Assembly (NCBI GenBank): GCA_028281235.1 | Contig: JANQKG010000024.1 | Coordinates: 64,569 to 128,568 of the forward strand | Origin: Afifellaceae bacterium | GTDB taxonomy: Bacteria > Pseudomonadota > Alphaproteobacteria > Rhizobiales > Afifellaceae | Reading direction: 5' to 3' | Length of the DNA stretch: 64,000 bases | Program-made: the position numbers and the translations under genes | Notes under the pieces: model-generated | Told to the model about the DNA's origin: nothing | What the model saw: only the letters and a program-made list of their open reading frames with translations | Database searches by the model: none | Shown: one piece after another, positions 1 through 64,000 of the stretch | Position numbering within the stretch: the stretch's first letter is position 1 | Layout of the letters: each line of letters starts with the position of its first letter

Positions 1-1501
1 TCGCGTCCGTCTTCGCCTCATCTATCGTGACCGGCACCGGCGGCGCTTCGGCCTTCGCCTCGATGATCGACGTTTCGGCCTCCTTCGGCTCTGCGGGGCC
101 AGCCGGCGGCGCAACATTCATGGCAATGGCCGCGTCCGCCTCACCCGTGCGTCCATCACTTTCGATGCCTGCGGGCGGCGCCAGCTCGGCAGCGTCGATC
201 TCAAGCTTCGGCCCTTCAAGCTCGGCAACCGGCACCTTCCATTCCACCGCATCGAGCACGCCAGTGGTCGGCGAGATCGGCGCCCATTCCTCCAGCACCA
301 TGCCGTCGGCGGTCCAGGCGGGATCGCGCGGCGCATAGACGGCGCGCGCCTGCCAGCCGCGGGCGCGACCGGAATCACCGCTCTCTGCCTCCTCCAACGC
401 CGCCATCAACATGAGTGCGCGTTGCGTCGGCCGCGTGGTGACGAGCGGGGTCAGCGCCTCGCGGGCGCGGGCGAAATCGCGCGCATCCATGGCAGCTTGC
501 GCTACGGCGCGGCGGCCGTCATCGGCATGCGGACGCATGCGGTGGAGCGCCTCGGCGCGCTTCAGCCGGTCGCCGGCGGAATCGCCGCTGCGCGCATGCA
601 AATAGGCTTCGGTGATATCGGGGTGCGGCATCACCTTCCAGGTCGCCTCCAGCACCCGCGTGGCGCGGCGGACGTCGCCCTGGCGTGCCAGCAATCGCCC
701 GGCGACGACGGCGGCAGGAACCAAATCCTGCGCCAAGGAATGCGCCTCCAGCGCTGCCTGGCGGGCGACATCCGGTTCGCCATCCTCCTTCGCCAGCGCC
801 TTCGCCGTGAGGATGACGGCGCGCTGCCGGCGCGCGGTGCGCTTGTCGATGACGCGCCCGTCGGTGCCGCCCGACAAGGTGGCGAGCGCGCCATCCCAAT
901 CGGCGGCGGCGGTCTGATGGCGAAGCAGCGCGCGGGCGGCCCAAGGTGCTGACGGCGCTTCGGCGCGCGCACGCTCGGCGATCTGGTGCGCAGCAAGACG
1001 CTCGCCGTCGCGCTCCGCCTCGATATAGAGGCCACGCAGACCGGCGACGCGTGTAGCGGGATCGTCGGTCATCTCGCGAAAGATCTCGCGCGCGGCGGCG
1101 CGGTCGCCTTTCAACTGGGCGGTCTGCGCGCGCAGCAATTTCGTGAGCGGCTGATCAGGAAGACGCCGCGCCGCGTCCTGCGCGGAGCGCTCCGCAGCGC
1201 GCACATCGCCGGCGGCAATCGCCAACAGGCCATTGGAGAGCGCAACGCGGCCGGTCTCGTGCTTACGATGGCGCATGCCACGGGCCATGCGCCACGGCGC
1301 GCGTAGAATGACGCGCACCAGCCCGATGACCGCAATGCCGATCAGCACAAGGACGATGAGCGCGACCGTGGCCGTCGTGAGATCGATGACATAGGCCGTG
1401 TCGTTGATCGTCAGTGCGACATCGCCGGGCGTCCGCTTCAGCCAGGCGAAACCGAGCGCGGCAGCGAAGAGAATGGCAAGCAGTACAAGAAGCCTAAACA
1501 T
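1..1501 (-). CDS. hemY: HemY-like TPR membrane protein (heme-biosynthesis associated); C-terminus runs off the window
   Basis: Not in the ORF track because there is no in-window stop. My reverse-complement translation from ATG at 1501..1499 reads MFRLLVLLAILFAAALGFAWLKRTPGDVALTINDTAYVIDL... and stays open to position 1 (...APPVPVTIDEAKTDA). It has N-terminal TM helices followed by Ala/Arg-rich helical repeats. It lies downstream of hemC-hemD and the HemX-position gene, which is the conserved order. Confidence 0.75.
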   Translation of the reverse strand, partial: MFRLLVLLAILFAAALGFAWLKRTPGDVALTINDTAYVIDLTTATVALIVLVLIGIAVIGLVRVILRAPWRMARGMRHRKHETGRVALSNGLLAIAAGDVRAAERSAQDAARRLPDQPLTKLLRAQTAQLKGDRAAAREIFREMTDDPATRVAGLRGLYIEAERDGERLAAHQIAERARAEAPSAPWAARALLRHQTAAADWDGALATLSGGTDGRVIDKRTARRQRAVILTAKALAKEDGEPDVARQAALEAHSLAQDLVPAAVVAGRLLARQGDVRRATRVLEATWKVMPHPDITEAYLHARSGDSAGDRLKRAEALHRMRPHADDGRRAVAQAAMDARDFARAREALTPLVTTRPTQRALMLMAALEEAESGDSGRARGWQARAVYAPRDPAWTADGMVLEEWAPISPTTGVLDAVEWKVPVAELEGPKLEIDAAELAPPAGIESDGRTGEADAAIAMNVAPPAGPAEPKEAETSIIEAKAEAPPVPVTIDEAKTDA

Positions 1502-1512
1502 GACGCGGCACC

Positions 1513-3153
1513 CTACCCTTCCGTCTCAAGACGCGACAGGGCATCGGCCCGGAGCTTGGCGACCAGCACCTCTGCTTCCAGGCGTGTCCGGGCCATCTCG
1601 GACCATTCGGTGGTGGCGGTCTTTGCGTCGGGCGGCAGGCCGTCCCGTTCCGCCAGCGCCGCCTCCAGATCGCCCGCCTGCAACGCGCCGCGGATGCGTG
1701 CCACCACGGCGCCGGGATTGTCGCCGGCGGTCGGGCCGGCAGGTCGCACCTCAACCAGATTGCGCGCGCTGCCGATGAGCCGGTTCAGCACGCCGGAATC
1801 CTCTTCGATCGGCGGCGTAAGCGCCAGGCCGGCAATGGCCGCCTCAAAGCGCGCGCTGATTTCAGCGCGGGTCGGAAGCCCGGTTTCGGCGTGCGGCTCC
1901 AGGGCAGCGATCGCCTGCGGATCGACGCCAAGGCTGCGGAGCGCGGCGAGCTCGCCGGTGAACGGCTGGCCCGTGGCGAGCGACGTGGCAAGCGCATCGG
2001 CTGCAACCGCGGAGCCGAGCGCACCTGATTGCGCGGCAGCCTGCTCCGCTGCGCCGACCCGTGTTTCCATGGCCGCAAGGCGCTCAGCGCTGGGTGCTTG
2101 CGCCAATTGCGCCGACAATGTCTCGACATCGCCCCGCAGGTCGGCCAACGCACCTTCCAGACCGGAGAAGTCGGGGCGTGCGGCGTTCTTCAATGCCTCC
2201 ACGTCGGTGCGCAGTGCGGCCAACCCATTCTCGATCGCCGAAAGATCGGGGGCGACGGCCGTCTTCAGGGCCTCAAGGTCGCCGGCAAGGGCGTTCAGCT
2301 CAGCCGCCAATTCAGCGCCCACGGCATCGGATGGGGCACCGGTCAAGGCTGTGTTGATGCTTTCCTCCAACTGCGCGAGGCGTGGCTCCAGCGTGTTCAG
2401 GCTCTCCTCGATGGCTTTGACCGCTGGATCATCCGCCACGGCCTGCACAACGCCGCTCTCCAGCCCGGCGATCGATTGCTGAAGCTTGGTCAATTCTCCA
2501 TCGACCGCCGCCTCCACGTCCTGAACGGCCTTGTCGAGGAGCCCCACGAGGTCCTGCTCCAGGTTCGTGATGCCGGTTTCCAGCGCTTCGATCTGACCGA
2601 TCAGCTCTGCATCGGGATCGCTTGAGAGCAGCGAATAGAAGCCCGCCGCCACGAGGATCACCAGCACCACGATTGTGATGACCCCGCCCAGAATCGCGGC
2701 GAACAGAAGCGACAGGAAAGACGCACGCGCCTTCGTTGAGCTTTCTGGCGGCGGGCTCTCAGGCGGCGGCCGTTGTGGCGATTGCGGCGCGGCGCCGGGC
2801 TGGCGTGGCGTCGGCCCGGATGATGCGGATGCCTTTGTCGCGGCAGCGTCAGCGGCGCCAGCCTGTTTGGGCGCGCCGGCTTTGCTGGGTGCGGCCTTCT
2901 CCGACACGGAGGGCTGGCCGGAGCGCGCGCCACCGGCGGGAGGAGCCTCAGGCTTCGGCGACGTGCCTGCCTTGCCGCTGCGCGACGCGCTTTCGGGCTT
3001 TGGCGCATCCTTTGGCGCGTCGGGCGAGGCGTCCGGCTGAGCCGAAGCGGCGTCCTTGCCCGACACCTCCTCCGCCGCAAGGTCGATGGTGACCGGTTTG
3101 CGGCGCGCGTCGGGCGTGCCCGGCCGGCCCCTGCCTGAACTGTCCTTGGCCAA
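1513..3153 (-). CDS. Mitofilin/Mic60-like (COG4223, HemX-position) membrane protein
   Basis: 546-aa ORF. It has a Pro/Ala/Ser-rich N-terminus, one TM helix (FLSLLFAAILGGVITIVVLVILVAAGF), a long coiled-coil-like Ala/Leu/Glu region, and a conserved C-terminal block. It sits between hemD and hemY. Confidence 0.75.
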   Translation of the reverse strand: MAKDSSGRGRPGTPDARRKPVTIDLAAEEVSGKDAASAQPDASPDAPKDAPKPESASRSGKAGTSPKPEAPPAGGARSGQPSVSEKAAPSKAGAPKQAGAADAAATKASASSGPTPRQPGAAPQSPQRPPPESPPPESSTKARASFLSLLFAAILGGVITIVVLVILVAAGFYSLLSSDPDAELIGQIEALETGITNLEQDLVGLLDKAVQDVEAAVDGELTKLQQSIAGLESGVVQAVADDPAVKAIEESLNTLEPRLAQLEESINTALTGAPSDAVGAELAAELNALAGDLEALKTAVAPDLSAIENGLAALRTDVEALKNAARPDFSGLEGALADLRGDVETLSAQLAQAPSAERLAAMETRVGAAEQAAAQSGALGSAVAADALATSLATGQPFTGELAALRSLGVDPQAIAALEPHAETGLPTRAEISARFEAAIAGLALTPPIEEDSGVLNRLIGSARNLVEVRPAGPTAGDNPGAVVARIRGALQAGDLEAALAERDGLPPDAKTATTEWSEMARTRLEAEVLVAKLRADALSRLETEG

Positions 3154-3199
3154 ATGTCTCTCCGCCGATCAGCCTCTCGCGCCTCTATACCAGAGATCG

Positions 3200-3943
3200 T
3201 CACGGACCGTCATGTGACGAGGCCGCGGCCGCGCCCTCAATCTCTGCAATCAAACTGATCTGGTTCGGCTCAGCCGCCACGACGACTTTGCCCTCGGTCA
3301 GTCCGGAGAGCGGCGCGGCGACGGCATCGGACAGGCAATAAAGCGTCACGCCGGCGCTGAGCGGAGCAAGGCCGGCGCTCTGCACCCCGCGTGCAAAAGC
3401 TTCCGCGCTTCGCTGCGAGAACAGAAGCACGCCGTTGGCCGTGTCGGAGCGCAGGGCGTCCTCCGCCACGCCCGACAGCCGCTTCGCTGGTTCAGCGCGA
3501 TAGACGATCAATGTTTCAACGTCGAAGCCCGATGCGCGCATGGCGCCCTCCAGATCGCCGGCCTGGTCGCTGCCCGCTGCATAAAGCAGCGGTCCATCGG
3601 CCGGCGCGAGCTCGCCTTTGAGGAGGCGCAGCAGATCGTCGAGCGCGCCGCCGGCAGAGCGCGCCGTCGCGAAGCCGGAGCGCTTCGCCTCCAGCGCCGT
3701 GCGGTCACCCACGGCATAGAGCGGGCGGCTCCGATCCACGGCGTCGTCGCTTCGCGCCACAAGCGCCCGCACGGCATTGGCGCTGGTCACGACAATCGCC
3801 TGAAAGGCTCGGTCGGGGATGGGCGCTCTTGGATCGAGCACGATCGTCAGCATGGGCGAGAGGATGGCCTCGTGGCCGAGCCGTATCAGCGCCCGCGCGG
3901 TCCGCGATGCTTCCGGCTCCGGACGCGTCACGATGAGCCGCAT
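3200..3943 (-). CDS. hemD: Uroporphyrinogen-III synthase
   Basis: 247 aa beginning MRLIVTRPEPEASRTARALIRLGHEAILSPML..., the typical HemD N-terminus. Its start overlaps the hemC stop by 1 nt (both at 3943). Confidence 0.85.
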   Translation of the reverse strand: MRLIVTRPEPEASRTARALIRLGHEAILSPMLTIVLDPRAPIPDRAFQAIVVTSANAVRALVARSDDAVDRSRPLYAVGDRTALEAKRSGFATARSAGGALDDLLRLLKGELAPADGPLLYAAGSDQAGDLEGAMRASGFDVETLIVYRAEPAKRLSGVAEDALRSDTANGVLLFSQRSAEAFARGVQSAGLAPLSAGVTLYCLSDAVAAPLSGLTEGKVVVAAEPNQISLIAEIEGAAAASSHDGP

Positions 3944-4881
3944 CAGGCGATCTGGAGTTTCTTCAGAAAATCGGCCGGCGCGTGCTGGCGAATATCCTCA
4001 CCCGCCGCGCGGCCGATGGTCGCCGCATCCTCCGCTGCGCCGGACAGATCGGCGGCATAGGCTTCGCTGCCATCGAGCGCCAGGAGGAGGCCATCAAAGC
4101 GGAGCTGAGCGCCATCCACACGGGCGTGTCCGGCGATCGGTGTGCGGCAGGAGCCGTCGAGCGCTCCCAGAAAAGCGCGCTCGCAGGCCAGCGCCTGCGC
4201 CGTCGCTTGGTGGTCGATCGCGGCGAGCATGTCGCGCATGCGCGCATCATCTGCGCGGCATTCGATTGCCACCACGCCCTGCCCACAAGCCGGCAGGACC
4301 TCATCCATCGGCAGCATGGCGGTGATGTGCTCCGCCAGGCCGAGCCGCTTCAGCCCGGCCGCAGCGAGCAGCGTGGCGTCGAAATCGCCGGCCCTCACCC
4401 GCTCCAGTCGTGTGGGGACATTGCCGCGCAGAAGCGTGAAGTTGAGATCCGGCCGCTTGCGCCTCAAAAGTGCCTCGCGACGAAGCGAGGCGGAACCGAT
4501 CAACGCGCCGTCGCGCAGCGTATCGAGCGATGTCGCTTCATGCGCAATCAGGGCGTCGCGGGGGTCCTCGCGTTCCAGAACGGCGCCGATCGTCAGGCCG
4601 TCGGGCAGAACGGTCTCCATATCCTTGGCGGAATGGACCGCAATATCGGCCTCCCCGGACAGCAATGCGGCCTCGATCTCCTTGGTGAAGAGCCCTTTGC
4701 CGCCGACATCGGCGAGCGCCCGGTCGGTGGTCTTGTCGCCTGTGGTCTTGATGACGACGACCTCAAGGTCGGCCGGCGCAAGGTCGTGGGCACGGGCAAG
4801 TGCGGCGCGTACCGCCTCCGCCTGCCACAGCGCCAATTGGCTGCCGCGGGTGGCGATACGGATGAGCTTCGTTTGCGCCAT
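3943..4881 (-). CDS. hemC: Hydroxymethylbilane synthase (porphobilinogen deaminase)
   Basis: The ORF runs to 4971, but the conserved HemC N-terminus MAQTKLIRIATRGSQLALWQA starts at ATG 4881. The longer form would overlap the divergent tsaD start. Confidence 0.9.
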   Translation of the reverse strand: MAQTKLIRIATRGSQLALWQAEAVRAALARAHDLAPADLEVVVIKTTGDKTTDRALADVGGKGLFTKEIEAALLSGEADIAVHSAKDMETVLPDGLTIGAVLEREDPRDALIAHEATSLDTLRDGALIGSASLRREALLRRKRPDLNFTLLRGNVPTRLERVRAGDFDATLLAAAGLKRLGLAEHITAMLPMDEVLPACGQGVVAIECRADDARMRDMLAAIDHQATAQALACERAFLGALDGSCRTPIAGHARVDGAQLRFDGLLLALDGSEAYAADLSGAAEDAATIGRAAGEDIRQHAPADFLKKLQIA

Positions 4882-4952
4882 TGGAACACCGGATGCTAGG
4901 AGCGCAGGTGCGCCTCCGCACAAGCCCCTAACCCCTGGCCTGCCCAATCGCA

Positions 4953-6053
4953 ATGATGCCCCCTCCCGCACGCGACCTCACCGTGCTCGGCATCGAGACG
5001 AGCTGCGACGAGACGGCGGCGGCCGTGGTGCGGCGGGAGCAAGCGGGAGGCGGCACCGTGCTGTCCGACATCGTGCTCAGCCAAGTGGAGGATCACGCGG
5101 CCTTTGGCGGTGTGGTGCCTGAAATCGCCGCGCGCGCCCATGTGGCGGCGCTCGATGGGGTCGTGCGAGCCGCCATGCGCGAGGCGGAGGCCGATTGGCA
5201 CAATCTTGACGCCGTGGCCGTGACGGCCGGACCGGGCCTCATCGGCGGCTTGCTGGCCGGGTTGATGACGGCGCGTGCCGTGTCAGCGGCGCGCGGGCTG
5301 CGGCTCATGCCGCTCAACCATCTGGAGGGGCACGCGCTCACCGCGACGCTGACGGACAAACTCGCCTTCCCCTATCTCCTGCTCCTGGTGTCGGGCGGTC
5401 ATTCACAGCTCGTTGCCGTGGAAGGTGTCGGTCGCTATCGCCGTTTGGGCACGACAGTCGACGACGCGCTCGGCGAAGCCTTCGACAAATGCGCCAAACT
5501 GCTTGGCCTAGGCTTTCCGGGCGGACCGCAGGTGGAGCGCGCCGCGGCGCGTGGCGATGCGACGCGTTTTGCGCTGCCGCGACCGCTTGCCGGCACGCCG
5601 GGCTCAGACTTTTCCTTCTCCGGGCTGAAGACGGCGCTTCGACAAGAAGCGGAAGGCATCGCACCGCTCAGCGATCAGGATGTGGCGGACCTTGCGGCGT
5701 CCTTCCAGGCCGCAGCCGCCGATGCGGTCGTCGATCGATGCCGCGCCGCGCTCCGCGCCTTCGACGAGACCATTGGCAAGCCGCCAACCGCTCTTGTCGC
5801 TGCCGGCGGGGTCGCGGCCAATCAGACGATCCGCGCGCGGCTTGACGCGCTTTGCCGCGAGGCAAGCGTGCCGTTCGCCGTGCCCCCGCCGCATCTTTGC
5901 ACCGACAATGCCGTTATGATCGCCTGGGCCGGAGCGGAACGCCTGGCGGCCGATCTGGCGCCGGACCCGGCGCTGCCGGCGCGCGCGCGTTGGCCGCTCG
6001 ACGAGACTGCCGCGGCCATAGTGGGCGGCGGCGCCAAGGGTGCCAAAGCGTGA
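4953..6053 (+). CDS. tsaD: tRNA N6-adenosine threonylcarbamoyltransferase (Kae1/Gcp family)
   Basis: 366 aa. Motifs [16 protein letters not shown] and GGVAAN; divergent from hemC. Confidence 0.92.
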
Positions 6054-6523
6054 GCGGCGTAGCACATCTCCCGCGCCGTCGGCGAAAGGCTGTGATCTAT
6101 GCCACGACGGGCCACAGGCTTCTGGTCTTCCGACAGCTGGACGACCCTGAAATTGACTGGCAGCCGCCCGGTGGCACGATCGATGATGGTGAAACAACGC
6201 TCGCCGGGGCCATGCGCGAATTTGCCGAAGAGACCGGGCTGCAATCCGACGGAAGCTGGACATCACTCGGCGCATGCAGCTACCGCTACGCCGCTGACGG
6301 CGCCGACCATATTCATGAGCGCCACTTCTTCCATTTGGTGCTGGAAGGTCCACAGCCGGAGACATTCCAATGGTGGGAGACCAATCGAGACGACGGTGGT
6401 CCGCCAATCCTCTTTGCCTTTACCTGGCGCCATGTCGATGATCCGCATCTGACCTTTTTTGCCCATCTCGATGCGTTTTTGCCGGAGCTTCGCCGCCGCA
6501 TCGCCCTGGAGGACAACCAATGA
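6050..6523 (+). CDS. NUDIX hydrolase
   Basis: Nudix box [28 protein letters not shown] at 6050 is in frame with ORF 5852..6523 and overlaps the tsaD stop (GTGA). The upstream part of the ORF lies inside tsaD. Confidence 0.8.
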
Positions 6524-7515
6524 CACAGCATGTCGCCGCGATCGGCGCCGGCGCCTTTGGCACAGCGCTGGCGCTCGTCGCCCACAAAGCCGGCTGCACC
6601 GTGACGCTGTGGGGGCAGAACGAGGAGAAGATCGACGCCATCCGCGCGCAGGGCGAGAATGCCCCCCACCTCAGAGGGGTCGACATCCCCGCCGCGATCA
6701 CACTGACATCTGACCTGTCCGCCTGCCGGGGGGCGGACATCTTTCTCTTTGCAGTCCCGGCACAAGCCACGCGCGCGGTGGCGATCATGCTGGCGGCCGA
6801 CGGCCCGCCCGCCGGCGCAATCGTCGCCTGCGCCAAGGGGATTGAGCAGGAAACCGGCCGGCGGCAAAGCGAGATCATCGCGGAGATCTTGCCCAACGCT
6901 TCAGCCGCCGCGCTGTCCGGGCCGGGCTTTGCGGAAGAGATCGCGCGCGAGCACCCCACGGCCGTGACGATCGCGGCCACCGATCTCGATCTGGCGCATA
7001 AGCTTTGCGCCACGCTCGCCGGCGAGACCTTCCGCCCCTATGCCAGCGACGACCTCATCGGCGTTGAGCTTGGCGGCGCGGTCAAGAACGTGCTCGCCAT
7101 CGCGGCCGGCGCCGTTGTCGGGCGTGGCCTCGGCGAGGGCGCACGCGCGGCGCTCGTTGCGCGCGGCCTGGCGGAGATGACGCGGCTTGGCCGGGCGCTC
7201 GGCGCGCGCGCTGAGACATTCATGGGGCTTTCGGGGCTGGGCGATCTGGTGCTGACCTCCACCAGCCGCCGCTCGCGCAACCTCGCCTTCGGCATGGCGC
7301 TCGGCGAAGGCCGGCCGGCGGACAATCTCTTGGCGCCGGGCATGCCGCTGGTAGAGGGCGCGCATACTGCCGGCATCACAGCGGCGCTTGCCGACAAGCA
7401 CGATGTCGAAGCGCCGATCGTCAGTGCGGTCGCCGCCATCATTGACGGCTCGCTGACCATCGAATCGGCGATCGAGAACCTTGTCAGCCGACCGCTCAAG
7501 GCGGAGAACGCCTGA
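6520..7515 (+). CDS. gpsA: NAD(P)H-dependent glycerol-3-phosphate dehydrogenase
   Basis: 331 aa. N-terminal Rossmann motif VAAIGAGAFGTALA and the later block GVELGGAVKNVLAIAAG. ATGA overlap with the NUDIX gene. Confidence 0.92.
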   Translation: MTQHVAAIGAGAFGTALALVAHKAGCTVTLWGQNEEKIDAIRAQGENAPHLRGVDIPAAITLTSDLSACRGADIFLFAVPAQATRAVAIMLAADGPPAGAIVACAKGIEQETGRRQSEIIAEILPNASAAALSGPGFAEEIAREHPTAVTIAATDLDLAHKLCATLAGETFRPYASDDLIGVELGGAVKNVLAIAAGAVVGRGLGEGARAALVARGLAEMTRLGRALGARAETFMGLSGLGDLVLTSTSRRSRNLAFGMALGEGRPADNLLAPGMPLVEGAHTAGITAALADKHDVEAPIVSAVAAIIDGSLTIESAIENLVSRPLKAENA

Positions 7516-7552
7516 CAGCGAGACCGAACCGAGCAAGATCAAGGAGCGAAGG

Positions 7553-7975
7553 ATGGCCTATTGGCTTTTCAAATCGGAGCCGCACAGCTGGTCCTGGGAG
7601 GAGCAGAAGAAGACGGGCGCGAAAGGACAGGAATGGGACGGCGTGCGCAACTTCCAGGCCCGCAACCACATGCGCAAGATGAAGAAGGGCGATCGCGGCT
7701 TCTTCTATCATTCCGGTGACGACAAAGCCGTTGTCGGCATCGTGGAGGTGATCGCGGAAGCGCATCCCGACTCAACGGCCAAGGAGGGCAACTGGGAGTG
7801 CGTCGACCTGAAGGCGGTCGCCGACGTGCCGACGCCCGTGACGCTGCAGGCCATCAAGGCCGAAGACAGTTTGAAAGACATGGTGCTGGTCAGGAACGCG
7901 CGCCTCTCCGTGCAGCCGGTGACAGCGGCGGAGTGGAAGCGCGTCTGCAAGATGGGCGGCGTCAAAGGGGCCTGA
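7553..7975 (+). CDS. EVE (PUA-like) domain protein
   Basis: MAYWLFKSEPHSWSWEEQ...WDGVRNFQARNHMRKMKKGDRGFFYHS is the canonical EVE N-terminus. ATG at 7553 is preceded by AAGGAG. Confidence 0.85.
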   Translation: MAYWLFKSEPHSWSWEEQKKTGAKGQEWDGVRNFQARNHMRKMKKGDRGFFYHSGDDKAVVGIVEVIAEAHPDSTAKEGNWECVDLKAVADVPTPVTLQAIKAEDSLKDMVLVRNARLSVQPVTAAEWKRVCKMGGVKGA

Positions 7976-8056
7976 CCACCAGCCTTCCACTGGATTGTCG
8001 GAACAATATCGTTGTGATATGCAACTATCTTGTTTCTTCAACCAACGTTATCGACA

Positions 8057-8989
8057 ATGCACATTGCAATCGATCCTGAGACCGTCGCCGCGGTTCGGCT
8101 GGCCTCGCGCCAGATGGTGCGCGAACTCGGATTGCTGCGACGCACGCATCCCTGGGGCAGCTGCTCGCTGACGGAAGGCTACGTGCTGCTAGAGCTTGAG
8201 CGGAATCGAGAGCAGCGCGTTCAGGACCTCGTTGCAACTCTCAACCTCGACAAATCCACCATCAGCCGTGCGATCAGCCACCTCCTGCGAAATGGGCTAG
8301 TGACGGATCGGGCCGACGCGTTCGACAAACGAAGCAAGTGGTTTGCGTTGACGAAATCCGGCCGGAGGCTCGTCGCAACGATCCATCGATACGCCGAAGA
8401 GCAGGTCGCGTCCGCCATGGCGGAAATGCCGCCGGCCGAGCAACAGCGGCTGGCCGATTCCATCGGCGGCTACGCCAAGGCGCTGAGACGCGTGCGGGTG
8501 CGCGAGCAATTCGCCGTCCGCCCCATCAGGCCGGACGATGACGACGCGCTCTTGAGCCTCTTCATCTATGTGCGCCGCGAGCATGTCGGCTTCGACGAGA
8601 CGATCCGCCTGTCCTACCCGGACGATCACAATCTCTCCCGCAGCTACAAGGGCCCGCGGAGCCGATATTGGGTGGCGGAGACGGAGGGTCGCATTGTAGG
8701 CGGTGCGGGGACTGCCCCGCTCAAAGGCGGCGGGCGGCATGTCTGCGAACTGCAGAAAATGTATCTCCTGCCGGAGGCGCGCGGCGTCGGTCTCGGCCGC
8801 GTGCTGCTCGATGCTTGCGCCGACTTTGCTCGGAAGAAGGATTTTCGCACACTCTATGCGGAAACCAATGCGAAGCTCACCAGCGCCGCGGCGCTCTACA
8901 GGGCCTACGGGTTTGAGCCACTCGCCGAGCCGCTCGGCGAAACCGGGCATGCGGCGGTCACCGATCGCTATCTGGCGCTGCGTCTCTGA
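8057..8989 (+). CDS. MarR-type wHTH regulator fused to a GNAT N-acetyltransferase
   Basis: The N-terminal half has a MarR-like wHTH (VQDLVATLNLDKSTISRAISHLLRNGLV). The C-terminal half has a GNAT core (ELQKMYLLPEARGVGLGRVLL...AAALYRAYGFEP). The ORF begins at 8030; ATG 8057 is an alternative start. Confidence 0.8.
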   Translation: MHIAIDPETVAAVRLASRQMVRELGLLRRTHPWGSCSLTEGYVLLELERNREQRVQDLVATLNLDKSTISRAISHLLRNGLVTDRADAFDKRSKWFALTKSGRRLVATIHRYAEEQVASAMAEMPPAEQQRLADSIGGYAKALRRVRVREQFAVRPIRPDDDDALLSLFIYVRREHVGFDETIRLSYPDDHNLSRSYKGPRSRYWVAETEGRIVGGAGTAPLKGGGRHVCELQKMYLLPEARGVGLGRVLLDACADFARKKDFRTLYAETNAKLTSAAALYRAYGFEPLAEPLGETGHAAVTDRYLALRL

Positions 8990-8999
8990 TTGCTCCTCC

Positions 9000-9662
9000 A
9001 TGAATGTTGCCGCAGAGATCGATCGCGCCGCTTTCATCCGCGCCAACACCGCGCTCATCGCGCCACCGCTGGTGCCGGAGGTGACGCTGCGCCTGGCGCA
9101 TGAGGCGCTCAGCCTGTGGGAGAAGACGGAGGAGGAGCTCGACGCGCTCGGCCTGCCACCGCCGTTCTGGGCTTTTGCGTGGGCCGGCGGGCAGGCGCTG
9201 GCGCGCCACGTGCTCGATCATCCGGGTTTGGTCGCCGGCAGGCGCGTGCTCGATTTCGCCTCCGGCTCGGGGCTGGTCGCCATCGCTGCGATGAAGGCCG
9301 GTGCGCACAGCGCCATTGCAAGCGAAGTCGACGATTTCGCCCTCCACGCGATTGCGGAGAACGTCGCGCTCAACGATGTCGCTGTGGCGACGACCGGCGA
9401 GGATCTCATCGGCAGCGACGATAACTGGGACATCGTGCTGGTCGGCGATGCATTTTATGAGCGGCCATTGGCTGAGCGCCTGTTCGGCTGGCTGAAAGCG
9501 CTGGCGGCGCGCGGCGCCATTGTTCTAATCGGCGATCCCGGCCGCACCTATCTGCCCAAGGATGCGTTGACGCAACCGGCGACTTATCATGTGCCGGTGA
9601 CACGTGCCCTGGAAGATTCGGAGATTAAGACGACCAGCGTGTGGCGGCTCGACGCCGCATAG
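9000..9662 (+). CDS. Class I SAM-dependent methyltransferase, METTL20/ETF-beta lysine methyltransferase-like (COG3897)
   Basis: PPFWAFAWAGGQALARHVLDHPGLVAGRRVLDFASGSGLVAIAAMKAGA...WDIVLVGDAFYE...VLIGDPGR closely matches the METTL20-family signature. ATG 9000 is in frame within ORF 8703..9662. Confidence 0.8.
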   Translation: MNVAAEIDRAAFIRANTALIAPPLVPEVTLRLAHEALSLWEKTEEELDALGLPPPFWAFAWAGGQALARHVLDHPGLVAGRRVLDFASGSGLVAIAAMKAGAHSAIASEVDDFALHAIAENVALNDVAVATTGEDLIGSDDNWDIVLVGDAFYERPLAERLFGWLKALAARGAIVLIGDPGRTYLPKDALTQPATYHVPVTRALEDSEIKTTSVWRLDAA

Positions 9663-9729
9663 GCATCGGCGCCTTTCGCCATGCTATGGTCCGCACCGAT
9701 TTTCTCATTCGCCTGGGGGCGCAGTCACA

Positions 9730-10128
9730 ATGGTCTTCGCCGGCATCAGCTACCTTGCCGTCTTCGCCGCGGCCGTGGCCGCCTATATCTACGGCTCCAT
9801 CTATTACATGATGCTGGCGGAGCGCTGGCTGGCCGCCACGAGGCTCGACGATCCGCCGAAGCCGGCGCCGGCTCCCTTCATCATCGCCTTTGTGGCGCAA
9901 CTGGTGATCGCCTATTTCCTGGCCGGCCTGATCGGTCATCTCGGCGAGGTCACGCCGACGCGCGGAATCGTCTCAGCCTTCTTCGTGTGGCTGCCCTTCG
10001 TGATGGGGACGATGATCGTGAACCACCGCTTTCAAGGCAATCCGTGGAGCCTCACCTTTATCGACGGCGGCCATTGGCTCGGCGTGCTCGTGATCATGGG
10101 GGTCGTCATCGGCATTATCGGCACGTGA
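9730..10128 (+). CDS. DUF1761-family small membrane protein
   Basis: MVFAGISYLAVFAAAVAAYIYGSIYYMML... with about four predicted TM helices. ATG 9730 lies within ORF 9604..10128. Confidence 0.65.
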   Translation: MVFAGISYLAVFAAAVAAYIYGSIYYMMLAERWLAATRLDDPPKPAPAPFIIAFVAQLVIAYFLAGLIGHLGEVTPTRGIVSAFFVWLPFVMGTMIVNHRFQGNPWSLTFIDGGHWLGVLVIMGVVIGIIGT

Positions 10129-10364
10129 CACCGCTTCATTCCTACGACCCTCGTCTCATAGACGAAGCGCCCGCGCCTTCGCATAATGGGTGTTCGAGCA
10201 TGATCTTCAAAAAGCCTGCCCGGGAGGTCGATCCGGGGCGGACATTCATGCTCAGTCAAAAGGATAGGGCAGAAGGATAGAGCGTTGATGCGGGTCAACG
10301 AAACGCGACAACGCTCCAGCTACGAGGGCCGCGGCCGCATCTGTCGCTCGTGAGGAGAAATTCA

Positions 10365-12323
10365 ATGTCGGAAGCCAAGCGCCATCCCGTCAGCAAGGAA
10401 TGGGCCGACCGGGCAATCATCAACGCGGAGAAATACCGCGCGGTGTATAAAAACAGCGTGGACGATCCAGAGGGGTTTTGGCGCGAAGAGGCAAAGCGGA
10501 TCGACTGGATCAAGCCGTTCACGAAAGTGAAGAATACGAGCTTTTCCTATCCCGAAATCTCCATCAAATGGTTCGAAGACGGCACGCTGAACCTTTCCGC
10601 CAATTGTATCGACCGGCACCTGGCGACACGCGCCGACCAGGTCGCCATCCTGTGGGAGGGCGACGATCCGGCGAACGACAAGACAATCACCTTCCGTGAA
10701 CTGCACGAACAGGTCTGCCGACTCGCCAATGTCATGAAGGCGCGTGGCGTCAAGAAGGGCGACCGCGTCACCATCTATATGCCGATGATCCCGGAGGCCG
10801 CCTATGCGATGCTCGCCTCGGCGCGCATCGGCGCCATCCACTCCGTCGTCTTCGGCGGCTTCTCACCCGACTCGCTCGCCAACCGCATCGAGGATTGCGG
10901 CTCCGATTTCGTCATCACCGCCGATGAAGGCGTGCGCGGCGGGCGGGCGATCCCGCTGAAGGCCAATACGGATAAGGCGATCGAGCGGGCAGAGGCTGAC
11001 GGCGCCTCGGTGCGCCATGTCCTGGTCGTGCGCCGCACCGGCGGCGACGTCGCCATGCGTGAAAACCGCGACCTCTGGTACCACGAGGAGATTGCGAACG
11101 TTTCCGCCGATTGTCCGCCGGAGGAGATGAACGCGGAGGATCCGCTGTTCATCCTTTACACGTCAGGCTCGACCGGCAAGCCGAAGGGCGTGCTGCACAC
11201 GACCGGCGGCTACGGCGTCTATGCCTCGATGACGCATCAATACGTCTTCGATTATCATGACGGCGACATCTACTGGTGCACGGCGGATGTCGGCTGGGTC
11301 ACCGGCCATTCCTATATCGTCTACGGACCGCTCGCCAACGGCGCTACGACGCTGATGTTCGAAGGCGTGCCGAACTATCCGAACAATTCGCGGTTCTGGG
11401 ACGTGGTCGACAAGCACGGCGTCAACATCTTCTACACCGCACCGACGGCGATCCGCGCGCTGATGGGCGCCGGCGACGAGCCGGTGAAGGCGACCTCGCG
11501 CCAGTCGCTCAGGCTGCTCGGCACGGTCGGCGAGCCGATCAACCCGGAAGCCTGGGACTGGTATCACCGCGTGGTCGGCGACGGCCGCTGCCCGATCGTC
11601 GACACGTGGTGGCAGACGGAGACAGGCGGCATCCTGATCACGCCGCTTCCCGGCGCCATCGATTTGAAGCCCGGCTCCGCCACGCTCCCCTTCTTCGGCG
11701 TGCAGCCGGCCCTGGTGGACGCAGACGGCAACATCCTGGACGGGGCGGTGGACGGCAATCTCGTCATCCTCGATTCCTGGCCTGGCCAGATGCGCACCGT
11801 CTATGGCGACCACAAGCGCTTCGCCGATACCTACTTCGCCACCTACAAGGGGATGTATTTCACCGGTGACGGCTGCCGCCGTGACGAGGACGGCTATTAC
11901 TGGATCACGGGCCGGGTCGACGACGTGCTCAACGTCTCCGGTCACCGCATGGGAACCGCGGAGGTGGAGTCAGCTCTCGTGGCGCACCCGAAAGTGTCGG
12001 AGGCCGCCGTCGTCGGCTACCCGCACGATATCAAGGGCCAGGGCATCTATTGCTACGTCACGCTGATGTCGGGCGAGGAACCCGATGACGAACTGAAGAA
12101 GGAGCTGCGCAACTGGGTACGCTCGGAAATCGGGCCAATCGCCTCGCCGGACCTCATCCAGTTCGCGCCGGGCCTGCCGAAGACCCGTTCGGGCAAGATC
12201 ATGCGCCGCATCCTGCGCAAGATCGCGGAGGACGATTTCTCCAATCTCGGCGACACATCCACGCTCGCCGACCCGACGGTTGTCGATCATCTGGTGGACA
12301 ACCGACAAAACAAGCAGGGCTGA
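10365..12323 (+). CDS. acs: Acetyl-CoA synthetase (AMP-forming)
   Basis: About 650 aa with [20 protein letters not shown] and [17 protein letters not shown] motifs. ATG 10365 is preceded by GAGGAG. Confidence 0.95.
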
Positions 12324-12435
12324 CGCGCGCGGCGCCGGGCCAAATTCAGGCCGTCACGGCGTTGCCAACAAGCCTTTAAGCTCTATTATCAAACTCACCG
12401 GTATCCGTGCGGCGGACCATCCGGTGAGTTTTGTG

Positions 12436-12933
12436 ATGTATGCGTCTGTGAACCTTGTGTGCCCGGGTTGCGATGCGGTGAGCCGCGTCGCGTCGGCGCG
12501 CGCGCACGAGGCGACACGGTGCAGCCGGTGCCGTGCTGAATTGCTCCCCGGCGCGTCCGTATCGCTTGACGACCCGATCCGCTTCCAAAAACACATCATC
12601 AGCCATGATGCGCCGGTTCTTGTGTCATTTTGGGCGCCGTGGTGTGGCCCCTGCCGCATTATGGCGGAGGCGTTTGAGGAGGCGGCACGGCGGCTGAAGT
12701 GGGAATTGCGGCTTGCGAAAGTCAATACGGACCGGGCGGGCCAGATCGCGGAGCGCTACCAGGTGCAGGCGATCCCGACCATGATCCTGTTTCACCGCGG
12801 ACGGGAGGTCGGCCGCTTCCAGGGCTCCATCACGGCCGCCGGCATTGCGCGTTTCGCCGAGGACCATCTCGCCGCAGCGCGTGGGACGCCGGTAGCGCCC
12901 CAAGTGCTGCCCATCGCGTCACCTGCGCTTTAG
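12436..12933 (+). CDS. trxC: Thioredoxin 2-type protein (N-terminal Zn finger plus WCGPC thioredoxin domain)
   Basis: CPGC...CSRC zinc-finger pairs followed by VLVSFWAPWCGPCRIMAEAF. ATG 12436 lies within ORF 12280..12933. Confidence 0.85.
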   Translation: MYASVNLVCPGCDAVSRVASARAHEATRCSRCRAELLPGASVSLDDPIRFQKHIISHDAPVLVSFWAPWCGPCRIMAEAFEEAARRLKWELRLAKVNTDRAGQIAERYQVQAIPTMILFHRGREVGRFQGSITAAGIARFAEDHLAAARGTPVAPQVLPIASPAL

Positions 12934-13919
12934 CGGGCGAAGTTCACCGCGTCGGTGTTGCCGCCGCAGATGAGGACGCCGACGCGCTCATCCTTGTCCG
13001 GCTGGTAGCGGCCTGAAAGAAGCGCTGCGAAAGCCGTGGCGCCGCCCGGCTCAGCGGCGATGCGCAGCTTGTCCCAGAGATGCTTTTGCGCGGCGGCAAT
13101 CGCCGCATCGTCGACGAGCACCGATTGCGCCACATGCTTTTGGGCGATGGGGAACATCAGTGCTCCCACCTGCTTGGGTGCCAGCGAATCCGCCGCGATG
13201 CCGCCGGCCGGCGAATCCACGGGCCGGCCCGCTTGCAGCGCCAGATGCAGCGTAGGCGCGGCCTCAGGCTCGACCGCCACGACCCGCACGCGGCTTTCGA
13301 ACCAAGCGGCGACGCCGCCAATCAAACCGCCGCCGCCAACGGCGACGAGCAGCGTGTCGAGGTCCGGCGCCTGCGCCTCAAGCTCCATGCCGAGCGTCCC
13401 TTGACCAAGCAGCGTCTCGCGCTGGTCGTAGGCGTGGACAGGCAGCGCGCCAGTGGCGGCGGAGCGCGCTTCACTGGCGGCCAGCGCCTCGGGGTAAAGG
13501 GCACCGCCGACGACGAGTTCGGCATCGTAGCTCTGGATACGGGCAATCTTGGCGGGCGGCGATACTTCCGGGACAAAGATCGCCGCCTTGGTGCCGAGCT
13601 TTTGCGCTGCGTAAGCGACAGCCGCGCCGTGATTGCCGCCCGATGCGGCGACCACGCCGGCCGGCGGCACGTCACGTGACAGGAGGTTGGCGAACGCCCC
13701 GCGCGGCTTGAAGGAGCCGGCGTGCTGCATCAGTTCCAGCTTCAGAACAAGCGGGCCGGCCGCGACGCCGAGATCGTCACCATGCGCCTCAAGGATAGGC
13801 GTGACGCGCACATGCGGCCGGATCAATTCCGCTGTTCTGGCGATCGCCTCGCGATCGATGGGCGCTGGTTTCTCGCCGTCAGACATGTCCCCCTCGTTTT
13901 GTTGCGTCCCGATTGCCAC
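12930..13919 (-). CDS. PLP-dependent threonine/serine dehydratase family protein
   Basis: LKLELMQHAGSFKPRGAF (PLP lysine) and AASGGNHGAAVAYAA motifs. 329-aa ORF; a shorter start at MSDGEK is possible. Confidence 0.8.
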   Translation of the reverse strand: MAIGTQQNEGDMSDGEKPAPIDREAIARTAELIRPHVRVTPILEAHGDDLGVAAGPLVLKLELMQHAGSFKPRGAFANLLSRDVPPAGVVAASGGNHGAAVAYAAQKLGTKAAIFVPEVSPPAKIARIQSYDAELVVGGALYPEALAASEARSAATGALPVHAYDQRETLLGQGTLGMELEAQAPDLDTLLVAVGGGGLIGGVAAWFESRVRVVAVEPEAAPTLHLALQAGRPVDSPAGGIAADSLAPKQVGALMFPIAQKHVAQSVLVDDAAIAAAQKHLWDKLRIAAEPGGATAFAALLSGRYQPDKDERVGVLICGGNTDAVNFAR

Positions 13920-14169
13920 GATGGGGGGCGTTCGTCGAGCGGCGTGTGCGTGCAGCCCGCGATCAATGCGCCGTTCCGATGGCTACAGATGCAACCCAAA
14001 GAGGTCCGGAAGCGTCGATGCCATCAATGCACTGGCTTGCCCCAGCAACGCCATTTTCGCTTGCGAAATCGTGTTTTGGCCGGCCTGGATACGGCTGTGG
14101 CGCCGGCTATAGTGCCGCGCGAATATGTGAGGCGATTCGGCGCCTAATCTGTTTGTTTGAGGGAATGGA

Positions 14170-14517
14170 ATGACGTTCAAAAGGACAGTTCTTGCCGGCG
14201 TTTGCGCACTGGCCGTCATCGGTATCGCGCCGGTCGATATCGCCAGCGCTTCGACCAACTCGAAGTTCCGCGCCGCCGTGGCCAAGGTGCTCAACAGCGT
14301 TCGGCCGCAGCAGCAGGCGCTGGCCGATATGAGCCGCTCTGAGTTCCGCGCCTTTGTCCGCTGCGCGCAAAGTGTCATGGATTCTGCACCGCCGGGACGG
14401 AAGCGTTACGTGCTTGCGGCGCGCAGCCTGTCAGAGCAGCGCCGACGGTTCGACGAGGTGGCGCTCGATAACCGGGCGGAGCTCAAGCAGCGGGTCACGC
14501 GCGAGTGCTATTACTGA
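14170..14517 (+). CDS. Small secreted hypothetical protein
   Basis: 115 aa with a signal-peptide-like N-terminus, MTFKRTVLAGVCALAVIGIAPVDIASAS. No family recognised. Confidence 0.5.
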   Translation: MTFKRTVLAGVCALAVIGIAPVDIASASTNSKFRAAVAKVLNSVRPQQQALADMSRSEFRAFVRCAQSVMDSAPPGRKRYVLAARSLSEQRRRFDEVALDNRAELKQRVTRECYY

Positions 14518-14562
14518 GCGGTCGCGCGAGGTAACTGGCTCTCTTTCGCCGGCGAAGCCGCA

Positions 14563-14817
14563 TCAAAAATCGCTGGCGATGCCCTTCACCTCCCAATCGC
14601 CGTAGCGGGCGGGCTCCGGCCCGTCGCGGCCTCCGATTTCACGGGCGATCTCGCCGGGGGCCTCTCCCGGACGCACCGCTTCGGCCGCCTTTCGCCGCGC
14701 TTCGGCCTCGGCGCGAGCGCGCGCACCAGCCTCGCGGATGCGGCACTCGATTGCGTCGTCTTTTGCCGCCGCGACGTCCGGATTGCGCCGCCCAGCCTTC
14801 GATTCGCCGCTCTCCAC
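14563..14817 (-). CDS. DUF1674 (SDHAF4-like) protein
   Basis: 84 aa ending EPARYGDWEVKGIASDF, the signature C-terminus of DUF1674/SDHAF4. Confidence 0.8.
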   Translation of the reverse strand: MESGESKAGRRNPDVAAAKDDAIECRIREAGARARAEAEARRKAAEAVRPGEAPGEIAREIGGRDGPEPARYGDWEVKGIASDF

Positions 14818-14915
14818 GATTGAACCTCCCGCTTGTCGCTCCCATCATATAGGGCGCAGCAACAGGCGGGCTACCCAAGGATAACGGGCGGCCCGGCGCG
14901 GAAGACTGAGGTGTT

Positions 14916-15863
14916 TTGATGAACGTCGTGAAGACGGGCATGCTTTTGGCGGTGCTGACGGCGCTCTTCATGGGCGTCGGCTATCTCGTCGGCGGCGGCG
15001 CGGGCGCGTTCATCGCTTTCCTCATCGCCGCCGGCATGAACCTGTTCTCCTATTGGAACGCCGACAAGCTGGTGCTGAGGATGCACCGGGCGCGCGAGGT
15101 GGATGCTGAGAGCGCTCCCGACCTCTATCTCATGGTCAAGGAGCTGGCGGCGCGCGCCGAGCTGCCTATGCCGAAGGTCTACGTGATCGATAACGCGCAG
15201 CCCAATGCCTTCGCGACGGGCCGCAACCCGGAGAACGCCGCCGTGGCGGCGACCACCGGGCTCCTGCAGCAATTGTCGCGCGAGGAAGTCGCCGGCGTCA
15301 TGGCGCACGAATTGGCGCACGTAAAGAACCGCGACACGCTGATTATGACCGTCGCCGCCACTATCGCCGGCGCGATCTCCATGATCGCGAACTTCGCCCT
15401 CTTCTTCGGCGGTAGCCGCAACAATCCGCTGGGCATTGTCGGCGTGATCCTGGCGGCGATCACCGCACCGATTGCAGCCATGCTGATTCAGATGGCGATT
15501 AGCCGCACGCGCGAGTATTCCGCCGACCGCGATGGCGCCGCGATTTGCGGCAACCCGCTGTGGCTTGCCTCCGCGCTCGACAAGATCGCCCGCGTCGCCG
15601 GCCGCACGCCGATCGAAGCGGCAGAGCGCAATCCGGCGACGGCGTCGCTCTTCATCGTCAATCCGCTGACGGGCGAACGGATGGACAATCTCTTCTCCAC
15701 CCACCCGGCCACGGAAAACCGCATTGCCGCGCTCAACGACATGGCGCGCGCCGGTGGTGCAGACTGGCGTGCGGCGCAGCCGGCCGCAGCGGCGGACACG
15801 ACCGGCAGGTCGCCCGGGCCGTGGTCGCGGGCCGGCCGCAAGCGCGGCGGCCCCTGGGGTTGA
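14916..15863 (+). CDS. htpX: Zinc metalloprotease HtpX
   Basis: N-terminal TM helices, [10 protein letters not shown] zincin motif, C-terminal FSTHP. Confidence 0.92.
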
Positions 15864-15880
15864 GCGACACGTCGCGTCAA

Positions 15881-15927
15881 AGCATGATCCCGAAAAGTGG
15901 ATACCGGTTTTCGGATAAGATCATGCT
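15881..15927. repeat. Nested palindromic intergenic element
   Basis: Outer arms AGCATGATC (15881-15889) and GATCATGCT (15919-15927). Inner arms CCGAAAA (15890-15896) and TTTTCGG (15908-15914). Confidence 0.7.
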
Positions 15928-15947
15928 GCGAAGAAGAAACAGAGCCT

Positions 15948-15970
15948 ACATCCCGATTCGAACGGGATGT
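15948..15970. repeat. Perfect 8-bp stem / 7-nt loop hairpin
   Basis: ACATCCCG-ATTCGAA-CGGGATGT, immediately before the frame that encodes the rsmB-like N-terminus. Confidence 0.7.
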
Positions 15971-16164
15971 AAGCTCTGAAGAACCGCGCCGGGCCAATAC
16001 GTCGACGCGCGCGCGAAGCAGACCCGGCGGGGCTTGCGGTTCGTCGCACGGCCACCGCCATCCTCACGCAAATTGTCGATCGAAAATCTCCCCTCGATGC
16101 GCAACTCGATCCGCATAACGGCAACCCGCATCTTGCCAAGCTCGATCCGCGCGACCGCGCACTC

Positions 16165-17334
16165 GTGCGCGCCATTCTCGGCCAGGCCTTGCGCCGCCGC
16201 GGTGAGATCGATGCGGCGCTTGACGAGATGCTCGATCGTCCCTTGCCGCCGGGCTCTACTCTGCTTTCGGCGATCCTCCACGTCGCCGCTGCGCAGATTC
16301 TGTTTCTCGACATCCCCGACCATGCCGCGGTGAACCTTGCCGTGGTGCAGGCCGGCGCCGATAAGCGGACCGGCCGGGCGCGCGGATTGGTGAACGGCGT
16401 GCTCCGCCGAATGGTGCGCGAGCGCGAACGCCTGCTCTCAAGGCGCGACGTTCTGCGGCTCAATACGCCCGCCTGGCTCTACGAGCGCTGGCGCGCGGCC
16501 TATGGCGACGCGGCCGCCGATGCCATCGCGGCGGAACATCTGAAGACCCCGAGCCTCGACATCTCCGTCAAAGCCGAGCCTGCGCTTTGGGCGGAGCGGC
16601 TGGGCGGAGTGGTCCTTTCCACCGGCTCTGTCCGGCTTGCTGAGACGCAGCGCGTCTCCGCGCTCCCCGGATACGAAGAGGGCGAATGGTGGGTGCAGGA
16701 CGCGGCGGCCGCCCTCCCCGCGCGCCTCCTTGGCGACGTGACCGGCAAGCGCGTTGCGGACCTTTGCGCCGCGCCGGGCGGCAAGACCGCCGCGCTGGCG
16801 GCGGCGGGCGCTGACGTCACGGCCGTCGATGTCTCAAAAGGGCGGCTGCAACGCCTCGCTGAAAACCTCGATCGACTCAATCTAAAGGCGCATATAGTAT
16901 GTAGAGACATCCTGAAGTGGCAGCCGGACCGCACGTTCGACGCCGTTCTCCTTGATGCGCCATGCACGGCAACGGGAACCATCCGGCGGCATCCCGACAT
17001 CCCTTGGATAAAGCAGACGGAGGACGTCGCGTCGCTGGCAGCCCTCCAGGCGCAACTCCTCAATCATGCAGCGCGGCTCGTGACGCCGGGGGGTGTCCTG
17101 GTCTTCTCGACATGCTCATTGGAGCCGGAGGAAGGCGAGGCGCAGGTGGCGCCGTTCCTGGCGTGCCATCCGGACTTTGCCGTTGACCCCATAGTAGCCG
17201 GCGAAATTTCAGGGCTTTCAGAGCCGATCAATGCAAGTGGGTGTCTGCGCACCCTGCCGTTTCATCGCTTCGGTAGCACTTCAGAAGCACAAGGTGTGGA
17301 CGGCTTCTTCGCTGCACGGCTTCAACGTCGCTGA
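16165..17334 (+). CDS. rsmB: RsmB/NOP-family rRNA cytosine-C5 methyltransferase
   Basis: C-terminal methyltransferase core: WWVQDAAAALPARLL, DLCAAPGGKT, LLDAPCTATGTIRRHPD, FSTCSLEPEEGE. The ORF-track start is GTG 16165, but NusB-like coding sequence continues upstream in frame (see findings). Confidence 0.85.
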   Translation: MRAILGQALRRRGEIDAALDEMLDRPLPPGSTLLSAILHVAAAQILFLDIPDHAAVNLAVVQAGADKRTGRARGLVNGVLRRMVRERERLLSRRDVLRLNTPAWLYERWRAAYGDAAADAIAAEHLKTPSLDISVKAEPALWAERLGGVVLSTGSVRLAETQRVSALPGYEEGEWWVQDAAAALPARLLGDVTGKRVADLCAAPGGKTAALAAAGADVTAVDVSKGRLQRLAENLDRLNLKAHIVCRDILKWQPDRTFDAVLLDAPCTATGTIRRHPDIPWIKQTEDVASLAALQAQLLNHAARLVTPGGVLVFSTCSLEPEEGEAQVAPFLACHPDFAVDPIVAGEISGLSEPINASGCLRTLPFHRFGSTSEAQGVDGFFAARLQRR

Positions 17335-17384
17335 GGCGGCGGGCGCGCCTTGCCAACGTCTTAAATCGGCTTTACCGCCACGTC

Positions 17385-19061
17385 ATGCGTGCCGTCGCTC
17401 CGGTCGACCACCTCAAGCTTGCCCTCCATCGTGTCGGACGCCTCACCCGGCGCATGCGGCTTGGCGCCGTGTCCGGTCCGATCGGCCGGCTGCGCATGTC
17501 GGGCGGTGGTCGCTCGCAACTTCTCATTGCGCCGCCTGACCTCAGGACCGCTGACCCGACGGTCGCGGCGGAAATCTATTCCGGACGCTTCGCCTTTGCC
17601 GGGCATGTCGTGGAGGTCAGTGGGCGGTCGCCTTTCGATATCGGGCCGCCGTCGGAGGATTGGCTGAGAGAGCTGCATTCGTTCGGCTGGCTGCGGCATC
17701 TGCGCGCCGCAGATACGCCGCTTGCTCGCTCCAACGCGCGGACGCTGGTGGAGGATTGGCTCTTAAGGCACGCTCGCGTGGGCGGCGAAGTCGTCTGGGA
17801 CTCCGACGTGATGGCGCGGCGCGCGCTTTCGCTTCTGGCGCAATCGCCGCTCATCCTGCATGACGCCAGCCACGACCTCTATCGCGACTTCGTGCGCTCG
17901 CTTCTGCGGCATTCCAGCATGCTGCGCTCCGCCACCGGCACCAGCGAACCGGGACTGCCGCGGCTCAATGCGGCGATCGCCGTTGCGCTGACGGGGCTGT
18001 CGCTGTCGCAGCAGGAGCGGCTGGCGCGCTCTGCCCTTGACCGGGTCGATGCAGAGCTGACCAGCCAGATTCTGCCTGATGGCGGCCACATCTCGCGCAA
18101 ACCCACAGCGCTGGTCGACATCCTGATCGACCTTCTGCCGTTGCGGCAGGCGCTGATCTCGCGTGGGCTCGTTCCATCGGAAACGCTGATGAACGCGATG
18201 GACCGGATGATGCCGATGCTGCGCTTCTTCCGTCACAGCGACGGCGCATTCGCTCATTTCAACGGCGCCGCCTCCTCCGCCGGCGGTCTCGTCGCCACGC
18301 TCGTCTCCTATGACGAGACGCTCGGCAAGCCGGCCGCAAGCGCGGCCTATTCCGGCTACGAGCGGGTTGACGCCGATCAGTCCTTGCTCATCGTCGATGC
18401 CGGCGGGCCACCGCCCATCGCGCTCAGCAGCGAGGCGCATGCCGGCACGCTGTCTTTTGAGTTTTCCTGCGGCATGAACCGGATCATCATCAATTGCGGA
18501 GCGCCGGCGGCGCGCCATGAGAACCTGCGTCGCGCCGCGCGCACGACGGCCGCCCATTCCACCGCCACCCTGGCGGAGCAATCCTCCTGCCGCTTCTCAA
18601 GTCCGGCCGCGAATGCGCAGATCGTCTCCGGACCGCGCAGCGTTGCCGCGCATCGGCAATCGCCGGGCGACGGCTCCACGATCCTGCATCTCAGTCATGA
18701 CGGCTATGCCCGCCGCTTCGGCCTCGTGCATGAGCGCAATTTGAGGCTCGGCAATGGCGGTCATCTGCTGGAGGGCATGGACCGTTTCACGGGTCAGCCA
18801 AGCAAGGGTAACCTATCCTTCGTCACCCGCTTCCATCTGCACCATGCCGTTAGCGTGCATGCGACCGATCAGCCGACCGCGCTCGACCTTAGGCTACCCG
18901 GTGACAGCGTCTGGCGCTTTGAGGCGAACTGCCCAGTGGAGCTTGAGGAGAGTGTGCATCTCTCCGATGTCTTCGGCAGCCGCTCGTCCTATCAGTTGGT
19001 GCTGGCCAGCGGGATCGATTCCGACGCGCCTGTGAAGTGGCGGCTGACGCGCCGCTCCTGA
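17385..19061 (+). CDS. Heparinase II/III-family protein
   Basis: 558-aa ORF with LLIAPPDLRTADPTVAAEIYSGRFAFAGH and LHSFGWLRHL blocks as I recall them for this family. It sits in the rsmB-purH position. Exact start uncertain. Confidence 0.6.
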   Translation: MRAVAPVDHLKLALHRVGRLTRRMRLGAVSGPIGRLRMSGGGRSQLLIAPPDLRTADPTVAAEIYSGRFAFAGHVVEVSGRSPFDIGPPSEDWLRELHSFGWLRHLRAADTPLARSNARTLVEDWLLRHARVGGEVVWDSDVMARRALSLLAQSPLILHDASHDLYRDFVRSLLRHSSMLRSATGTSEPGLPRLNAAIAVALTGLSLSQQERLARSALDRVDAELTSQILPDGGHISRKPTALVDILIDLLPLRQALISRGLVPSETLMNAMDRMMPMLRFFRHSDGAFAHFNGAASSAGGLVATLVSYDETLGKPAASAAYSGYERVDADQSLLIVDAGGPPPIALSSEAHAGTLSFEFSCGMNRIIINCGAPAARHENLRRAARTTAAHSTATLAEQSSCRFSSPAANAQIVSGPRSVAAHRQSPGDGSTILHLSHDGYARRFGLVHERNLRLGNGGHLLEGMDRFTGQPSKGNLSFVTRFHLHHAVSVHATDQPTALDLRLPGDSVWRFEANCPVELEESVHLSDVFGSRSSYQLVLASGIDSDAPVKWRLTRRS

Positions 19062-19136
19062 TCCTTTGCGGCGGCGGGACCGCGTGCTAGCGCACACCTA
19101 CGAATCCCAGACGACATCCGCACACATCATCCGAAG

Positions 19137-20765
19137 ATGACATCCGCCGGGGGGCGAAATCTCATGCAGGACAAATTGATCGCCGGGCCGGAGCGCGTGG
19201 AGGTCAAGCGCGCGCTGATCTCCGTCTCCGATAAAACCGGCATTGTCGTATTGGCCCGCGCGCTGGCGGAGAAGGGGGCGAAGATCCTCTCCACCGGCGG
19301 CACCGCAAAGACGCTTAAAGAGGCCGGCCTGGCCGTCACCGATGTCGGGTCCGTCACCGGCATGAAGGAGATGATGGATGGTCGCGTGAAGACGCTGCAC
19401 CCGGCCATTCATGGCGGGCTTCTGGCCATTCGCGACAATCCCGCGCACCAGGAAGCGATGCAGAGCGCCGGCATTCACGGAATCGATTGCCTGGTGGTCA
19501 ATCTCTACCCGTTTGAGGAGACGATTGCGCGGGGCGCAGATGCGGCAGAGGCGATTGAGAACATCGACATCGGCGGCCCGGCGATGATCCGCGCCGCCGC
19601 CAAGAACGCGGCTTGGGTGACCGTGCTGACGGATGCGGCCGATTATGAAGCCGTCCTGGCCGAACTTGGCTCAGGCGGCGTGCCGCGCGCGCTCCGCGCT
19701 CAATTGGCGGCGAAGGCCTATGCGCGGACCGCCACCTATGACGCGGCCATCGCCGCCTGGTACCAGCAGGCTGTCGGCGACGCGAGCCCCGATCGCGTGA
19801 CCGTCGCGGGACGCCTGCGGCAGGCGCTTCGCTACGGCGAGAACCCGCATCAGCCGGCAGCGCTTTATCTGACCGGCGCGTCCGGGCCAAGCGTCGCCAC
19901 GGCACGCCAAGCGCAAGGCAAACCGCTCTCCTACAACAACATCAACGATGCCGACGCCGCTTTCGATCTCATCTCCGACCTTGCCGGCGAGACGCCCGCA
20001 ATCGCCATCATCAAGCACGCCAATCCGTGTGGCGTGGCGCTCGGCGTTGATCTTGCCGACGCCTACGAAAAGGCGCTGCGTTGCGATCCGGTTTCCGCCT
20101 TCGGCGGCATCGTGGCGGTCAACCGGCCGCTTGACGGCGCTGCCGCGGAAGCGATCACCGGCATCTTCACCGAAGTCGTCGTTGCGCCGGAAGCGGACGA
20201 CAACGCGCTTGCGGCATTCGCCAAGAAGCCGAACCTCCGTCTGCTCCTGACCGGCGGCCTAGCCGACACGAGCGACAAGGGCCAGCGCGTACGGCATATC
20301 GCGGGCGGGCTTCTCGTTCAAATGCGCGACTTCGCGCTTGTCTCGCCCGATGCGTGCCGTGTCGTCACACGCCGCGCGCCGAGCGATGAGGAGATGGCGG
20401 ACCTGATTTTCGCCTTCCGCGTCGCCAAGCACGTCAAGTCGAACGCCATCGTCTATGCCAAGGGCGGCGCGACGGTCGGTATTGGAGCAGGACAGATGAG
20501 CCGGCTCGATTCAGCGCGCATCGCGGCGACGAAATCCGCTGACGCGGCAAAGAGCGCCAGTCTCGACGAACCGCTGACGCGCGGCTCCGTCGTTGCGTCG
20601 GATGCGTTCTTCCCCTTCGCCGATGGGCTCTTAGCGGCGGCGGAAGCCGGCGCCACCGCGGTCATCCAGCCCGGCGGCTCCATGCGCGACGATGAGGTGA
20701 TTGCCGCCGCCGATGAGGCGGGCCTTGCCATGGTGTTCACCGGTACGCGCCATTTCCGTCACTGA
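19137..20765 (+). CDS. purH: Bifunctional AICAR formyltransferase / IMP cyclohydrolase
   Basis: [13 protein letters not shown], the MGS-like domain, and C-terminal [32 protein letters not shown] 19164 (MQDKL) is an alternative start. Confidence 0.93.
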
Positions 20766-20797
20766 CGACTAACAGCGAACCGCGAGGGCTGACGCAG

Positions 20798-21901
20798 ATG
20801 CGCGTGGTGATATGCGGGGGCGGCGCGATCGGCGCGTCGATTGCCTACTTCCTCAGCCGCCGCGGCGCGGAGGTTGTCGTGGTGGAGCGGGCCGGAATCG
20901 CCAATGCGGCGTCCGGCAAGTCCGGCGGGTTCCTGGCGCTCGACTGGTGCGACGGGACGCCGGTGGAAGCGCTCGCGCGGCGGAGCTTTGCTCTCCACGC
21001 CAGCCTGGCGGAAGAGCTCGCCGACGATTTCGGTGAGTGGGGCTATCGTCGCATGACGACTTTCGGTGCGATGGCCAGCGCCGAATCCAGCCTGCGGGAC
21101 TTCAGCGGGGGCCGTGGCCTGAACTGGCTTAGCGAAGACGTTGTCGTCTACCGGCAGCTCGGCACGACGGAGACGACGGCGCAGGTGCATCCCGGCCTAT
21201 ACACCGAAGCATTGATGCGGGCGGCGGAAGCGCATGGCGCCAAGCGCCGCGACGGCGAGGTGACCGACCTTCTCAGCCGTGACGGGACGGCGATCGGCGT
21301 GGCCGTCGACGGTGAAGACATAGCAGCGGACGCCGTTGTCATCGCCATGGGCCCCTGGTCGATCCTGTCGTCGGCGTGGCTTCCCATGCCGGCCGTGTTC
21401 GGCTTGAAGGGGCACAGCCTCGTCTTCGACACCGGCGACAAGGTGCCGGCGGAGGCGCTGTTTCTGGAGTGCCAGGACGAGGACGGCAGCGTGCATTCGC
21501 CGGAAGTCTTTCCGCGCCGCGACGGCACGACCTATGTGTGCGGAATCTCCAGCCAAAGCCCGCTGCCGGTCGATCCGGCGCAAGTCGGGCCGGATGACGG
21601 AGCACTTGAGCGGCTTGAAGCGATCTGCCGGCGGCTGTCGCCGGTCCTGGCAGACGCCGATATCCTGGCACGGCAGGCCTGCTTCCGCCCGGTGACGCAG
21701 GACGGCCTGCCGCTGATCGGACCCGTGAGCGGGCTCGCCGGTGCTTATGCTGCCACCGGTCACAGCGTGTGGGGCATCCTCAATGCGCCGGCGACCGGCG
21801 AGGCGATGGCGGAACTGATCCTCAACGGCGCCAGCACGCTCGACCTGTCGGCTTTCGATCCGGGCCGCCTGCGCGCGTTCGACGCCGCCGAGCTCGGTTG
21901 A
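20798..21901 (+). CDS. FAD-dependent oxidoreductase (DAO family)
   Basis: MRVVICGGGAIGASIAYFLSRRGAEVVVVER dinucleotide-binding motif; 367 aa. Confidence 0.85.
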   Translation: MRVVICGGGAIGASIAYFLSRRGAEVVVVERAGIANAASGKSGGFLALDWCDGTPVEALARRSFALHASLAEELADDFGEWGYRRMTTFGAMASAESSLRDFSGGRGLNWLSEDVVVYRQLGTTETTAQVHPGLYTEALMRAAEAHGAKRRDGEVTDLLSRDGTAIGVAVDGEDIAADAVVIAMGPWSILSSAWLPMPAVFGLKGHSLVFDTGDKVPAEALFLECQDEDGSVHSPEVFPRRDGTTYVCGISSQSPLPVDPAQVGPDDGALERLEAICRRLSPVLADADILARQACFRPVTQDGLPLIGPVSGLAGAYAATGHSVWGILNAPATGEAMAELILNGASTLDLSAFDPGRLRAFDAAELG

Positions 21902-21926
21902 ACAACCGATCCGGCAAGACACGCAT

Positions 21927-23957
21927 CTAGAGACGTGAAGCCGCGTGACCGGAACGCCTATCGCGCGCGATGCCGTGCGACGTCTTCTCCCACTCGCTGG
22001 GGCGATTGAAAAGCTGGAACAGCGCCTGCCAGGCAGCAAACGACATCAGCGCCCAATAGGCCGGCAGCAAGGGAATGTGCCAGGCCAAGCGTAATGCTCC
22101 GGTGGTATTCAATCCACGTGCGGCCGTAATGGCTGCGGCAACGATCACCGCGGTGAAATTGCCGAAGCCCAGCGCCAGAAACGCCCACAGATAAGGCCCG
22201 CTCGGCCAGAAGCCGCTCAGCTCGTTGACCGCCGCTACCGCCAGAAGCACCCATGAAACGGGATAAAGAAGAAGACCCAGCACGCCGGCTGACAGGATTG
22301 CGTGCACGGCAAGCCGGTCTTTCAGCGAAAGTCGCAGGCCGCGCGGAATCTCTTTGCTCAAACAGACGGCGATCGTCTGCATCCAGCCTTTGATCCAGCG
22401 GCGGCGCTGGGGGAGCCATTGCCGGAAGGTGACCGGCGCCTCCTCGTATGTGCGCGAAGGCAGCGTCGCTGAATGGTAGCCGAAGCGGGCAAGCCGAACG
22501 CCGAGATCGGCGTCCTCGGTGACGTTGAACGGGTCCCAGGCAGCGACCTTCTCCAGCAATGCGCGGGGGAAATGGTTGGATGTGCCGCCGAGCGGCAACG
22601 GCACACGCCAGGCCGCCAGCGCCGGCAGAAGCACGTCGAAATTGGCCGCATATTCCAGCGTGAACATGCGCGCGAACCAGGTGCCCTGATTGTCGGGCGT
22701 TAGCCGCGCCTGCACGCAGCCAAGGTCTGGCCGCTTGCGAAAAGCGGCGGCGGCCTTGCGCAGCTGATCGGGTTCCGGCCGGTCCTCAGCGTCGAAGACG
22801 ACGACATAGTCCCCCTGCGCAAAAGCCAGAGCGTAAGTCAGTGCTTTCGGTTTGGTGCGCGGGCCGGCGGGCGGCACGCTTATCATCTCTATCGGAGGCC
22901 CGCCGGCGTGGCGGGCGACAGCTTCGCGTGTCGCGTCGTCGTCGTGCTCGACGATCACCAGGATCTGCAGCTTCGTCACCGGATAGTCGATCCGCTTCAT
23001 ATGAGCGACCAGATCAGGCACGACGGCGGCCTCGCGGTAGAGCGGCACAAGCACTGTATAGGTCGGCAGCTCAGGTTCGGGGATGGGCTTAATGCGTGGC
23101 GGGCACGCGCGATGAAGCGCCGCTGCCAATCTCCAGATGCTGCAATTGAAGAAGAACAGCGTGGTGACCAACGCCATTGCCTGCAGCGCGACGCTGACGT
23201 CCAGTTGCGCAAGTCCAAGTGCTGCTGCGACCAGCAGCATGCGACCACGCACGCCATGGCTGGCGCCTTTGCCGATTCGCCTTGCAGACAGCGACGGCTG
23301 CACGCGCGCCAACCGGCCGATGGCGTAGCGGCTGAGGGCGGCATGGCGTTTGGCGACCAGGAACGCGCGGATCGTCTCCGGCGTGGCGATCCGCAAGCGG
23401 GCGGCAAGAGCCGGCGTCTCGGCCAGCCGGCGTCGTAGAAGCATTATCTGATGAGGCTGTGGCGCCAGCACGAGAAGCGGCACAGCGTCCCGCCGGACCA
23501 TGACGCAGGACGCCAATCGCACGGCGTCAATTGTCAAAAAACCGGCATTCGCAACGATCTCCGCGCCTCGCAGATCGTCGAAGAACGGTAGGCCCAGGTC
23601 CTTGGCCAACAAAGACCAATAGCGGCGGCGGCTGAAGCCGGCGGCGATGAGCTCGTTGCTCGCCGCCGTTCGGTTGTCTGCGGCAGCTTGTGCGACGAGG
23701 CGAAGCCTTTCAACCGATATCCCGTGTCGCGCGAGAAACGCGATATCCGCCGGAAGGCGCCCGGTCGCGTCAGGCTGCTCCCCTTGCGTGCGTTCATAAG
23801 AATGGCGCCACTCAGTGGCCCGGCGGTCGAAACCGGCCCGTCCGAGCCTGCACAGATCGACATAGTCCGCCTGTTGCGCCGCACCGGCCCGCAAGATACC
23901 CCCCATGCGTGCAGTCTTTTCGCAACCCATCCGCGTTTTCTTTGCGGTTTCAAGCAA
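21927..23957 (-). CDS. Family 2 glycosyltransferase with multi-TM C-terminus and an N-terminal accessory domain
   Basis: GT2 core: YTVLVPLYREAAV, VVVFDAEDRPEPDQL, TEDADLGVRLARFGY, QRRRWIKGW. TM helices flank the core. About 200 aa of extra N-terminal sequence. Start uncertain. Confidence 0.8.
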   Translation of the reverse strand: MLETAKKTRMGCEKTARMGGILRAGAAQQADYVDLCRLGRAGFDRRATEWRHSYERTQGEQPDATGRLPADIAFLARHGISVERLRLVAQAAADNRTAASNELIAAGFSRRRYWSLLAKDLGLPFFDDLRGAEIVANAGFLTIDAVRLASCVMVRRDAVPLLVLAPQPHQIMLLRRRLAETPALAARLRIATPETIRAFLVAKRHAALSRYAIGRLARVQPSLSARRIGKGASHGVRGRMLLVAAALGLAQLDVSVALQAMALVTTLFFFNCSIWRLAAALHRACPPRIKPIPEPELPTYTVLVPLYREAAVVPDLVAHMKRIDYPVTKLQILVIVEHDDDATREAVARHAGGPPIEMISVPPAGPRTKPKALTYALAFAQGDYVVVFDAEDRPEPDQLRKAAAAFRKRPDLGCVQARLTPDNQGTWFARMFTLEYAANFDVLLPALAAWRVPLPLGGTSNHFPRALLEKVAAWDPFNVTEDADLGVRLARFGYHSATLPSRTYEEAPVTFRQWLPQRRRWIKGWMQTIAVCLSKEIPRGLRLSLKDRLAVHAILSAGVLGLLLYPVSWVLLAVAAVNELSGFWPSGPYLWAFLALGFGNFTAVIVAAAITAARGLNTTGALRLAWHIPLLPAYWALMSFAAWQALFQLFNRPSEWEKTSHGIARDRRSGHAASRL

Positions 23958-24080
23958 TCGATGCGATAAACCTCTGCGTGCACTCGCATATCGGTTGCGC
24001 TGACGAGTAAGCAGCGGAAAATTGGCCGCAGGCGTGCGATACGGCCTTTGTTGCGCCCCAAGGTTTGGCTAGAGAGCGGC

Positions 24081-24254
24081 ATGACGAATGAGACGCGGCG
24101 GGGAGGCGACGCCAAGAACGGTCGCGAGAAGCGGCTGGCGGCGGCACTCAAGGCCAATCTGGGGCGCCGAAAGGCGCAGACACGTGCGCGCTCGGCGCGC
24201 GACGACGAAGCGGGCGGCGTAAGCCGGAATGAACGTGTGAAGGAGTCCGGCTGA
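24081..24254 (+). CDS. Small basic hypothetical protein, translationally coupled to murA
   Basis: [38 protein letters not shown]... Its stop TGA (24252-24254) overlaps the murA ATG (24254). The ORF opens at 24048. Confidence 0.5.
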
Positions 24255-25543
24255 TGGATCGTATCCGCATTGAAGGTGGCAGGCGGCTGTCCGGCGCCAT
24301 TCCGATTTCCGGGGCGAAGAACGCCACGCTGCCGCTGATGATCGCCAGCCTTCTGACGGATCAGAAGCTGACGCTGGAGAACGTTCCGGCGCTGGCGGAT
24401 GTGGCGCTTCTCAAGCGCATTCTTGCCAATCACGGCGTCGACTACATGGTCAGCGGCAAGCGCGCCGGCGATGCCCCCAATATCGGGGAGACGCTGACGC
24501 TTTCGGCGGAGAACATCGTCGACACGACGGCGCCCTATGAGCTCGTGTCGCGCATGCGCGCCAGCTTCTGGGTCGTGGGGCCACTGCTGGCGCGGATGCG
24601 GGAGGCGCGCGTCTCCTTGCCGGGCGGCTGCGCCATCGGCACGCGCCCGGTGGACTTCTTCCTCATGGGCTTGGAGGCGCTCGGCGCGAAGATCGACATT
24701 GAGGGCGGCTATGTCGTGGCGAAAGCCCCCAAGGGGCTGAGCGGGGCGCGCGTGCACTTCCCGCATGTCTCCGTCGGGGCGACGCATACGATCATGATGG
24801 CGGCGACGCTGGCCAAGGGCGAGACCCTCATCGAAAACGCCGCCAGCGAGCCGGAGGTCCGCAATCTTGCCGACTGCCTCATCAAGATGGGTGCCAAGAT
24901 TGACGGTGCCGGCACGCCGAAGATCCGCATCTCCGGTGTGGACGCCTTACAAGGGACGACGCACCGGGTGCTCTCCGACCGTATCGAGACCGGCACCTAC
25001 GCCATGGCGGTGGCGGCGGCCGGCGGCGACGTGCTTCTGGAGCATGCCGAGCCGGGCACGCTACAGGCGGCGCTTGACGCTATCACCCAGGCCGGCGCCG
25101 AGATCACAGAAACGAACGCTGGCATCCGCGTCTGCCGAAACAGCAGCGGCCTGAACCCCGTCGACATTACGACGGAGCCGTTTCCGGGCTTTCCGACCGA
25201 CCTTCAGGCGCAATTCATGGCGCTGATGACGCGCGCCAAGGGTACGTCGCATATCCGTGAGACGATCTTTGAGAACCGCTTCATGCATGTGCAGGAGCTG
25301 GCGCGGCTCGGCGCCGATATTCACCTCGACGGCCAGGACGCCACCGTGCACGGCGTGGAGCATCTCAAGGGGGCACAGGTCATGGCGACCGACCTCAGGG
25401 CTTCGGTATCGCTCGTCATTGCCGGGCTCGCCGCTGAGGGCGAGACGGAAGTCAACCGCGTCTATCATCTCGACCGCGGCTTTGAGCGGCTGGAGCAGAA
25501 GCTCTCCGCCTGCGGCGCGGACATTGAGCGCCTCAGCGGTTAA
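24254..25543 (+). CDS. murA: UDP-N-acetylglucosamine 1-carboxyvinyltransferase
   Basis: [29 protein letters not shown]..., catalytic [11 protein letters not shown], 429 aa. Confidence 0.95.
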
Positions 25544-25624
25544 GGCTGCGTCGCCGCGCGAACTTGCTCTGACGGGAGCGACGCCCTACCACGTCCACGG
25601 CCGAAACGGACGCCTGACCACGCC

Positions 25625-26065
25625 ATGACGGACAAAGACCGCCTGCGCCTGATAGCGCTCGACGCGGAGGACCTCGCCATCGTCTCCGCGCACGTGCAAG
25701 ACGCCGTGCTTAAGGCGCAGGACATCAATTGGATGGCGAAGGAGAACCGCTTCGTCATCGCCATGAACCGGTTCGCCTGGGAGGAGGAGCGAGGCCGACG
25801 CCGCGAGCACCAGCGGCGGCGCTCAGCGCTCTATTTCGCCCGCGTCAACAATGTGAAATCCACCGGCATCGACCGCAAAGCGGGCGGTGAGGTTCTAAGC
25901 CTCCTTGCGGTGCGCTTTGAGACCGGCGACGCCCCCTCCGGCGAGATCGTGCTTGATTTCGCCGGCGGCGCGACGATCCGGCTCGCCGTGGAATGCGTCG
26001 AGGCGCAGCTCAACGATCTCGGGCCGGCATGGTCCACGCAGCACGCACCACGGCATATGACGTAG
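25625..26065 (+). CDS. DUF2948-family protein
   Basis: LRLIALDAEDLAIVSAHVQDAVLK...RFVIAMNRFAWE; the conserved murA-hisD intervening gene. Confidence 0.75.
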   Translation: MTDKDRLRLIALDAEDLAIVSAHVQDAVLKAQDINWMAKENRFVIAMNRFAWEEERGRRREHQRRRSALYFARVNNVKSTGIDRKAGGEVLSLLAVRFETGDAPSGEIVLDFAGGATIRLAVECVEAQLNDLGPAWSTQHAPRHMT

Positions 26066-26069
26066 CGCG

Positions 26070-27362
26070 ATGCCCCTTCGTCTCAATGCATCTGACGCGG
26101 ATTTCGAAGCGCGTTTCACTGCACTCCTCAGCGCCAAGCGCGAGGTCGCCGAGGACGTTGACGCGGCGGCGCGCGACATCGTGGAGAATGTGCGCAAAGG
26201 CGGCGACGCCGCGCTGATCGACTACACCGAGCGCTTCGACCGGCAGAAGCTGACGCCTGCGACGCTCCGTGTTCCTGCGGAGGAGATCGCAGCAGCCATG
26301 CGCGCCGTGCCGCAGAAAGACCGCGATGCGCTGGCGGTCGCGCATGAGCGGATCGAGGCCTATCATCGCCGGCAGCTTCCGCATGACGACCGCTATACGG
26401 ACGCGCAAGGAGTCGAACTCGGCACCCGATGGAGCGCAATTGAAGCGGTGGGCATCTATGTGCCGGGCGGAACGGCGGCCTATCCGAGTTCGGTGCTCAT
26501 GAACGCCGTGCCGGCCCGTATCGCCGGGGTGGAACGCATCGTCATGGTGACGCCGACGCCGGACGGCCACATGAACGCGCTGGTGCTTGCCGCGGCCGGG
26601 ATTGCCGGTGTGGACGAGATCTATCGCGTCGGCGGCGCGCAGGCGGTGGCCGCCCTCGCCTACGGCACGGAATCAATCGCGCCGGTGGACAAGATCGTCG
26701 GCCCGGGCCGGGACTATGTGGCCGCTGCCAAGCGGCTGGTCTTCGGCACCGTCGGTATCGACATGATCGCCGGCCCGTCGGAAGTGCTGGTCATTGCCGA
26801 CGGCGACAACGACCCCGAATGGCTCGCCGCCGACCTTTTGGCGCAAGCGGAACACGACGAGGCGGCGCAGTCGATCCTGATCACCGATTCAAACGACCTT
26901 GCGACGCGTGTCGCCAACGCGGTCGAGCGGCAGCTCAAGACCCTCCCCCGCGGCGAGATCGCGGCGGCGAGCTGGCGCGACAACGGCGCCATCATCGTCG
27001 TTCGGTCGCTTAAAGCGGCGATGGAGCTCGCCAACCGCATCGCGCCGGAGCATCTTGAGCTGGCGGTGAGCGATCCGGAGGCGCTGCTGACCGGTGTGCG
27101 CAATGCCGGTGCGGTCTTTCTCGGCCGCCATACGCCGGAAGTGATCGGCGACTATGTCGGCGGCCCCAACCACGTCCTGCCGACGGCGCGCTCAGCGCGC
27201 TTTTCATCCGGCTTGTCGGTGTTCGACTTCATCAAGCGCACGTCGATCCTCAAACTTGGACCGGAAGAGCTGCGCGCATTGGCCAAGCCCGCCGTCACGC
27301 TTGCCGAGGCGGAAGGCCTCGACGCGCATGCGCGCTCGATCGCCATCCGGCTGAACCTCTAG
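26070..27362 (+). CDS. hisD: Histidinol dehydrogenase
   Basis: 430 aa; GGAQAVAALAYGT, QAEHDE and PNHVLPT motifs. Confidence 0.95.
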   Translation: MPLRLNASDADFEARFTALLSAKREVAEDVDAAARDIVENVRKGGDAALIDYTERFDRQKLTPATLRVPAEEIAAAMRAVPQKDRDALAVAHERIEAYHRRQLPHDDRYTDAQGVELGTRWSAIEAVGIYVPGGTAAYPSSVLMNAVPARIAGVERIVMVTPTPDGHMNALVLAAAGIAGVDEIYRVGGAQAVAALAYGTESIAPVDKIVGPGRDYVAAAKRLVFGTVGIDMIAGPSEVLVIADGDNDPEWLAADLLAQAEHDEAAQSILITDSNDLATRVANAVERQLKTLPRGEIAAASWRDNGAIIVVRSLKAAMELANRIAPEHLELAVSDPEALLTGVRNAGAVFLGRHTPEVIGDYVGGPNHVLPTARSARFSSGLSVFDFIKRTSILKLGPEELRALAKPAVTLAEAEGLDAHARSIAIRLNL

Positions 27363-27371
27363 AGGCCTGTC

Positions 27372-27845
27372 GTGAGCGACCTGCAAAGTCGCCTCATCGC
27401 CGTCACCCTCGATGACGAATCGATCGGCCGCGCGTCGCCGGATGTCGAGCACGAGCGCGCGGTCGCTATCTACGATCTCATTGAGGACAATCACTTCGTG
27501 CTGATCAGGCATCCCGGCCCCTACCAGCTTGTCCTGTCTCTGGTGGAGCGGCGGCTGATCTTCGACGTCCGTGACGACGGCGGCGTGCCGCTTGTGACGC
27601 ACGCTTTGTCGCTGACGCCGTTTCGCAAGATCGTAAAAGACTATGCGCTGGTCTGCGAAAGCTATCACCAGGCGATCCGCGTCGCCTCGCCGAGCCGGAT
27701 TGAAGCGATCGATATGGGGCGGCGGGCTCTCCACAACGAAGGCTCGCAGATTTTGCAGGAGCGGCTGCAAGGCAAGATCGAGCTTAACCTCGATACCGCG
27801 CGGCGGCTTTTTACGCTGATCAGCGTGCTGCACTGGCGCGGCTGA
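27372..27845 (+). CDS. UPF0262-family protein
   Basis: [22 protein letters not shown] block; GTG start; conserved position after hisD. Confidence 0.75.
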
Positions 27846-27847
27846 CA

Positions 27848-28279
27848 TTGGCAGAGCCCATCCGCTCCACGTTGTTCCTATGCGGGCGCAACGCCGTGCG
27901 CTCACCGATGGCCTGTGCGCTGACGGAGAGCCTTTATCCCGGCCGCTTCTATTTGGCCTCCGCCGGCGTCTTGCCGGGCGAGCGTGACCCCTTCGTCGAT
28001 GCGATCCTGGCGGAGATCGGCCTTGATCTCGGCGATCACCGGCCGACCAAGATGGAGGAGCTCGACGATTTGAGCTTCGATCTGGCGATCACGCTTTCCC
28101 CGGAAGCCCATCACCGCGCGCTGGAGCTGACGCGCACCCAGGCGATCGACGTGGAATATTGGCCGATGCCCGACCCGACGCAGACCATGGGGTCGCGCGA
28201 GCAGATTCTGCATGCCTATCGGGAGCTGCGCGAGCGCCTGGCGAACCGCATCCGCGAGCGGCTCGGCAGCGGTTCGTGA
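27848..28279 (+). CDS. Low-molecular-weight phosphatase / ArsC-like family protein
   Basis: P-loop-like LFLCGRNAVRSPMA (CX5R); 143 aa; TTG start. Confidence 0.75.
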   Translation: MAEPIRSTLFLCGRNAVRSPMACALTESLYPGRFYLASAGVLPGERDPFVDAILAEIGLDLGDHRPTKMEELDDLSFDLAITLSPEAHHRALELTRTQAIDVEYWPMPDPTQTMGSREQILHAYRELRERLANRIRERLGSGS

Positions 28280-28318
28280 GTTCACAGCCCTGCCGCGATG
28301 AGCTAGAGCGTACACATC

Positions 28319-28954
28319 ATGCTGAAGAGCGCTTCAGAACGCCCCGGCCTGGTGCTCGCCTCCGCCTCTGCGCGGCGGCTGCAATTGCTAGGGCAGGTCG
28401 GGATTGAGCCGGACAAGCTCTTGCCGGCGGAGATCGACGAGACGCCGCAGCGCAACGAATTGCCGCGCGCGCTGGTCAAGCGGCTGGCACTGACCAAGGC
28501 CCGCACCGCGCGCCACAATGCCCAGCGCGACCCGGCAATCGCCAATGCGCTTGTCTTGGCGGCGGACACAGTCGTGGCGGTGGGACGTCGCATCTTGCCC
28601 AATCCGGAGTTCACCGATGAGGCGGCCGCGTGTCTGCGCCTGCTTTCCGGGCGCGGGCATCGGGTCTATGGCGGCATCTGCCTGATGACGCCGCGCGGCG
28701 GCACGCGCACGCGCGTGGTGGAGACGCGGCTACGGTTCAAGCGCCTGTCGCGCGAGGAGATCGAGGCCTATCTCGCCTCCGGCGAATGGGAGGGCAAGGC
28801 CGGCGGCTACGCCATTCAAGGACGCGCCGGCGGGTTCGTCACCAAGCTTGTCGGCTCCTATACGAATGTGGTCGGCCTGTCGCTTAACGAAACCATGGCG
28901 CTGTTGTCGGGCGAGGGCTACCCGGTCTATGAGCGCTGGGCGATCCCAGCATGA
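28319..28954 (+). CDS. maf: Maf-family nucleoside triphosphate pyrophosphatase
   Basis: [19 protein letters not shown]..., [15 protein letters not shown]. Confidence 0.9.
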
Positions 28955-29154
28955 GCGAGCGCAACGAAAACGCACCCATCCCACTTCGGCGGTCACGCGA
29001 TTGCCCGATCTGCGGCCAGCCTTCAACACGCCAGGCCTACCCATTCTGCTCACGGCGCTGCGCCGACATCGACCTCAATCGCTGGCTTTCCGGCCGGTAT
29101 GTCATCCCTGCCGCTGAGGAGGATGAGACCGAAGGCGAGGTGAAAAAGCCGTGA
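28951..29154 (+). CDS. yacG: DNA gyrase inhibitor YacG (zinc finger)
   Basis: CPICGQP...[23 protein letters not shown]; ATGA overlap with maf. Confidence 0.88.
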
Positions 29155-29262
29155 TTCCGAGGTCAAATGCCGCACCGAGGCCAGCGTGCAAGACGTCGCG
29201 ACGGCGTTTGACGGCCGGCCTAAAATACGGTCTTTCTTGCCGCGATCGGACCTGTTTCGGGG

Positions 29263-31644
29263 GTGTTCGTGTCGGGCGACAATGAGATCGGCGCATCGGG
29301 CGCGCAATCGGCGCACCCGCCCCGCAAACTGCACAATCTGGCTTTCGGCATTGAGCGCATCGGGCTGATCTCCCTACAGGCGCCGCTCGTCAGCTTTCTC
29401 ATCCTTGTCGCCATGGCCATCGCCGCAGCCTTCGGTGTGGCGCGCATTGAGGTGGACGATTCGCTGAGCCAGCTCTTCCGGTCCGATACGGAAGAGTTCC
29501 GCCAGTTCGAGGAGGTCACCAAGCGCTTCCCCTCCAGCGAGTTTGACGTGCTCATCGTGGTGGAGGGCGAGCGCCTGATGGCGCGCGATACGATTGAGGG
29601 CTTGCGCGATCTGGTCACTGATCTGCAGCTCATCGACGGGCCGCGCGGCATCATCTCCATGTTCTCCGCGCGCACGCCGCCGGAATCGGGGCGCATCCCC
29701 GGCCCGCTCTTCCCCGAGCATCTGCCGGAGGGCGAAGAATACGATGCGCTGATTGAGGACGTGCTGGCCAACGAGATTCTCCGCGGCAAGCTCCTGTCGG
29801 AGGACGGCGAGCTCTCGCTGGTCGTGCTGGCGCTTGAGCCGGCCATTGTCGGCACACCGCAGCTCAACGACGTGGTGGCGGAGATCCACGAGACCATCGC
29901 CTTCAATCTCGGCGGCACGGGCGTCTCGGCACAGCTTGCCGGCGTGCCGATCATGCAGCTTGAGATCCGCAACGCCGTGGAGCGCGATCGGCTGATCTAC
30001 AACGCCTTCGGCTTTGCCGCCGGCTGCCTGATCGCCATCATCTTCTTCCGCCGTATCTCCTTCATGATCATTGCGGCGGCCCCGCCGCTGATCGCCATCC
30101 TCCTAGCGCTCGGCGCGCTCGGCTGGTTCGGCTTCCAGCTCAACATGTTCCTCAACGTGATGACGCCGCTCATCATGGTGATCAGCTTCGCCGATTCCAT
30201 GCAGCTAACATTTGCCGCACGCGACCGATTATTGGCGGGCGAAGGCAAGTACGAGGCGTTCCGCAATGCCGTCCTTGTGGTCGGCCCGGCCTGCGTGCTG
30301 ACGCATTGCACGGCGGGGCTCTCCTTCATTGCGCTGCAGTTTTCCAACTCCGACCTTATCCGCACGTTCGGCGAGGCGGGACTGACGGCGACAATCATTG
30401 CCTTGCTCGGCGTGCTGATGCTGGTGCCGCTGCTTGGCGTGCTTTTAATCCGCAACGAGAAGAGCTTCGCCGCCAAGGTGCGAGTGTCGGACACCGGCGT
30501 GAACCTTCTGCGCCGCTTCTGCGGTTGGATCGCGCGGATGATGGTGACCCGGCCGGGCCTCTATACGCTTCTCAGCGTGCTGCTCGTGGGCGGCCTGACG
30601 GTGATCTATGCGACGCTGGAGCCGCGCTATCGGCTGGCCGATCAGGTGCCGGATCGCGAGCAGGCGGTGGAGGCCAGCGGCCGGCTCGACGCCAAGCTCA
30701 CCGGCGCCAACCCCATTGACATCCTTATCGAATTTCCTGCCGCGACCAACCTTTATGACGAAGCGACGCTCGACCTCATCGGCGCTGTCCACAGCGTGGT
30801 GGAAGAGCAAGCCGGCGTTGGCAATGTGTGGTCGCCGGAGACGCTGCGCCGCTGGCTGCGCGAGAAGATGGGCATCACCGACATTGCGGTGCTGAAGCAA
30901 TATGTCGACTTCCTGCCGGAGCACCTGACGCGCCGCTTTGTTTCCGCCGAGCAGGACGCCGTAGTGGTCTCCGGCCGCATACCCGATGTGGATGCCAGCG
31001 AGCTCTTGCCGGTGATTGAGGAGCTGGACGTGGCGCTCAATTCCGTGCGCGAGGCGCATCCCGGCTTCACCATCTCCGTCACGGGACTTTCGGCCATCGC
31101 TGCGCGCAACAGCGCCAGCATGATCGGCAAGCTGAACCAGGCGCTGACCGTAGAGATCATCTTCGTCTCCGCCTTTATCGGCCTCGCCTTCCGCTCGTTC
31201 ATCGTCATGCTGGCGGCCATCATGCCCGGCATCTTCCCTGTCGTGATGTCCGGCACGGTGCTGTGGCTCATGGGCGAAGGCCTGCAATTTGCCAGTGTGG
31301 TGGCGCTTGTCGTCTCGTTCGGGCTGGGCCTCAGCGCGACCATTCACTTCCTCAACCGCCTCAGGCTGGAGGACCACCCGGACGCCGACCCGGGTATCGG
31401 CGTGGAGCGCGCGACGGTACTCGTCGGGCCGGCGCTGATCCTCACCTCCGTCGTGCTGGCATGCGGGCTGGCGGTGACGGTGCTCTCAGACCTGCCGTCG
31501 CTGCGGCTCTTCGGCTGGCTCGCCGCCTTCGCCATGATCGCGGCGCTGGTGGCCGATCTCCTCATTCTCAGGCCAACGGCTATGTTCCTCTACCGGCTCG
31601 CCAGGCGGCGCACCTCAAAACCCTCACCGCAGGCGGCGGAGTAG
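29263..31644 (+). CDS. RND-superfamily / MMPL-type transporter
   Basis: 793 aa with two blocks of about six TM helices separated by large soluble loops. Duplicated sterol-sensing-like regions (MTPLIMVISFADSMQL... and GLGLSATIHFLNRL). GTG start; exact start uncertain. Confidence 0.8.
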   Translation: MFVSGDNEIGASGAQSAHPPRKLHNLAFGIERIGLISLQAPLVSFLILVAMAIAAAFGVARIEVDDSLSQLFRSDTEEFRQFEEVTKRFPSSEFDVLIVVEGERLMARDTIEGLRDLVTDLQLIDGPRGIISMFSARTPPESGRIPGPLFPEHLPEGEEYDALIEDVLANEILRGKLLSEDGELSLVVLALEPAIVGTPQLNDVVAEIHETIAFNLGGTGVSAQLAGVPIMQLEIRNAVERDRLIYNAFGFAAGCLIAIIFFRRISFMIIAAAPPLIAILLALGALGWFGFQLNMFLNVMTPLIMVISFADSMQLTFAARDRLLAGEGKYEAFRNAVLVVGPACVLTHCTAGLSFIALQFSNSDLIRTFGEAGLTATIIALLGVLMLVPLLGVLLIRNEKSFAAKVRVSDTGVNLLRRFCGWIARMMVTRPGLYTLLSVLLVGGLTVIYATLEPRYRLADQVPDREQAVEASGRLDAKLTGANPIDILIEFPAATNLYDEATLDLIGAVHSVVEEQAGVGNVWSPETLRRWLREKMGITDIAVLKQYVDFLPEHLTRRFVSAEQDAVVVSGRIPDVDASELLPVIEELDVALNSVREAHPGFTISVTGLSAIAARNSASMIGKLNQALTVEIIFVSAFIGLAFRSFIVMLAAIMPGIFPVVMSGTVLWLMGEGLQFASVVALVVSFGLGLSATIHFLNRLRLEDHPDADPGIGVERATVLVGPALILTSVVLACGLAVTVLSDLPSLRLFGWLAAFAMIAALVADLLILRPTAMFLYRLARRRTSKPSPQAAE

Positions 31645-31709
31645 CTCAAAGCACAGGCGAAAGTCAGAGGTCTTCAGAGAGCGGCGCGCCGTTGAAGCGG
31701 CGACCCGGC

Positions 31710-32228
31710 CTACCGCTTGGAAAGATTGACGCGGACCTCGCGCACGTCGAGGCCCGTCGGGCGCAGCGTCACCGTTTGCTGGCCGCCCTGCGTGACCACC
31801 TCCACCTCGACGGAAAGATTGGCTGACGTCGTGCTCACCTGCGCGGTGATCTTGTTGCGGCTGGCGCGGCCCATAAGCGAGCCGCTCAGGCCGTAGCTGC
31901 CCTCCCGCCAATAGCCGTTGATGACACCGGCGGCGACCCGATAGGTGATGTCGCTCGTGATTTTCAGCGGCGCGCCGCCGCTGGCGAAAGCGCAGACCAG
32001 GTCCTGCTTGATCTTGTTGCCGTCGTCGGTCACCTCATAGGTGGCCTTGCAGGTCATGCCCTCGCTCTGCCCGCCGGAATAGATGACCGACCCCTTGCCG
32101 CGCCAATCACCGTCCATCTGCGAAAAAAGCCCGGCAGCGGACGCGGCCGGGGCGGCAAAAAGGACGACGGCCGCGACACATGCGGCGACCGGCGCTGCGA
32201 AAAAACGCGCTTCCCAGAGCTTCGCCAT
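31710..32228 (-). CDS. Secreted hypothetical protein
   Basis: 172 aa. Signal peptide AAPVAACVAAVVLFAAPAASAA, then beta-rich sequence. No family recognised. Confidence 0.55.
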   Translation of the reverse strand: MAKLWEARFFAAPVAACVAAVVLFAAPAASAAGLFSQMDGDWRGKGSVIYSGGQSEGMTCKATYEVTDDGNKIKQDLVCAFASGGAPLKITSDITYRVAAGVINGYWREGSYGLSGSLMGRASRNKITAQVSTTSANLSVEVEVVTQGGQQTVTLRPTGLDVREVRVNLSKR

Positions 32229-32564
32229 TGACCATCCCCGTCTGCTTCACGCCGCCGCCATGCCCGGGCCGGCCGGCATATGATTGAACGTCGCGCCCTC
32301 GCGCTCCCCGCTCGCAGGAGCGGGCCCCGCAGCGCGTCTCGCCTCGCCGCGACACCGCCCTTTCGCGGTCGGCGACACGATAGCCGCATAGCCGCCCCTG
32401 GAGCAACACATGGCATCGTGAACGCCGGAAAGCCCGGTTTCCGGGGCGCGACAGAGGCCAGTCCGACGGCCGGGCACGGCTTCCTTGTGGACAGGTCCGC
32501 GGCGAGCTTATATAAACCGCGCGCTTTGTCGGGGCTGCCCTTTGTCCAGCGTCCGGGGAAGACA

Positions 32565-32640
<76 letters not shown>

Positions 32641-32750
32641 TTTCTCTCAATAAATTCAGTGTATTGTGCGGCCGGTTGATTTTTGAAGGCGGCCGAATTA
32701 CCCTTACACAATCGTTGCACAATTTCACACTTCAACGGCGGTCGTGGCGC

Positions 32751-33902
32751 ATGGCGGAGAAGCACACGATCCTTGGCGGCAAAATTCACGTCTACAAGCG
32801 GCCAGGCAGCCACGTCTGGCAGTGCTCGACCTACCTTGCCGGCAAGAACCGACGGGTTACGACGAAGGAAGAGAGCCTGAAGCGGGCGAAGGACTTCGCC
32901 GAGGATTGGTATCTAGGTCTCCGAGGCAAACAGAGCCGGGGCGAGGTCGTCGGAGAGAAAACGTTCGCGCAGGCGGCGGAAAAATTCACCGAGGAATACG
33001 AGGTGATGACCGGCGGCGAGCGCAACGCGAAATACGTCCAGGATCACCAAGCCCGACTGAGAAACCACCTCATTCCCTACTTCGGGAGGATGGGGCTGTC
33101 GCAGATCAAGACCGGCACGGTTCAGGAATACCGCATGCACAGACTCGATGGCGAGGACGACAGTCGCCGGCCATCTCGAAGCACGCTCCACCATGAGATC
33201 GTTACGTTGCGCCAGGTTCTGAAAACTGCGGCGCGTCATGGCTGGCTTGAGCATCTGCCAGACATATCGGAACCCTATCGGGCGTCAGCGAAGATCAGTC
33301 ATCGGGCGTGGTTTTCACCCGAGGAATATCGACAGCTCTACGGCGCGACGCGCGAGAACGTGAAGCAGTCCAAAGGCCGGCCGTGGCGATGGGCTGCTGA
33401 ACAGCTCCACGATTATGTGCTGTTCATGGCCAACACGGGCATTCGCCCCGACGAGGCGAATGGGCTTCAATACCGTGATGTTTCCATCGTTGACGACGAT
33501 GCGACCGGCGAGACAATTCTTGAGGTAGAGGTGCGCGGGAAGCGCGGCGTTGGCTTCTGCAAGAGCACGACTGGTGCCGTTCGGCCTTTCCAGCGGCTCA
33601 CGAAGCGAAACAAACCACAACCGAGCGACCTTGTCTTCCCCGCAAACCACAAACGGCAGTTCAACCGCCTACTCGACGAGCTTGGCCTGAAGCTCGATCG
33701 CGACGGCAATCGAAGGACGGCCTACAGCCTAAGGCACACATACATTTGCCTGCGCCTCATGGAGGGCGCGGACATCTATCAGATCGCCAAGAACTGCCGC
33801 ACGAGCGTTGAGATGATCGAGAAATACTACGCCTCCCATATCCGCACCAATCTCGATGCCGCGGCGATCAACGTGCGGCGGAAAGGCAAGAGCGCGGCTT
33901 AG
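32751..33902 (+). CDS. Tyrosine-type site-specific integrase
   Basis: MAEKHTILGGKIHVYKRPGSHVWQ... The catalytic region has ANTGIRPDEA, AYSLRHTYICLRL and VEMIEKYYASH. ORF 32280..33902 reads through the tRNA, so ATG 32751 is used. Confidence 0.9.
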   Translation: MAEKHTILGGKIHVYKRPGSHVWQCSTYLAGKNRRVTTKEESLKRAKDFAEDWYLGLRGKQSRGEVVGEKTFAQAAEKFTEEYEVMTGGERNAKYVQDHQARLRNHLIPYFGRMGLSQIKTGTVQEYRMHRLDGEDDSRRPSRSTLHHEIVTLRQVLKTAARHGWLEHLPDISEPYRASAKISHRAWFSPEEYRQLYGATRENVKQSKGRPWRWAAEQLHDYVLFMANTGIRPDEANGLQYRDVSIVDDDATGETILEVEVRGKRGVGFCKSTTGAVRPFQRLTKRNKPQPSDLVFPANHKRQFNRLLDELGLKLDRDGNRRTAYSLRHTYICLRLMEGADIYQIAKNCRTSVEMIEKYYASHIRTNLDAAAINVRRKGKSAA

Positions 33903-33995
33903 ATAACCGTCGATCGAATTAGTTATCCACTATTTGAAACACTGAGTTTTAGTAATCTGAGTATTATCCCCTGCGTATTATTATATAGAGTGATT

Positions 33996-34055
33996 TCGAC
34001 GGATCGACATCTGGGCTTCGCTCCGCCGACATCTAGATGTCGAAATATCGACATC
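33996..34055. repeat. CGACATC repeat cluster including a perfect 16-bp palindrome
   Basis: CGACATC at 34005-34011, 34027-34033 and 34049-34055, and inverted at 34036-34042. CGACATCTAGATGTCG (34027-34042) is a perfect palindrome. Confidence 0.8.
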
Positions 34056-34059
34056 AGGC

Positions 34060-34443
34060 CTACTTGTCCCCAGACGCCTTGCGCTTCTTCTGCACGACGA
34101 ATTTGATCTCGTAGATGTTGGTCTTCCCCTGCCCTCGTCGGATGATCTTGACCAACCCGGCCCGCTCCAGCTCCTTGATGAACTCGTTAACCCGCGGCCG
34201 GCTCATGCCGATCTGGCTGGCGAGGCGTTCCTGACCGGGGAAGCAGTTATTGTTGTGCCAAGCATATTGGAGGAACTTTGCATAGGTGACCTTGGCGCCG
34301 ATGCTGAGCTCGGGATTGTTGAGAATGAAGTTGGGAACCTGCGTGAAGCCGCCCAGCGCAACCGGGTCTTTGGTTGCTAGGCGGATGTTGTGCTCCCTAA
34401 GGACATCGCCAATGTGTTTCGGTGCTCCGTCGGCGTGATCCAT
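34060..34443 (-). CDS. Winged-helix DNA-binding protein (replication-initiator/regulator-like)
   Basis: GGFTQVPNFILNNPELSIGAKVTYAKFLQYAW...CFPGQERLASQIGMSRPRVNEFIKELERAGLV; 127 aa. Confidence 0.75.
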   Translation of the reverse strand: MDHADGAPKHIGDVLREHNIRLATKDPVALGGFTQVPNFILNNPELSIGAKVTYAKFLQYAWHNNNCFPGQERLASQIGMSRPRVNEFIKELERAGLVKIIRRGQGKTNIYEIKFVVQKKRKASGDK

Positions 34444-34461
34444 GCCGCCATTGTAGCGCGC

Positions 34462-35124
34462 TTACTCGTGGTGCACGGACGAGTTATCCCCTTCCCGGCC
34501 GCTTTGTCGGCCGCGCGGCGCTTGCAGCGATAGGATGTCCTGCAGCTTGCCGATGAGGAAATTCGTTTCGCGATCGCGTTCCAGCATGCCCGCGATCTGA
34601 TCGTCCTTGACGCGAATCTGCCGGTCTTTTTCCTCGATCTGGTTCTTGAGGAACCCGATCATCTCGTTGGAAGTTTCGTCGGTGCGCACAGGTAGGGACG
34701 GGTGCGAACCTGTAGGGACATGTTCAGCCGGCGAATTGTCAGGCAATTCGGTCTCCGCACCTGTCCGCACGTGTAGGGACAGGTCGGCACCTGTGCCTAC
34801 AGATTCGACCTCTTGATCCTCGGGCAGGGCTTCGGCCCTGCGTGCCTCGAGTTCCTTCTCCTGAGCAATTTTCACGTCGAGGGAAGTGCGTTCGATCAAC
34901 CACCGGAAGCCGTTTTCAGTGTCCTGATGGCGAACCTTCACTTCGCCTTGGCCGTCGGCCTTGCGGGCGAGCTGTGCCCAGCGGCGCACGGTCTTCTGCG
35001 TCCGGCTCAGACCGAGTTCCCGGCAATAGGCGACAGCCTCTTTGACCGTGAGCCATGGTGCGAACCCGTCCGGACCTGTGCGCACAGGTAGGGATGGGCT
35101 CGGAGCCTCGTTCTGGGTTTCCAT
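34462..35124 (-). CDS. HTH (excisionase/MerR-like) plus coiled-coil protein containing PVRTG peptide repeats
   Basis: The ORF runs to 35454. The likely start is METQNEAP at 35124. It has LTVKEAVAYCRELGLSRTQKTVRRWAQ and a C-terminal coiled coil. It lies 18 nt upstream of the wHTH gene. Confidence 0.6.
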   Translation of the reverse strand: METQNEAPSPSLPVRTGPDGFAPWLTVKEAVAYCRELGLSRTQKTVRRWAQLARKADGQGEVKVRHQDTENGFRWLIERTSLDVKIAQEKELEARRAEALPEDQEVESVGTGADLSLHVRTGAETELPDNSPAEHVPTGSHPSLPVRTDETSNEMIGFLKNQIEEKDRQIRVKDDQIAGMLERDRETNFLIGKLQDILSLQAPRGRQSGREGDNSSVHHE

Positions 35125-35476
35125 ATGCCCAATCGTACCACGGAGGGCCCGGAGTATGCAGAAGCGTGTGGAGGGCCAGAGCCCGCTAAAACTGATGTTG
35201 AGCTCAAATAGGAACGAGGCTGCCCGGGCAGCCTCTGTTGCTTGGTGGGGAAGTGCAAACACTTGACCTTCGCCCGGCGCGCCGCTTTCCCTGCACTGAG
35301 TGCTTTCCCTGCCGCACCTTGCGCCTACGGCTGGCGACATACTACCCTTGGTGTAGCGCCAGCAAGGGCGCCGCAAATGCCAGGAGGAAGTAGAGGATGG
35401 CGTTACAACAAAACGGCCATCGCTTTGCAACGCAAGCGAGCTCCAAACGCGCATTCATCCGCTCTGAGTCAGATCA

Positions 35477-37270
35477 ATGAGTTCCAGCTCCTTAAAGAAG
35501 ATTAAGGACCCAATCCACGGATACGTCTACTACTCCGCTCTTGAGGAGGCTTTTATGAGCCACCCCCTCCTCCTGCGGCTGCACCACGTGCGCCAAAACG
35601 GCGGCGCTTTCCTAACATACCCCAGCATGCGGGTTCATCGCTTCGAGCATTCCGTTGGAGCAATGCACATAGCCGGCCACCTTTTCTTGTTCGGCACGCG
35701 CTTTTCGCCGGACGCCGAGCTCCACGATGCGTACAAGTCAATCTTGGCAAAGATTTTTCCAGACCTATCCATCGACGATCTGCGTACCGCCATCCTCAAG
35801 GCTGACAACCAGCAACGCGAGACAGGCCTCTCAAGGCTTCAGACAGATGGCTTGTACCGACTCCATGACCTCATTGATATCGACGACGACGCGATTTTTG
35901 CGGAGTTGCTCTTCTTCCAGGCAGTCCGACTTGCAACGCTAATGCATGATATCGGCCATCCGCCATTCTCACATACGTTTGAGACCGCGTTGAAGCAGCT
36001 GGAAAAAGACCGATACCGAGATCACGAGACAGTTGGAATAGATTTGCTAAACTACTTAAGCCACGATCTAAAAAACTACACAGATGAAGTTATATATTAT
36101 CTTGGTCGCACCGTGATATCAATTGCAAAGGTAATATTTGATGGCGAGCACGAGCTCCATAAATACGTTCAGGGTCTTTCTGACATCGTCTCCAGCGATA
36201 TCGACGCCGACCGCCTCGATTATGTCAGGCGCGATGCATCGGCCGCCGGACTCACCACAAATGCCTATGATCTCGGTCGGCTGTACGATGCTGTAAAATT
36301 GATATCAAACCCCAGCGGAGCTGTTGAATTGCAATGGACCGCCGCTGCACTCAGCACGATAGAAGCTTTCTTTAGCGTCCGCTTTCATCTTTATCGCTGG
36401 GCGCTATGGCATCACCATGTTGTTCGGCAGAATATGGCGTTAATTCTGGTTACGAGGCTTCTTTGGTCGCTGTTGCGCAAGAACAATGAAACTCTTGGCC
36501 CATTACATCTAGACCTCATAGAGCTGGTCCGCATAAGCAGAAACCCCTCAAGGATAGGCGATTACTGGTATTTCACTGACTATTATTTACTTGATAATTA
36601 TGCTAAAATACTCAGCGCGCTAGATAAGGATGAGATGAAGTGGATTGGAAAAGACGAGAACTGGGGTGAACTGGCCGATCTTTATAAATTCTTGCGCACA
36701 TTCTTATATCGAGAAAAGAAGTGGCTTTCACCTTTTTGGAAACGGCCTGACGACTACGTGATTTTCTCTAACCAGGTTATAGAGCAAGAAAGTGACGATA
36801 GTGCTGTACAGTTTAACGATATGCTAGGCAAGGCGTATCAAAGATTGGTCGCCGAAGACGCAAATGAAGCAGAAGGGAGCCCAGAAGCAGCGGCTCATGG
36901 GGACAAATACGATGACTACCTCAGCTTCCGCTTTTGCGAGCGGTTGGAGCATGCAATCAACGCTTCGTTGAAGCCGCATGGCTGTAGGTGCCGAGCGTAT
37001 TATCTCGCGAAATTCAAGCCGGCCCCAACGAAGCTTCAGCTTCTCGGTCGAGACGACGAACCAATGGCGTTGGGCACGCTTTCGCCCTCGGTGGCAGCGT
37101 TGAGCGAGGCTTGGAGAGCGTTGCCGCACCTTTGGCTCTTTTTAGAGTACAAGGCTTTTGGGGACAACGGGGAAACACTAAACCCTGACGTTGTGCGCCA
37201 ACGTGTCAAGCCGGTAGGAGTCTACTCAGTTGTCGCCGAGTCGCTTCGAAACTGCCTACTAAACGGATAG
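35477..37270 (+). CDS. SAMHD1/dGTPase-type HD-domain (d)NTP triphosphohydrolase-like protein with a long C-terminal extension
   Basis: IKDPIHGYVYY...LLRLHHVRQNG...RVHRFEHSVG (His), LMHDIGHPPFSH (HD) and DADRLDYVRRD (Asp), in the order typical of COG1078/SAMHD1-like enzymes. 597 aa; AT-rich. Confidence 0.85.
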   Translation: MSSSSLKKIKDPIHGYVYYSALEEAFMSHPLLLRLHHVRQNGGAFLTYPSMRVHRFEHSVGAMHIAGHLFLFGTRFSPDAELHDAYKSILAKIFPDLSIDDLRTAILKADNQQRETGLSRLQTDGLYRLHDLIDIDDDAIFAELLFFQAVRLATLMHDIGHPPFSHTFETALKQLEKDRYRDHETVGIDLLNYLSHDLKNYTDEVIYYLGRTVISIAKVIFDGEHELHKYVQGLSDIVSSDIDADRLDYVRRDASAAGLTTNAYDLGRLYDAVKLISNPSGAVELQWTAAALSTIEAFFSVRFHLYRWALWHHHVVRQNMALILVTRLLWSLLRKNNETLGPLHLDLIELVRISRNPSRIGDYWYFTDYYLLDNYAKILSALDKDEMKWIGKDENWGELADLYKFLRTFLYREKKWLSPFWKRPDDYVIFSNQVIEQESDDSAVQFNDMLGKAYQRLVAEDANEAEGSPEAAAHGDKYDDYLSFRFCERLEHAINASLKPHGCRCRAYYLAKFKPAPTKLQLLGRDDEPMALGTLSPSVAALSEAWRALPHLWLFLEYKAFGDNGETLNPDVVRQRVKPVGVYSVVAESLRNCLLNG

Positions 37271-37284
37271 GCGAAATCCAAAAC

Positions 37285-38379
37285 ATGATCACTATCGTCG
37301 TCGGCGCACAGTACGGGGGAGAGGGGAAGGGAAAGGTCTCTGCTTTCCTCGCCTCAGCTCAGCGATTTGATATTGCGTGTCGCTGCGGTGGCCCGAATTC
37401 GTCGCACACAGCGGTGCACAAGGGTAGAGAATTCAAACTCAGGATGATGCCGACCGCGGCTATTGTCGACCCATGGGTCTCCGTTGTGTTCGCGGCTGGG
37501 ACTCTTTTGCACGTTCCAACGCTTTTCGACGAAATCCGTTTGATAGGCTTTCGAGGAAACCTTCTTATTTCGCCATATGCCGGCATTATTACCGATGAAA
37601 CTGTTGCTAAACAGCGCTCTGACAATCGGTATGAGGCAATCGGCTCAACGCTGACCGGTACAGGGTATGCTGCTGCAGACAGATGTTTGCGTAAGCTGCC
37701 CCTTGCAAGGGAATTCTCAGAACTGAGTCCTTACTTATTTGACGTCCATGAGTTTTTGTTTGCGTCTATCAAGAACAGTCGAAATATTCTTATTGAAGGT
37801 CACCAGGGTTTCGGTCTCTCGAATTATCATGGCGACTATCCGTATGTTAGCAGCCGCGATTCAACGGCGGCAGCTATGCTTTCTGAGCTAGGCGTCGGAC
37901 CTCTTCAGAAGACCATACAGGTTGTGCTTGTAGCAAAGATTTTCCCGACCCGGAACCACCGCGGTGCACTCGGAGAGGAGCTCACGGAGGAGGAGGCCTC
38001 TGCGATGGGAATCCGTGAATATGGGGGCGGTTCATGGGGAATACCGAATCGCAGGCGACGGGTCGGCATCTTCGACTTCGAGCTCGTTAGGCGTGCAGCG
38101 GCCGCAAACTCGGCGACATGCATCGCACTGACCGGTGCTGACTATCTCGACAAAGCGCTCGCGGGCCAGCAAATCGCGACTCAAAACGAGCATTTGGATC
38201 AGTTCGTTTGTGCTCTTGAGAAGACAATCTCGCCGACACCAGTAAGGTTCGTCTCAACGGGGCGTGACACCTCCCACATGTTTGAACTAAAGCCCGCCAG
38301 CTCGAAGAAGCCAAAGCGGCCCAGACGAGTCAAGCGACCCGAGAATGTCCGTGATCTGTTCGAAGGGGGGCTACACTAG
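37285..38379 (+). CDS. Divergent short adenylosuccinate-synthetase-family (PurA/PurZ-like) protein
   Basis: IVVGAQYGGEGKGK (compare PurA GTQWGDEGKGK), GGPNSSHT (NAGHT), IGSTLTGTGYAAADR (GTTGRGIGPAYEDK), IEGHQGFGLS (EGAQG), GDYPYVSSRDST (GTYPYVTSS), NRRRRVG (GRRRRTGW), STGRDT (STGPDR). 364 aa; starts 14 nt after the HD gene. Confidence 0.8.
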   Translation: MITIVVGAQYGGEGKGKVSAFLASAQRFDIACRCGGPNSSHTAVHKGREFKLRMMPTAAIVDPWVSVVFAAGTLLHVPTLFDEIRLIGFRGNLLISPYAGIITDETVAKQRSDNRYEAIGSTLTGTGYAAADRCLRKLPLAREFSELSPYLFDVHEFLFASIKNSRNILIEGHQGFGLSNYHGDYPYVSSRDSTAAAMLSELGVGPLQKTIQVVLVAKIFPTRNHRGALGEELTEEEASAMGIREYGGGSWGIPNRRRRVGIFDFELVRRAAAANSATCIALTGADYLDKALAGQQIATQNEHLDQFVCALEKTISPTPVRFVSTGRDTSHMFELKPASSKKPKRPRRVKRPENVRDLFEGGLH

Positions 38380-38547
38380 CTACAGCGCCGAGACGCACTG
38401 TTCACAATTATCCTCGATCGCCTGAACATCGCAAAACAGATATTGTGCGACCCAGAAAACGTGGCTCAACAGAGCCAAATTCGCCGCGCTGCCCTTCCGA
38501 GCAATCGCCGGGCTGTACAAAATCCGGTCAAGTGTTAGAATTTCGGT

Positions 38548-38778
38548 ATGAGCAACATATTGGACCAGGGTATTGACGCGGTTCGAACTCTTTCGGCGGA
38601 ACGGCAGGATGCTGTCGGCGAGCTGCTCCTAAATATCGCTGAGCCCGATGCCGACGAGAGCTACACCCTGACGCCCGCACAGCTCGCCAGCATTCAGCAA
38701 GCAATTCGTCAAGCTGACCGCGGCGAACTCATCTCCGCCAACGAAGTGGAAGCGTCCTGGCAATCACGTGGGGTATGA
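38548..38778 (+). CDS. Type II antitoxin (partner of the ParE/RelE-family toxin)
   Basis: 76 aa, acidic. ATGA overlap with the downstream toxin gene. Family not assigned. Confidence 0.65.
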   Translation: MSNILDQGIDAVRTLSAERQDAVGELLLNIAEPDADESYTLTPAQLASIQQAIRQADRGELISANEVEASWQSRGV

Positions 38779-39059
38779 CGCTGTGGTATACGCCGGAAGC
38801 GACGGCCCATTTAGATAACATTCACGCCTACATACAAAGTGACAACCCTGAGGCTGCCGCTGCGGTCGTTACACGCATTCACGCAACCGCGCGAGCACTG
38901 GCCTTCTTCCCTCATATGGGGCGTGTCGGACATCTCTCCGGAACGCTTGAACACAAGGTCAAGCAGCTTCCGTACGTCATCGTCTATCGAATTGAGATTG
39001 GAGATACCGATCAACTTGTCATCCTGGGCGTCTATCACACGCATCAAAAACGCAACTAA
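38775..39059 (+). CDS. ParE/RelE-family type II toxin
   Basis: 94 aa: YTPEATAHLDNIHAYIQSDNPEAAAAVVTRI...FPHMGR...YVIVYRIE...LVILGVYHTHQ, the plasmid-stabilisation ParE pattern. Confidence 0.8.
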   Translation: MTLWYTPEATAHLDNIHAYIQSDNPEAAAAVVTRIHATARALAFFPHMGRVGHLSGTLEHKVKQLPYVIVYRIEIGDTDQLVILGVYHTHQKRN

Positions 39060-39365
39060 TAGCGACCCTTCGCCTGCTTTCTGAACTATCCAATGTCGCC
39101 CATGGACACTCGACGCTCGGCACATCGCACTGCCCCCAACTGCGGCAGAGCTGGGGGCTTGTTATTGTCATTAGTAGTTCACTTGGCTTCTAGATTTAGC
39201 AACGCAGCGACTTCGCACCTTCGGATGGTCAACCTTGCAGATGAGGCAAAAAGCTGCAATCTAGGACTGCAGCTTCGGTCTATCGTCGATAGCCGGATTC
39301 AGATTTTGCCAAGGTCTCTAGTCGGCACTGCAAATATCTGAGGATGGCTCCGTTGAGAGCAGTTG

Positions 39366-39887
39366 ATGATGGGTGCGCCTTATACTTTTCAGATCAAGAA
39401 TCCTGAAGAACTGGACATCAACGAGCTAGAGTCCTTCTGCGCCTTTGTGAAGGGCGGAGGGCAAGTTGTCTCCGGCGTAGCGAAGCGGCTGAAGGAGATA
39501 GGGAAAGTTATTGTGCTCGTTCGCTTGGCTAATGAACTCGCCGCAGTCGGCGCCCTCAAAGTTCCTATGGCCCGATATAGGAGTAATGTGTTCAAGAGTG
39601 CCGCCGCAGTTGAGCAGCCAACCGACTATCCGATCGAGCTCGGCTGGGTCGTAGTCGCCGAACGGCACCGCAAGCAAGGGCTATCGAGTCAGATCGTCAA
39701 GGTTCTCTTGGAGGTCTCGGATTCAGAACAAGCCAACGTTTATGCCACCTCGGACGTAGAAAAAGGTGCGATGCACCGGTCTCTTGAGCGAAACGGCTTT
39801 GTCAAAGCCGGAGCCCCTTATCGATCGGAGTTGGACAATGACCGCTTGCAGCTATTTGTGCGCAAGCGCTTCCCAGAACCGCACTAG
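39366..39887 (+). CDS. GNAT-family N-acetyltransferase
   Basis: LGWVVVAERHRKQGLSSQIVKVLLE (motif A) ...MHRSLERNGFVKAG. The ORF opens with TTG at 39363. Confidence 0.7.
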   Translation: MMGAPYTFQIKNPEELDINELESFCAFVKGGGQVVSGVAKRLKEIGKVIVLVRLANELAAVGALKVPMARYRSNVFKSAAAVEQPTDYPIELGWVVVAERHRKQGLSSQIVKVLLEVSDSEQANVYATSDVEKGAMHRSLERNGFVKAGAPYRSELDNDRLQLFVRKRFPEPH

Positions 39888-39925
39888 TCACCAAGCAGCA
39901 CCGTTTGTTTCTGAAGGCGTCATAG

Positions 39926-40357
39926 ATGCGGAGTACCCGATTTGAAGTCAAACTTCTTGTGGCCAGAGCAGACGAGGGCGATGTCAATCGCGACCTCGTC
40001 CGAATTCACTACGATGACAGAATTGGCCTAAAAAGTGGAATTATATGCCTTATCTCAAATAAGGACAGTTTAAGTTCTTCATCAAAGTATTTCGTTTTGA
40101 GGGGTCTCCCACGTGGCACCCCAAGCACTATCCAGATTGACGAAGGGGCAAGGGAGGTACTGGGCGTGAGTTTAGGGCGTCAGGCCGTGTTTCAAATCGA
40201 GGAAGCCGGTTGGTGGGGAGCACTTCAGTGGGCCTGGTCGGCGACCGATCCCGCGTACCGAATTGCGGCAAAGCTTGGCGTGCTTTCCTTTGGCCTGGGG
40301 TGTCTTTCGGTTGTACTTGCCGGTGTCTCGATTACTCTGGCATTTATGTCGAGGTGA
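39926..40357 (+). CDS. Hypothetical protein: N-terminal beta-barrel-like domain plus C-terminal TM segment
   Basis: 143 aa. C-terminus IAAKLGVLSFGLGCLSVVLAGVSITLAF is hydrophobic. No family recognised. Confidence 0.45.
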   Translation: MRSTRFEVKLLVARADEGDVNRDLVRIHYDDRIGLKSGIICLISNKDSLSSSSKYFVLRGLPRGTPSTIQIDEGAREVLGVSLGRQAVFQIEEAGWWGALQWAWSATDPAYRIAAKLGVLSFGLGCLSVVLAGVSITLAFMSR

Positions 40358-40383
40358 GTAGACGGGCTGATGATCTGCTTACC

Positions 40384-40680
40384 TCATTCCTCGGGCACAA
40401 CACGATACGTCACTGTTTCGAGGAAGCCGAACATGTCGCCGTCTGAACTGCCCGCGCAAAGGTCATAGGCGACCCACACCGAGAAGCGGGTGAACCCCTC
40501 AGCGCGCAGCGCCTCTATCCTCTGAGCCACCGAATCGGGAACACGATCAAGGTCGCTTACCCGCTGAACCACCACTTCCTTCTGCCCAATGCAAATCAGC
40601 GGCGGGGAGTCCACTTCCTCCGAATGCACCGGCATGCTGGTGCCGATTAGCACAGCGATGGGCGCTATGAGCCATCTCAT
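40384..40680 (-). CDS. Small secreted hypothetical protein
   Basis: 98 aa; signal-like MRWLIAPIAVLIGTSMPVHS. Confidence 0.45.
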   Translation of the reverse strand: MRWLIAPIAVLIGTSMPVHSEEVDSPPLICIGQKEVVVQRVSDLDRVPDSVAQRIEALRAEGFTRFSVWVAYDLCAGSSDGDMFGFLETVTYRVVPEE

Positions 40681-40753
40681 GTCCAGATTCCCGATGATTA
40701 AATACCGTCTATAGGCGGTGTTTCTATAGTCGGCAAGTCGTTTCTTTCCGGGT

Positions 40754-41005
40754 ATGGATATCGATCAGCTGGTCGCTCGCAACATTCGCCGCAGCCGGCT
40801 CAACAGACGCATTTCGCAGGAAGCACTGGCGGATGAGGCTGGGCTGAATCGCTCCTACATGGGAGCGCTCGAGCGTGGCGAGAAAAGCCCGACAGTAAGG
40901 ACTTTAGCATTGATCGCATCAGCGCTTGGCGTGAGCGTGGCCGATCTCGTAAGCCTGGACAGCTCGCCCATGCCTCCGAACCTTCCGCGAGGCCCGCGGA
41001 ACTAA
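40754..41005 (+). CDS. XRE-family HTH transcriptional regulator
   Basis: IRRSRLNRRISQEALADEAGLNRSYMGALERGEKSPTVRTLALIASALGV. Confidence 0.85.
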   Translation: MDIDQLVARNIRRSRLNRRISQEALADEAGLNRSYMGALERGEKSPTVRTLALIASALGVSVADLVSLDSSPMPPNLPRGPRN

Positions 41006-41045
41006 GCCTTGTAGTGAGGGAATGGATGGAGGCCGGAAAGCGACG

Positions 41046-42047
41046 CTACTGCGCCAGCGTCCGCGACTTCCCTTCTCCATCCTCTATCGGCACTAAAAGT
41101 ATGTCGCCGCGGTGCTTCCTTATCGTCTGGAAGTCGGTGAAGAGGAAGCGGATCGGCGGCACCGAATGCGGCCTGCCGGCTAGTCGCCGGCGATACATGC
41201 TCTGCATCTCCTTCACCCGCTTCGGGCCCGTCGTGACGGTGAGCACCTGGAAGGTCGGAATGCCGAACTCCTTGCGGTGCACGCCAGTCTGGTAGGCATA
41301 GGCGTAAACCAGGAACTTGCGAAGGATTGAAGTCTCCTTCCAGAACTTCTTGGTCTTGGTCTTGCGGTCGTTCACATCGATTGTCTCGGTGCCGCGATCA
41401 ATCTCAAGGAAGATGGAGCGGCGGTTCTTGCCCTCTTCCCTGTTCGAGTATCGAAGCATGAAGAAGCCGTCGGGGATCGTGCCTTCCGTCTCGGTGTAGC
41501 CGTGCCAGCTCACGCGCGCTGCGACCGTGTTCGGAAGTGAGTTGCGCTTCAGGATGTGCGGCGCGTAGCGCTCGTAGATTTGGTCGGGATAGAGGAACTC
41601 AATCCCGTCATGCGTGGCAGCCGAGGTCCGCGTTTGCAGAATGAAGCGGGTCTGCTCCAGGCCATGCTGGATATAAGGCGCACTGAGGCTGGTGCTCCGC
41701 TCGCGCTGACGGCGCGACTTTGTGGGCAGTCCGTAGCGCTCGGCTAGTCGTTCGGCACCGCGACGGCCGAGCGTGTAGGCCTTGGCTAGCGACCCGCCGC
41801 CCTGGACATAGATTCGCTCAATCTGCCGCAGGCGATGAAGATACTGATTGTCCCTCAGCAGTTTTAGGCGGCGGCCGATTTTGGTGGCGCTGCGATGCGG
41901 CAGAAGCGAGCGGATCGCATGAGCGTCAATTAGGTCGTGGCGATAGACTTCAAGCAATATGAGATCATCATCGTCGGTGATGGCGATCGGCGAAGGGTCG
42001 GCGGGAATGTCGTAGTGCGAGTAGACGGCTTGGGTGGCTGTCGTCAT
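41046..42047 (-). CDS. Replication-relaxation family protein (putative relaxase)
   Basis: 333 aa. N-terminal wHTH-like LLEVYRHDLIDAHAIRSLL...RRLKLLRDNQYLHRL and the later PDGFFML...IFLEIDRGTE block. Last gene of the minus-strand transfer operon. Confidence 0.7.
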   Translation of the reverse strand: MTTATQAVYSHYDIPADPSPIAITDDDDLILLEVYRHDLIDAHAIRSLLPHRSATKIGRRLKLLRDNQYLHRLRQIERIYVQGGGSLAKAYTLGRRGAERLAERYGLPTKSRRQRERSTSLSAPYIQHGLEQTRFILQTRTSAATHDGIEFLYPDQIYERYAPHILKRNSLPNTVAARVSWHGYTETEGTIPDGFFMLRYSNREEGKNRRSIFLEIDRGTETIDVNDRKTKTKKFWKETSILRKFLVYAYAYQTGVHRKEFGIPTFQVLTVTTGPKRVKEMQSMYRRRLAGRPHSVPPIRFLFTDFQTIRKHRGDILLVPIEDGEGKSRTLAQ

Positions 42048-42068
42048 GCCTTCATTCTATCAACCGGT

Positions 42069-43835
42069 TCAGCCGAGCTCGGCGTTATCCACGTCCGCGT
42101 AGGGCGGTGGTTGATAGCCGCCCTCATGCGTCCGTGCGGTTTCATAGAGGCGGGTGTATTCCAATCGCATGCGCTGACGCGCTTGATCCGCCGGCACGGT
42201 GTAGGGACTGGCGGCAAGGACGCGCTCCTTGAAGCGCTCAATTGTCTCCGTCGGCACGACAACATCCGGCACGTCAAAGGTGGTGATGTCGAAGCTCGGC
42301 TCGGCTGACCCCTTCACCACGGCATGGCGCGGCGGAATGCTCCGAAGTCGTGACACCGCCAGGTGGCGGACATTTTCAAGGCCGTGCACACCGCCAACGA
42401 AATCCTGCAGAATCGGCTCCAGCGCCTCCGACGCCCCTTCCGAATGCGAGGAAGTATCGACCGTGCCGCTCGAATGCGCATGGGCCACTCCCCCACCATG
42501 GGCGTCTACTGACGCGGCGGCGCTGCTCGACGTGACCGTGCGCGTGCCGATTGGAAAACCGTCGGCGTCGTAGGCTTGCGATAGACCCGTGCCGACGGAG
42601 GCGCTTGAGGCGTGCGTCTGAAACGCGCTCTCCGACACGGTGTCGATTTCGATATGCGAAATCGATTCGCCGTGGCTCCAATTCTTCAGCCAGATGCGCC
42701 GGTAACCGGCAACGCCCGGTTTGGTGAGCGCATGGATGGGGATTTCAAGGTCGTATTCGGTGCGAAACAGCTGGTCGGCCATGACGACAGCGTCTTCATC
42801 AGAGATACCGCCGAAGATCACTTTGTTCTGAATACCCATCACGCCGTGATAGATCGATGAACCCTGCTCGCGCAGTTGTTCCAACCATTGATGTGCAAGG
42901 ATGACGTGAAAGCCGCGCTTCCGCGAGCGCGCCAGAATCTGTGCGATGTCGCGCGTAACGAAGCTGCCGCATTCGTCGATGTAGGCGTAGAACGGCTTTT
43001 GCTCGGCGGTGCGGGGATCGCGACGCTGGGCGCAATAGAACATCTCCCGCACGAACAGCGCGCCAAAGGCGCGAGCCGGGTCTTCGCCCATGGCTTCCGG
43101 CGAAAGGTTGATGAGGACGATTTCGCCGTTGTCCATTGCACGACGAAAATCGATCGGCTGGTCGTAAGCGGCGAGCGTCTCGCGGATTTCCTCGTCGCTT
43201 AGAAGTTCACTGAAACGCCGACGTGATCCGCCGAACTCAGAAATGTGTTCGCGCTTCGCATCCTCGGCCGTCGCTTTGTAGCCATCCCAAATTTCAGCAA
43301 TGATGGGGTTCTCAATTTCGCGCGTCAGATACGAAACGATGCGATAGGGATCGACCGTGCTCGTCAGATAGAAAGCCTCGGCCAGCGTATAGCCATGGCC
43401 GATGAGCACATCGAATATCGCGCGTATGGTGGTGCGGATGCTGGGCGTGTTGCGTGAGTCTTCCCCACCCCACACCTGCGCCAGTGCTTCGATGACATTG
43501 TCGATGCGATGCCGGGGTTTCTCGCCGGCATGGACATAGAGCGGGTTGAAGCGAAAGCGCCAATTCGGATTGGTCGGATCAAACAAATGAATTCGCTTGT
43601 GGCGGTCAATACGATGGCGGGAACACCATGCGACGATGCTGTCGTAGAGAGCGCCCTCGGGATCGATCAGGCAGACACCATGTCCGGCCATGATGTCCTC
43701 GCGGATGCAGTGCTCAAGGAACTTGGACTTGCCCTGACCGGAAGCCCCCATAACGTGCAGATGCGTGGCGCGGCGTTCTGTGCTGAGGCGCACACCGCGG
43801 CCATCGGAATGGCCGACGCGGATGGGGCGCGGCAC
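42069..43835 (-). CDS. TraD/VirD4-like type IV coupling-protein-family P-loop ATPase
   Basis: Walker A VMGASGQGKSKF; Walker B-like FYAYIDECGSF; RKRGFHVILAHQWLEQL. 588 aa; GTG start. Confidence 0.8.
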   Translation of the reverse strand: MPRPIRVGHSDGRGVRLSTERRATHLHVMGASGQGKSKFLEHCIREDIMAGHGVCLIDPEGALYDSIVAWCSRHRIDRHKRIHLFDPTNPNWRFRFNPLYVHAGEKPRHRIDNVIEALAQVWGGEDSRNTPSIRTTIRAIFDVLIGHGYTLAEAFYLTSTVDPYRIVSYLTREIENPIIAEIWDGYKATAEDAKREHISEFGGSRRRFSELLSDEEIRETLAAYDQPIDFRRAMDNGEIVLINLSPEAMGEDPARAFGALFVREMFYCAQRRDPRTAEQKPFYAYIDECGSFVTRDIAQILARSRKRGFHVILAHQWLEQLREQGSSIYHGVMGIQNKVIFGGISDEDAVVMADQLFRTEYDLEIPIHALTKPGVAGYRRIWLKNWSHGESISHIEIDTVSESAFQTHASSASVGTGLSQAYDADGFPIGTRTVTSSSAAASVDAHGGGVAHAHSSGTVDTSSHSEGASEALEPILQDFVGGVHGLENVRHLAVSRLRSIPPRHAVVKGSAEPSFDITTFDVPDVVVPTETIERFKERVLAASPYTVPADQARQRMRLEYTRLYETARTHEGGYQPPPYADVDNAELG

Positions 43836-43837
43836 GA

Positions 43838-44464
43838 TTACGAGCCCTTGCTTTGATCCAGACGCAACGCCTCGGCTCTTAGCTGAGCGATGTTCTCGCG
43901 GTCCTCGTCGGAGAGGCTCTCCTCACCGCCGCGCGAAGCGATGAAGTCGGCGATCTTCTGCTCAGCGATCTTTGAAGCCCTTCCGGTAGTGCCGTATTGG
44001 AGAACGTCGTCGGCTAAACGCTGAAGCTGCTCCTCTCGCGTTGGCCCATGCTTCTGCTCGGGTGGCTCAGGTGGATTGAGCTCCGCTTCACGCCTCCGCC
44101 GCGCCATTGCTTGCTCATGCCGGCGCTGCGCAAGCGCCTCGTCGAGATCAATGTCTTCAAGCGCGTAGTTTGTCCGAATGCGTTTGCGCTCGACCTCTTC
44201 GTCCCATTCGGCGCTCTTTAGCCGCGTCCGCTCCAACGCATGCGCCGCCTGTTCTTGGGCATCGAGTGCCTCAGTCAGTTCGGTGAACGCCGCTACTTCT
44301 TTCGCGCTCGCCTCAAATAGCCTCCGGCGGCTGTTCGACCAAGCGCGCTCCCAAAACGGCAAGGTCAGATTGGCGCCTTGGACAACAAGGTCCGTTCTTT
44401 CTCGCCGAACTGGTTCCAGACGACGCGCCGGCAAGTTGGCGTTGTTCTGTTGGTTCGTGCTCAT
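43838..44464 (-). CDS. Coiled-coil hypothetical protein
   Basis: The likely start is MSTNQQNN at 44464, giving a TCAT overlap with the upstream gene stop. Glu/Arg/Ala-rich. The ORF extends to 44635. Confidence 0.55.
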   Translation of the reverse strand: MSTNQQNNANLPARRLEPVRRERTDLVVQGANLTLPFWERAWSNSRRRLFEASAKEVAAFTELTEALDAQEQAAHALERTRLKSAEWDEEVERKRIRTNYALEDIDLDEALAQRRHEQAMARRRREAELNPPEPPEQKHGPTREEQLQRLADDVLQYGTTGRASKIAEQKIADFIASRGGEESLSDEDRENIAQLRAEALRLDQSKGS

Positions 44465-45045
44465 CGGCAATACCGCGCTCGTTTTGCCTCGTCCACTCGC
44501 AGCTTTGCGCGATTGTAGGCTTCGGCAGCACGATGAAGATCGGCCTGCGCATTCATGTAGTCGGCGTCGGCGTAAGCGTTCTTGGCCGCTTGTTGGAATT
44601 GCCAGGCGCGCATCTTCTTGCTGTAGCGCATCCATATGGTGGCTATCTCGAATCTCAGCTGCGCCGCAGGGTGAGTGTGGTCGAGCAAGCCTTTTCGCTT
44701 AGCGGCCGTGACCGCTTTGCCAATCGGCGTCGAATAGTACATCTCCAAGAATTTCCATCTGTCTGGAAGTTCGGCTGGATTAAGCGGCAAGAACAGGACC
44801 AGAATCCCCTCGAGGGCGACAACGCCGTACACACAAAGTGACGCGAGCGCCCATATTCCGACAAAACCGACCCCAACTGAAAAATTGGGATCCGTGACGC
44901 ACATCACGATCGGAATCCATCCAGTGTAGTAACAAATGATCGCGATGATGCAGACGAGACCCCCAAGGATGATGAGCGCACCAACGGCCAACACCACCAG
45001 CAGGGCTAGGACGATGAGCGCCAGCAAGAATTCAAGAAACGGCAT
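44461..45045 (-). CDS. Integral membrane hypothetical protein
   Basis: MPFLEFLLALIVLALLVVLAVGALIILGGLVCIIAIICYY... with about four TM helices and a charged helical tail. The ORF extends to 45090. Confidence 0.6.
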   Translation of the reverse strand: MPFLEFLLALIVLALLVVLAVGALIILGGLVCIIAIICYYTGWIPIVMCVTDPNFSVGVGFVGIWALASLCVYGVVALEGILVLFLPLNPAELPDRWKFLEMYYSTPIGKAVTAAKRKGLLDHTHPAAQLRFEIATIWMRYSKKMRAWQFQQAAKNAYADADYMNAQADLHRAAEAYNRAKLRVDEAKRARYCR

Positions 45046-45224
45046 GCGTCTGAGTCCTTGTTGTATTGGGCGGCGATACACGCCACCCAAGTCGTTCCTC
45101 CCAGCGACTCTTTTTGACTACTCGACGACGCGTCGTGATTTCTAAAATTCTTGGTCGAAATTAAGGAGGCCAAGTGTCAGCTTTGGGATCGTCCCCAGGC
45201 CAGGCCGACGAGTGAGAACTAGGT

Positions 45225-46544
45225 CTACACTTCGCGCCTCAGCCAACGCGCCATGCGGGTTTCGGTATTGGCGCGGTCCCGGCCAAACCGCATGCGCGAC
45301 TGGTTCAATACGTTTGCGCGATGTCTGTGCGCCGGCGTTGTTTCGGGCACAGTCCTGCCAACGAAGGCCGCACTCCCCTGCCCTGCCTGCGTCAGGCGGA
45401 CGCAGATTTCGCCGAGCGAAAGCTCACGCAGAGTGCGCGCTGAGTAGTCCCCAATCTCCTTCGTCAAACGATCCGCGTCGTCGGCCGACACCCGAAACGA
45501 GATGATGGTGCCCACATTGCCAAAGATTGCGTCGCGCACATCGTCCGGCGCCTGCGATAGATATTGTCCGGCAACGGTCAGAGTGAGGCCATATTTGCGG
45601 ACTTCGGAGAGCATGGAGGCAAAGGCGTCAGTGGTGAAATTGTGGAACTCATCGACGAAGAGATGAAAGTCCGCACGCTTAGCCTCTGGCATTGAGGCCC
45701 GACGCATCGCCGCGTGCTGAAGGCCAGAAACAATCATCGAGCCGAGCAGATTGGCCGGCTCTTCGCCAAGTGTTCCTTTTGAAAGCGGCGCGATAAGGAT
45801 GTGCCCCTTCTCCATGATCGCCGACAAATCGACGGTGGGCTTCCACTGGCCAACGATGTTGCGCACAAACGGGTTAGCGAGAAACTGCCCGATCTTGTTC
45901 TGCGCGGGGCTCAGATATTCGGCGAGCTGACGCTCATTCCAGCCACAAAACTCATCAACGAAGAAGCCGCGCACACGCGGGTCTTGGATGTGACGGATCA
46001 CCCGCTCTCGGTAGTCCTGACGAACAAGCACAAGCGGTATGGCGAGGAAGCTCGGTCGCAAGCTGTCGGGCGCATCGAGGAGTGCTGCGACCGTGTTGTA
46101 GAGGATGTATTCCAGCCGCGGGCCCCAACTGTCGCGCCAAATATGCTTGAAGGCAGCCGTCAGGTTGCTCGCGACCAACGCTCGCTCGTCAACTGGCACG
46201 CGATAGAAGGGATTGAGCGCCACCGGCCGCTCGGCGTCAGTCGGGTTGACCACCACGACATCATCCACGCGATGCGGCGGAACAGCATCGAGCACGGCGT
46301 GAGCCAAATCGCCATGCGGATCGATCAGCGCGCATCCGTTGCCTGCCTCAATGTCCTGAGCAAGCAGCTGCTGGAGAAGCGTCGATTTACCTGTGCCCGT
46401 CTGCCCGATGACAAAGACATGCCGTCGCCGGTCCATACACGAAAGGGTCAACGGCACTGCGCCGCCCCAACCCTCGCGAAGACCAATCTGAAAACGCTCC
46501 ATACGCCAAAGCCAGCCACGCCCCACCAAAGACCTGACACGCAT
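45225..46544 (-). CDS. Second TraD/FtsK/HerA-like P-loop ATPase (DNA-translocase family)
   Basis: Walker A VIGQTGTGKSTLL; Walker B FHLFVDEFHNF; RKYGLTLTVAGQYLSQ. Paralogous architecture to 42069..43835. An alternative start is MERFQ at 46502. Confidence 0.8.
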   Translation of the reverse strand: MRVRSLVGRGWLWRMERFQIGLREGWGGAVPLTLSCMDRRRHVFVIGQTGTGKSTLLQQLLAQDIEAGNGCALIDPHGDLAHAVLDAVPPHRVDDVVVVNPTDAERPVALNPFYRVPVDERALVASNLTAAFKHIWRDSWGPRLEYILYNTVAALLDAPDSLRPSFLAIPLVLVRQDYRERVIRHIQDPRVRGFFVDEFCGWNERQLAEYLSPAQNKIGQFLANPFVRNIVGQWKPTVDLSAIMEKGHILIAPLSKGTLGEEPANLLGSMIVSGLQHAAMRRASMPEAKRADFHLFVDEFHNFTTDAFASMLSEVRKYGLTLTVAGQYLSQAPDDVRDAIFGNVGTIISFRVSADDADRLTKEIGDYSARTLRELSLGEICVRLTQAGQGSAAFVGRTVPETTPAHRHRANVLNQSRMRFGRDRANTETRMARWLRREV

Positions 46545-46817
46545 CGGCGCGTTTCAGGTGCTTTGGGCGTATCGTCATCCGATCCTTCGATGCGCGACAA
46601 TCCTCGTGCCGCTCCGCGTCGTGCCGTGTCGCGGATGCCCATCTATGGGTGGAGAGGATTGTGAAGCGAAGCTGGCTTTGAAGCACGAAAGCTTATCGAG
46701 CACTTGCAAAGTATACGTCAAAACATTCGAACAGCAGTCTCTCAGTATGTATAGTTCACGCATTTTGTTACATCGGTAACATTAGACATGGAACTGTTCT
46801 AATATGAGGAGCTTACC

Positions 46818-47888
46818 ATGTCTTCCCATCGTATTGACTTCAAACATGTCCGCGACCACGCTTCGATTGAAACCGTGCTCGCGGCGTATGGGATCACCTT
46901 GCAGAAGGACGGCGGTAGGTCGGGACAACACAAGTGCCTTTGCCCCTTCCACGAAGATCACAAACCGTCGATGAAGGTCAACACCGACCGGAACATCTAT
47001 CACTGCTTTGTCTGCGACGAGGGCGGCAACGTTCTCGATCTGGTGATGCAGCTAGAGGGAGTGGATATTCGCGCGGCGGCTAAACAGGTCGCAGAGACTT
47101 GTGGAATCGGCACGTCGGCGACATCGCCGCGTAAACAGCGGAGCCAAAAGGGCTTCAAAGGCTCGGGCTCTGCTGCGGGTGGAGAGCGTGGCAGTGCCAA
47201 GCAAGGTCGCAATCAGCGAAACAAAGCCGGAAACGCCGAACACAAGTCGACTTCCGACGAGAGTGCTGGCCGAGCAGATGAGAAGCAATGCAACGAGCCA
47301 CTGACGTTCGAACTGAAGAACCTGATCACCGATCATCCGTTTATAGCTGAGCGCGGTGTCTCGGAAGAGATGCAGGCAGAGTTCGGAATCGGTGTCGCGA
47401 CACGCGGGATCATGAAAGGCCGTCTGGTCTTCCCTATCCACAACGCGAAGGGCGAGCTTGTCGCTTATTGCGGCCGGCACATCGGCGACGAACCGCTGAA
47501 GGACGAGCCGAAATACAAGCTTCCGCCGAACTTTCGAAAGGAACTGGAGCTGTTCAACTGGCATCGAGTTAAAGACCTCGCCACCAAGCGCCCGCTCGTG
47601 ATCGTGGAGAGCTACTTCTCGGTCGTGAAGCTGCATGGAATGGAAGTGCCGTGCGTCTCACCGATGGGTCGAACGCTGTCGGGCATGCAATTCGACCTTC
47701 TCGAAGAGGCCGGCATCAAGCATGTCGTTCTATTGTTCGACGGCGACGATCCCGGACGCGCCGCGACCACCACAGCTGGCCGGCAGCTCCTGGCTGCGAA
47801 CATAAGCGTCACTGCACCCGTCGTTCCTGAAGGCTTTAAGCCACACGGCACGGGTGTGGAGGAACTTCGAACTTTGCTGAGCTGCTAG
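46818..47888 (+). CDS. DNA primase (CHC2 zinc finger plus Toprim)
   Basis: CLCPFHEDHKPSMKVNTDRNIYHCFVCDEGGNVLDLV (CHC2) and the Toprim block VIVESYF...VVLLFDGDDPGRAA. AGGAG lies upstream. Confidence 0.85.
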   Translation: MSSHRIDFKHVRDHASIETVLAAYGITLQKDGGRSGQHKCLCPFHEDHKPSMKVNTDRNIYHCFVCDEGGNVLDLVMQLEGVDIRAAAKQVAETCGIGTSATSPRKQRSQKGFKGSGSAAGGERGSAKQGRNQRNKAGNAEHKSTSDESAGRADEKQCNEPLTFELKNLITDHPFIAERGVSEEMQAEFGIGVATRGIMKGRLVFPIHNAKGELVAYCGRHIGDEPLKDEPKYKLPPNFRKELELFNWHRVKDLATKRPLVIVESYFSVVKLHGMEVPCVSPMGRTLSGMQFDLLEEAGIKHVVLLFDGDDPGRAATTTAGRQLLAANISVTAPVVPEGFKPHGTGVEELRTLLSC

Positions 47889-47895
47889 AAGAGCC

Positions 47896-47933
47896 GGACC
47901 GTCATCCTCAGGGATGGCGGTCCTTCATTCTTC
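47896..47933. terminator. Hairpin between convergent genes (candidate bidirectional terminator)
   Basis: GGACCGTCATCC-TCAG-GGATGGCGGTCC: a 12-bp stem with one G-U pair, followed by TTCATTCTTC. It lies between the primase stop and the stop of the 1263-aa gene. Confidence 0.5.
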
Positions 47934-48010
47934 GCTCTGCAATGCTCAAAATCTACAATGACGCTGCTAAAGCAGACATTCTTGCGTACTGAGAAAGGTG
48001 CTCAGGGGCA

Positions 48011-51000
48011 TCACGGGTGCCATCGCTCGCCGACAGCGGCACTTTCGTCATGCCTTCGCGCTTCTCGCTCGTAACCCTCCGCAATCGAAATTAGCATGGC
48101 GGAAACTCTCGGATGTGAACTGCGGTATCGTTCCGCAAGTTCGCGATAGCGCCTCTCGAGGCTCCTCTCCTGATCACCTCCGTCATACGGCCCTCGAGAG
48201 GTGACGCCGCGTGCATTGTAGACGCCTACATCGAAACGCCGACGAAGCTCTCCATTTTCTGGTCTATCCAGAAAATCCAACACGCTTACGGGCAGCCACT
48301 CATTCCATGAGCGTCGGCGCGCTAAACGAGCCAATAGGGCTCCCAAGTGTCTCTCAGCGGCTTCCCTCCGATCCACTTGCGCTGCACGACTCAGTGCATC
48401 TTCCGCCCATGAGGTAAATGCACGCTCATCGACATCTCCATCCTCTAGCTGACCTGGAACCTCGCTCCAGCCTTCCAGCGTGTGATACGCGAGCTCTGCA
48501 AGAAACTCTCTCTGATCAGCTGGGACTCCCTCGTCTTCGGGATCATCTGCCCCGTCCCTACGCCGGTAGTGCCAACAAATCAGTTGGACAAATAGCGCTG
48601 GGTCTCTTGCCAGCTCTCGGTGAATGGCGAGCGTCCGTTCGTGACTGCGATGTCCATGCGCACAAAGCAAAGGAATGAAAGGCAATTCCAGATTGGCGAC
48701 TTGATCTTGAGAAACATCATCTGCGCTATCGAGGCACTTGAACACTTCGTCGAGGTGATATGCGGAGGGTAAAGGGCCGTCGGGCTCCTGACCGATCGCA
48801 ACTGCCTTTAGAATGCGAACCCATTGTTCTGTGGGTAAACGGTCAGGCCATATTTCTATTGCGGCGAATGCTGATCGTGGCCGCTGATGCTCAAGCAGCT
48901 TGTTGATCGCATACGCTATATGTTGGCCGGGCGTATCATTCCAAAGACGGATGGTAACCGACTTCCAAAAAACAGATACAATATCATCGCCAAGAGCTTC
49001 GGCAGCTGCCCATCCGACATCCGTCCCAGGAAGATGTTTCGCGATACGCTGTCTGTTTCCCTGCGTCTCCAACAGGCCCTGATCAGTGAGTCTTAAGCTG
49101 ACGGCGTTCAAAACACTTGACCCCGCGTTCCAAAGCACCTGGCGGAGGAAGGCGTCTGCGGCTTCGCTCGGTTCTTCAAGTAGAGCAATACGTGCCCATC
49201 TGGTAACCGTTTCAACCGAAGCATCTGGAGGCACCAAGACCCGCGCAACCAGGTCGGGCTGCTTCACGCTCAGCGCAAAGGAGAAAGCTGCTTCATCTCC
49301 CGATCGGTCCTGGATTTCGACTATCGCCTGCCTACGTCGCTCCTCAAAGAGAGCGTGTTTCTCTTCCCACGACAGTTGCTCTTCAGTTTCCCCTTCCGCG
49401 AGGGCTTGCCATTCTATAAACGCGTTTTCAAATAACCATTTATGCCGTGCCGCCGGATCGTCTGGTTCAAGAGCGGCCTCCATTCGACGAAGCCCATCAG
49501 CCAGTTCCTTGTCTTCGGAACCTTCTTGATAGGCATCTGCAACAGAGCGACGGCGGAGATTGTGCCGCAGGTCAGCCTTGTCTTCGTCATCAGCATCGGC
49601 TGCCCAGCGTTCCACTTCATTCACCAAACGCCTCAGGTCATCGGGGTGCAGACGTGTTGAGACTTCCAGGAGCTTGTCCAGTTCGGTCTTATCGAAGGGC
49701 AGCAAATCCAGTAGCAGTCGACTTGCCCCGATTGCAGCTTCCCGCACGTCTTTGTTCGTCGGTTCTGGAACGTTCGCTTCTAGCGGCAACCACTGTGGTG
49801 TGGCGGTCTTTGATGCGAACTGGGGAAACCCGCCCGGAAGCAGAGAGATACACACATCAATAGCTGGCCCCCGATGATCCTCCGAGAGATCGCGTAACAC
49901 CGCCATCTTTTTTGGCACGCTGAGAGACGTAGCAGGAAGCCAGGCAAGGAATAGGGATCGCGCCGTTGCTTCCGGCGAGTTTGACCAGTTGTCGTCGACT
50001 TCAAGCCTACGGAGTCCGAAAACGATACCGGCAACGCGAGAGAATCGCGAAGAGTCCCATGCAAGCAGCTCAAGTGCCCAGAGTAGATTTGTTCTTAAGC
50101 ACTCACCGCCTACTCCGCCACCGGTCGTGCCCATTATCGCGCGAATGGCCGGCTCTGGCTTGCTAAGCTCGTCCTCAAGGCAATCGAGGAATGCATTCGG
50201 GGACGCCTCGGCAAGTGCGCGCAGATGAGCACGAATGGTCAACCATCGGTCTTCGTCGGCGTCCTGCATAAGGGACTGGACAACTTGTCCGGCGCGATAT
50301 GCACAATCCAAATCCAGTCGAGACCCGCAAATCTCCTTGCCGTGGATGGCGAGAATGCAAAGAGCATCGCCAAGGCCGGAGAGGATCGCATGCGAGCAAC
50401 TACGCTCTTTTTCGAGAACGCTCGCCATCCACCATTGGTCTTGAGGCAAATCCAGCGCTGGATCACGGTCCCCCAACAGCTCTGGAACCAGCTGAAAGAA
50501 GCGATCCAAGTCATCTATTTCAATGAAGGGGCCAATCGAAAACAACGCATCCAATTGGGAAACAACAACGTTGACGTTGCCGTACCTAGCGATCGGGGCG
50601 TCATTCATCGCTACCAAACTATCGCGAACGGATAAGACTTCTCCGCTGCTCAGTTCGCCGATTAGTTGAAGCACCGTTTCATCGTCGTACTTCTTCCTTT
50701 CGATCCATGATCCAGCCAAAGCAAATGGTAACAGGCGTTTCGCAGATGCGTGGTCCATTGCCCAAACTGGCCTTCGGACCTCAGGATCAGGTGAGAGACG
50801 ACGACGTAGAACCGGTAGGGAGTGGCCCGTCTCTCGCGCGAGCCTCCTTGCGTCGTCCTCGGCGAAACCCGCTGCCTCCAACTCAGTGCGAAGTATCTTG
50901 GATGGGACGTGCGACAGCTGAATCGAATCTCGGATATCGACCCTCCCCCTTGAGTATGGCCGTATGAGCGTCAGATTCCTCCTGTCCCCAAAGCTCGGCT

Positions 51001-51802
51001 CTTCCCCTTCAGGCAGGTCGGGGATGACAATCAATCGAGACGTTGTCGAGGGAACTTGAATGCTGCTTGATGTGACGACAAGTGTCCGATCTAAGAGATC
51101 AATCGCATCATTCTGGACCAATGTAGCGGCTGCGAATGCGACGGCCTCCCCACGGTCATCTGCCTGAATAGGGACAACAGATTCGTCCTTGCGAAGTTTG
51201 CTTATCAACGCATTCGCTTCGCCGTGCTTACGAGCCACCACCATGGCCATTGAAATTGGTGGAGTCGAAGCGGTAGACCATTGCGTCCACCATTCCTGTG
51301 GTGTCAGAAGCCCGGGCGCCGCGATTCCAAGTAGCTCACCCAGCCAGCGTGAAGTGGCCGGAGCTTCTTCGAGCCAAGTTTCAAGGTCGATCGCATCGTA
51401 GGCAAGGACCGATCGCCAGGTCCCTTCCTGGCGGCGCTCCGCCAGCCAGTCGTCCTTGTTGTTCCAGCGTCTTGGCGTGACGAAAACAAAACTGCTTCTC
51501 GCAAGTTCGCTAGACGGCGCATTGCTAGTTCGCTTGGCGTAGTCGCTATCAGCTTTTCCGCCAGGGCGCTGGTCGCATCCCATCTCCCACACGCTGCGGC
51601 CTTGAGGAACCCACGTGGTCTGGCTATCCGCATCAACTTGCCCGTCGAGCCCAGCCAAATCGACCGCTTCGTTGCCCGGGAAGCGAAGCGATATCAAAGA
51701 CGGAGTGGTCTCGCGCACCAATCGGCGGATTAAGATGGGGAGATATCGTCGACATTCGTGCCGATCTGCCCATTGCCGGATCGTCGTCTCGTCGACGTGC
51801 AT
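48011..51802 (-). CDS. Very large (1263 aa) orphan protein, mostly helical-repeat-like, with no P-loop
   Basis: Single uninterrupted ORF. N-terminus MHVDETTIRQWADRHECRRYLPILIRRLVRE...GLDGQVDAD...SVWEMGCDQRPGGKADSDYAKR...FVFVTPRRW. I found no GxxxxGK[ST] motif and recognised no family. Confidence 0.75.
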   Translation of the reverse strand: MHVDETTIRQWADRHECRRYLPILIRRLVRETTPSLISLRFPGNEAVDLAGLDGQVDADSQTTWVPQGRSVWEMGCDQRPGGKADSDYAKRTSNAPSSELARSSFVFVTPRRWNNKDDWLAERRQEGTWRSVLAYDAIDLETWLEEAPATSRWLGELLGIAAPGLLTPQEWWTQWSTASTPPISMAMVVARKHGEANALISKLRKDESVVPIQADDRGEAVAFAAATLVQNDAIDLLDRTLVVTSSSIQVPSTTSRLIVIPDLPEGEEPSFGDRRNLTLIRPYSRGRVDIRDSIQLSHVPSKILRTELEAAGFAEDDARRLARETGHSLPVLRRRLSPDPEVRRPVWAMDHASAKRLLPFALAGSWIERKKYDDETVLQLIGELSSGEVLSVRDSLVAMNDAPIARYGNVNVVVSQLDALFSIGPFIEIDDLDRFFQLVPELLGDRDPALDLPQDQWWMASVLEKERSCSHAILSGLGDALCILAIHGKEICGSRLDLDCAYRAGQVVQSLMQDADEDRWLTIRAHLRALAEASPNAFLDCLEDELSKPEPAIRAIMGTTGGGVGGECLRTNLLWALELLAWDSSRFSRVAGIVFGLRRLEVDDNWSNSPEATARSLFLAWLPATSLSVPKKMAVLRDLSEDHRGPAIDVCISLLPGGFPQFASKTATPQWLPLEANVPEPTNKDVREAAIGASRLLLDLLPFDKTELDKLLEVSTRLHPDDLRRLVNEVERWAADADDEDKADLRHNLRRRSVADAYQEGSEDKELADGLRRMEAALEPDDPAARHKWLFENAFIEWQALAEGETEEQLSWEEKHALFEERRRQAIVEIQDRSGDEAAFSFALSVKQPDLVARVLVPPDASVETVTRWARIALLEEPSEAADAFLRQVLWNAGSSVLNAVSLRLTDQGLLETQGNRQRIAKHLPGTDVGWAAAEALGDDIVSVFWKSVTIRLWNDTPGQHIAYAINKLLEHQRPRSAFAAIEIWPDRLPTEQWVRILKAVAIGQEPDGPLPSAYHLDEVFKCLDSADDVSQDQVANLELPFIPLLCAHGHRSHERTLAIHRELARDPALFVQLICWHYRRRDGADDPEDEGVPADQREFLAELAYHTLEGWSEVPGQLEDGDVDERAFTSWAEDALSRAAQVDRREAAERHLGALLARLARRRSWNEWLPVSVLDFLDRPENGELRRRFDVGVYNARGVTSRGPYDGGDQERSLERRYRELAERYRSSHPRVSAMLISIAEGYEREARRHDESAAVGERWHP

Positions 51803-51951
51803 ATCTTATGTCCGTCCGAATCGAACTGATCAGTGATGTTTGAAGGCAGTTTACCCTGTCCGCTTCCAAATTGAGAGCATCGCCGCTTCTAAGAACGTCA
51901 GAACTAGGGCATCATGTCATCACGATTGCGATCGAGCCAGATGCCAGCCCC

Positions 51952-52248
51952 ATGCCAGATTTGTGGACTGAATGCGGCAGACTGAAGTCACCTTTCGCCA
52001 ATAAGCGATGGAAAGAGTGGGAACGGCATTTAGCCACCGAACAAGGCGACCGGCTATCCGTCGTTTCGGGCCTCGAGCCAGGTCGAATAGAAGTCTTTCA
52101 AGTCGGTCTCAATTGCTCGAGGCAACTTGGCCGACCGCGACCCTGGGGAAGCGATCGGACAGATATCTGCTATAAGCCTTACTTCCTGAATACGGATAGC
52201 TTGTCTTTTATTGAACTCATCTCTGGGTCTGATGACTATTTCTTTTAG
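51952..52248 (+). CDS. Hypothetical protein (weak call)
   Basis: ATG 51952 lies within ORF 51871..52248, divergent from the large gene. No recognisable motifs; it may be non-coding promoter region. Confidence 0.25.
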   Translation: MPDLWTECGRLKSPFANKRWKEWERHLATEQGDRLSVVSGLEPGRIEVFQVGLNCSRQLGRPRPWGSDRTDICYKPYFLNTDSLSFIELISGSDDYFF

Positions 52249-52480
52249 TGAATAGAAGTCCGGAATTTAACACCAGACCTACCTCGATTAGGTTCTGAAT
52301 ATCGCCTAAATTACTCATTTGTCCATGCTCGTTGTAATGAGGATGACATACTTCATGGGAAAAGGGTCTTAATTCACCCGTTGTGGCCACTACCGGGACT
52401 GGATGAACGACGTTAAGGATTTCTTAACCCAATAGGCCTATTCCTACTCAACGTCACGATTTTGTTGGTAGGAGATGTTC

Positions 52481-52576
52481 ATGTCCTTCAGATTCACCCG
52501 CCTCGATCCAATCTGGCTTATCGCTGTTGGTACAATAGTCATCGCGGTGGTCGCGGTCATTCAACTTTGGCTGTAG
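52481..52576 (+). CDS. 31-aa single-TM peptide (below the ORF-track cutoff)
   Basis: GGTAGGAG lies 6 nt before ATG 52481. It encodes MSFRFTRLDPIWLIAVGTIVIAVVAVIQLWL and stops at TAG 52574-52576, 4 nt before the ATG of the RHH gene. Confidence 0.45.
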   Translation: MSFRFTRLDPIWLIAVGTIVIAVVAVIQLWL

Positions 52577-52580
52577 CTTG

Positions 52581-52841
52581 ATGGCTCAAAGGCGATTAAA
52601 CCTGAACGTGTCATCAGACTCGTATGAGCATCTGAGGCATCTGGCGGAGATCACAGGAGAGTCGATCTCTGAGACAGTCCGAGAAGCCCTGCGCCATTAT
52701 CACCGCCTCGTGCACATCAAGGCTCGCGGGAACCGGATTTACGAAGAGCAGAGCGGGGCGCTCCATGAGGTGCCGCTAGACTTTCAGGTTGACTCCGACC
52801 AGATCAGCGATCCGTTCGCGCAGGTGCCGAAGTTCGATTGA
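52581..52841 (+). CDS. Ribbon-helix-helix (CopG/Arc-like) protein
   Basis: RRLNLNVSSDSYEHLRHLAEITGESISETVREALRHY fits a beta-strand plus two helices. The ORF opens at TTG 52578. Confidence 0.65.
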   Translation: MAQRRLNLNVSSDSYEHLRHLAEITGESISETVREALRHYHRLVHIKARGNRIYEEQSGALHEVPLDFQVDSDQISDPFAQVPKFD

Positions 52842-52935
52842 GTGATTTTGACGAGCTCCGGAGCGCAGTCGCCATCTAAGGCGATGTCCACGAAGGATTC
52901 GGCAGAAGCCAGCATTGCAGGCAGAGGCTCGATCA

Positions 52936-53964
52936 ATGACACCGGACTTCTCGCGCGCCGTGGTAGAGGTGCTTGGCAAACGGGCCGCTTATTACTGTTC
53001 GAATCCGGACTGCCGGGCACTTACGACCGGGCCGACAACAAATCCGGGCAAAGCAACAGTGGTTGGAGAGGCCGCCCACATCTGTGGCGCAAGGGAAAAG
53101 ACGGCGCGATTCCAACCTGACATGACGGACGGCGCGCGCGCCGAGATCACAAACGGCATTTGGCTATGCCGGACTTGTCATAAACTGGTTGACGACGATG
53201 AGCGTCGGTTTTCGGCTGAACTGCTATTCGAGTGGAGACGGCTCCATGAAGCCTATATCATCTCACGTGTCGGAAGCGCCGCTGACAAGATCGCCAGCGA
53301 CCTTGCGGAAAGGCAGCTAGACCAGTTCTCGGAGACAACGCCGCTGGCGCGGCGGATCATCTGCGATCGCCCTCGCGGATGGGAGTATCGGCTAACCGCC
53401 GAGTTCTTACGTCAACACACGAAAGCACCCCTCCGGCGATGGGATGATCTTTCTGAAGGCCTCTACACCCTGCCAATGATGAGGTTGGATGAAGAATCGG
53501 TCATGCCGTGGTTCCAAGCCAAGCTCAGTGAGGCGCCCCAACTGGCTAAAACGCTCGCCAAGCTGCATGCCGATGCAATTGTGGCCGCATGGGGCGAGCC
53601 GGGACAGCCCGGCGATCCCGCCGAGATACAGCACGTTTGTCAGATGATCGGTTCCGCGGTGATCCGGCTATTGCAGTGGGAAGAGGAGGTGCGCTTCGCC
53701 TATGCACCGGAGCCTTTCGATAGTCTCGTGGCCTGCCTGCCTGGAGCGCTTGGTCTCAATCTCGACAAATTGCATGAGCTGCCACGAATGCTTGATACAG
53801 CGGTAGACTGGCTTGAGTCGAACGAAGGGAGGCCTCCGCCGAAGACACCCAAGGAGTTCCGATTCGATCTTGTGTTCGACCTGCCGGAAGGCTGGAACGA
53901 TCGTATCAACCAAGAGTTGGATAGAATCGCTGAGGGCAATCGTTGGCGAACAGACATTCTGTGA
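52936..53964 (+). CDS. HNH-nuclease-motif protein with an uncharacterised ~230-aa C-terminal domain
   Basis: YYCSNPDC...GEAAHICGA...ITNGIWLCRTCHKLVD (Cys pair, His, Asn, CxxCH). The ORF opens at TTG 52915; first ATG is 52936. Confidence 0.7.
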   Translation: MTPDFSRAVVEVLGKRAAYYCSNPDCRALTTGPTTNPGKATVVGEAAHICGAREKTARFQPDMTDGARAEITNGIWLCRTCHKLVDDDERRFSAELLFEWRRLHEAYIISRVGSAADKIASDLAERQLDQFSETTPLARRIICDRPRGWEYRLTAEFLRQHTKAPLRRWDDLSEGLYTLPMMRLDEESVMPWFQAKLSEAPQLAKTLAKLHADAIVAAWGEPGQPGDPAEIQHVCQMIGSAVIRLLQWEEEVRFAYAPEPFDSLVACLPGALGLNLDKLHELPRMLDTAVDWLESNEGRPPPKTPKEFRFDLVFDLPEGWNDRINQELDRIAEGNRWRTDIL

Positions 53965-54652
53965 ATCGTTCGAGCATCGCTGCACCCAGGCAGAACCCGC
54001 GGACGGGCTTTGCCCGCTCCCCTTCTCGCTTGTCAAAGCGCGCATCGTTTCGATGCGCAAACGTTCCCCCGTGTTGTCGTGCCCGACGGAACCGACAGAA
54101 CGCCGCGAGCGAAGGGAGCGGGTTTCTGTCGATCGTGCAGTCGCGCGCTCGACCCCCTACGCCCTGGCGCAGGATGCGAGACTCGTCAGAGCCGCAGACA
54201 AGCCCGAGCCGCGGCGCGCTCTCCCTCCACAGGCGTTAGCCTGGGAGAGACGCCGCAAGCGACGCCCGACTATGAAAACACCAGCCTTGTTCAAGATGGT
54301 TGTTTTCAAGGAGGGAGAGCGTAGGGGGTCGAGCGCAGCGAAGACAACACGGGGGAACCATTTGTCGCGTGTTCACAGTGCATTGGCACTCACGCGACAA
54401 CGCTCTGCCCGGTCACTTCTAGAACTGACCGGGCAACCAGCCCCCTAGCCTTACCACGGCTTGGGCGGCTGAAGCTGAGCCCCTAGCATTTGCTAGAGGA
54501 ACCGAAGCGCCGCTGGGCTTGGAAAGACGGCGCCGAAACACCCGAAAAATGGCCGGCTTTGGCCGCCGAAACTTACACATTTTCTTACACACTCACAAAA
54601 CACGCTTCCATTTATTCTATTAATATCAGTTAGTTATAATATCGCACCACGC

Positions 54653-54698
54653 ACTGAAAATCCGCGTGTCGGTGGTTCGATTCCGCCCCTGGGCACCA
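54653..54698 (+). repeat. attR core (duplicated 3' tRNA-Phe fragment)
   Basis: 46/46 identity with 32595-32640. The preceding sequence does not complete a tRNA. Confidence 0.9.
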
Positions 54699-55061
54699 CA
54701 TTCCTTAAATCATTGTAATTCCTATACTTTCTGAAATAGGCATGCCCCACCACGCGTCGTTGGGACACAATACTGCCTAGGACGTCTCTGGCTATTGTGA
54801 AGAGTGGCACTTCGGTCCTGGAACCAGACCATGCTTTGAGGTCGTCGGACTTCCGGTGACGAGCCCGGCGGCGGCCGCTTCGGCGCCGCGCGGAGGCAGC
54901 GGTCACTGGGTAATGGCCGCTCTAACGACGTGACTTGTCGGTGTTGTCATCCTTCGGTGCTTCGACGGGCCGGGCCGTGATCCGCGAGCGGCATGTGGTG
55001 GTCGACCGGTGCGTGCCACACTATCTTCTAGGCCAATTGCGACCAGGCGGAGCGGGGACGC

Positions 55062-56558
55062 GTGCACACCATCACCTCCAGCGACAGGCTCTTTGCGTTC
55101 GACAACAGCTATGCCCGGCTTCCGGAGCGGCTGTTCGCCAGGGTCTCGCCCGCTCCCGCCCCGGCACCGCGGCTTCTCCAGCTCAACCGGCCGCTGGCGG
55201 AGGCGTTAGGGCTCGATCCCGACGGGCTCATGCGGCCGGAAGGTCTCGACATACTCTCGGGCAATTGCATTGCGTCGGGCTCGGACCCGATCGCCATGGC
55301 CTATGCCGGGCATCAGTTCGGCAACTGGGTGCCACAGCTCGGCGACGGCCGCGCAATCCTCATCGGTGAGGTGATCGACCGGGACGGATTCCGGCGCGAC
55401 ATCCAGCTCAAGGGCGCGGGACGCACACCCTTCTCGCGCATGGGGGACGGCAAGGCTCCGCTCGGACCCGTGTTGCGCGAGTTCATCGTCAGCGAGGCGA
55501 TGGCGTCGCTCGGTATCCCCACGACCCGTTCCCTTGCAGCGGTGGCAACAGGCGAGCAGGTGATCCGCGAAACAGTCCACTCAGGTGCCGTGCTCACGCG
55601 GGTCGCAGCGAGCCATGTGCGTATCGGGACCTTTCAGTTCTTCTACGCCCGCAAGGACGCGGAGGCCCTGCAGGCGCTGGCCGACCATGCCATCGCCCGC
55701 CACGACCCGGAGGCAGCGGCGAGCGACATTCCGGCGCTTGCGCTGCTTGAGCGGGTGATGGCGCGCCAGGCCGATCTCGTCGCGCGCTGGATGGGTGTCG
55801 GGTTCATCCACGGCGTGATGAACACCGACAACATGGCGATCTCGGGCGAGACCATCGACTACGGTCCCTGCGCATTCATGGATGCCTACCGCGAAGGGGA
55901 GGTGTTCAGTTCGATCGATGTCGGCGGGCGCTATGCCTACGGCAACCAGCCCCGGATCGCCCATTGGAACCTGGCACAGCTCGCGCAGGCACTGCTGCCG
56001 CTTCTGCCGGGCCCGGGCGAGGCGGCCGTGGAGGCGGCGCAGGCGGCCGTCGACCGCTTCTCTGATATGTTCCAGGAGGCTTGGCTTGGCGTGATGCGGC
56101 GCAAACTGGGGTTCTCTCGGCCGGACGAGGGCGATGCCGACCTCGCGGCGACCCTGCTGTCAATCATGGAGGCCGACGGGGCCGACTTCACCCTGACATT
56201 CCGCGGCCTCGCCGAATGCGCCGGAGCCGGACCCGGCATCACGTCGCAGGTCGGTGATCTTTTCAGCGAGCCCGGGTCCGTCGCGGCCTGGGCCGATCGC
56301 TGGGCGGCCCGCATCGCGGACGACCCGCTGTCGCCGGCCGAACGCCGGACCGCGATGCGCGCGGCGAACCCGCTCTTCATTCCGCGCAACCACCGCATCG
56401 AGGAAGCCCTTGTGGCGGCGGCGGAGGGCGATTTCGGCCCTTTCGAAAGGCTGCGCCGGGTGCTGGCGCGTCCCTTCGACGACCAGCCCGACGAGGCTCA
56501 ACTCGCCAGACCGCCGCGGGCGGGAGAGGTCGTCACGCGCACCTTTTGCGGTACATGA
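55062..56558 (+). CDS. selO: Protein adenylyltransferase (AMPylase) SelO/YdiU
   Basis: [67 protein letters not shown] start. Confidence 0.92.
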
Positions 56559-56722
56559 GGGCGCCGCCACCCGCCGGCGCAATGACGTCTTCCGCTCTGC
56601 CCCGGAACCGGGCGCACTCAGAGCGCAGGTCGAAATATCGGCCCAATCGGCCAAGGTGTTCCCATCCATGCTGGTGACGGAAATCGCTTCCAAGATCACA
56701 GCGGTCGTCTGATACACGCTCA

Positions 56723-58318
56723 ATGGCCGCAGAATTCGACTACGTCATCGTCGGTGCGGGATCGGCCGGCTGCGTGCTGGCGAACCGGCTTTCCCAAGAC
56801 CGGACGACCGAGGTTTGCCTGATCGAGGCGGGCCCCAGGGCCAATTCGATGTTCATTCGAATGCCCGCCGCGCTCACCATTCCGATCGAAAGCGGGACCT
56901 ACAATTGGAAGTATGCCAGTGGCCCGGAGCCGAACCTTGACGGTCGGCGGGTCGGTCAGGCCCGCGGGCGTGGCCTCGGTGGAAGTTCGGCAATAAACGG
57001 CATGGTCTTCGTTCGCGGACACCCGAAGGATTATGACGGCTGGGCGGAATTCGGGATCGAAGGCTGGTCCTTTGCCGATTGCCTGCCCTACTTCAAGCAA
57101 CTGGAGACTTATCACGGGCGCGGTCATCCGTTGCGGGGCACCGACGGCCCCGTGAGTGTCACGGAAAGCGGCGGCGATCATGTGTTCTACCAACGCTTCC
57201 TTGAAGCAGGCGCAGCCTGGGGTCTGTCGCAGGCGGCCGACTACAACGCCGACGAACAGGCTGGAACGCATCTTACGCAAGCGACCATCCGCGACGGTAT
57301 CCGCTGCAGCGCTGCAGAGGCCTACCTCAAGCCCATTCGGGATCGGAAGAACCTCACGATCCGAACCGGCGTTTTCGTCGAGCGGGTGATGTTTCAGCGG
57401 AACCGGGCGATCGGCGTCGCCTGTTCATCCGCGTCCGGGAATGAAACCGTCCGGGCTTCGAAAGAGGTCGTGCTTTCGACGGGGACGATCGCATCACCGC
57501 AATTGCTGATGGTCTCCGGTGTCGGTCCGCGGGCTCACCTACGCGAACACGGCATCGATCCGGTCGTCCATTTGCCTGGGGTTGGCGAAAACCTGCAGGA
57601 CCACGTCGTGGCGCCGCTTCGCTACCGGTGCGACAAACCGGTGTCCGTCAAAGCCGAACTCGGGCCACTCGGGCGGGCGTGGCTCGGCGTCGAATGGCTG
57701 CTTTTCAAGAAGGGACTTGGCGCCTCCAACTTTTTCGAGGTCGGCGCGTTCTTCGACAGTGGGACCGGAGCGGATTACGTCAATCTCCAGCACGAATTTC
57801 TCCCCTTCCTCGCCGATTTCCAGGACGGCCAAGTCGTGCTTGGTGACGGGTTCCAGTATTTCGTCAGCCAGATGCGGCCGTTTAGCCGCGGTACAATCCG
57901 CCTTGTTTCTGCAGATCCGCGAGTTCATCCGAGCATAATTTTCAACTACCTCGCTGATCCGCGTGACATCAGGGAGATGATTGCGGGCATCAAGTTGACA
58001 CGCGAGATGGCGCTGCAGCGTCCCTGGGATGAACTCCGTGACGGAACATTGGACACGGCGCTTGACGGTGCGAGCGACAGCGACATCGCGTTATGGCTTC
58101 GCGCCAACGCAAACACCGAGCATCATCCGGTCGGCACCTGTCGGATGGGCTCCGACCCATTCGCGGTGACCGATGCCGCAGGCCTGGTTCACGAGACGGA
58201 GGGGCTGCGCGTCGTAGACGGTTCGATCCTGCCGAATATCCCGACCGCCAACGTCCAGGCACCTATCATGATGGTCGCTGAACGGATCGCGAATCTGATG
58301 ATCGGGAAGCAAATCTGA
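56723..58318 (+). CDS. GMC-family oxidoreductase (choline-dehydrogenase-like)
   Basis: FDYVIVGAGSAGCVLANRLS, GGSSAINGMVFVRG, C-terminal HPVGTCRMG...VVDGSILP. 531 aa. Confidence 0.88.
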   Translation: MAAEFDYVIVGAGSAGCVLANRLSQDRTTEVCLIEAGPRANSMFIRMPAALTIPIESGTYNWKYASGPEPNLDGRRVGQARGRGLGGSSAINGMVFVRGHPKDYDGWAEFGIEGWSFADCLPYFKQLETYHGRGHPLRGTDGPVSVTESGGDHVFYQRFLEAGAAWGLSQAADYNADEQAGTHLTQATIRDGIRCSAAEAYLKPIRDRKNLTIRTGVFVERVMFQRNRAIGVACSSASGNETVRASKEVVLSTGTIASPQLLMVSGVGPRAHLREHGIDPVVHLPGVGENLQDHVVAPLRYRCDKPVSVKAELGPLGRAWLGVEWLLFKKGLGASNFFEVGAFFDSGTGADYVNLQHEFLPFLADFQDGQVVLGDGFQYFVSQMRPFSRGTIRLVSADPRVHPSIIFNYLADPRDIREMIAGIKLTREMALQRPWDELRDGTLDTALDGASDSDIALWLRANANTEHHPVGTCRMGSDPFAVTDAAGLVHETEGLRVVDGSILPNIPTANVQAPIMMVAERIANLMIGKQI

Positions 58319-58351
58319 CCGAGGAGCTTTGGGCCACTCGTCGCGTGTCGA

Positions 58352-58714
58352 TTAGAACTCGTGCTCGCGGACGATGAAGGCTGATGACTTTGCGTGGTCG
58401 ATGAAATTGGCCTCGTCTTCCAAGAGCGCGGCACCCAGTTCCTGCATCTCCGGCGTCGACATGGCTTCCATCAGATCCTGCTCGGACTCGAACCAAACTT
58501 CCGCCACGCCATCAAACTCGGCCTGCATCTGCCTGGACGCCCTCATCGCATCGTTCAATGGACTATCGATCGTATGGCATTGCACGTATCGTCTGGCGCG
58601 CATAATGGCCGCGTTGTCTTGAAAAAATGGACCGTGTTTGTTCAACCAATAATCCTTGAACTGTTCACGCGAGATGTCGGCCCGTCGATGCAGGCACATG
58701 ACCAGCTTTATCAT
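58352..58714 (-). CDS. EthD-domain protein
   Basis: MIKLVMCLHRRADISREQFKDYWLNKHGPF... ATG 58714 lies within ORF 58352..58801. Confidence 0.7.
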   Translation of the reverse strand: MIKLVMCLHRRADISREQFKDYWLNKHGPFFQDNAAIMRARRYVQCHTIDSPLNDAMRASRQMQAEFDGVAEVWFESEQDLMEAMSTPEMQELGAALLEDEANFIDHAKSSAFIVREHEF

Positions 58715-58828
58715 TGGCAACTCTCCGGGGTTGATGCGAGGGTTCCCGCCATTAGCAGAACCGGCGTGTCGGTCGAATGGCATTTTCGCCGGGACTGTCA
58801 CGGCATGGTCCTTTTGCGTGAATAACGC

Positions 58829-59845
58829 ATGTTAAGACTGATGTTCGGGACGATTGAGCAGGAGACCCGCCTGTTGCCGCTGCGCTTGCTTCTTTTGACC
58901 CTTTTCATTGTGGCTTTGTCGGCTTCGCCCCCATCTGTGGCGGCGGAGCAAACGCCGGACGTTCCGGCTTGGCTCCAGGCGCATGTGGGCACCGGCGAGG
59001 GCCAGATCGCATCTGTGGTGCTGAACAGGGCGCGCGCGCTCCACCAACGAAAAGTGCGCGAAGGCGCAGTCAACAATCTCTGCTACTTCGCCATGGATGC
59101 GACGCGCCCCAGCACGTCGCCCGGGGGCGAACCGGGTCGCCGGTTCTACATCATCTGCGAAGCCGACCGGTCGTTCCGGGCAATATCGTCCGGCTATGGT
59201 AATGGGCGGAAATTGCGACGCGCGAATTTCTCAAACGGTCGGGAATGCGCCAAGAACTTCAGCAACGCGGAGGGATCCAAGCTGACCACGGGCGGAGCCT
59301 ATGTGACGGCCGAAACAAGGACGTCATTCAAAGGGTATCACCGCCTGTCGGGCAAGAAGACGCCGTTCCTTCGCACCTTCCTGCTGTTCGATGGGGAGGG
59401 CGACACGGCCAACGCCAGGGAGCGGGACATTGGCGGCCATCAGGCCGTATTTTTGAAGTGGCAATGTCGCTACAAGAATCCGGAAAGCCGCTATGCGGAC
59501 AGCGAGGGATACGTTCCTTATGGAGAACTTGTGAACTACACCGGCGGCCGAAGCAACGGCTGCACAACTTGGTCGCCGTCCGATTCCGAAGAAATCCTCG
59601 CTATGGTGCAGGACAACCCGACCACGCTCTACATCTATCCTGAGTCCGGTGATATCGATGCCGTCGCCAATGCGGTAAAGGCGCGAAGGTCTCTGTCGGG
59701 CGCAGGACTCTATTGGAATGCGACCTGCTTGCGAGCAATCGGCGCTCCCAGGTTTTGGCCTAAAGAAGTCCTCCAGCCAATCATCGATGAATGGAGGGAC
59801 TCCCTCCCACAAACGCCGTTTCAGCCCTTGCCGATTTGCAACTGA
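58829..59845 (+). CDS. Secreted protein, possibly with an L,D-transpeptidase-like (YkuD_2) catalytic domain
   Basis: Signal peptide LLPLRLLLLTLFIVALSASPPSVAA. FYIICEADRSFRAISSGYGNG...GGRSNGCTTW resembles the YkuD Ser-x-Gly-Cys region. Confidence 0.5.
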   Translation: MLRLMFGTIEQETRLLPLRLLLLTLFIVALSASPPSVAAEQTPDVPAWLQAHVGTGEGQIASVVLNRARALHQRKVREGAVNNLCYFAMDATRPSTSPGGEPGRRFYIICEADRSFRAISSGYGNGRKLRRANFSNGRECAKNFSNAEGSKLTTGGAYVTAETRTSFKGYHRLSGKKTPFLRTFLLFDGEGDTANARERDIGGHQAVFLKWQCRYKNPESRYADSEGYVPYGELVNYTGGRSNGCTTWSPSDSEEILAMVQDNPTTLYIYPESGDIDAVANAVKARRSLSGAGLYWNATCLRAIGAPRFWPKEVLQPIIDEWRDSLPQTPFQPLPICN

Positions 59846-60319
59846 AGGGACGCGTCGTTCGTGGCGCCTAATGGGACACGCAAAAAGAAAACATGGGAAA
59901 GCTATGGGACGAGTTCTTTGTCCCGCTTTCGGCTAAATCATTGAATTCACTTAGTTGAAGCAGGCCGCCCCTGGCACCAGCCCCTGATCGTTTCAGAGCT
60001 GTAGGCCCCCTGAGCCGCAGGCGCGATCCCTTCCAGGCTTTGCGGCAGAGGGATGCCGCGAGCGGATACCGGCGGTATCAAGCCACTGACCCTTGCCTTT
60101 GTAGGCCAAGCATACCCAACCAAAGATGCCGCTCCAATTCAGGTGATCTGAAATGGATGCCGGGCCGTATAGGCGGACGAGGCCTGCAGAAACGCATCTG
60201 CCGAGGGAGGGGTTGGACGCAATGAATGCCTCGACATATGGCGAACCGGCACGAATCCAAGGGCCCGCCCCACTAACTCATCACAGGGCACGAAAGTTGC
60301 CGGGCGCTGAAGCAGCCCA

Positions 60320-62041
60320 ATGACGGGGACCTCCCGGCGCCTGATTGGCGACGCGTTGCAGTCCTGCCGTTCGGCGCTGGTGAGCGTCGGGGTCGTCAGC
60401 CTGGTCATCAACATTTTGATGCTGACCGGGCCCATGTTCATGCTTCAGGTCTACGATCGCGTCCTGACCAGCCGGTCGGTGCCGACGCTGGTGTCGCTCG
60501 CCGCGATCGTTCTTGGCCTCTACGCCTTCTTCGGGATTCTGGACGGCCTTAGATCGCGAATCCTGAGCCGCGTCGGCGAGCGGCTTGATCGGCGCCTCAC
60601 CGGCGCATCGTTCGAGCGCGGTGTTCTCCTGGCACGCATGAGCGGGCGGAAATCTCCGCCGCTCGATCCTGTGCGGGACCTCGACCAAGTGCGTCAGTTC
60701 CTTTGCAGCCCGGGACCATCGGCACTGTTCGACATGCCGTGGCTGCCGATCTATCTGGGCGTCGTCTTTCTCTTTCATCCGGCGCTCGGCCTGCTCGCCA
60801 CAATCGGCGCGCTGATCATGTGCGTCCTGATCGGGCTGAACGAGGTCATGTCGCGGAAGCCGATCGCCGCGGCCACGGCGCATGCGCTGAAGCGGCAATC
60901 GCTGGCGGAAGGCGCGCGTGCCAATGCCGACGCGATCCAGGCTATGGGGATGGCGGCCGGCCTGCGCCGTCAGTGGACGAACCTCAACGAGCAGAACCTC
61001 GCGCTGCAGGGCTCGGTGGCGGATGACAGCGCGGTTTTCGCCGCCTTGATCAAGACGTCCCGCTTCGTGCTGCAATCGGCGATCCTGGGCGTCGGCGCCT
61101 ATCTGGCGATCGCCGGATCGATCACGCCGGGAATCCTGATCGCGGCGGCGATCATCACGGCGCGCGCCGTTGCGCCGATCGAAATGGCGGTCTCGCAATG
61201 GCGCAGCTTCGTCGCCGCGCGACAGGGGTTGCAGCGTCTGCGGCGAGTCTTCGACCTTCCCGAAGTGACGCGGGAAACCGCCCTGCCGCTGCCCTCCAAG
61301 CTCCTCCAGGTGGAAGGCGTTTCGGTGACGGCGCCCGGCAGCAAGGCGCCCCTGGTCGAGGCCGTCGGCTTTGCATTGAAATCCGGCGATGGGCTCGGAA
61401 TCATCGGACCGTCGGGTTCGGGCAAGTCGACGCTCGGCCGGGCGCTGGTTGGCACTTGGCCGGCGCTGCGCGGCTCGGTGCGGCTCGACGGTGCCGATCT
61501 CGTCCAGTGGGACCCGGAGCGGCTGGGCCAAGCCATCGGCTACCTGCCGCAGGACGTGCAGCTTTTTCCCGGAACCGTGGCGCACAACATTGCGCGCCTC
61601 AACCCGGATGCCCCCTCTGAGGCGATTATCGAAGCCGCTGAGCGCGCCGGCGCGCATCAGATGATTGCGCAGCTTCCCAACGGATACGACACGGAGATCG
61701 GCGAAGGGGGCCGGGCGCTGTCCGGTGGGCAGCGGCAGCGCATTGCGCTCGCCCGTGCGCTCTACGGCGATCCCTTCCTTATCGTTCTCGACGAACCCAA
61801 CTCCGACCTCGACGCTGAGGGCGAGGCCGCGCTCACCCAGGCGCTGCAGGCGATGCGCGATCGCGGCAGCATCGTCATTGTGATCGCGCACCGGCCGAGC
61901 GCCATTCAGGTCGTCGACAGCCTGCTCTTACTGAAGGACGGCAGGATGCGCGCATACGGCCCGCGCGACGAAGTGTTGCGAAAACTCATGTCGGTTCCGG
62001 CTCGCGGCGGCGCCGGCCTGAAAATCGTAGCGGAGGCTTAA
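60320..62041 (+). CDS. Type I secretion system permease/ATPase (PrtD/HasD-type ABC)
   Basis: INILMLTGPMFMLQVYDRVL; Walker A GPSGSGKST; signature LSGGQRQRIALARAL; Walker B LIVLDEPNS. Confidence 0.92.
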   Translation: MTGTSRRLIGDALQSCRSALVSVGVVSLVINILMLTGPMFMLQVYDRVLTSRSVPTLVSLAAIVLGLYAFFGILDGLRSRILSRVGERLDRRLTGASFERGVLLARMSGRKSPPLDPVRDLDQVRQFLCSPGPSALFDMPWLPIYLGVVFLFHPALGLLATIGALIMCVLIGLNEVMSRKPIAAATAHALKRQSLAEGARANADAIQAMGMAAGLRRQWTNLNEQNLALQGSVADDSAVFAALIKTSRFVLQSAILGVGAYLAIAGSITPGILIAAAIITARAVAPIEMAVSQWRSFVAARQGLQRLRRVFDLPEVTRETALPLPSKLLQVEGVSVTAPGSKAPLVEAVGFALKSGDGLGIIGPSGSGKSTLGRALVGTWPALRGSVRLDGADLVQWDPERLGQAIGYLPQDVQLFPGTVAHNIARLNPDAPSEAIIEAAERAGAHQMIAQLPNGYDTEIGEGGRALSGGQRQRIALARALYGDPFLIVLDEPNSDLDAEGEAALTQALQAMRDRGSIVIVIAHRPSAIQVVDSLLLLKDGRMRAYGPRDEVLRKLMSVPARGGAGLKIVAEA

Positions 62042-62044
62042 GCG

Positions 62045-63358
62045 ATGGAACCGGCCCCGGAAAATGCCGATCAGGAGCGCAGCCTCCATCAGCATATCGT
62101 GATTGCCTTTTCGGTCATTGCGCTGCTCGTCATCGGGCTGGGCGCCGCCTCGCTTTTGTTCAAGGTCAACGGCGCGGTCATCGCGCCGGGACGCGTCGTG
62201 GTGGAATCCAACGTCAAGCGCGTACAGCACGCAGAAGGCGGGATCGTGCAGGAGATTCATGTCCGCGACGGCCAGATCGTGGAGGCAGGCGACAAGCTGC
62301 TCCGTATCGACGGCACGCTGGTCGCCGCCAACCATGCGGTCATCCTTCAACGCCTGTTGGAGCTCAACGCCCAGGAAGCCCGTTTGAAGGCGGAGCGCGA
62401 CGCGCAACCCGACCTGATCGTGTCGGCCGAGCTTAGCGCCATGCTGGAGCACCCTGAATCGGCTGCCATTCTGGAAGGGCAGCGCGCGTTGATGGCGGCA
62501 CGCCTTCAGGCCCGCGACGGCCGTAAGGCACAGCTTGAGGAACAGATCGCGCAGTTCGAGGAACAGGCAAGAGCACGCGGCGCGCAACGCGACGCCAAGG
62601 CGGAGGAGATCGCGCTCATCGCCGACGAGCTCGCCGACCTGTCCGACCTTCTCGATAAAGGCTTGGTCGAGCGCTCGCGGGTGACGGCGCTGATGCGCGA
62701 CAAGGCGGCGCTCGATGGCGGATATGGCGGCTTCGTCGCAGAGATTGCCGGTATCGGCCAGGCGATCGCCGAACGGCGCATCCAAATCCTGCAGGTCGAC
62801 GAAGACATGCGCGCCGAGGTCGTCGCCGAGCTGCAGGCCGTGCGTGCGGAGATCGCCGAACTGACCGAGCAGCGTGTGGCGGTGGAGGAGCGTCTCGGCC
62901 GCGTAGAGATCCGTGCGCCGCGCTCCGGCACCGTGCATCAGCTGGCGGTCCATACGGTGGGCGGGGTCATTGCGGCCGGCGAGGATTTGATGGTGATCGT
63001 GCCGAAAGCCGACCTGCTTGTGGTTGAGGCACAAGTCGCGCCGACCGACATCGACCAGCTGGTACTGGCACAGGAGGCCGTGGTGCGGCTTTCAGGCTTC
63101 GACCAGCGCCGAACGCCGGAATTGAAGGCCGAAATCCTCACCGTCTCTCCGGATCTGGTTGAGGACCAGCAAAGCGGGCTCTCCTATTACCAGGTCCGCC
63201 TGGCCATTCCGGAAGCGGAGATCGCCCGCCTTGACGGCAGGGAACTCATTCCCGGCATGCCAGTTGAGGCGTTCGTCCAGACCGGCGAACGCACGATCAT
63301 GTCCTACCTGGTCAAACCGGTCACGGACCACATCGCTTACGCTTTCCGAGAGGGTTGA
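62045..63358 (+). CDS. HlyD-family type I secretion periplasmic adaptor
   Basis: 437 aa. N-terminal TM, long coiled coil, C-terminal GMPVEAFVQTGERTIMSYLVKPVTD. Starts 3 nt after the ABC gene. Confidence 0.9.
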   Translation: MEPAPENADQERSLHQHIVIAFSVIALLVIGLGAASLLFKVNGAVIAPGRVVVESNVKRVQHAEGGIVQEIHVRDGQIVEAGDKLLRIDGTLVAANHAVILQRLLELNAQEARLKAERDAQPDLIVSAELSAMLEHPESAAILEGQRALMAARLQARDGRKAQLEEQIAQFEEQARARGAQRDAKAEEIALIADELADLSDLLDKGLVERSRVTALMRDKAALDGGYGGFVAEIAGIGQAIAERRIQILQVDEDMRAEVVAELQAVRAEIAELTEQRVAVEERLGRVEIRAPRSGTVHQLAVHTVGGVIAAGEDLMVIVPKADLLVVEAQVAPTDIDQLVLAQEAVVRLSGFDQRRTPELKAEILTVSPDLVEDQQSGLSYYQVRLAIPEAEIARLDGRELIPGMPVEAFVQTGERTIMSYLVKPVTDHIAYAFREG

Positions 63359-63514
63359 CGGCGATGCCGTCTGTCCTGGCCTTCGGGCCCCAAACGATCA
63401 GCGCGCCGCCTCACGCATCTGTGACCCCGACGGCGACGCATAACGGGTGTCGCGCCTGATCCAGGTCGGCCATCTGCCCGTAACTCCTTCAACAAAACCG
63501 GTGGGAGTGTTTTC

Positions 63515-64000
63515 ATGGCTACTATTCTGGACATCGCGAGTGGCAATTCCGACTTCAACATTCTTGCGACCGCACTCGGTCTCTTCCCGGACCTCGTCGA
63601 TGCAGCGGGCGATCCATCCGCGTCGCTGACAGTGTTCGCTCCCACCGACCAGGCTTTCTTGAACCTGGCGAATGCGGTCGACCCGAGCGTGGGCACCGAC
63701 GAGACCAAGGCCGTGGAGACTTTGGCGTCCGTTTCCGCGCTTCTATCCCCGGCCGACGACCCGACGGCGTTTCTGAAGTCGGTCCTCACTTATCACCTCG
63801 TCGGCGAGCCGCTTACTGCCGATCAGGTCGGAGACGCCTCAAGCATCGCCACGCTTTCAGGTGAGACCATTCGACCCGATGGATTGTCCTTGCGCGACAA
63901 GGACAACGACTTTGCCAATCCAAACGTGACCAATCCGGCAGGGTCGGAGAATGGCATCGTTGCCGACAACGGAATTGTGCACGCGGTCGACAACGTGCTC
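63515..64000 (+). CDS. Fasciclin (FAS1)-domain protein, 3' end beyond the window; candidate T1SS substrate
   Basis: My translation from ATG 63515: MATILDIASGNSDFNILATALGLFPDLVDAAGDPSASLTVFAPTDQAFLNL...VLTYHLVGEPL...GIVHAVDNVL. FAS1 H1/H2-like motifs; no signal peptide; open to the window end. Confidence 0.7.
   Translation, partial: MATILDIASGNSDFNILATALGLFPDLVDAAGDPSASLTVFAPTDQAFLNLANAVDPSVGTDETKAVETLASVSALLSPADDPTAFLKSVLTYHLVGEPLTADQVGDASSIATLSGETIRPDGLSLRDKDNDFANPNVTNPAGSENGIVADNGIVHAVDNVL

Follow-up and report, generated by a model that had tools for sequence, protein, structure and literature searches.

We describe here two adjacent genes that are best explained as an operon-like cassette travelling as cargo of integrative mobilizable elements. 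Gene 1 encodes a SAMHD1-type HD enzyme and gene 2 a short ligase of the PurA fold in which the catalytic aspartate of PurA is replaced by glycine. We predict that the cassette is probably a nucleotide-pool weapon against phages or other mobile DNA. The explanation as a whole, a mobile-element cassette acting on the purine (deoxy)nucleotide pool in an exclusion- or abortive-infection-type defence, is the best that we can offer, and we hold it tentatively, with a confidence somewhat short of even. As a system the cassette is apparently undescribed. The searchable literature contains no description of a SAMHD1-type HD enzyme paired with a PurA-fold ligase, as an earlier note on this DNA had suspected, and PADLOC v2 assigns the pair to no named system (gene 2 has no match, gene 1 only a local 25-bit dGTPase match). 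The observation made in that note is confirmed, while its interpretation is partly supported.

The window, the whole 64-kb stretch of DNA analysed here, contains a precisely bounded 22-kb element at a tRNA-Phe gene (Table 1). The exact 46-bp repeats at its ends have an expected number by chance of 0 (shuffles), and with the integrase, relaxase, coupling ATPases and primase they bear out the proposed mobile element. A longer integrase ORF from 32280 spans the tRNA and was rejected as an over-call. Both cassette genes were confirmed as ORFs, co-directional and 14 nt apart. The pair has a GC content of 0.516, compared to 0.563 for the island and 0.66 and 0.633 for the flanks. Of all 1-kb windows in the 64 kb, the five with the lowest GC content (0.466-0.492) start at 35701-36101, within gene 1, in line with the earlier claim that the pair occupies the AT-richest part of the island; the spot counts given for it (20/60 at 36541, 36/60 at 5401) are exact. 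The ParE neighbour with its putative antitoxin is likewise there, a PF05016 match accompanied by a small upstream ORF (together 38548-39059, with a 4-nt overlap). No canonical purA was found within the window.

Table 1. Features of the tRNA-Phe element and its cassette (positions in the window)
Feature	Position	Strand	Evidence or remark
tRNA-Phe (GAA)	32565..32640	+	integration site; ARAGORN
attL, 3' 46 nt of tRNA-Phe	32595-32640		exact 46-bp direct repeat
Tyrosine integrase	32751..33902	+	Phage_int_SAM_3 and Phage_integrase matches, weak
HTH_36 / RepA_N-like DNA-binding protein of the element	34060..34443	-	Pfam
Gene 1, SAMHD1/EF1143-type HD dNTP triphosphohydrolase-like, 597 aa	35477..37270	+	PF01966, AF2, Foldseek, profiles
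Gene 2, short PurA-fold ligase, 364 aa	37285..38379	+	PF00709, AF2, Foldseek, motif alignment, tree
Putative antitoxin	38548-38778	+	upstream of ParE ORF; no Pfam match
ParE-family toxin	38775-39059	+	PF05016, E = 1.2e-15
Replic_Relax-family relaxase-like protein of the element	41046..42047	-	PF13814, E = 1.3e-12
TrwB/TraG-type coupling-protein-like ATPase	42069..43835	-	TrwB_AAD_bind, T4SS-DNA_transf, TraG-D_C matches
Second TrwB/TraG-type P-loop ATPase	45225..46544	-	TrwB_AAD_bind E = 7e-11; TraG-D_C
DnaG-type primase of the element (zinc ribbon and Toprim)	46818..47888	+	Pfam
attR, exact 46-bp copy of the tRNA-Phe 3' part	54653..54698	+	far end of the island

Gene 1 had been credited with a complete H...HD...D set in SAMHD1/dGTPase order. 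The motifs are present (RFEHSVG, LMHDIGHPPFSH and DADRLDYVRRD), the expected match to the HD family PF01966 is found with 30.9 bits (cut-off 22), and fold and catalytic residues are SAMHD1/EF1143-like. Among 36 homologues R55, H58, H157-D158, H161, H166, H183-E184, D243, D245, R246, D248, Y249 and D253 are invariant, and every metal, catalytic and triphosphate-binding residue of SAMHD1-type enzymes is kept, the correspondence to SAMHD1 and EF1143 being confirmed by profile alignment. The AF2 model (pLDDT 91.8) finds EF1143, BT4208 and SAMHD1 as top Foldseek matches, and profile comparisons give E-values of 1e-34 to 1e-47 against these three, compared to ~1e-5, and only locally, for Dgt-type dGTPases. 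Judged by its residues, gene 1 looks catalytically competent. It shares fold and the full catalytic constellation with SAMHD1, Enterococcus faecalis EF1143, Aquifex 2hek and Bacteroides BT4208, but at ~15-17% identity; it is ~150 aa longer and has an Asn where SAMHD1-type enzymes have Leu/Val directly after the conserved Gln (Q149-L150 in SAMHD1). The catalytic core covers ~residues 1-330, and the C-terminal half (~330-597) is specific for a subfamily of ~560–650 aa in which it is conserved. Standalone HD relatives cover ~52-60% of gene 1 and match residues ~1-330 only. The single-gene antiphage dGTPases (PADLOC dGTPase; NF041026/NF003701; the octameric Vdg, PMC13519002) belong to the same HD superfamily and defend by dNTP depletion under allosteric nucleotide control. 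Gene 1 differs from them by its SAMHD1/EF1143 branch, the extra C-terminal half and an obligatory partner gene, and it reaches only 18.6-25 bits on their models, where the NCBIfam cut-offs are ~383-400 bits.

Models, fold, motifs and tree support the assignment of gene 2 to the PurA/PurZ superfamily, as one of its divergent members. The earlier note had aligned it motif by motif with PurA. The match to Adenylsucc_synt (PF00709, 162 bits) and the shorter length (364 compared to ~430 aa in bacterial PurA) agree with this, but the catalytic base does not: the P-loop reads GGEGKG instead of GDEGKG, and this exchange of Asp13 for Gly is invariant in the family. Asp13 is kept in 99% of PurA sequences and Ser is found there in 100% of phage PurZ (PMC12884076); in S-2L PurZ this Ser sits beside the 2-NH2 of dGMP (PMC8342488). 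Gene 2 stays below both NCBIfam PurA equivalog cut-offs (303.7 against 368 bits for the archaeal-type model NF003295, and 194 against 395 bits) and below that for PurZ (157.7 against 300 bits). Its best sequence and structure match is archaeal-type AdSS, represented by Pyrococcus horikoshii PH0438 (187 bits, TM 0.82/0.88, ~36% identity), with which it has its deletions in comparison to bacterial PurA in common. However, archaeal-type AdSS has GDEGKG and IGTT...GPA motifs and is a housekeeping gene, whereas gene 2 is mobile cargo. With the AF2 model (pLDDT 88.3), PurZ0 (7vf6) ranks fourth in Foldseek behind archaeal AdSS, and PurZ follows. K15, N38, H41, Q174, R133/R136, R258/R259 and D286 are invariant among 38 homologues, and gene 2 thus appears catalytically competent. 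The nucleotide loop IGST...(G/A)A is common to gene 2 and PurZ. The aspartate loop is remodelled (EYGGGSWGIPNRRRR compared to EYGATTGRRRR of PurA), and an invariant Asn (R223-N224) replaces the sugar-gating Val of PurZ. Hence, the use of aspartate by gene 2 is not assured, nor is that of a deoxy substrate.

The earlier note had left it to other genomes whether the HD gene is a constant neighbour. The complete pair occurs in 13/13 distinct non-Patescibacteria loci of the clade, always on the same strand, the gap ranging from -4 to +20 nt, and the HD partner is kept down to 29-34% HD identity (13 loci). The two proteins also diverge in a correlated manner (Mantel r = 0.56, p = 2e-4, 11 loci). 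A ligase partner was found for none of 47 distant HD relatives, and an HD protein 28% identical to gene 1 stands alone. Patescibacteria encode Gly-type enzymes, 50-53% identical, without any HD partner, indicating that the ligase can work alone. The lineage is rare, with only 179 of 1.84 billion representative clusters reaching E <= 1e-30, and sporadic, with only five alphaproteobacterial species representatives out of 185,579 carrying it.

Strict pairing, overlapping start and stop codons and co-divergence would also fit a regulated dNTPase, in which the HD protein is the sole effector and the ligase makes or consumes a nucleotide ligand that acts on it allosterically, either restraining a toxic dNTPase until infection or activating it on phage-derived (d)NMPs. 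The model for this is Clover, a two-gene system of an HD dGTPase effector, CloA, and an enzyme making a nucleotide derivative, CloB; CloA alone is toxic and is inhibited by the product p3diT (PMC12265719). Similarly, dAMP allosterically regulates the antiphage dGTPase Vdg (PMC13519002). The conserved C-terminal half that is missing from standalone relatives speaks for this reading as well, and a nucleotide cyclase fused to the HD protein in one subfamily member suggests signalling. However, Clover is an analogy and not a homologue, since CloB is a Pol-beta nucleotidyltransferase and not a PurA-fold ligase, and CloA- and Dgt-type dGTPases reach only ~1e-5 against the gene 1 family. Moreover, ligases of the wider clade occur in multi-enzyme pipelines (kinases, dNK, DCD-like proteins, exonuclease) that look metabolic rather than regulatory. 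We regard regulation of this kind as unlikely, but worth serious consideration.

Genes for transfer and integration prevail around the pair, which in nearly all cases rides on relaxase/TrwB/integrase elements. Its neighbours include integrases, serine recombinases, TrwB/TraG, Replic_Relax, ParB and ArdC, while defence genes (OLD/GajA-family ATPase, GajB, SIR2, AAA_13/AAA_15, methyltransferases, a ThiF-E2-BubE cluster) are found in some loci only. Leading regions of conjugative elements are reported to be rich in anti-defence genes. The pair often adjoins the genes for relaxase and coupling protein, ParB_N and ArdC, the last an anti-restriction gene, and it might be a module for establishment or counter-defence, expressed on entry and neutralizing recipient immunity or reshaping the nucleotide pool for the element. 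This is improbable: dNTP hydrolysis by SAMHD1-type sites would hurt the element's own replication too, PurA-type ligases are part of no known anti-defence mechanism, and the Asp13-less pocket speaks against a re-amination of IMP/dIMP after deaminase-based immunity. Quite improbable, too, is an addiction module with the HD dNTPase as toxin and the ligase as antidote, maintaining the element in the manner of a toxin-antitoxin system. Such a module is suggested by the tight, translationally coupled two-gene architecture, by classical toxin-antitoxin pairs beside the cassette (ParDE in the window, MazE/PIN and VapBC-type in relatives) and by the precedent of a partner relieving dNTPase toxicity (PMC12265719). 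Yet each protein is a large enzyme whose active site is fully conserved, in contrast to typical antitoxins. The gene order, with the putative toxin ahead, is atypical of type II systems, and a differential-stability signal is not evident.

The earlier note had compared the pair to PurZ and DatZ of phages, a 2-aminodeoxyadenylosuccinate synthase and an HD dATP triphosphohydrolase. In phage Z-clusters PurZ is found with DatZ, with or without MazZ, and PurZ0 with the dUTPase-fold DutZ (PMC8342488, PMC12884076). The likeness stands, and goes further than the note could tell, insofar as an Asp13-less short PurA-fold ligase lies beside an HD-superfamily dNTP triphosphohydrolase, and gene 2 has the small residue at the Asp13 position and the IGST...AA loop of PurZ (PMC8342488, PMC12884076). 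Orthology does not stand. Gene 2 has Gly and not Ser, does not exceed 33% identity to phage PurZ/PurZ0, lacks the RVGG(N/T)SG insertion of PurZ, and in the tree its clade is separate from phage PurZ, not nested within it, with a deep placement that is without resolution. Gene 1, of 597 aa and SAMHD1-type, has no sequence similarity to the ~170-aa DatZ. Thus, the resemblance is one of logic, not of orthology. The setting differs as well, an integrative mobilizable element instead of a phage, and only 4 weak relatives were found among 2.9 million viral contigs. The actinophage PurZ0 with DutZ/DmtZ likewise joins a short PurA-fold ligase to a dNTP-hydrolysing enzyme (PMC12884076), and the guanine-specifying Asp of the NTP site is kept in both ligases (LTMLD in PurZ0 of phage Wayne, LTGAD in gene 2). 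The dUTPase fold of its partner, however, is closer to clusters of PurZ-like and DCD-like proteins than to the HD pair. Such gene clusters belong to a wider clade. Among the 150 closest representative sequence clusters the Asp13 position is Ser in 94, Gly in ~15 and Asp in 10, and in 35-38 loci of the wider Gly clade the ligase is associated with genes for dCTP-deaminase-like proteins, dNK, kinases and exonucleases. The gene clusters of this Gly/Ser PurZ-like clade mirror the phage arrangements of PurZ with DatZ and of PurZ0 with DutZ. The PurA paralogues of 7-deazapurine pathways are short as well and recruited to aminate a non-standard purine nucleotide. We take these to be the ToyG-type enzymes of the toyocamycin pathway. 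One such paralogue, which lies on a plasmid of Rhizobium leguminosarum with folE and purB on its two sides and adjoins queE/queC, keeps Asp13 (QWGDEAKG), has its own PurB in a biosynthetic cluster and is expected to use an IMP-like substrate; the pair described here is without que genes or purB.

Could the pair then be a cellular counterpart of the Z-cluster that makes a 2-aminoadenine-type deoxynucleotide for element or cell DNA? The enzyme logic and the PurZ-type traits of gene 2 agree with this, and for phages host PurB and kinases finish dZTP synthesis and common polymerases accept Z (PMC8342488). However, homologues of MazZ, DpoZ and DatZ are absent from the pair in the neighbour lists. 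The Z-cluster is toxic in E. coli (PMC8342488), gene 2 stands apart from PurZ with a different aspartate loop and sugar-gate residue, and no rationale is known by which an element sitting in the chromosome should alter all DNA of the cell; we give this biosynthetic role a slim chance. Ordinary purine metabolism, with gene 2 as a spare purA or one gained by horizontal transfer and the HD gene as an unrelated neighbour, is very improbable. Homologues are annotated as adenylosuccinate synthase, and gene 2 has the fold and most of the ligand-binding residues of AdSS, but it falls below the PurA cut-offs, its family misses Asp13 in every member and occurs in strict linkage with a single HD subfamily (13/13 loci), and it is extremely sporadic mobile-element cargo of foreign GC.

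We therefore return to the mobile-element cassette that acts on the purine (deoxy)nucleotide pool. As we infer its substrates, product and coupling, gene 1 would be the effector, an active dNTP triphosphohydrolase of the SAMHD1/EF1143 type that breaks down dNTPs, and gene 2 an active PurZ-related ligase, probably GTP-dependent. The exchange of Asp for Gly would open the pocket of gene 2 at the purine 2-position, which makes a guanine-type (2-substituted) nucleoside monophosphate the likely substrate in place of IMP, with dGMP or GMP as the best candidates. The product would be an N6-substituted (succinyl-type) nucleotide that is formed irreversibly. A triphosphohydrolase yields nucleosides and not the monophosphates used by a PurA-type ligase, hence the two enzymes do not catalyse consecutive steps, and no MazG/DUF550-type dGTP pyrophosphatase was found among the listed neighbours of the pair. 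Rather, gene 1 would hydrolyse triphosphates and gene 2 would drain the monophosphate pool or make a non-canonical nucleotide. The defence role is read from context, chiefly from the mobile-element backbone, with defence genes contributing in some loci. Together the two enzymes would collapse or divert the deoxypurine supply of replicating foreign DNA, and the outcome would be a defence of the abortive-infection or exclusion type that benefits both the element and its host.

The HD protein gene (gene 1) and the PurA-like ligase gene (gene 2) are co-directional open reading frames 14 nt apart, and they are carried by an integrative mobilizable or conjugative element at a tRNA-Phe gene (see the table). 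An earlier note on this DNA had placed the pair inside a mobile element, in its AT-richest part and beside a ParE/antitoxin pair, and all of this is borne out. The island has exact 46-nt repeats and encodes an integrase, a relaxase and TrwB/TraG ATPases, a small open reading frame and a ParE toxin gene lie next to the pair, and the five lowest-GC 1-kb windows of the 64 kb begin at 35701-36101, within gene 1. The GC content is 0.563 across the island (22 kb), 0.66 and 0.633 outside and 0.516 in the pair; the spot counts made earlier (20/60 and 36/60) are exact, and the three motifs quoted for gene 1 are all present in it. A listed open reading frame of 540 aa (32280-33902, plus strand) traverses the tRNA-Phe gene, and the integrase most likely starts at 32751. 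A scan for promoters and terminators of the pair returned sites no more frequently than in shuffled sequence.

Features of the element and of the comparison loci (positions without a locus name are those of the window)
Feature	Position	Strand	Remarks
tRNA-Phe gene	32565-32640		3' 46 nt copied exactly at 54653-54698; 0 expected by chance
Integrase	32751-33902	+	likely start 32751 (MAEKHTILGG...)
HTH_36/RepA_N-like protein			element gene
Gene 1, HD protein	35477-37270	+	597 aa
Gene 2, PurA-like ligase	37285-38379	+	364 aa
Small ORF and ParE toxin	38548-39059
HTH_3 regulator			element gene
Three further island genes	39363-40357 and 52915-53964	+	174 aa, no Pfam match; 143 aa, sub-threshold CDC48_N; 349 aa, weak HNH_2
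Replic_Relax relaxase	41046-42047
TrwB/TraG-type ATPases, two	42069-43835 and 45225-46544
DnaG-type primase	46818-47888
1263-aa ORF	48011-51802	-	largest cargo gene of the element; no Pfam match at E <= 0.001
OLD/GajA/AriA-family ATPase-nuclease, Tateyamaria sp. SN3-11 chromosome (NZ_CP180422.1)	L013:11610-13091		E about 1e-47; 2.5 kb downstream of the pair
Cyclase-HD fusion	L061:8001-10298		class III adenylate/guanylate cyclase (~196 aa), N-terminal; PurA-like gene follows
Patescibacteria MAG ligases	L009:7974-9023, L010:8001-9011		Gly-type, alone
Clusters with distant Gly-type ligases (examples from L014-L057)	L026:6377-10502, L047:5899-10739, L040:5310-9997
Kinase-ligase fusion, Agrobacterium fabrum 1D132 plasmid pAt1D132a	L129:5452-7053		cultured strain
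Cluster with short Asp-type PurA paralogue, Rhizobium leguminosarum CC283b plasmid pCC283b_4	L128:5366-12929

Judged by its sequence and its model, gene 1 is a SAMHD1/EF1143-type enzyme with predicted dNTP triphosphohydrolase activity. The HD match that had been expected was found, PF01966 recognising the HD core with 30.9 bits, and the SAMHD1/dGTPase-like metal set (H58, H157-D158, D245) is invariant in 36 homologues; in SAMHD1 and EF1143 the aligned motifs are RFEHS, HDxGH and DxD. Invariant or nearly so in the same homologues are R55, H58, R151, H157, D158, H161, H166, E169, H183, E184, D243, D245, R246, D248, Y249, R252 and D253. Among them R55, H161, H166, H183-E184, R246, Y249 and D253 are the counterparts of further catalytic and triphosphate-binding residues, which we take to be R164, H210, H215, H233/E234, K312, Y315 and D319 in SAMHD1 numbering. 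A profile built from the alignment of the 36 homologues was compared with solved structures and matched Aquifex 2hek (E-value 3e-47), EF1143 (4e-40), BT4208 (2e-38) and SAMHD1 (about 1e-34), with Dgt-type dGTPases at about 1e-5. The family consensus pairs with SAMHD1 motif by motif: RLHhirQN...RFeHSLG with RLRYIKQL...RFEHSLG, HDiGHPPFSH with HDLGHGPFSH and iDADRlDYVrRD with IDVDKWDYFARD. The AF2 model (pLDDT 91.8) retrieved 4lrl, 3irh, 2q14, 2hek and SAMHD1 in Foldseek (E 7e-15 to 1e-11, target-normalised TM 0.57-0.73), EF1143, BT4208 and SAMHD1 being the best targets. In the N-terminal QxG motif the conserved Gln is followed by Asn throughout the family (N41, 35597-35599), while SAMHD1, EF1143, BT4208 and 2hek have Leu or Val here. 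Since the Leu of SAMHD1 (L150) presumably helps to exclude ribonucleotides, the sugar specificity of the gene 1 family may differ from that of SAMHD1, which we regard as a lead. Residues ~330-597 are subfamily-specific, as distant relatives cover about 52-60% of the protein and match ~1-330. The sole recognisable extra N-terminal segment in longer HD homologues is a class III cyclase. Viral matches of gene 1 are giant-virus SAMHD1-like proteins and one weak tailed-phage protein only.

Gene 2 gave the Adenylsucc_synt match that was anticipated (PF00709, 162 bits, cut-off 27), yet no curated PurA or PurZ model reached its cut-off: NF003295, the short archaeal PurA, scored 303.7 bits (cut-off 368), TIGR00184 (purA) 194 (395.55), NF038379 (PurZ) 157.7 (300) and NF002223 149.5 (402). 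The closest solved relatives are the P. horikoshii AdSS (187 bits; Foldseek TM 0.82/0.88) and then PurZ0 and PurZ; the AF2 model has a pLDDT of 88.3. The likeness to PurA, described earlier as motif by motif, holds for most catalytic residues, but not for the P-loop, which reads GGEGKG and lacks the catalytic-base Asp13; the aspartate loop is remodelled. Since K15, N38, H41, Q174, R133/R136, R258/R259 and D286, which serve phosphoryl transfer and nucleotide binding, are invariant in 38 homologues, gene 2 is, on this evidence, not a pseudoenzyme and is predicted to be catalytically active. For H41, K15, N38, Q174, R133/R136 and D286 the PurA equivalents are presumably, in E. coli numbering, His41, Lys16, Asn38, Gln224, the Arg between the subunits and Asp333, which specifies guanine. 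At the purine-NTP site gene 2 keeps the Asp (LTGADYLD) that is also present in PurA and PurZ0, while the PurZ of a Vibrio phage has LNFCNYLS instead. We take this Asp to specify guanine, and GTP is thus the likely donor.

Asp13 is lost throughout the gene 2 family. All 38 homologues in the alignment read GGEGKG, and so do the scanned loci wherever the P-loop can be read (47 of 51), in contrast to GDEGKG in Salmonella and Pyrococcus PurA and to G-S-(T/E)-(G/A)-KG in phage PurZ and PurZ0, which have Ser in place of the Gly. This position is diagnostic by the literature: Asp13 is kept in 99% of PurA and replaced by Ser in 100% of phage PurZ, and "Ser or Gly" occurs at this position in a few basal non-phage sequences (PMC12884076). 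In the PurZ of S-2L the Ser adjoins the 2-amino group of dGMP (PMC8342488). Gene 2 and PurZ also have an IGST...(G/A)A loop in common, where PurA has IGTT...GIGPA. The aspartate loop of gene 2, EYGGGSWGIPNRRRR compared with EYGATTGRRRR, retains the RRRR run, and TTG is changed to IPN after a four-residue GGSW insertion. Where an R-V-G motif is expected, gene 2 has an invariant R223-N224-H. The Val of this motif is described as the 2'-OH gate of PurZ (PMC8342488), and with N224 in its place and a remodelled aspartate loop, neither a deoxy substrate nor aspartate as amine donor is assured for gene 2.

An exhaustive HMMER scan of the gene 2 family against 1.84 billion representatives gave 6221 matches at E <= 1e-3 and only 179 at E <= 1e-30; of the best 150 matches, 94 carry Ser at the Asp13 position, about 15 carry Gly and 10 carry Asp. 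We built a neighbour-joining tree (174 sequences, 200 bootstraps), in which the deep branching has no firm order. The HD-associated and Patescibacteria proteins form one clade (bootstrap 94) within a wider Gly-only clade (89 and 77 at successive nodes), and PurZ, PurZ0, the PurZ-like ligases of dCTP-deaminase-like clusters (B-type) and most Ser-type representatives form a separate assemblage (45). The Gly clade is without firm placement relative to the Asp-type short PurA proteins. The earlier assignment of gene 2 to the PurA/PurZ family stands in that it is a divergent superfamily member; in this tree the HD-paired ligases of its clade (A-type) fall outside the PurZ/PurZ0/B-type assemblage. 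Identity of gene 2 to phage PurZ/PurZ0 is at most 33%. A search of 2.9 million viral contigs yielded only four weak relatives, none of them with an HD or B-type partner, and a plasmid search found no A-type pair.

The pairing itself is strict. A full-length gene 1 homologue lies directly upstream of the PurA-like gene on the same strand in 13 of 13 distinct loci, as the reading put forward in the earlier note needed. These are the window (L001/L002), Devosia (L003-L007), Xanthobacteraceae (L008, with the duplicate L064), Methyloligellaceae (L011), Azospirillaceae (L012), Tateyamaria sp. SN3-11 (L013), L061, L063, L123, L124, L125, L126 and L127. The gap between the genes ranges from -4 to +20 nt, with ATGA overlaps in several loci, HD identity to gene 1 goes down to 29-34%, and two loci picked to break the rule, because no HD match had a contig of their length, both carry the pair. 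About 20 of the 27 best HD matches are on contigs equal in length to one with a PurA-like match, and pairwise divergence of the two proteins is correlated (Mantel r = 0.56, p = 2e-4, 11 distinct loci). The distant HD relatives among the metagenome matches listed (<= 34% identity), a negative control and not a census, have a PurA-like neighbour in 0 of 47 cases, and a 28%-identical HD homologue stands alone, without a PurA-like partner. Among the ligases, one Patescibacteria subclade departs from the rule (about 335-350 aa, 50-53% identical to gene 2), whose loci have neither an HD partner nor purine-metabolism neighbours. One of these ligases (L009) adjoins a DUF4238 protein.

The surroundings of the pairs are those of mobile elements with some defence genes, and the term defence island is suggestive at most. 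The commonest of 88 flanking genes at eight loci encode serine recombinases (5), TrwB/TraG (4), tyrosine integrases and Replic_Relax, to which other paired loci add AlpA, ParB_N and ArdC. Defence-type neighbours in some loci include GajB, SIR2, type II methyltransferases and PDC-S04/S06, besides the OLD/GajA/AriA-family ATPase-nuclease of Tateyamaria sp. SN3-11, a cultured strain with a complete genome. AAA_13 flanks the pair in L063 and AAA_15/AAA_21 in L126, and the locus of the cyclase-HD fusion is flanked by a DDE transposase, an integrase, a ubiquitin-like ThiF-E2-Multi_ubiq-BubE cluster, an SDH-type protease and Fic. In Devosia sp. 66-14 and related contigs the pair lies within a copper-resistance and thiol-disulfide cluster (multicopper oxidases, CusF, DsbD, DSBA-like) with no recognisable transfer genes adjoining; at least 23 contigs, from different samples, have this locus.

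Asp13-less ligases are not confined to these pairs. The B-type ligases share 34-43% identity with gene 2, and their hosts are Acidobacteriota, Geobacter and Desulfuromonadales, Dehalococcoidia, Nitrospirota and several archaea. In 35-38 of 51 loci there is a conserved cluster made up of an RNase_H_2 (DEDD exonuclease)-DUF429 protein, in some cases with a P-loop kinase fused to it or encoded after it, the Gly-type ligase, a dCTP-deaminase-like protein (PF22769) whose C-terminus is hydrophobic, a deoxynucleoside kinase (PF01712) and, often, a divergent HTH regulator. PADLOC v2 gave only weak PDC-S44, dCTPase-kinase and VakA matches on these clusters, which look like a second undescribed nucleotide-centred system. 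The B-type ligases have an RVGG(N/T)SG insertion and an E-H-T-x-V-T loop in common with PurZ, whereas the A-type ligases have RNH-RG without the PurZ-specific insertion where B-type reads RVGGNSG. Many Ser-type representatives, with the PurZ-like P-loop GSEGKG, are fused to one or two N-terminal P-loop nucleoside/nucleotide kinases (P0288, P0328 and about 24 other protein clusters); the fusion of Agrobacterium fabrum 1D132 neighbours an AAA ATPase with a UvrD helicase, a metallophosphoesterase, an integrase and VapBC. Because of the HD pairs, the B-type clusters and the kinase fusions, cellular Asp13-less ligases can be said to recur with enzymes that hydrolyse, deaminate or phosphorylate deoxynucleotides. 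This partner logic is common to phage Z-clusters, where PurZ is joined by DatZ, an HD enzyme, and PurZ0 by DutZ, which has a dUTPase fold (PMC8342488, PMC12884076).

A contrasting paralogue is found in Rhizobium leguminosarum CC283b, where a short PurA-like protein that keeps the Asp (QWGDEAKG) is encoded in the order folE, PurA-like, purB, queE, IMPDH-like, nitrile hydratase alpha, queC, HAD and PRTase. By gene content this cluster resembles a toyocamycin/sangivamycin-type 7-deazapurine nucleoside pathway, and, going by toyocamycin biosynthesis, the substrate would presumably be an IMP-like 7-deazapurine nucleotide. Retention of the Asp with an IMP-like expected substrate supports the residue rule for Asp13. 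A 7-deazapurine substrate for gene 2 itself was set aside, with no que genes near any A-type pair.

The component superfamilies and the strategy of attacking nucleotide pools are already known. Neither PADLOC v2 nor the searched literature, however, has this pairing, this HD subfamily or the clade of Gly-type ligases, in agreement with the earlier statement that no described system has this combination; a 2026 dGTPase survey deals only with domain fusions. PADLOC assigned no system to the window, with nothing for gene 2 and local sub-threshold dGTPase matches for gene 1. The PADLOC and NCBIfam dGTPase models cover only about 25-50 residues around the HD motif (PDLC02374, 25.3 bits over 29 residues and not full-length; NF041026, 20.8 bits, cut-off 400). 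Phage Z-clusters sit in phage genomes, while the pair has a non-viral setting; no similarity of gene 1 to DatZ was found, and no MazG or DUF550 is among the listed neighbours of the paired loci.

Our preferred reading, which we hold with slightly less than even confidence, is that the two genes form a module of two enzymes that targets the deoxypurine pool. In it the HD protein would hydrolyse dNTPs, and the ligase, with GTP, would make an N6-substituted product from a guanine-type (d)NMP. The replication of invading DNA would thereby be starved or corrupted, from which the element and its host would both profit. Four points count against such a module: a triphosphohydrolase does not feed a ligase that uses monophosphates, a MazZ-like enzyme is absent, the aspartate loop and the sugar gate of gene 2 are remodelled, and Patescibacteria ligases occur without an HD partner. 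The main rival, which we consider rather improbable, is that, much as in Clover, the product of the ligase binds to the HD enzyme and regulates it allosterically. The Clover precedent (PMC12265719) and the regulation of Vdg by dAMP (PMC13519002) speak for it, as do the subfamily-specific C-terminal half of gene 1, the tight coupling of the genes and the cyclase fused to an HD protein. On the other side, the partner in Clover, CloB (PMC12265719), is a Pol-beta-superfamily nucleotidyltransferase, while gene 2 is PF00709 only, and the pipeline-like B-type clusters favour a metabolic role.

Somewhat less probable still is that the module is the cellular counterpart, or the source, of the phage Z-genome pathway. 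A ligase of PurZ lineage would then make a 2-aminoadenine-type or other non-canonical purine (deoxy)nucleotide and the SAMHD1-type enzyme would clear the competing canonical dNTP, likely in order to poison or mark replicating foreign DNA, with integrative elements of Alphaproteobacteria as carriers. If so, the Gly/Ser PurZ-like clade would be a large unrecognised "nucleotide-rewriting" conflict family and possibly the source of phage PurZ, spanning Acidobacteriota, Geobacter, Dehalococcoidia and archaea, with dCTP-deaminase-like enzymes, kinases and exonucleases. Of the lesser rivals, one is that the pair serves the element in counter-defence or establishment, in line with the ArdC, ParB and relaxase genes often near it; the others see in the pair an addiction module, a means of true Z-type DNA modification or a part of ordinary purine metabolism. 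Gene 2 as the housekeeping purA was rejected as improbable on the loss of Asp13, sub-threshold scores, its place as mobile cargo with foreign GC and its rarity; no other purA was found in the 64-kb window.

Both genes are small enough for synthesis and their active sites are defined (H157/D158 in the HD protein, K15/H41 and G12 in the ligase), and both the pair (Tateyamaria sp. SN3-11) and the kinase-fused relative (Agrobacterium fabrum 1D132) are present in cultured strains. Should the two-enzyme module work as we propose, it would tie nucleotide-depletion immunity, as in SAMHD1, bacterial dGTPases and Clover, to the DNA enzymology of Z-genomes, and a PurA-fold ligase would be a third way in which an accessory enzyme controls or complements a dNTPase. 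Gene 2 may be a new catalyst for N6-substituted 2-aminopurine nucleotides. Asp13-less PurZ-like enzymes would then be widespread outside phages, which bears on the origin of phage PurZ.

Follow-up and report, generated by a model that had tools for sequence, protein, structure and literature searches.

The window, i.e., the whole 64,000-nucleotide stretch of DNA analyzed here, contains two adjacent genes on the plus strand: a gene at 37285..38379 encoding a 364-aa ligase of the PurA/PurZ superfamily (Pfam PF00709 at 2e-47), and, 14 nt upstream, a gene at 35477..37270 encoding a 597-aa HD phosphohydrolase of the SAMHD1/EF1143-like type (Pfam HD). The pair is located on a 22-kb tRNA-Phe island bounded by 46-bp att repeats on the plus strand: attL (32595..32640) is the 3' half of the tRNA-Phe gene (32565-32640), and attR (54653..54698) is a perfect copy of it that closes the island. 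The GC content of the island is 56% vs 66% and 63% in the flanks. The Pfam matches of its tyrosine integrase (32700..33902, plus strand) are weak: Phage_integrase, at 24.3 bits against a cut-off of 27.1, and Phage_int_SAM_3. The decisive context of the ligase gene lies in its coupling to the SAMHD1-like HD gene and its location on a mobile island, and the first-pass annotation of this DNA made no use of either.

The window ligase is a short (archaeal-type) PurA homolog. Its best match in both sequence (2.5e-54) and structure is the PurA protein of P. horikoshii (5K7X/2D7U; NF003295), which belongs to the same length class: the AF2 model of the ligase (pLDDT 88) has 5k7x as its best Foldseek match (TM 0.83/0.90), followed by PurZ0 (7vf6, TM 0.80). 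The protein scores below the cut-offs of the NCBIfam model for short archaeal PurA (NF003295; 304 bits, cut-off 368), of TIGR00184 (194 vs 395), and of the NCBIfam PurZ model (NF038379; 158, cut-off 300). A canonical purA is encoded elsewhere in the same genome (contig C37, 576 bits), and canonical purA genes are also retained by other proteobacterial carriers of this ligase type and by carriers with full genomes. The ligase gene itself is patchy, being present in 4 of 81 related genomes. A housekeeping PurA was rejected on the basis of the canonical purA, the sub-cut-off equivalog scores, and the patchy distribution.

Active-site residues were mapped by HMMER alignment to P. horikoshii PurA and by MAFFT alignment with E. 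coli PurA, the PurA of the same genome, P. horikoshii PurA, and phage PurZ. The ORF and three independent alignments of these two kinds bear out the claim of the first-pass annotation that the P-loop reads GGEGKGK (residues 11-17; 37315..37335, plus strand) and has Gly12 at the Asp13 position, and none of them contains a shifted Asp or Glu that would fill this position. The GGEGKG string is invariant in 115/115 homologs having the N-terminus, which puts the Asp13-to-Gly change far beyond chance. The same annotation was right about the NSSHT motif (residues 38-42; 37396..37410, plus strand), in which the equivalents of Asn38 and His41 are kept and are invariant in homolog sets A1 and A2, and about the arginine cluster NRRRR (residues 255-259), in which Arg256-259 are aligned at Arg303-306. 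It had further described the NMP-phosphate loop GSTLTGTGYAAADR (residues 120-133; 37642..37683, plus strand) as a rewritten IMP loop. Arg131 is indeed replaced by Thr, but the phosphate-binding equivalents of Thr129 (T122) and of Arg143 (R136, just 3' of the loop and invariant among homologs) are retained. The TGAD motif (residues 283-286; 38131..38142, plus strand) had been taken for an altered guanine-specificity TKLD motif. Gly284 is confirmed at Lys331 and Asp286 at Asp333; however, the loss of Lys says little, because this position reads TMLD in the short archaeal PurA of P. horikoshii and in PurZ0, and we rejected it as a sign of changed specificity.

Three changes that were missing from the first-pass annotation, A223H, V273N/G274H, and the GGGSWGIP insertion, are more telling. 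The EGHQG motif (37795..37809, plus strand) keeps Gln224 and has His at the Ala223 position; this residue, H173, is clade-specific, with a conservation of at least 90% in clade B1. In the FPTRNH motif (37942..37959, plus strand), Val273/Gly274 are replaced by Asn-His, a signature of clade B, and the two residues, N224 and H225, are invariant in homolog set A2. The segment GGGSWGIPNRRRR (38023..38061, plus strand) carries a 4-residue insertion and reads GGGSWGIP where PurA has the aspartate-binding Thr300/Thr301 loop; Arg303-306 are kept. Among the 119 sequences that represent clade B in the tree, 107 have both the TRN signature and a GGG[S/A/F] insertion. The window ligase differs from P. horikoshii PurA at Asp13, Arg131, Ala223, Val273, and Thr300/301, and shares with PurA (EC 6.3.4.4) the fold and the equivalents of the P-loop Lys, Asn38, His41, Thr129, Arg143, Gln224, Arg303-306, and Asp333, most of these residues showing no variation in homologs at 43-62% identity.

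PurZ is active without Asp13 (PMC8342488; PMC12884076), the phage enzyme having Ser at this position, and Gly or Ser has been reported there in archaeal sequences basal to PurZ (PMC12884076). Because the Gly is invariant in the window ligase family and the active phage PurZ has Ser instead of Asp13, we do not regard the change as decay; a decayed pseudo-enzyme was rejected as the main reading because of the invariance of the active-site residues. The conservation pattern indicates that the window ligase is probably active despite the loss of Asp13. As one of two alternatives, the first-pass annotation had proposed a phosphoryl donor or acceptor different from that of PurA. This is partly supported by the canonical purA present elsewhere in the genome and by the membership of the protein in a conserved clade altered in the base/ribose pocket and the aspartate loop. 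Because the donor site keeps its P-loop Lys, its Asp333, and its S-T-G motif, a new phosphoryl donor is argued against, and the difference more likely concerns the acceptor nucleotide, the amine nucleophile, or both.

In the IQ-TREE phylogeny, the Asp13-less sequences form a group with 99% support that splits into clade A (99), comprising PurZ/PurZ0 and cellular operon genes, and its sister clade B (97). The window ligase belongs to clade B1 (98), and the SH-aLRT supports for its clade placement are 97-99. Clade B1 is an uncharacterized branch of the Asp13-less PurA/PurZ group. The Asp13-less scaffold is therefore far wider than phage PurZ, with at least two large cellular clades, and the fact that phage PurZ/PurZ0 fall inside a family of cellular operon genes is relevant to how Z-genome biosynthesis arose. 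Archaeal genomes with Asp13-less clade A relatives also keep a canonical GDEGKG PurA. Neither the phage nor the plasmid collection contained clade-B1 members: the phage matches to the window ligase are PurZ (at most 33% identity), and the plasmid matches are ToyG-like (at most 36%). Close relatives that stand alone, with no HD partner, occur in Patescibacteria, and thus the ligase can work alone. In two Patescibacteria genomes this relative is the sole PF00709 gene, and the Patescibacteria carriers have no purB.

The HD protein matches 2hek, 9mr6, and SAMHD1 among PDB sequences. Its RFEHSVG, HDIGHPPFSH, and DADRLDYVRRD motifs are intact, so that the H...HD...D metal site is present, and its AF2 model (pLDDT 86.7) has EF1143, BT4208, and SAMHD1 as the best Foldseek matches (3e-13 to 1e-10). 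We infer from sequence and model that it is a SAMHD1/EF1143-type dNTP triphosphohydrolase. Its scores against defense dGTPase models are weak and sub-threshold; with the PADLOC v2 models, it matches dGTPase only weakly (2e-6, 25 bits), and the ligase has no match. The HD-then-ligase order is found in the window and at ten other loci. Independent loci with the pairing number about ten, and metagenome contigs with it about twenty. HD identity across paired loci goes down to 28%, and at several loci the genes overlap by 4 nt. Among the 27 best full-length HD homologs, 20 lie on contigs equal in size to one with a ligase match. In the sister clade B2, the gene order is NUDIX, ligase, HD, HD.

The Lys/Arg/Pro-rich C-terminal tail noticed in the first-pass annotation is confirmed at residues 336-364 (38290..38376, plus strand). 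It ends in RDLFEGGLH and is disordered in the AF2 model, with block-mean pLDDT of 41-60 over residues 341-364 and a short helix at 356-359. Tails are 20-35 aa long in 10/10 HD-linked genes with a measurable tail and 6-13 aa long in seven of eight standalone genes; thus, tail length tracks HD linkage. An xDLF/xDLW-type motif is present in 11 of 57 ligase tails, with DLL variants in a few others. The two genes would be co-transcribed, and the tail probably docks the ligase to the HD enzyme, a proposal whose sole basis is the correlation of tail length with linkage.

We favor, with moderate confidence, the reading in which a competent GTP-dependent purine-nucleotide ligase with altered substrates and a dNTPase constitute a mobile nucleotide-pool module, probably an anti-phage one. 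The HD-ligase pair is most likely an undescribed two-gene system manipulating nucleotide pools; in the literature searched, we found nothing relevant that ties a PurA-like or adenylosuccinate synthetase gene to phage defense. The ligase would still bind a nucleoside 5'-monophosphate and a guanine-nucleotide donor, with the pockets for base/ribose and for the amino acid (aspartate) apparently rebuilt; given the rebuilt pockets, it probably uses a nucleotide other than IMP. The acceptor would most likely be a 2-substituted purine, e.g., (d)GMP, and the nucleophile may be other than aspartate, or aspartate held differently. Arg303 and the PurA-length ribose loop suggest a ribonucleotide substrate, which would be a less neat fit to a dNTPase partner. 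Carried on integrative elements and defense islands, the two-gene cassette would reshape the (deoxy)nucleotide pool, most likely blocking phage replication. The ligase may either make a modified nucleotide controlling the dNTPase, as in Clover, or divert a nucleotide monophosphate in parallel with the destruction of triphosphates by the HD enzyme, following the logic of PurZ and DatZ.

Clover (CloA dNTPase and CloB nucleotidyltransferase; PMC12265719) is likewise a two-gene combination of an HD dNTPase with a nucleotide-utilizing accessory enzyme, and it provides a precedent for an accessory enzyme making a nucleotide that regulates the dNTPase. In contrast to Clover, the accessory enzyme here has the PurA fold and not the Pol-beta NTase fold, and the HD protein is SAMHD1/EF1143-like with weak matches to dGTPase models. 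SAMHD1 motifs, fold, and a defense-island-like context also connect the HD protein with anti-phage dNTP depletion of the dGTPase/SAMHD1 type (Tal et al. 2022; bioRxiv 10.1101/2021.04.26.441389); unlike a stand-alone anti-phage dGTPase, however, it has a PurA-like ligase as its obligate partner. If active, the ligase would be a new type of accessory enzyme for dNTPase-based immunity, of which Clover is the only regulated example found so far, and its clade should yield an as yet undescribed purine nucleotide.

A more specific proposal, which we consider unlikely but worth setting out, is that the PurA fold has been recruited as a synthase of an immune signal or antimetabolite acting with the HD protein. 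The trigger would be infection, e.g., a rise of dNMPs or dGTP-derived nucleotides. The ligase would then activate O6 of a guanine-type nucleotide with GTP and join it to a non-aspartate amine, and the resulting new N6-modified purine nucleotide would switch the SAMHD1-like dNTPase on or off or poison phage DNA synthesis. If this were true, the HD and PurA-like proteins would together be a new anti-phage system of two genes, and their nucleotide messenger would belong to a new class.

The genomic surroundings of the pair bear on whether such a module defends the host at all. A TraD/FtsK-like ATPase is a repeated neighbor of the pair, present in the window and at four other loci (36-42% identity), as well as at locus L002 (29%), and a replication-relaxation protein is common to the window and L002. 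Since several carriers have this common TraD-like backbone, the pair could serve the element and not host defense against phages: as a backbone module of integrative or mobilizable elements, it would tune nucleotide pools for element replication, transfer, or competition with other elements. Recombinases are indeed the commonest neighbors, with 12 recombinases or integrases at the other loci. However, known defense systems cluster around the pair: Gabija is present twice in these neighborhoods, each time as a complete system, alongside SIR2, AAA_13, and a Bil-type operon. L001, L147, and L148, the last adjoining a transposase and the Bil-type operon, are unrelated contexts in which the pair is also found, and the ligase and its B2 relatives are found without the TraD-like backbone. 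We therefore regard a role in element maintenance as distinctly unlikely.

PurZ is the N6-succino-2-amino-2'-deoxyadenylate synthase of Z-genome phages (PDB 6FM1, 7ODX, and 7VF6), in which one residue change in the PurA scaffold gave a route to a new DNA base; its defining activity is the formation of dSMP from dGMP and Asp with (d)ATP/GTP. A cellular pathway of this type is an improbable reading of the window pair. The ligase, as a PurZ analog, would convert dGMP and Asp to succino-2-amino-dAMP, host PurB and kinases would complete the route to dZTP, and the HD protein, in the role of DatZ, would remove dATP, leaving island or host DNA partly 2-aminoadenine-substituted. PurZ/PurZ0 and the window ligase share the short archaeal-type PurA fold with His41, Gln224, and the Arg cluster, as well as the Asp13-less state, although the replacement is Ser in PurZ vs Gly here; clade B is sister to the PurZ-containing clade, and the PHROG match of the window ligase is the PurZ family. 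The HD partner parallels DatZ, and the NUDIX, ligase, HD operon of clade B2, which adds an NTP pyrophosphatase, mirrors MazZ/PurZ/DatZ (PMC8342488). Against this, the ligase has 23-33% identity to PurZ and lies in a separate, well-supported sister clade. Clade B lacks the Val300/Thr301 aspartate-loop residues of PurZ and clade A and has its 4-residue insertion there (GGGSWGIP for the Thr301 loop), with Asn-His in place of Val273-Gly. The IRVxGNSG insertion of PurZ, a loop after IRV that favors deoxyribose (PMC8342488), is absent from the MAFFT alignment of the ligase, and Arg303 is kept. DatZ is small, unlike the 597-aa HD partner; the carrier is a bacterial integrative island and not a phage; the island showed no Z-specific polymerase; and the Patescibacteria carriers lack the purB gene. 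A true PurZ was rejected on clade, on the score of 158 against the PurZ cut-off, and on the aspartate-loop features.

The first-pass annotation had also offered a catalytically altered nucleotide-binding regulator. In such a scheme, a non-catalytic or GTPase-only sensor with the ligase fold would bind GTP and a nucleotide and allosterically regulate the HD protein, in keeping with the lost catalytic base Asp13, the rebuilt aspartate loop, the tight linkage with the HD gene, and the tail whose length follows that linkage. We find it decidedly improbable: the other catalytic and ligand-binding residues, Lys16, His41, Gln224, and Arg305/306 among them, do not vary across the clade (about 120 homologs), PurZ works without Asp13, and standalone members have no partner to regulate. 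Still less credible is a redundant PurA isozyme, i.e., a second adenylosuccinate synthetase of the ordinary kind with another residue replacing Asp13, for which the PurA-like fold and most IMP/GTP contacts and the sole PF00709 genes in Patescibacteria could speak, but in true PurA the conservation of Asp13 is about 99% (PMC12884076), every PurA equivalog model is missed, full-genome carriers have canonical purA, the Patescibacteria carriers lack purB, and the gene is island-borne and patchy.

ToyG-type PurA paralogs of 7-deazapurine nucleoside clusters offer another case in which a paralog of PurA has taken on a purine nucleotide other than IMP, and ToyG-like paralogs were found on alphaproteobacterial replicons. 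A deazapurine enzyme of this type was rejected for the window ligase, since the ToyG-like proteins keep Asp13, TRVG, and TVTG and their genes adjoin homologs of purB, queC, and queE, all three of which are absent from the vicinity of the window ligase gene. The ToyG-like paralog that keeps Asp at the Asp13 position is expected to act on a 2-deamino substrate.

The ORF at 37285-38379 (+) encodes a 364-aa product (N-terminal start MITIVVGAQYGGEGKGK) that is a clear member of the PurA family: it matches Pfam PF00709 at 2e-47, and among solved structures it is closest to a short archaeal PurA, the Pyrococcus horikoshii enzyme (2d7u/5k7x; 2.5e-54), with which residues 3-334 align end to end in HMMER. 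None of the PurA equivalog models reaches its curated cut-off (NF003295, 304 against 368; TIGR00184, 194 against 395), nor does the PurZ model (158 against 300). The AlphaFold2 model is confident (36 homologs as input; pLDDT 88, pTM 0.87); its best superposition is with P. horikoshii PurA in the fully ligated state (TM 0.83/0.90), the next with PurZ0 (7vf6, TM 0.80).

All motifs quoted in the first-pass annotation are present in the translated ORF and are borne out by the alignments and the model: GGEGKGK (residues 11-17), NSSHT (38-42), the IMP-loop segment GSTLTGTGYAAADR (120-133), NRRRR (255-259), TGAD (283-286) and a basic C-terminal tail (336-364). The alignment and model superposition that it had proposed were carried out, and Gly12, His41, Gly284 and Asp286 occupy the positions of E. 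coli Asp13, His41, Lys331 and Asp333. In the MAFFT alignment, which joined family members with two PurZ proteins of phages and with the PurAs of E. coli, P. horikoshii and this genome, Arg256-259 also match Arg303-306; the His of NAGHT and the Arg cluster are retained as described; the HMMER alignment to P. horikoshii PurA agrees on the P-loop. Two claims held in part. Lys331 is indeed replaced and Asp333, which reads the guanine base, is kept, but loss of the Lys is a weak point: it is not a feature of short PurAs, because P. horikoshii PurA and PurZ0 have TMLD. The IMP loop changes Arg131 to Thr, but is not wholly rewritten, as the phosphate ligands Thr129 and Arg143 persist as T122 and R136.

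In the phylogenetic tree of 76 sequences (IQ-TREE, LG+C20 PMSF, SH-aLRT), which covered canonical PurAs (six from bacteria, three from archaea) and five PurZ/PurZ0 proteins of phages, the proteins lacking Asp13 form a single group (support 99) with two branches, clade A (99) and clade B (97). The window protein belongs to subclade B1 (98), and clade B is marked by the signatures TRN and GGGS.

The upstream gene (35477-37270, +) ends 14 nt before the ligase gene and encodes a 597-aa HD protein with the full SAMHD1 signature (RFEHSVG, HDIGHPPFSH and DADRLDYVRRD). Its sequence resembles those of Aq_1910 (2hek), EF1143 and SAMHD1 from fungi and human, and its model, which is confident (pLDDT 86.7), best matches EF1143, BT4208 and SAMHD1. 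The HD-then-ligase order recurs in Devosia, Xanthobacteraceae, Methyloligellaceae, Azospirillaceae and Tateyamaria genomes and on several metagenome contigs, with HD identities down to 28% and 4-nt start/stop overlaps at several loci. In an independent comparison, 20 of the 27 best full-length HD homologs were found on contigs equal in size to those with ligase matches. One B1 ligase has an HD partner with an N-terminal adenylate/guanylate-cyclase domain (locus L148:6001-8298), and this pair adjoins a Bil-type operon (Multi_ubiq, Prok-E2, ThiF, BubE). In the sister subclade B2, a NUDIX(-WGR) gene is followed by the ligase gene, an HD gene (about 455 aa) and an HD-like gene (about 390 aa), on cellular and metagenomic contigs (L083, L084, L088, L092, L109, e.g. 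L088:3991-8540; L016:7122-8990). This is the same enzymatic trio as in the phage Z-cluster MazZ/PurZ/DatZ, but the protein families differ.

The pair of the window resides on a 22-kb integrative island delimited by two identical 46-bp copies, in direct orientation, of the 3' half of tRNA-Phe (32595-32640 and 54653-54698), with a GC content of 56% between flanks of 66% and 63%. The remaining cargo includes an integrase, a ParE toxin gene with a putative antitoxin upstream, TraD-like ATPases, a replication-relaxation protein, a primase and a 1263-aa protein; the TraD-like backbone is common to several carriers of the pair. The ligase gene is found in only 4 of 81 related genomes. Among the neighbors at around ten other B1 loci, serine recombinases (7) and tyrosine integrases (5) are the most frequent. 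Gabija is present there twice in complete form (GajA and GajB, about 1e-147), and a Bil-type ubiquitin-like operon, a SIR2 protein and an AAA_13 ATPase also occur. From the observed sequence features, clade, gene coupling and context we infer an active GTP-dependent purine-NMP ligase with an altered acceptor and/or nucleophile that partners a SAMHD1-type dNTPase in a mobile nucleotide-pool module, most likely anti-phage, a reading that we hold to be somewhat better than even. Such a module could work as in Clover, where the product of an accessory enzyme is a nucleotide that restrains the dNTPase (PMC12265719); the ligase would be that accessory enzyme. Alternatively, the pair could follow the Z-cluster, whose HD dNTPase removes one dNTP and whose PurZ diverts dGMP (PMC8342488); the HD protein would then deplete one dNTP and the ligase would divert a nucleotide. 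A role in maintenance of the element is unlikely.

A cellular Z-type pathway is slightly less probable again. In clade A, phage PurZ and PurZ0 are nested among cellular genes from Geobacter relatives, Acidobacteriota, Nitrospirota, Chloroflexota and ANME/Archaeoglobus-type archaea. These cellular genes lie in a widespread, conserved operon (L008-L051, L057, L089-L146; e.g. L010:6380-10490, L031:5913-10690) that encodes, in this order, an RNase-H-like exonuclease/DUF429 protein with or without a kinase domain, a PurZ-like ligase with GGEGKG, a dCTP-deaminase-like protein with a transmembrane tail and a deoxynucleoside kinase; the PurZ-type IRVxGNSG insertion is common to its ligases. This operon could be a cellular origin of PurZ, or it could encode a dZ-type pathway in cells. 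Against such a pathway for the window pair, the aspartate-binding loop G-A/T-T300-T301-G is rebuilt as GGGSWGIP(N/D) by a four-residue insertion, and the ribose loop is of PurA length and lacks the insertion that favors deoxyribose in PurZ (PMC8342488); Arg303 is retained. Moreover, purB was undetectable in two Patescibacteria genomes (MAGs, possibly incomplete) whose sole PF00709 gene is the ligase, which argues against the classical PurA/PurB two-step there; this Patescibacteria subclade, nested within B1, has standalone ligase genes. The loop insertion and two further changes, Ala223 to His (EGHQG) and Val273-Gly274 to Asn-His (FPTRNH), are invariant or nearly so in the clade, were absent from the first-pass annotation and are more informative than the motifs listed there. 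Overall, the base/ribose and amino-acid pockets are rebuilt, and both the site for the NMP phosphate and that for the donor (P-loop Lys, Asp333, S-T-G) seem preserved.

A non-catalytic sensor, suggested by the loss of Asp13, is quite improbable. The replacement by Gly is a family character and not decay, because GGEGKG occurs in 115 of 115 homologs with an intact N-terminus. Phage PurZ proteins have GSEAKG or GSTGKG in the MAFFT alignment; a 2026 survey reported Asp13 in 99% of true PurA and Ser in 100% of phage PurZ (PMC12884076). Since PurZ is an active dGMP plus Asp ligase (PMC8342488), the absence of Asp13 need not mean that catalysis is lost. In a toyocamycin-like 7-deazapurine cluster of a Rhizobium plasmid, the PurA paralog, which should use a 2-deamino substrate, keeps Asp13 (GDEAKG); thus, loss of Asp13 accompanies 2-amino substrates in these cases, a correlation among few cases with known or inferable substrates and not a demonstrated rule. 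A redundant PurA is highly improbable, given the canonical PurA kept in the window's own genome and in proteobacterial B1 carriers; clade A genomes likewise keep a canonical GDEGKG PurA.

Disorder is predicted for the tail (residues 336-364), in which the AlphaFold2 model has a short helix at RDLFE, and the tail sequence is unconserved among ligases. Counted after the STGxxx motif, tails have 20-35 residues in 10 of 10 measurable HD-linked genes and 6-13 residues in 7 of 8 standalone genes. We infer that the tail is a docking peptide, for which the HD partner is the simplest candidate target. Close to the C-terminal end, an xDLF/xDLW-type motif, present in the tail of the window protein (38290-38376) and in 11 of 57 tails, mostly of the closest homologs (DLL variants occur in a few more), may resemble the bacterial sliding-clamp-binding motif (QL[SD]LF).

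No paper in the accessible literature and no PADLOC model was found for the clade or for the HD and PurA-like pair, which we rate by sequence as a putative PurZ-related ligase plus dNTPase; the only related mention is of four archaeal sequences basal to PurZ with Ser or Gly at the Asp13 position (PMC12884076).

Several further loci were observed. In a genome from the order to which the window's organism belongs, one gene (L058:1345-2937, -) encodes a 530-aa protein in which a PurA-like ligase is fused to a P-loop nucleotide/nucleoside-kinase-like domain (AAA_18). A GGEGKG protein of Micrarchaeia (L025:7968-8999) keeps other PurA residues (TRVG, TVTGRPRR); its gene, the sole PF00709 gene found in the 1.1-Mb genome, adjoins a DHH/DHHA1 phosphoesterase, and the product may be a housekeeping PurA functioning without Asp13. 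A standalone Patescibacteria-type B1 ligase (L073:3928-6011) lies directly 3' of a gene for a patatin-like phospholipase, a common defense effector. A clade-B2 ligase (GGEGKGL) is clustered with radical-SAM, PhyH dioxygenase, glycosyltransferase and NUDIX genes (L062:1-11047, identical to L063 and L085) in what looks like a nucleoside natural-product or modification cluster, adjoining a CAP12/PCTIR TIR protein. The 7-deazapurine cluster (L163:4366-10620, Rhizobium leguminosarum plasmid pCC283b_4), toyocamycin/sangivamycin-like and found on rhizobial plasmids, comprises folE, a ToyG-like PurA, purB-like, queE, IMPDH/GMP-reductase-like, nitrile hydratase and queC genes, all with generic annotation only.

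Follow-up and report, generated by a model that had tools for sequence, protein, structure and literature searches.

A probable single-gene immune sensor related to Avs8 and derived from STAND proteins, with a replaced P-loop, from a large unannotated protein family

Results and discussion

The sequence and structural model of a 1263-aa protein encoded on an integrative island of an Afifellaceae bacterium indicate that it is most likely an Avs8-related, STAND-derived single-gene predicted immune sensor. It was found in a stretch of 64,000 nucleotides (contig JANQKG010000024.1), which is referred to as the window. We put the probability at about 0.7 that the gene encodes an NLR-like pattern-recognition receptor that stands alone and acts against phages or mobile elements, its family being a distant relative of Avs8 (PD-lambda-4 A). 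The AF2 model and Foldseek searches revealed the tripartite architecture of Avs proteins, which consists of an effector, an NBD-HD-WHD module and a repeat sensor. A functional P-loop as found in Avs proteins (Walker A GxxxxGK[ST], Walker B hhhhD[D/E]) is lacking. The initial annotation had described a STAND/Avs-like layout "minus the ATPase". The effector and the repeat sensor of this description were borne out by the AF2 models and by Foldseek matches to Avs3, Avs5 and Avs4, to nucleases and to HEAT solenoids, but the ATPase is not absent as a domain: its fold is kept and its motifs are replaced.

The gene and its island

The gene occupies positions 48011..51802 on the minus strand, with its stop codon at 48011-48013. 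It is complete according to the ORF list, the translation and a full-length alignment with homologues of equal length. The single unbroken ORF of 1263 aa and the N-terminal strings quoted in the initial annotation were thus both recovered. The convergent arrangement with a CHC2/Toprim primase gene (46818-47888, plus strand) was also correctly described, and a hairpin with a 12-bp stem (47896..47923), likely the shared terminator of the two genes, lies between both stop codons. The proposed island location holds as well. A 22-kb tRNA-Phe integrative island carries the intact gene and is bounded on the left by attL, the tRNA-Phe 3' end (32592..32640, plus strand), and on the right by attR, a 49-nt direct repeat of this 3' end with 98% identity (54650..54698, plus strand). 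The GC content of the island is about 50-60%, compared with about 65% in the flanks. An HNH protein that adjoins the 1263-aa gene on the island matches the PADLOC candidate PDC-M68A (E 1e-24).

A large family without annotation

The 1263-aa protein had been called an orphan, and this claim has to be withdrawn: it is a member of a large unannotated family. A search of a 90%-clustered database yielded at least 264 homologues at E<=1e-3, which are full length and whose identity falls as low as about 30%. With a profile of residues 1-350, 3,973 representative clusters (50% identity) were retrieved, 2,391 of them at E<=1e-30; the best 150 of the 3,973 were listed, and any distant P-loop-bearing relatives would lie beyond that reach. 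Relatives occur in at least 597 species genomes. Their distribution is patchy over more than 10 phyla, which is consistent with horizontal transfer.

In the databases, these relatives are labelled as hypothetical protein, XRE family transcriptional regulator or HigA family addiction module antidote. Most family members are about 1,350 aa long and carry an extra N-terminal XRE-type helix-turn-helix (HTH) of about 95 residues (HTH_3, PF01381). A Pfam scan did not detect this domain in the 1263-aa protein, whose whole clade is devoid of it. Searches of the protein against Pfam, NCBIfam, PADLOC and PDB sequences gave nothing usable: Pfam returned only DUF4404 (E 0.06), and PADLOC returned no match at E<=1. 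With the family profile, the PDB sequences gave only insignificant single-TPR-like matches, at residues 1214-1250, to kinesin light chain. There is an annotation gap here: about 4,000 clusters at 50% identity make up a family for which Pfam, NCBIfam and PADLOC have no model. A profile built from the family would allow defence-finding tools to pick up genes that are now missed.

Domain architecture

Residues 1-180 (51263..51802, minus strand) form a restriction-endonuclease-fold, PD-(D/E)xK-like predicted effector domain, according to the AF2 model, Foldseek and column frequencies. The model of residues 1-350 has a pLDDT of 93.3. Its best PDB matches in Foldseek are Avs3 (8dgc, E 6e-6, prob 0.99), AVAST5 (9nc9) and Avs4 (8dgf), followed by AAA+ proteins such as NSF and ClpC, and then by the nucleases FokI (prob 0.93), EcoT38I (0.85) and Cap4. 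The TM-scores stay low (0.22-0.27), as the matches extend over several domains at a time. A fold search of the BFVD matched viral restriction endonucleases (prob 0.98-0.99) and viral RFC subunits at the level of the fold only, with no viral homologue at E<=0.001.

Four residues of this domain, D53, E73, K83 and D87, are near-invariant (95-97% conserved in 271 sequences), and D53, E73 and K83 are the putative nuclease residues. In an hhalign alignment, D53 corresponds to D53 of Avs8A, E73 to Q76 and G75 to K78. In the Mrr-type D...(Q/E)xK motif, the canonical (D/E)xK lysine is thus a glycine here (E73-M-G75). K83 lies 10 residues downstream of E73 in the next helix, and the predicted catalysis would depend on this lysine, as the ExK lysine is replaced by glycine.

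The nuclease domain is followed by a P-loop-NTPase-like alpha/beta domain (residues 190-295; 50918..51235, minus strand), identified with Foldseek, which we regard as a pseudo nucleotide-binding domain, since it has neither Walker motif. It is the least conserved region of the protein, with 31% mean pairwise identity. The place of Walker A is taken by an acidic motif, ADDRGEAVAF (residues 214-223; 51134..51163, minus strand), in a region made up of strand 209-214 and helix 217-230. In hhalign, A214..F223 aligns with G240-L-S-G-V-G-K246-T247-R-L of Avs8A. The family consensus that replaces GLSGVGKT of Avs8A is A-D-[S/D]-x-x-E-A-x-A-F, and its conservation in the 271 sequences is high (D215 89%, E219 98%, A222 97%, F223 93%). 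At the Walker B position an Asp is found in only 35% of these sequences, and this motif is not conserved. The pattern [AG]xxxxGK[ST] does not occur anywhere in the 1263-aa protein, in agreement with the initial annotation, and Walker A is absent from the homologous position in all 274 proteins checked. In relatives, the pattern search also produced matches of the type AAxxYGKT near residue 560; these lie within the solenoid, outside the NTPase-like domain, and were dismissed as chance hits. Judged by these alignments, the predicted nucleotide site is dead, since a conserved acidic motif stands in for Walker A and Walker B is lost, and activation is thus presumed to be nucleotide-independent.

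Residues 296-415 (50558..50917, minus strand) comprise a helical domain and then a winged-helix domain, as delineated from model secondary structure, conservation and the colinear hhalign alignment. In the model they complete an NBD-HD-WHD (NOD-like) module. Invariant residues of the helical domain are G326, S328 and L332-R333-R334. The remainder of the protein, residues 416-1263 (48014..50557, minus strand), is predicted by AF2 and Foldseek to be a HEAT/ARM-like alpha-solenoid, presumably the ligand sensor. The AF2 model of residues 341-1263 (pLDDT 89.4) starts with the winged helix and continues into the HEAT-like solenoid, which matches CAND1, importin-beta, SF3B1 and CRM1 in Foldseek (prob about 1.0). 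The C-terminal helical repeats proposed initially are therefore present as an all-helical solenoid of about 850 aa.

Relationship to Avs8

PD-lambda-4 protein A (Avs8A) is represented by EcAvs8A (WP_000963924.1; Vassallo 2022; PMC12236752; PMC13581612). Avs8A binds the HK97 major capsid protein and then degrades dsDNA (PMC12236752; PMC13581612). The DNase activity of EcAvs8A requires Mg2+ and ATP, and Avs8B is dispensable (PMC12236752). The PADLOC PD-Lambda-4_A models match 15 of the 26 family members, always in colinear order, with best E values of 2.6e-9 and 3.6e-10. These matches in relatives are local and cover about 110-130 residues (protein 528-661 vs HMM 558-683). By comparison, a genuine full-length Avs8A from Methylobacterium pMRAD07, which was reached via a weak tblastn match on plasmids and formed the basis of a 27-sequence Avs8A alignment, scores E 2.9e-274 against the same HMM.

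When the family was compared with this 27-sequence alignment, hhalign returned a colinear match of 728 columns (Prob 96.05%, E 3.7e-9) that spans the nuclease domain, the NOD and the sensor. The signal comes mainly from residues about 490-800, the first ~300 residues of the sensor. Here, a segment homologous to Avs8A was delimited with PADLOC and hhalign (residues about 493-790; 49433..50326, minus strand); it includes LLWALELLAW and DDNW and matches a single Avs8A sequence with E 3.7e-5. Taken domain by domain, the nuclease alone gives E 0.004, whereas hhalign finds no significant similarity to Avs8A for the NOD (E 0.23) or for the C-terminal sensor half; our claim of homology to Avs8 is limited accordingly.

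The two proteins are nearly equal in length (about 1266-1283 aa in Avs8A, 1263 aa here) and share the order of their parts, from the restriction-fold nuclease through NBD-HD-WHD to the helical-repeat sensor. They also have in common the aligned nuclease residue D53 and the single-gene status, Avs8A having no need of its partner. They differ in the nuclease motif (D...Q-x-K in Avs8A, D...E-x-G plus K83 in the 1263-aa protein) and in Walker A, which is GLSGVGKT in Avs8A and an ADDRGEAV-type motif in the family, where Walker B is lost as well. The N-terminal XRE HTH of most family members was not seen in the Avs8A set. Through its link to Avs8, the unannotated family acquires a function that can be tested and a class of candidate ligands.

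Gene neighbourhoods and alternative explanations

By plain counts, seven of eight chromosomal or metagenomic contexts, as well as the island in the window, are mobile elements or neighbourhoods of the restriction, toxin-antitoxin or conflict type. Relatives adjoin MmeI, Type ISP and type III restriction genes, AbiE, MNT-HEPN, HicB, integrases and relaxases. A copy on a Rhizobium plasmid is located next to AbiE and restriction genes, and 18 of the 26 plasmid records with a relative are conjugative or mobilizable. The exception is a close homologue in Brucella sp., which stands alone amid sugar-metabolism genes. Within this sample of contexts, mobile elements and restriction/Abi neighbourhoods are in the majority. 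The gene had also been described as a single-gene factor, and indeed no neighbour is kept across the 79 loci: none is common to more than five of them, and no equivalent of Avs8B was found as a conserved partner.

The restriction-modification genes in several neighbourhoods, the N-terminal restriction-endonuclease fold, the winged helix and the XRE-type HTH of most members would also suit a ligand-independent, Type IV-like nuclease, in which solenoid and winged helix read DNA or its modifications directly and the N-terminal nuclease cuts foreign DNA. We consider this improbable, as the protein parallels Avs8A, which has been demonstrated to sense a protein, colinearly over its entire architecture, HEAT-like solenoids of such size match protein-binding scaffolds in Foldseek, and a conserved methyltransferase partner is absent from the 79 loci. 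We give similarly little credence to a maintenance factor that stabilises the island, be it a large transcriptional regulator or a toxin of the addiction type that contains its own HigA/XRE antitoxin-like regulator. Relatives bear names of this kind, most members have the N-terminal HTH_3, and many copies reside on islands or plasmids. However, these names derive from the HTH alone, which makes up about 95 of about 1,350 residues and is missing from the 1263-aa protein and its clade. Such a factor would not account for the NOD fold, for the homology to Avs8 or for the conservation of the nuclease residues, and a conserved toxin partner is likewise absent from the 79 loci.

The loss of Walker A and B, the low conservation of the pseudo-NBD and the glycine in place of the ExK lysine could indicate a decaying or non-enzymatic relic, that is, an inactive Avs remnant or a mere scaffold. 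This is very unlikely. The ORF is unbroken over its 1,263 aa, like those of thousands of relatives from many phyla, and D53, E73, K83, D87, the replacement motif and many sensor positions are 89-98% conserved, which points to purifying selection.

Proposed mechanism

The way in which the immune receptor that we favour would act is inferred by analogy with Avs3, Avs4, Avs7 and Avs8, and this applies to the ligand, to oligomerisation, to the cleavage of DNA and to abortive infection. Its solenoid of about 850 residues would wrap around a conserved invader protein. Homology between the first part of the sensor and its counterpart in Avs8 makes an HK97-fold major capsid protein the leading candidate ligand. 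Binding would release the autoinhibition of the central NBD-HD-WHD, which would then oligomerise. This in turn would bring the N-terminal PD-(D/E)xK-like domains together, so that DNA would be cut indiscriminately and the infection aborted.

In the motif that stands in for the P-loop, D215 and E219 may pair with two invariant arginines of the lid, R333 and R334. Such a pair would take the part of a bound nucleotide, so that activation would depend on the ligand alone, and in most members the extra XRE helix-turn-helix would link the receptor to DNA or to the promoter of its own gene. A large nucleotide-free NLR-like clade that unites nucleotide mimicry by D215/E219-R333/R334, ligand-driven activation and XRE HTH coupling in most members is a tentative proposal, with the odds rather against it. 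If the nucleotide-free reading is true, the family would offer a natural way to ask whether a NOD has to exchange nucleotide in order to serve as an immune switch. A P-loop that is swapped family-wide, while nuclease residues and sensor are under selection, bears on a general question about NLR-type receptors, namely whether ligand-induced assembly requires the binding or hydrolysis of nucleotide.

Comparison with other systems

SeAvs3 (8dgc), EcAvs4 (8dgf) and Avs5 (9nc9) share the tripartite effector-NOD-sensor layout with the 1263-aa protein. In contrast to it, their P-loops are intact, and sequence similarity between them and the 1263-aa protein is not detectable. The sensors of Avs3 and Avs4 are TPR-like and recognise terminase or portal, and the effector of Avs5 is a SIR2 domain. 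Ligand-induced tetramerisation reportedly activates the nuclease effector of Avs3 and Avs4 (Gao et al. 2022).

A precedent for the loss of the motifs, noted only in a figure legend, is KpAvs8 from Klebsiella pneumoniae, whose degenerate Walker A/B are described as "suggesting a lack of ATPase activity" (PMC13581612, Extended Data Fig. 11d). It resembles the family in combining an Avs8-type sensor with degenerate ATPase motifs, a likeness drawn from its description alone; no Klebsiella protein was found among the named relatives or among those of the Pectobacterium member.

Dsr1 reuses the Avs7 sensor without a STAND domain (PMC13581612). The 1263-aa protein differs from proteins of this type in that the NOD fold is kept and only the nucleotide motifs are gone. 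The reuse of a sensor is paralleled by a plasmid protein of Shewanella baltica OS117, in which the sensor module of the family is joined to an unrelated N-terminus with no NOD.

Domain architecture

The gene of the window protein (48011..51802, minus strand) is the single uninterrupted reading frame of 1,263 residues that the initial annotation had claimed, as the ORF list and the translation confirm, and the N-terminal strings quoted in that annotation were found in its product. Used as the query itself, the window protein returned nothing from Pfam, NCBIfam, PADLOC or PDB-sequence searches. Two AlphaFold2 models were examined at the level of structure, one for residues 1-350 and one for residues 341-1263, each from 66-sequence alignments. 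The first (pLDDT 93.3, pTM 0.89) contains an alpha/beta domain (1 to ~180), a second alpha/beta domain (~190-295) and then a helical bundle. The second (pLDDT 89.4) shows, at ~363-415, a helix-helix-hairpin unit of the kind seen in winged helices, followed by a solenoid of ~45 helices, in agreement with the helical repeats proposed earlier for the C-terminus.

When residues 1-350 were compared with the PDB by Foldseek, the top matches were Avs3 (8dgc, E 6e-6, prob 0.99), the AVAST5 filament (9nc9) and Avs4 (8dgf); at lower ranks came NSF and ClpC (AAA+), then FokI (prob 0.93), EcoT38I (0.85) and Cap4. The C-terminal model matched CAND1, importin-beta, SF3B1 and CRM1, all of which are HEAT/ARM solenoids. 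A search of viral structures gave fold-level matches only, to restriction endonucleases (prob 0.98-0.99) and replication factor C subunits. Models and matches thus predict a restriction-fold effector, an NBD-HD-WHD module (NOD) and a repeat sensor, i.e. the tripartite plan of Avs/NLR-type receptors, and the suggested resemblance to the effector-plus-repeat-sensor layout of STAND/Avs proteins stands.

Relation to Avs8

The defence system PD-lambda-4 is identical with Avs8 (PMC12236752; PMC13581612). Its protein A, Avs8A, combines a nuclease of the Mrr type with a STAND P-loop and a repeat sensor; after binding the HK97-fold major capsid protein, it degrades dsDNA with Mg2+ and ATP (PMC12236752; PMC13581612). 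The partner Avs8B is dispensable (PMC12236752). Scanned singly against PADLOC, 15 of the 26 sequences in the family alignment matched the Avs8A model PD-Lambda-4_A, always with protein residues ~528-661 against positions 558-683 of the 1,283 in the HMM (best E 3.6e-10). One member with a fused HTH domain gave an additional, colinear match (residues 230-275 against HMM 149-193).

A genuine Avs8A was reached by way of plasmids, on which the conserved segment of the sensor gave a weak tblastn match that led to WP_147021480.1 of Methylobacterium radiotolerans pMRAD07 and to an Enterobacter variant with an esterase effector. WP_147021480.1 (1,266 aa) matches PD-Lambda-4_A over its full length at E 2.9e-274. 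An alignment of 27 homologues of this protein was compared with the family alignment by hhalign, yielding a probability of 96.05% and E 3.7e-9 over 728 aligned columns, colinear from the first nuclease-domain helix to ~residue 815, with the NOD in between. Most of this signal comes from the N-lobe of the sensor (~490-800). Compared domain by domain, the nuclease alone reached E 0.004 and the NOD alone E 0.23, and the C-terminal half of the sensor alone had no significant similarity to Avs8A. Because the signal is concentrated in the sensor N-lobe and the other domains are weak on their own, we classify the family, on sequence comparison, as a distant relative of Avs8 that falls outside PD-lambda-4_A as PADLOC defines it; the window protein has no PADLOC match.

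The Enterobacter variant (L013, 3895-8016, plasmid pYK16-mcr-10 of Enterobacter roggenkampii) is an Avs8-type protein of 1,373 aa (PD-Lambda-4_A E 1.9e-180 over residues 264-1359) in which a DUF676 serine-esterase-like effector replaces the nuclease. Its gene adjoins VapBC on this mcr-10 plasmid, and the region also includes a gene for a HEPN nuclease ~4 kb upstream.

Putative nuclease motif and nucleotide site

Four residues of the nuclease domain are near-invariant in 271 family sequences: D53 (96%), E73 (96%), K83 (97%) and D87 (95%). In the hhalign alignment, D53 and E73 stand opposite D53 and Q76 of the D...QxK motif of Avs8A, but the lysine of this motif, K78, falls on G75 of the window protein. 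K83, on the next helix, would thus have to take over its role.

The pattern [AG]xxxxGK[ST] is absent from all 1,263 residues of the window protein, which extends the earlier remark that the alpha/beta middle segment has no Walker A. Avs8A carries L-V-G-L-S-G-V-G-K246-T247-R-L as Walker A and I-L-V-I-D300-N-C as Walker B. Since hhalign places A214-D-D-R-G-E219-A220-V221-A-F223 of the window protein opposite G240...L249 of Avs8A, the lysine and threonine of the P-loop are replaced by alanine and valine. In the AlphaFold2 model this motif occupies the exact place of a P-loop, at the junction of a strand (209-214) and a helix (217-230). The replacement is itself conserved: among the 271 family sequences, position 214 is Ala in 85%, 215 Asp in 89%, 216 Ser in 62% or Asp in 34%, 219 Glu in 98%, 222 Ala in 97% and 223 Phe in 93%. 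At position 262, which corresponds to Walker B, Asp is found in only 35%. In all 274 proteins examined, the homologous place lacks a Walker A. Overall, the pseudo-NBD is the least conserved region, with a mean pairwise identity of 31%; the nuclease, the helical domain and the first sensor segment reach 48-50%.

In KpAvs8, the Walker motifs have been described as degenerate, "suggesting a lack of ATPase activity" (Nature 2026 survey, PMC13581612), which provides a published precedent. As the defining P-loop is absent, the window protein is not a bona fide STAND NTPase, but it is clearly STAND-derived and Avs8-related, much as the wording "STAND/Avs-type immune proteins minus the ATPase" had anticipated.

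Distribution and genomic context

The description of the protein as an orphan has to be abandoned. There are 264 homologues in a 90%-clustered protein database, with identities from 67% down to ~30% and mostly full length (~1,260 aa). A search of 1.84 billion representatives with a profile of residues 1-350 found 3,973 clusters at E<=0.001, of which 2,391 reach E<=1e-30. In a scan of one genome per species, at least 597 species had a relative, spread over Alpha-, Beta- and Gammaproteobacteria, Bacteroidota, Chloroflexota, Acidobacteriota, Gemmatimonadota, Planctomycetota, Cyanobacteria, Nitrospirota and Bacillota. Without exception, the relatives are named "hypothetical protein", "XRE family transcriptional regulator" or "HigA family antidote" in their sources. 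The majority of the family is ~1,350 aa long and has an added N-terminal HTH_3 domain of ~95 residues; the window protein is part of a clade that lacks it.

ORFs within 3 kb of the gene were compared all against all for 79 loci. No neighbour was common to more than 5 loci and none held a fixed position, and the family is therefore a single-gene unit, as had been proposed. The contexts inspected one by one would fit a defence gene. Relatives in Roseovarius and Ruegeria lie on mini-islands with an integrase and a resolvase; others adjoin MmeI, Type ISP or type III restriction genes, HicB or TrwC. Relatives also occur amid transposases and next to PLD-SNF2 helicases together with an MNT-HEPN pair and an integrase, and on a Rhizobium plasmid a relative adjoins AbiE and restriction genes. 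One Brucella copy stands alone amid sugar-utilisation genes. Of 26 plasmid records with a match, 18 are conjugative or mobilizable.

On two plasmids, Rhizobium gallicum pRgalIE4872c (L095, 6841-14801) and R. leguminosarum pPR4 (L096, 4904-12931), an HTH-fused member has another large gene directly behind it on the same strand, the product of which resembles the nuclease and STAND parts of Avs8A over its first ~710-770 residues. These could be receptor pairs of a pseudo-NOD and a real NOD, or genes that merely share a defence island; as no neighbour is conserved across the 79 loci, this arrangement is not a general one. The Shewanella baltica OS117 plasmid pSBAL11702 (L007, 5116-8679) encodes a 1,187-aa protein whose alignment with the query covers the winged helix and the sensor of the latter (residues 351-1250). 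Its N-terminal ~295 residues are unrelated and contain no NTPase-like domain, which indicates that the sensor module is reused with other front ends. This gene adjoins Abi and superinfection-exclusion genes.

Proposed mode of action

The best-supported reading is that the window protein is an Avs-type pattern-recognition receptor. Architecture, the link to Avs8, single-gene status and contexts all speak for this interpretation, which, apart from the word "orphan", is that of the initial annotation. A restriction-like nuclease acting independently of a ligand, a factor for maintenance or regulation of a mobile element, and an inactive relic are each less well supported.

By analogy, the mode of action of the receptor is most likely that of an Avs nuclease sensor. 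The solenoid would envelop a conserved protein of the invader, the NBD-HD-WHD modules would assemble, and the N-terminal nuclease domains would be brought together to cut DNA, so that the infection, and possibly the cell, would be aborted. The HK97 major capsid protein is the leading candidate ligand because the sensor N-lobe is homologous to that of Avs8; a different ligand is quite possible, since no relationship to Avs8 could be detected for the C-terminal sensor half. With the nucleotide site replaced, assembly is presumably nucleotide-independent. We speculate that D215/E219 pair with the invariant R333/R334 of the helical lid, a region opposite G-G-N-A-R in Avs8A (hhalign), and so substitute for a bound nucleotide.

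What makes this unannotated family notable is its size, the family-wide exchange of the P-loop for another conserved motif, and the frequent HTH fusion. The KpAvs8 precedent and the rich recent Avs literature lessen the surprise, and the function of the window protein is a prediction.

The tRNA-Phe island

The gene was correctly assigned to an island, 22 kb long (32565-54698). The only tRNA of the window, tRNA-Phe (32565-32640), is followed by an integrase gene, and its 49-nt 3' end (32592-32640) recurs as a direct repeat at 54650-54698 with 98% identity. GC content is 50-60% inside versus ~65% outside. Besides the integrase, the island encodes a Replic_Relax (replication-relaxation) protein, a DnaG-type primase and two coupling ATPases that are TraD/VirD4-like, a gene content that suggests an integrative mobilizable element. 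The primase gene (46818-47888; CHC2 zinc finger and Toprim) converges with that of the window protein across a hairpin with a 12-bp stem (47896-47923) between the two stop codons, as described earlier. Upstream of the window-protein gene lie a ribbon-helix-helix gene (52578-52841) and a gene for a 349-aa HNH protein (52915-53964). The latter has matches to PDC-M68A, a candidate system in PADLOC (E 1e-24), and to HNH effectors of the CBASS type, and is likely a second, adjoining defence gene.

The integrase ORF as listed (32280-33902) crosses the tRNA, and its true start must therefore be later. An adjoining pair at 35477-38379, in the part of the window with the lowest GC (~50%), encodes a 597-aa HD-domain protein and a 364-aa adenylosuccinate-synthetase-like protein, and may be a nucleotide-manipulating cargo module. 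The HD protein has a weak PADLOC match to a defence dGTPase (E 2e-6), confined to the HD motif. Finally, the 21-nt repeat GTGCGCACAGGTAGGGACGGG occurs four times at 34682-35098 (76-100% identity), within or beside an unannotated 330-aa ORF (34462-35454, minus strand); these repeats could be iterons of the island or protein-binding sites.
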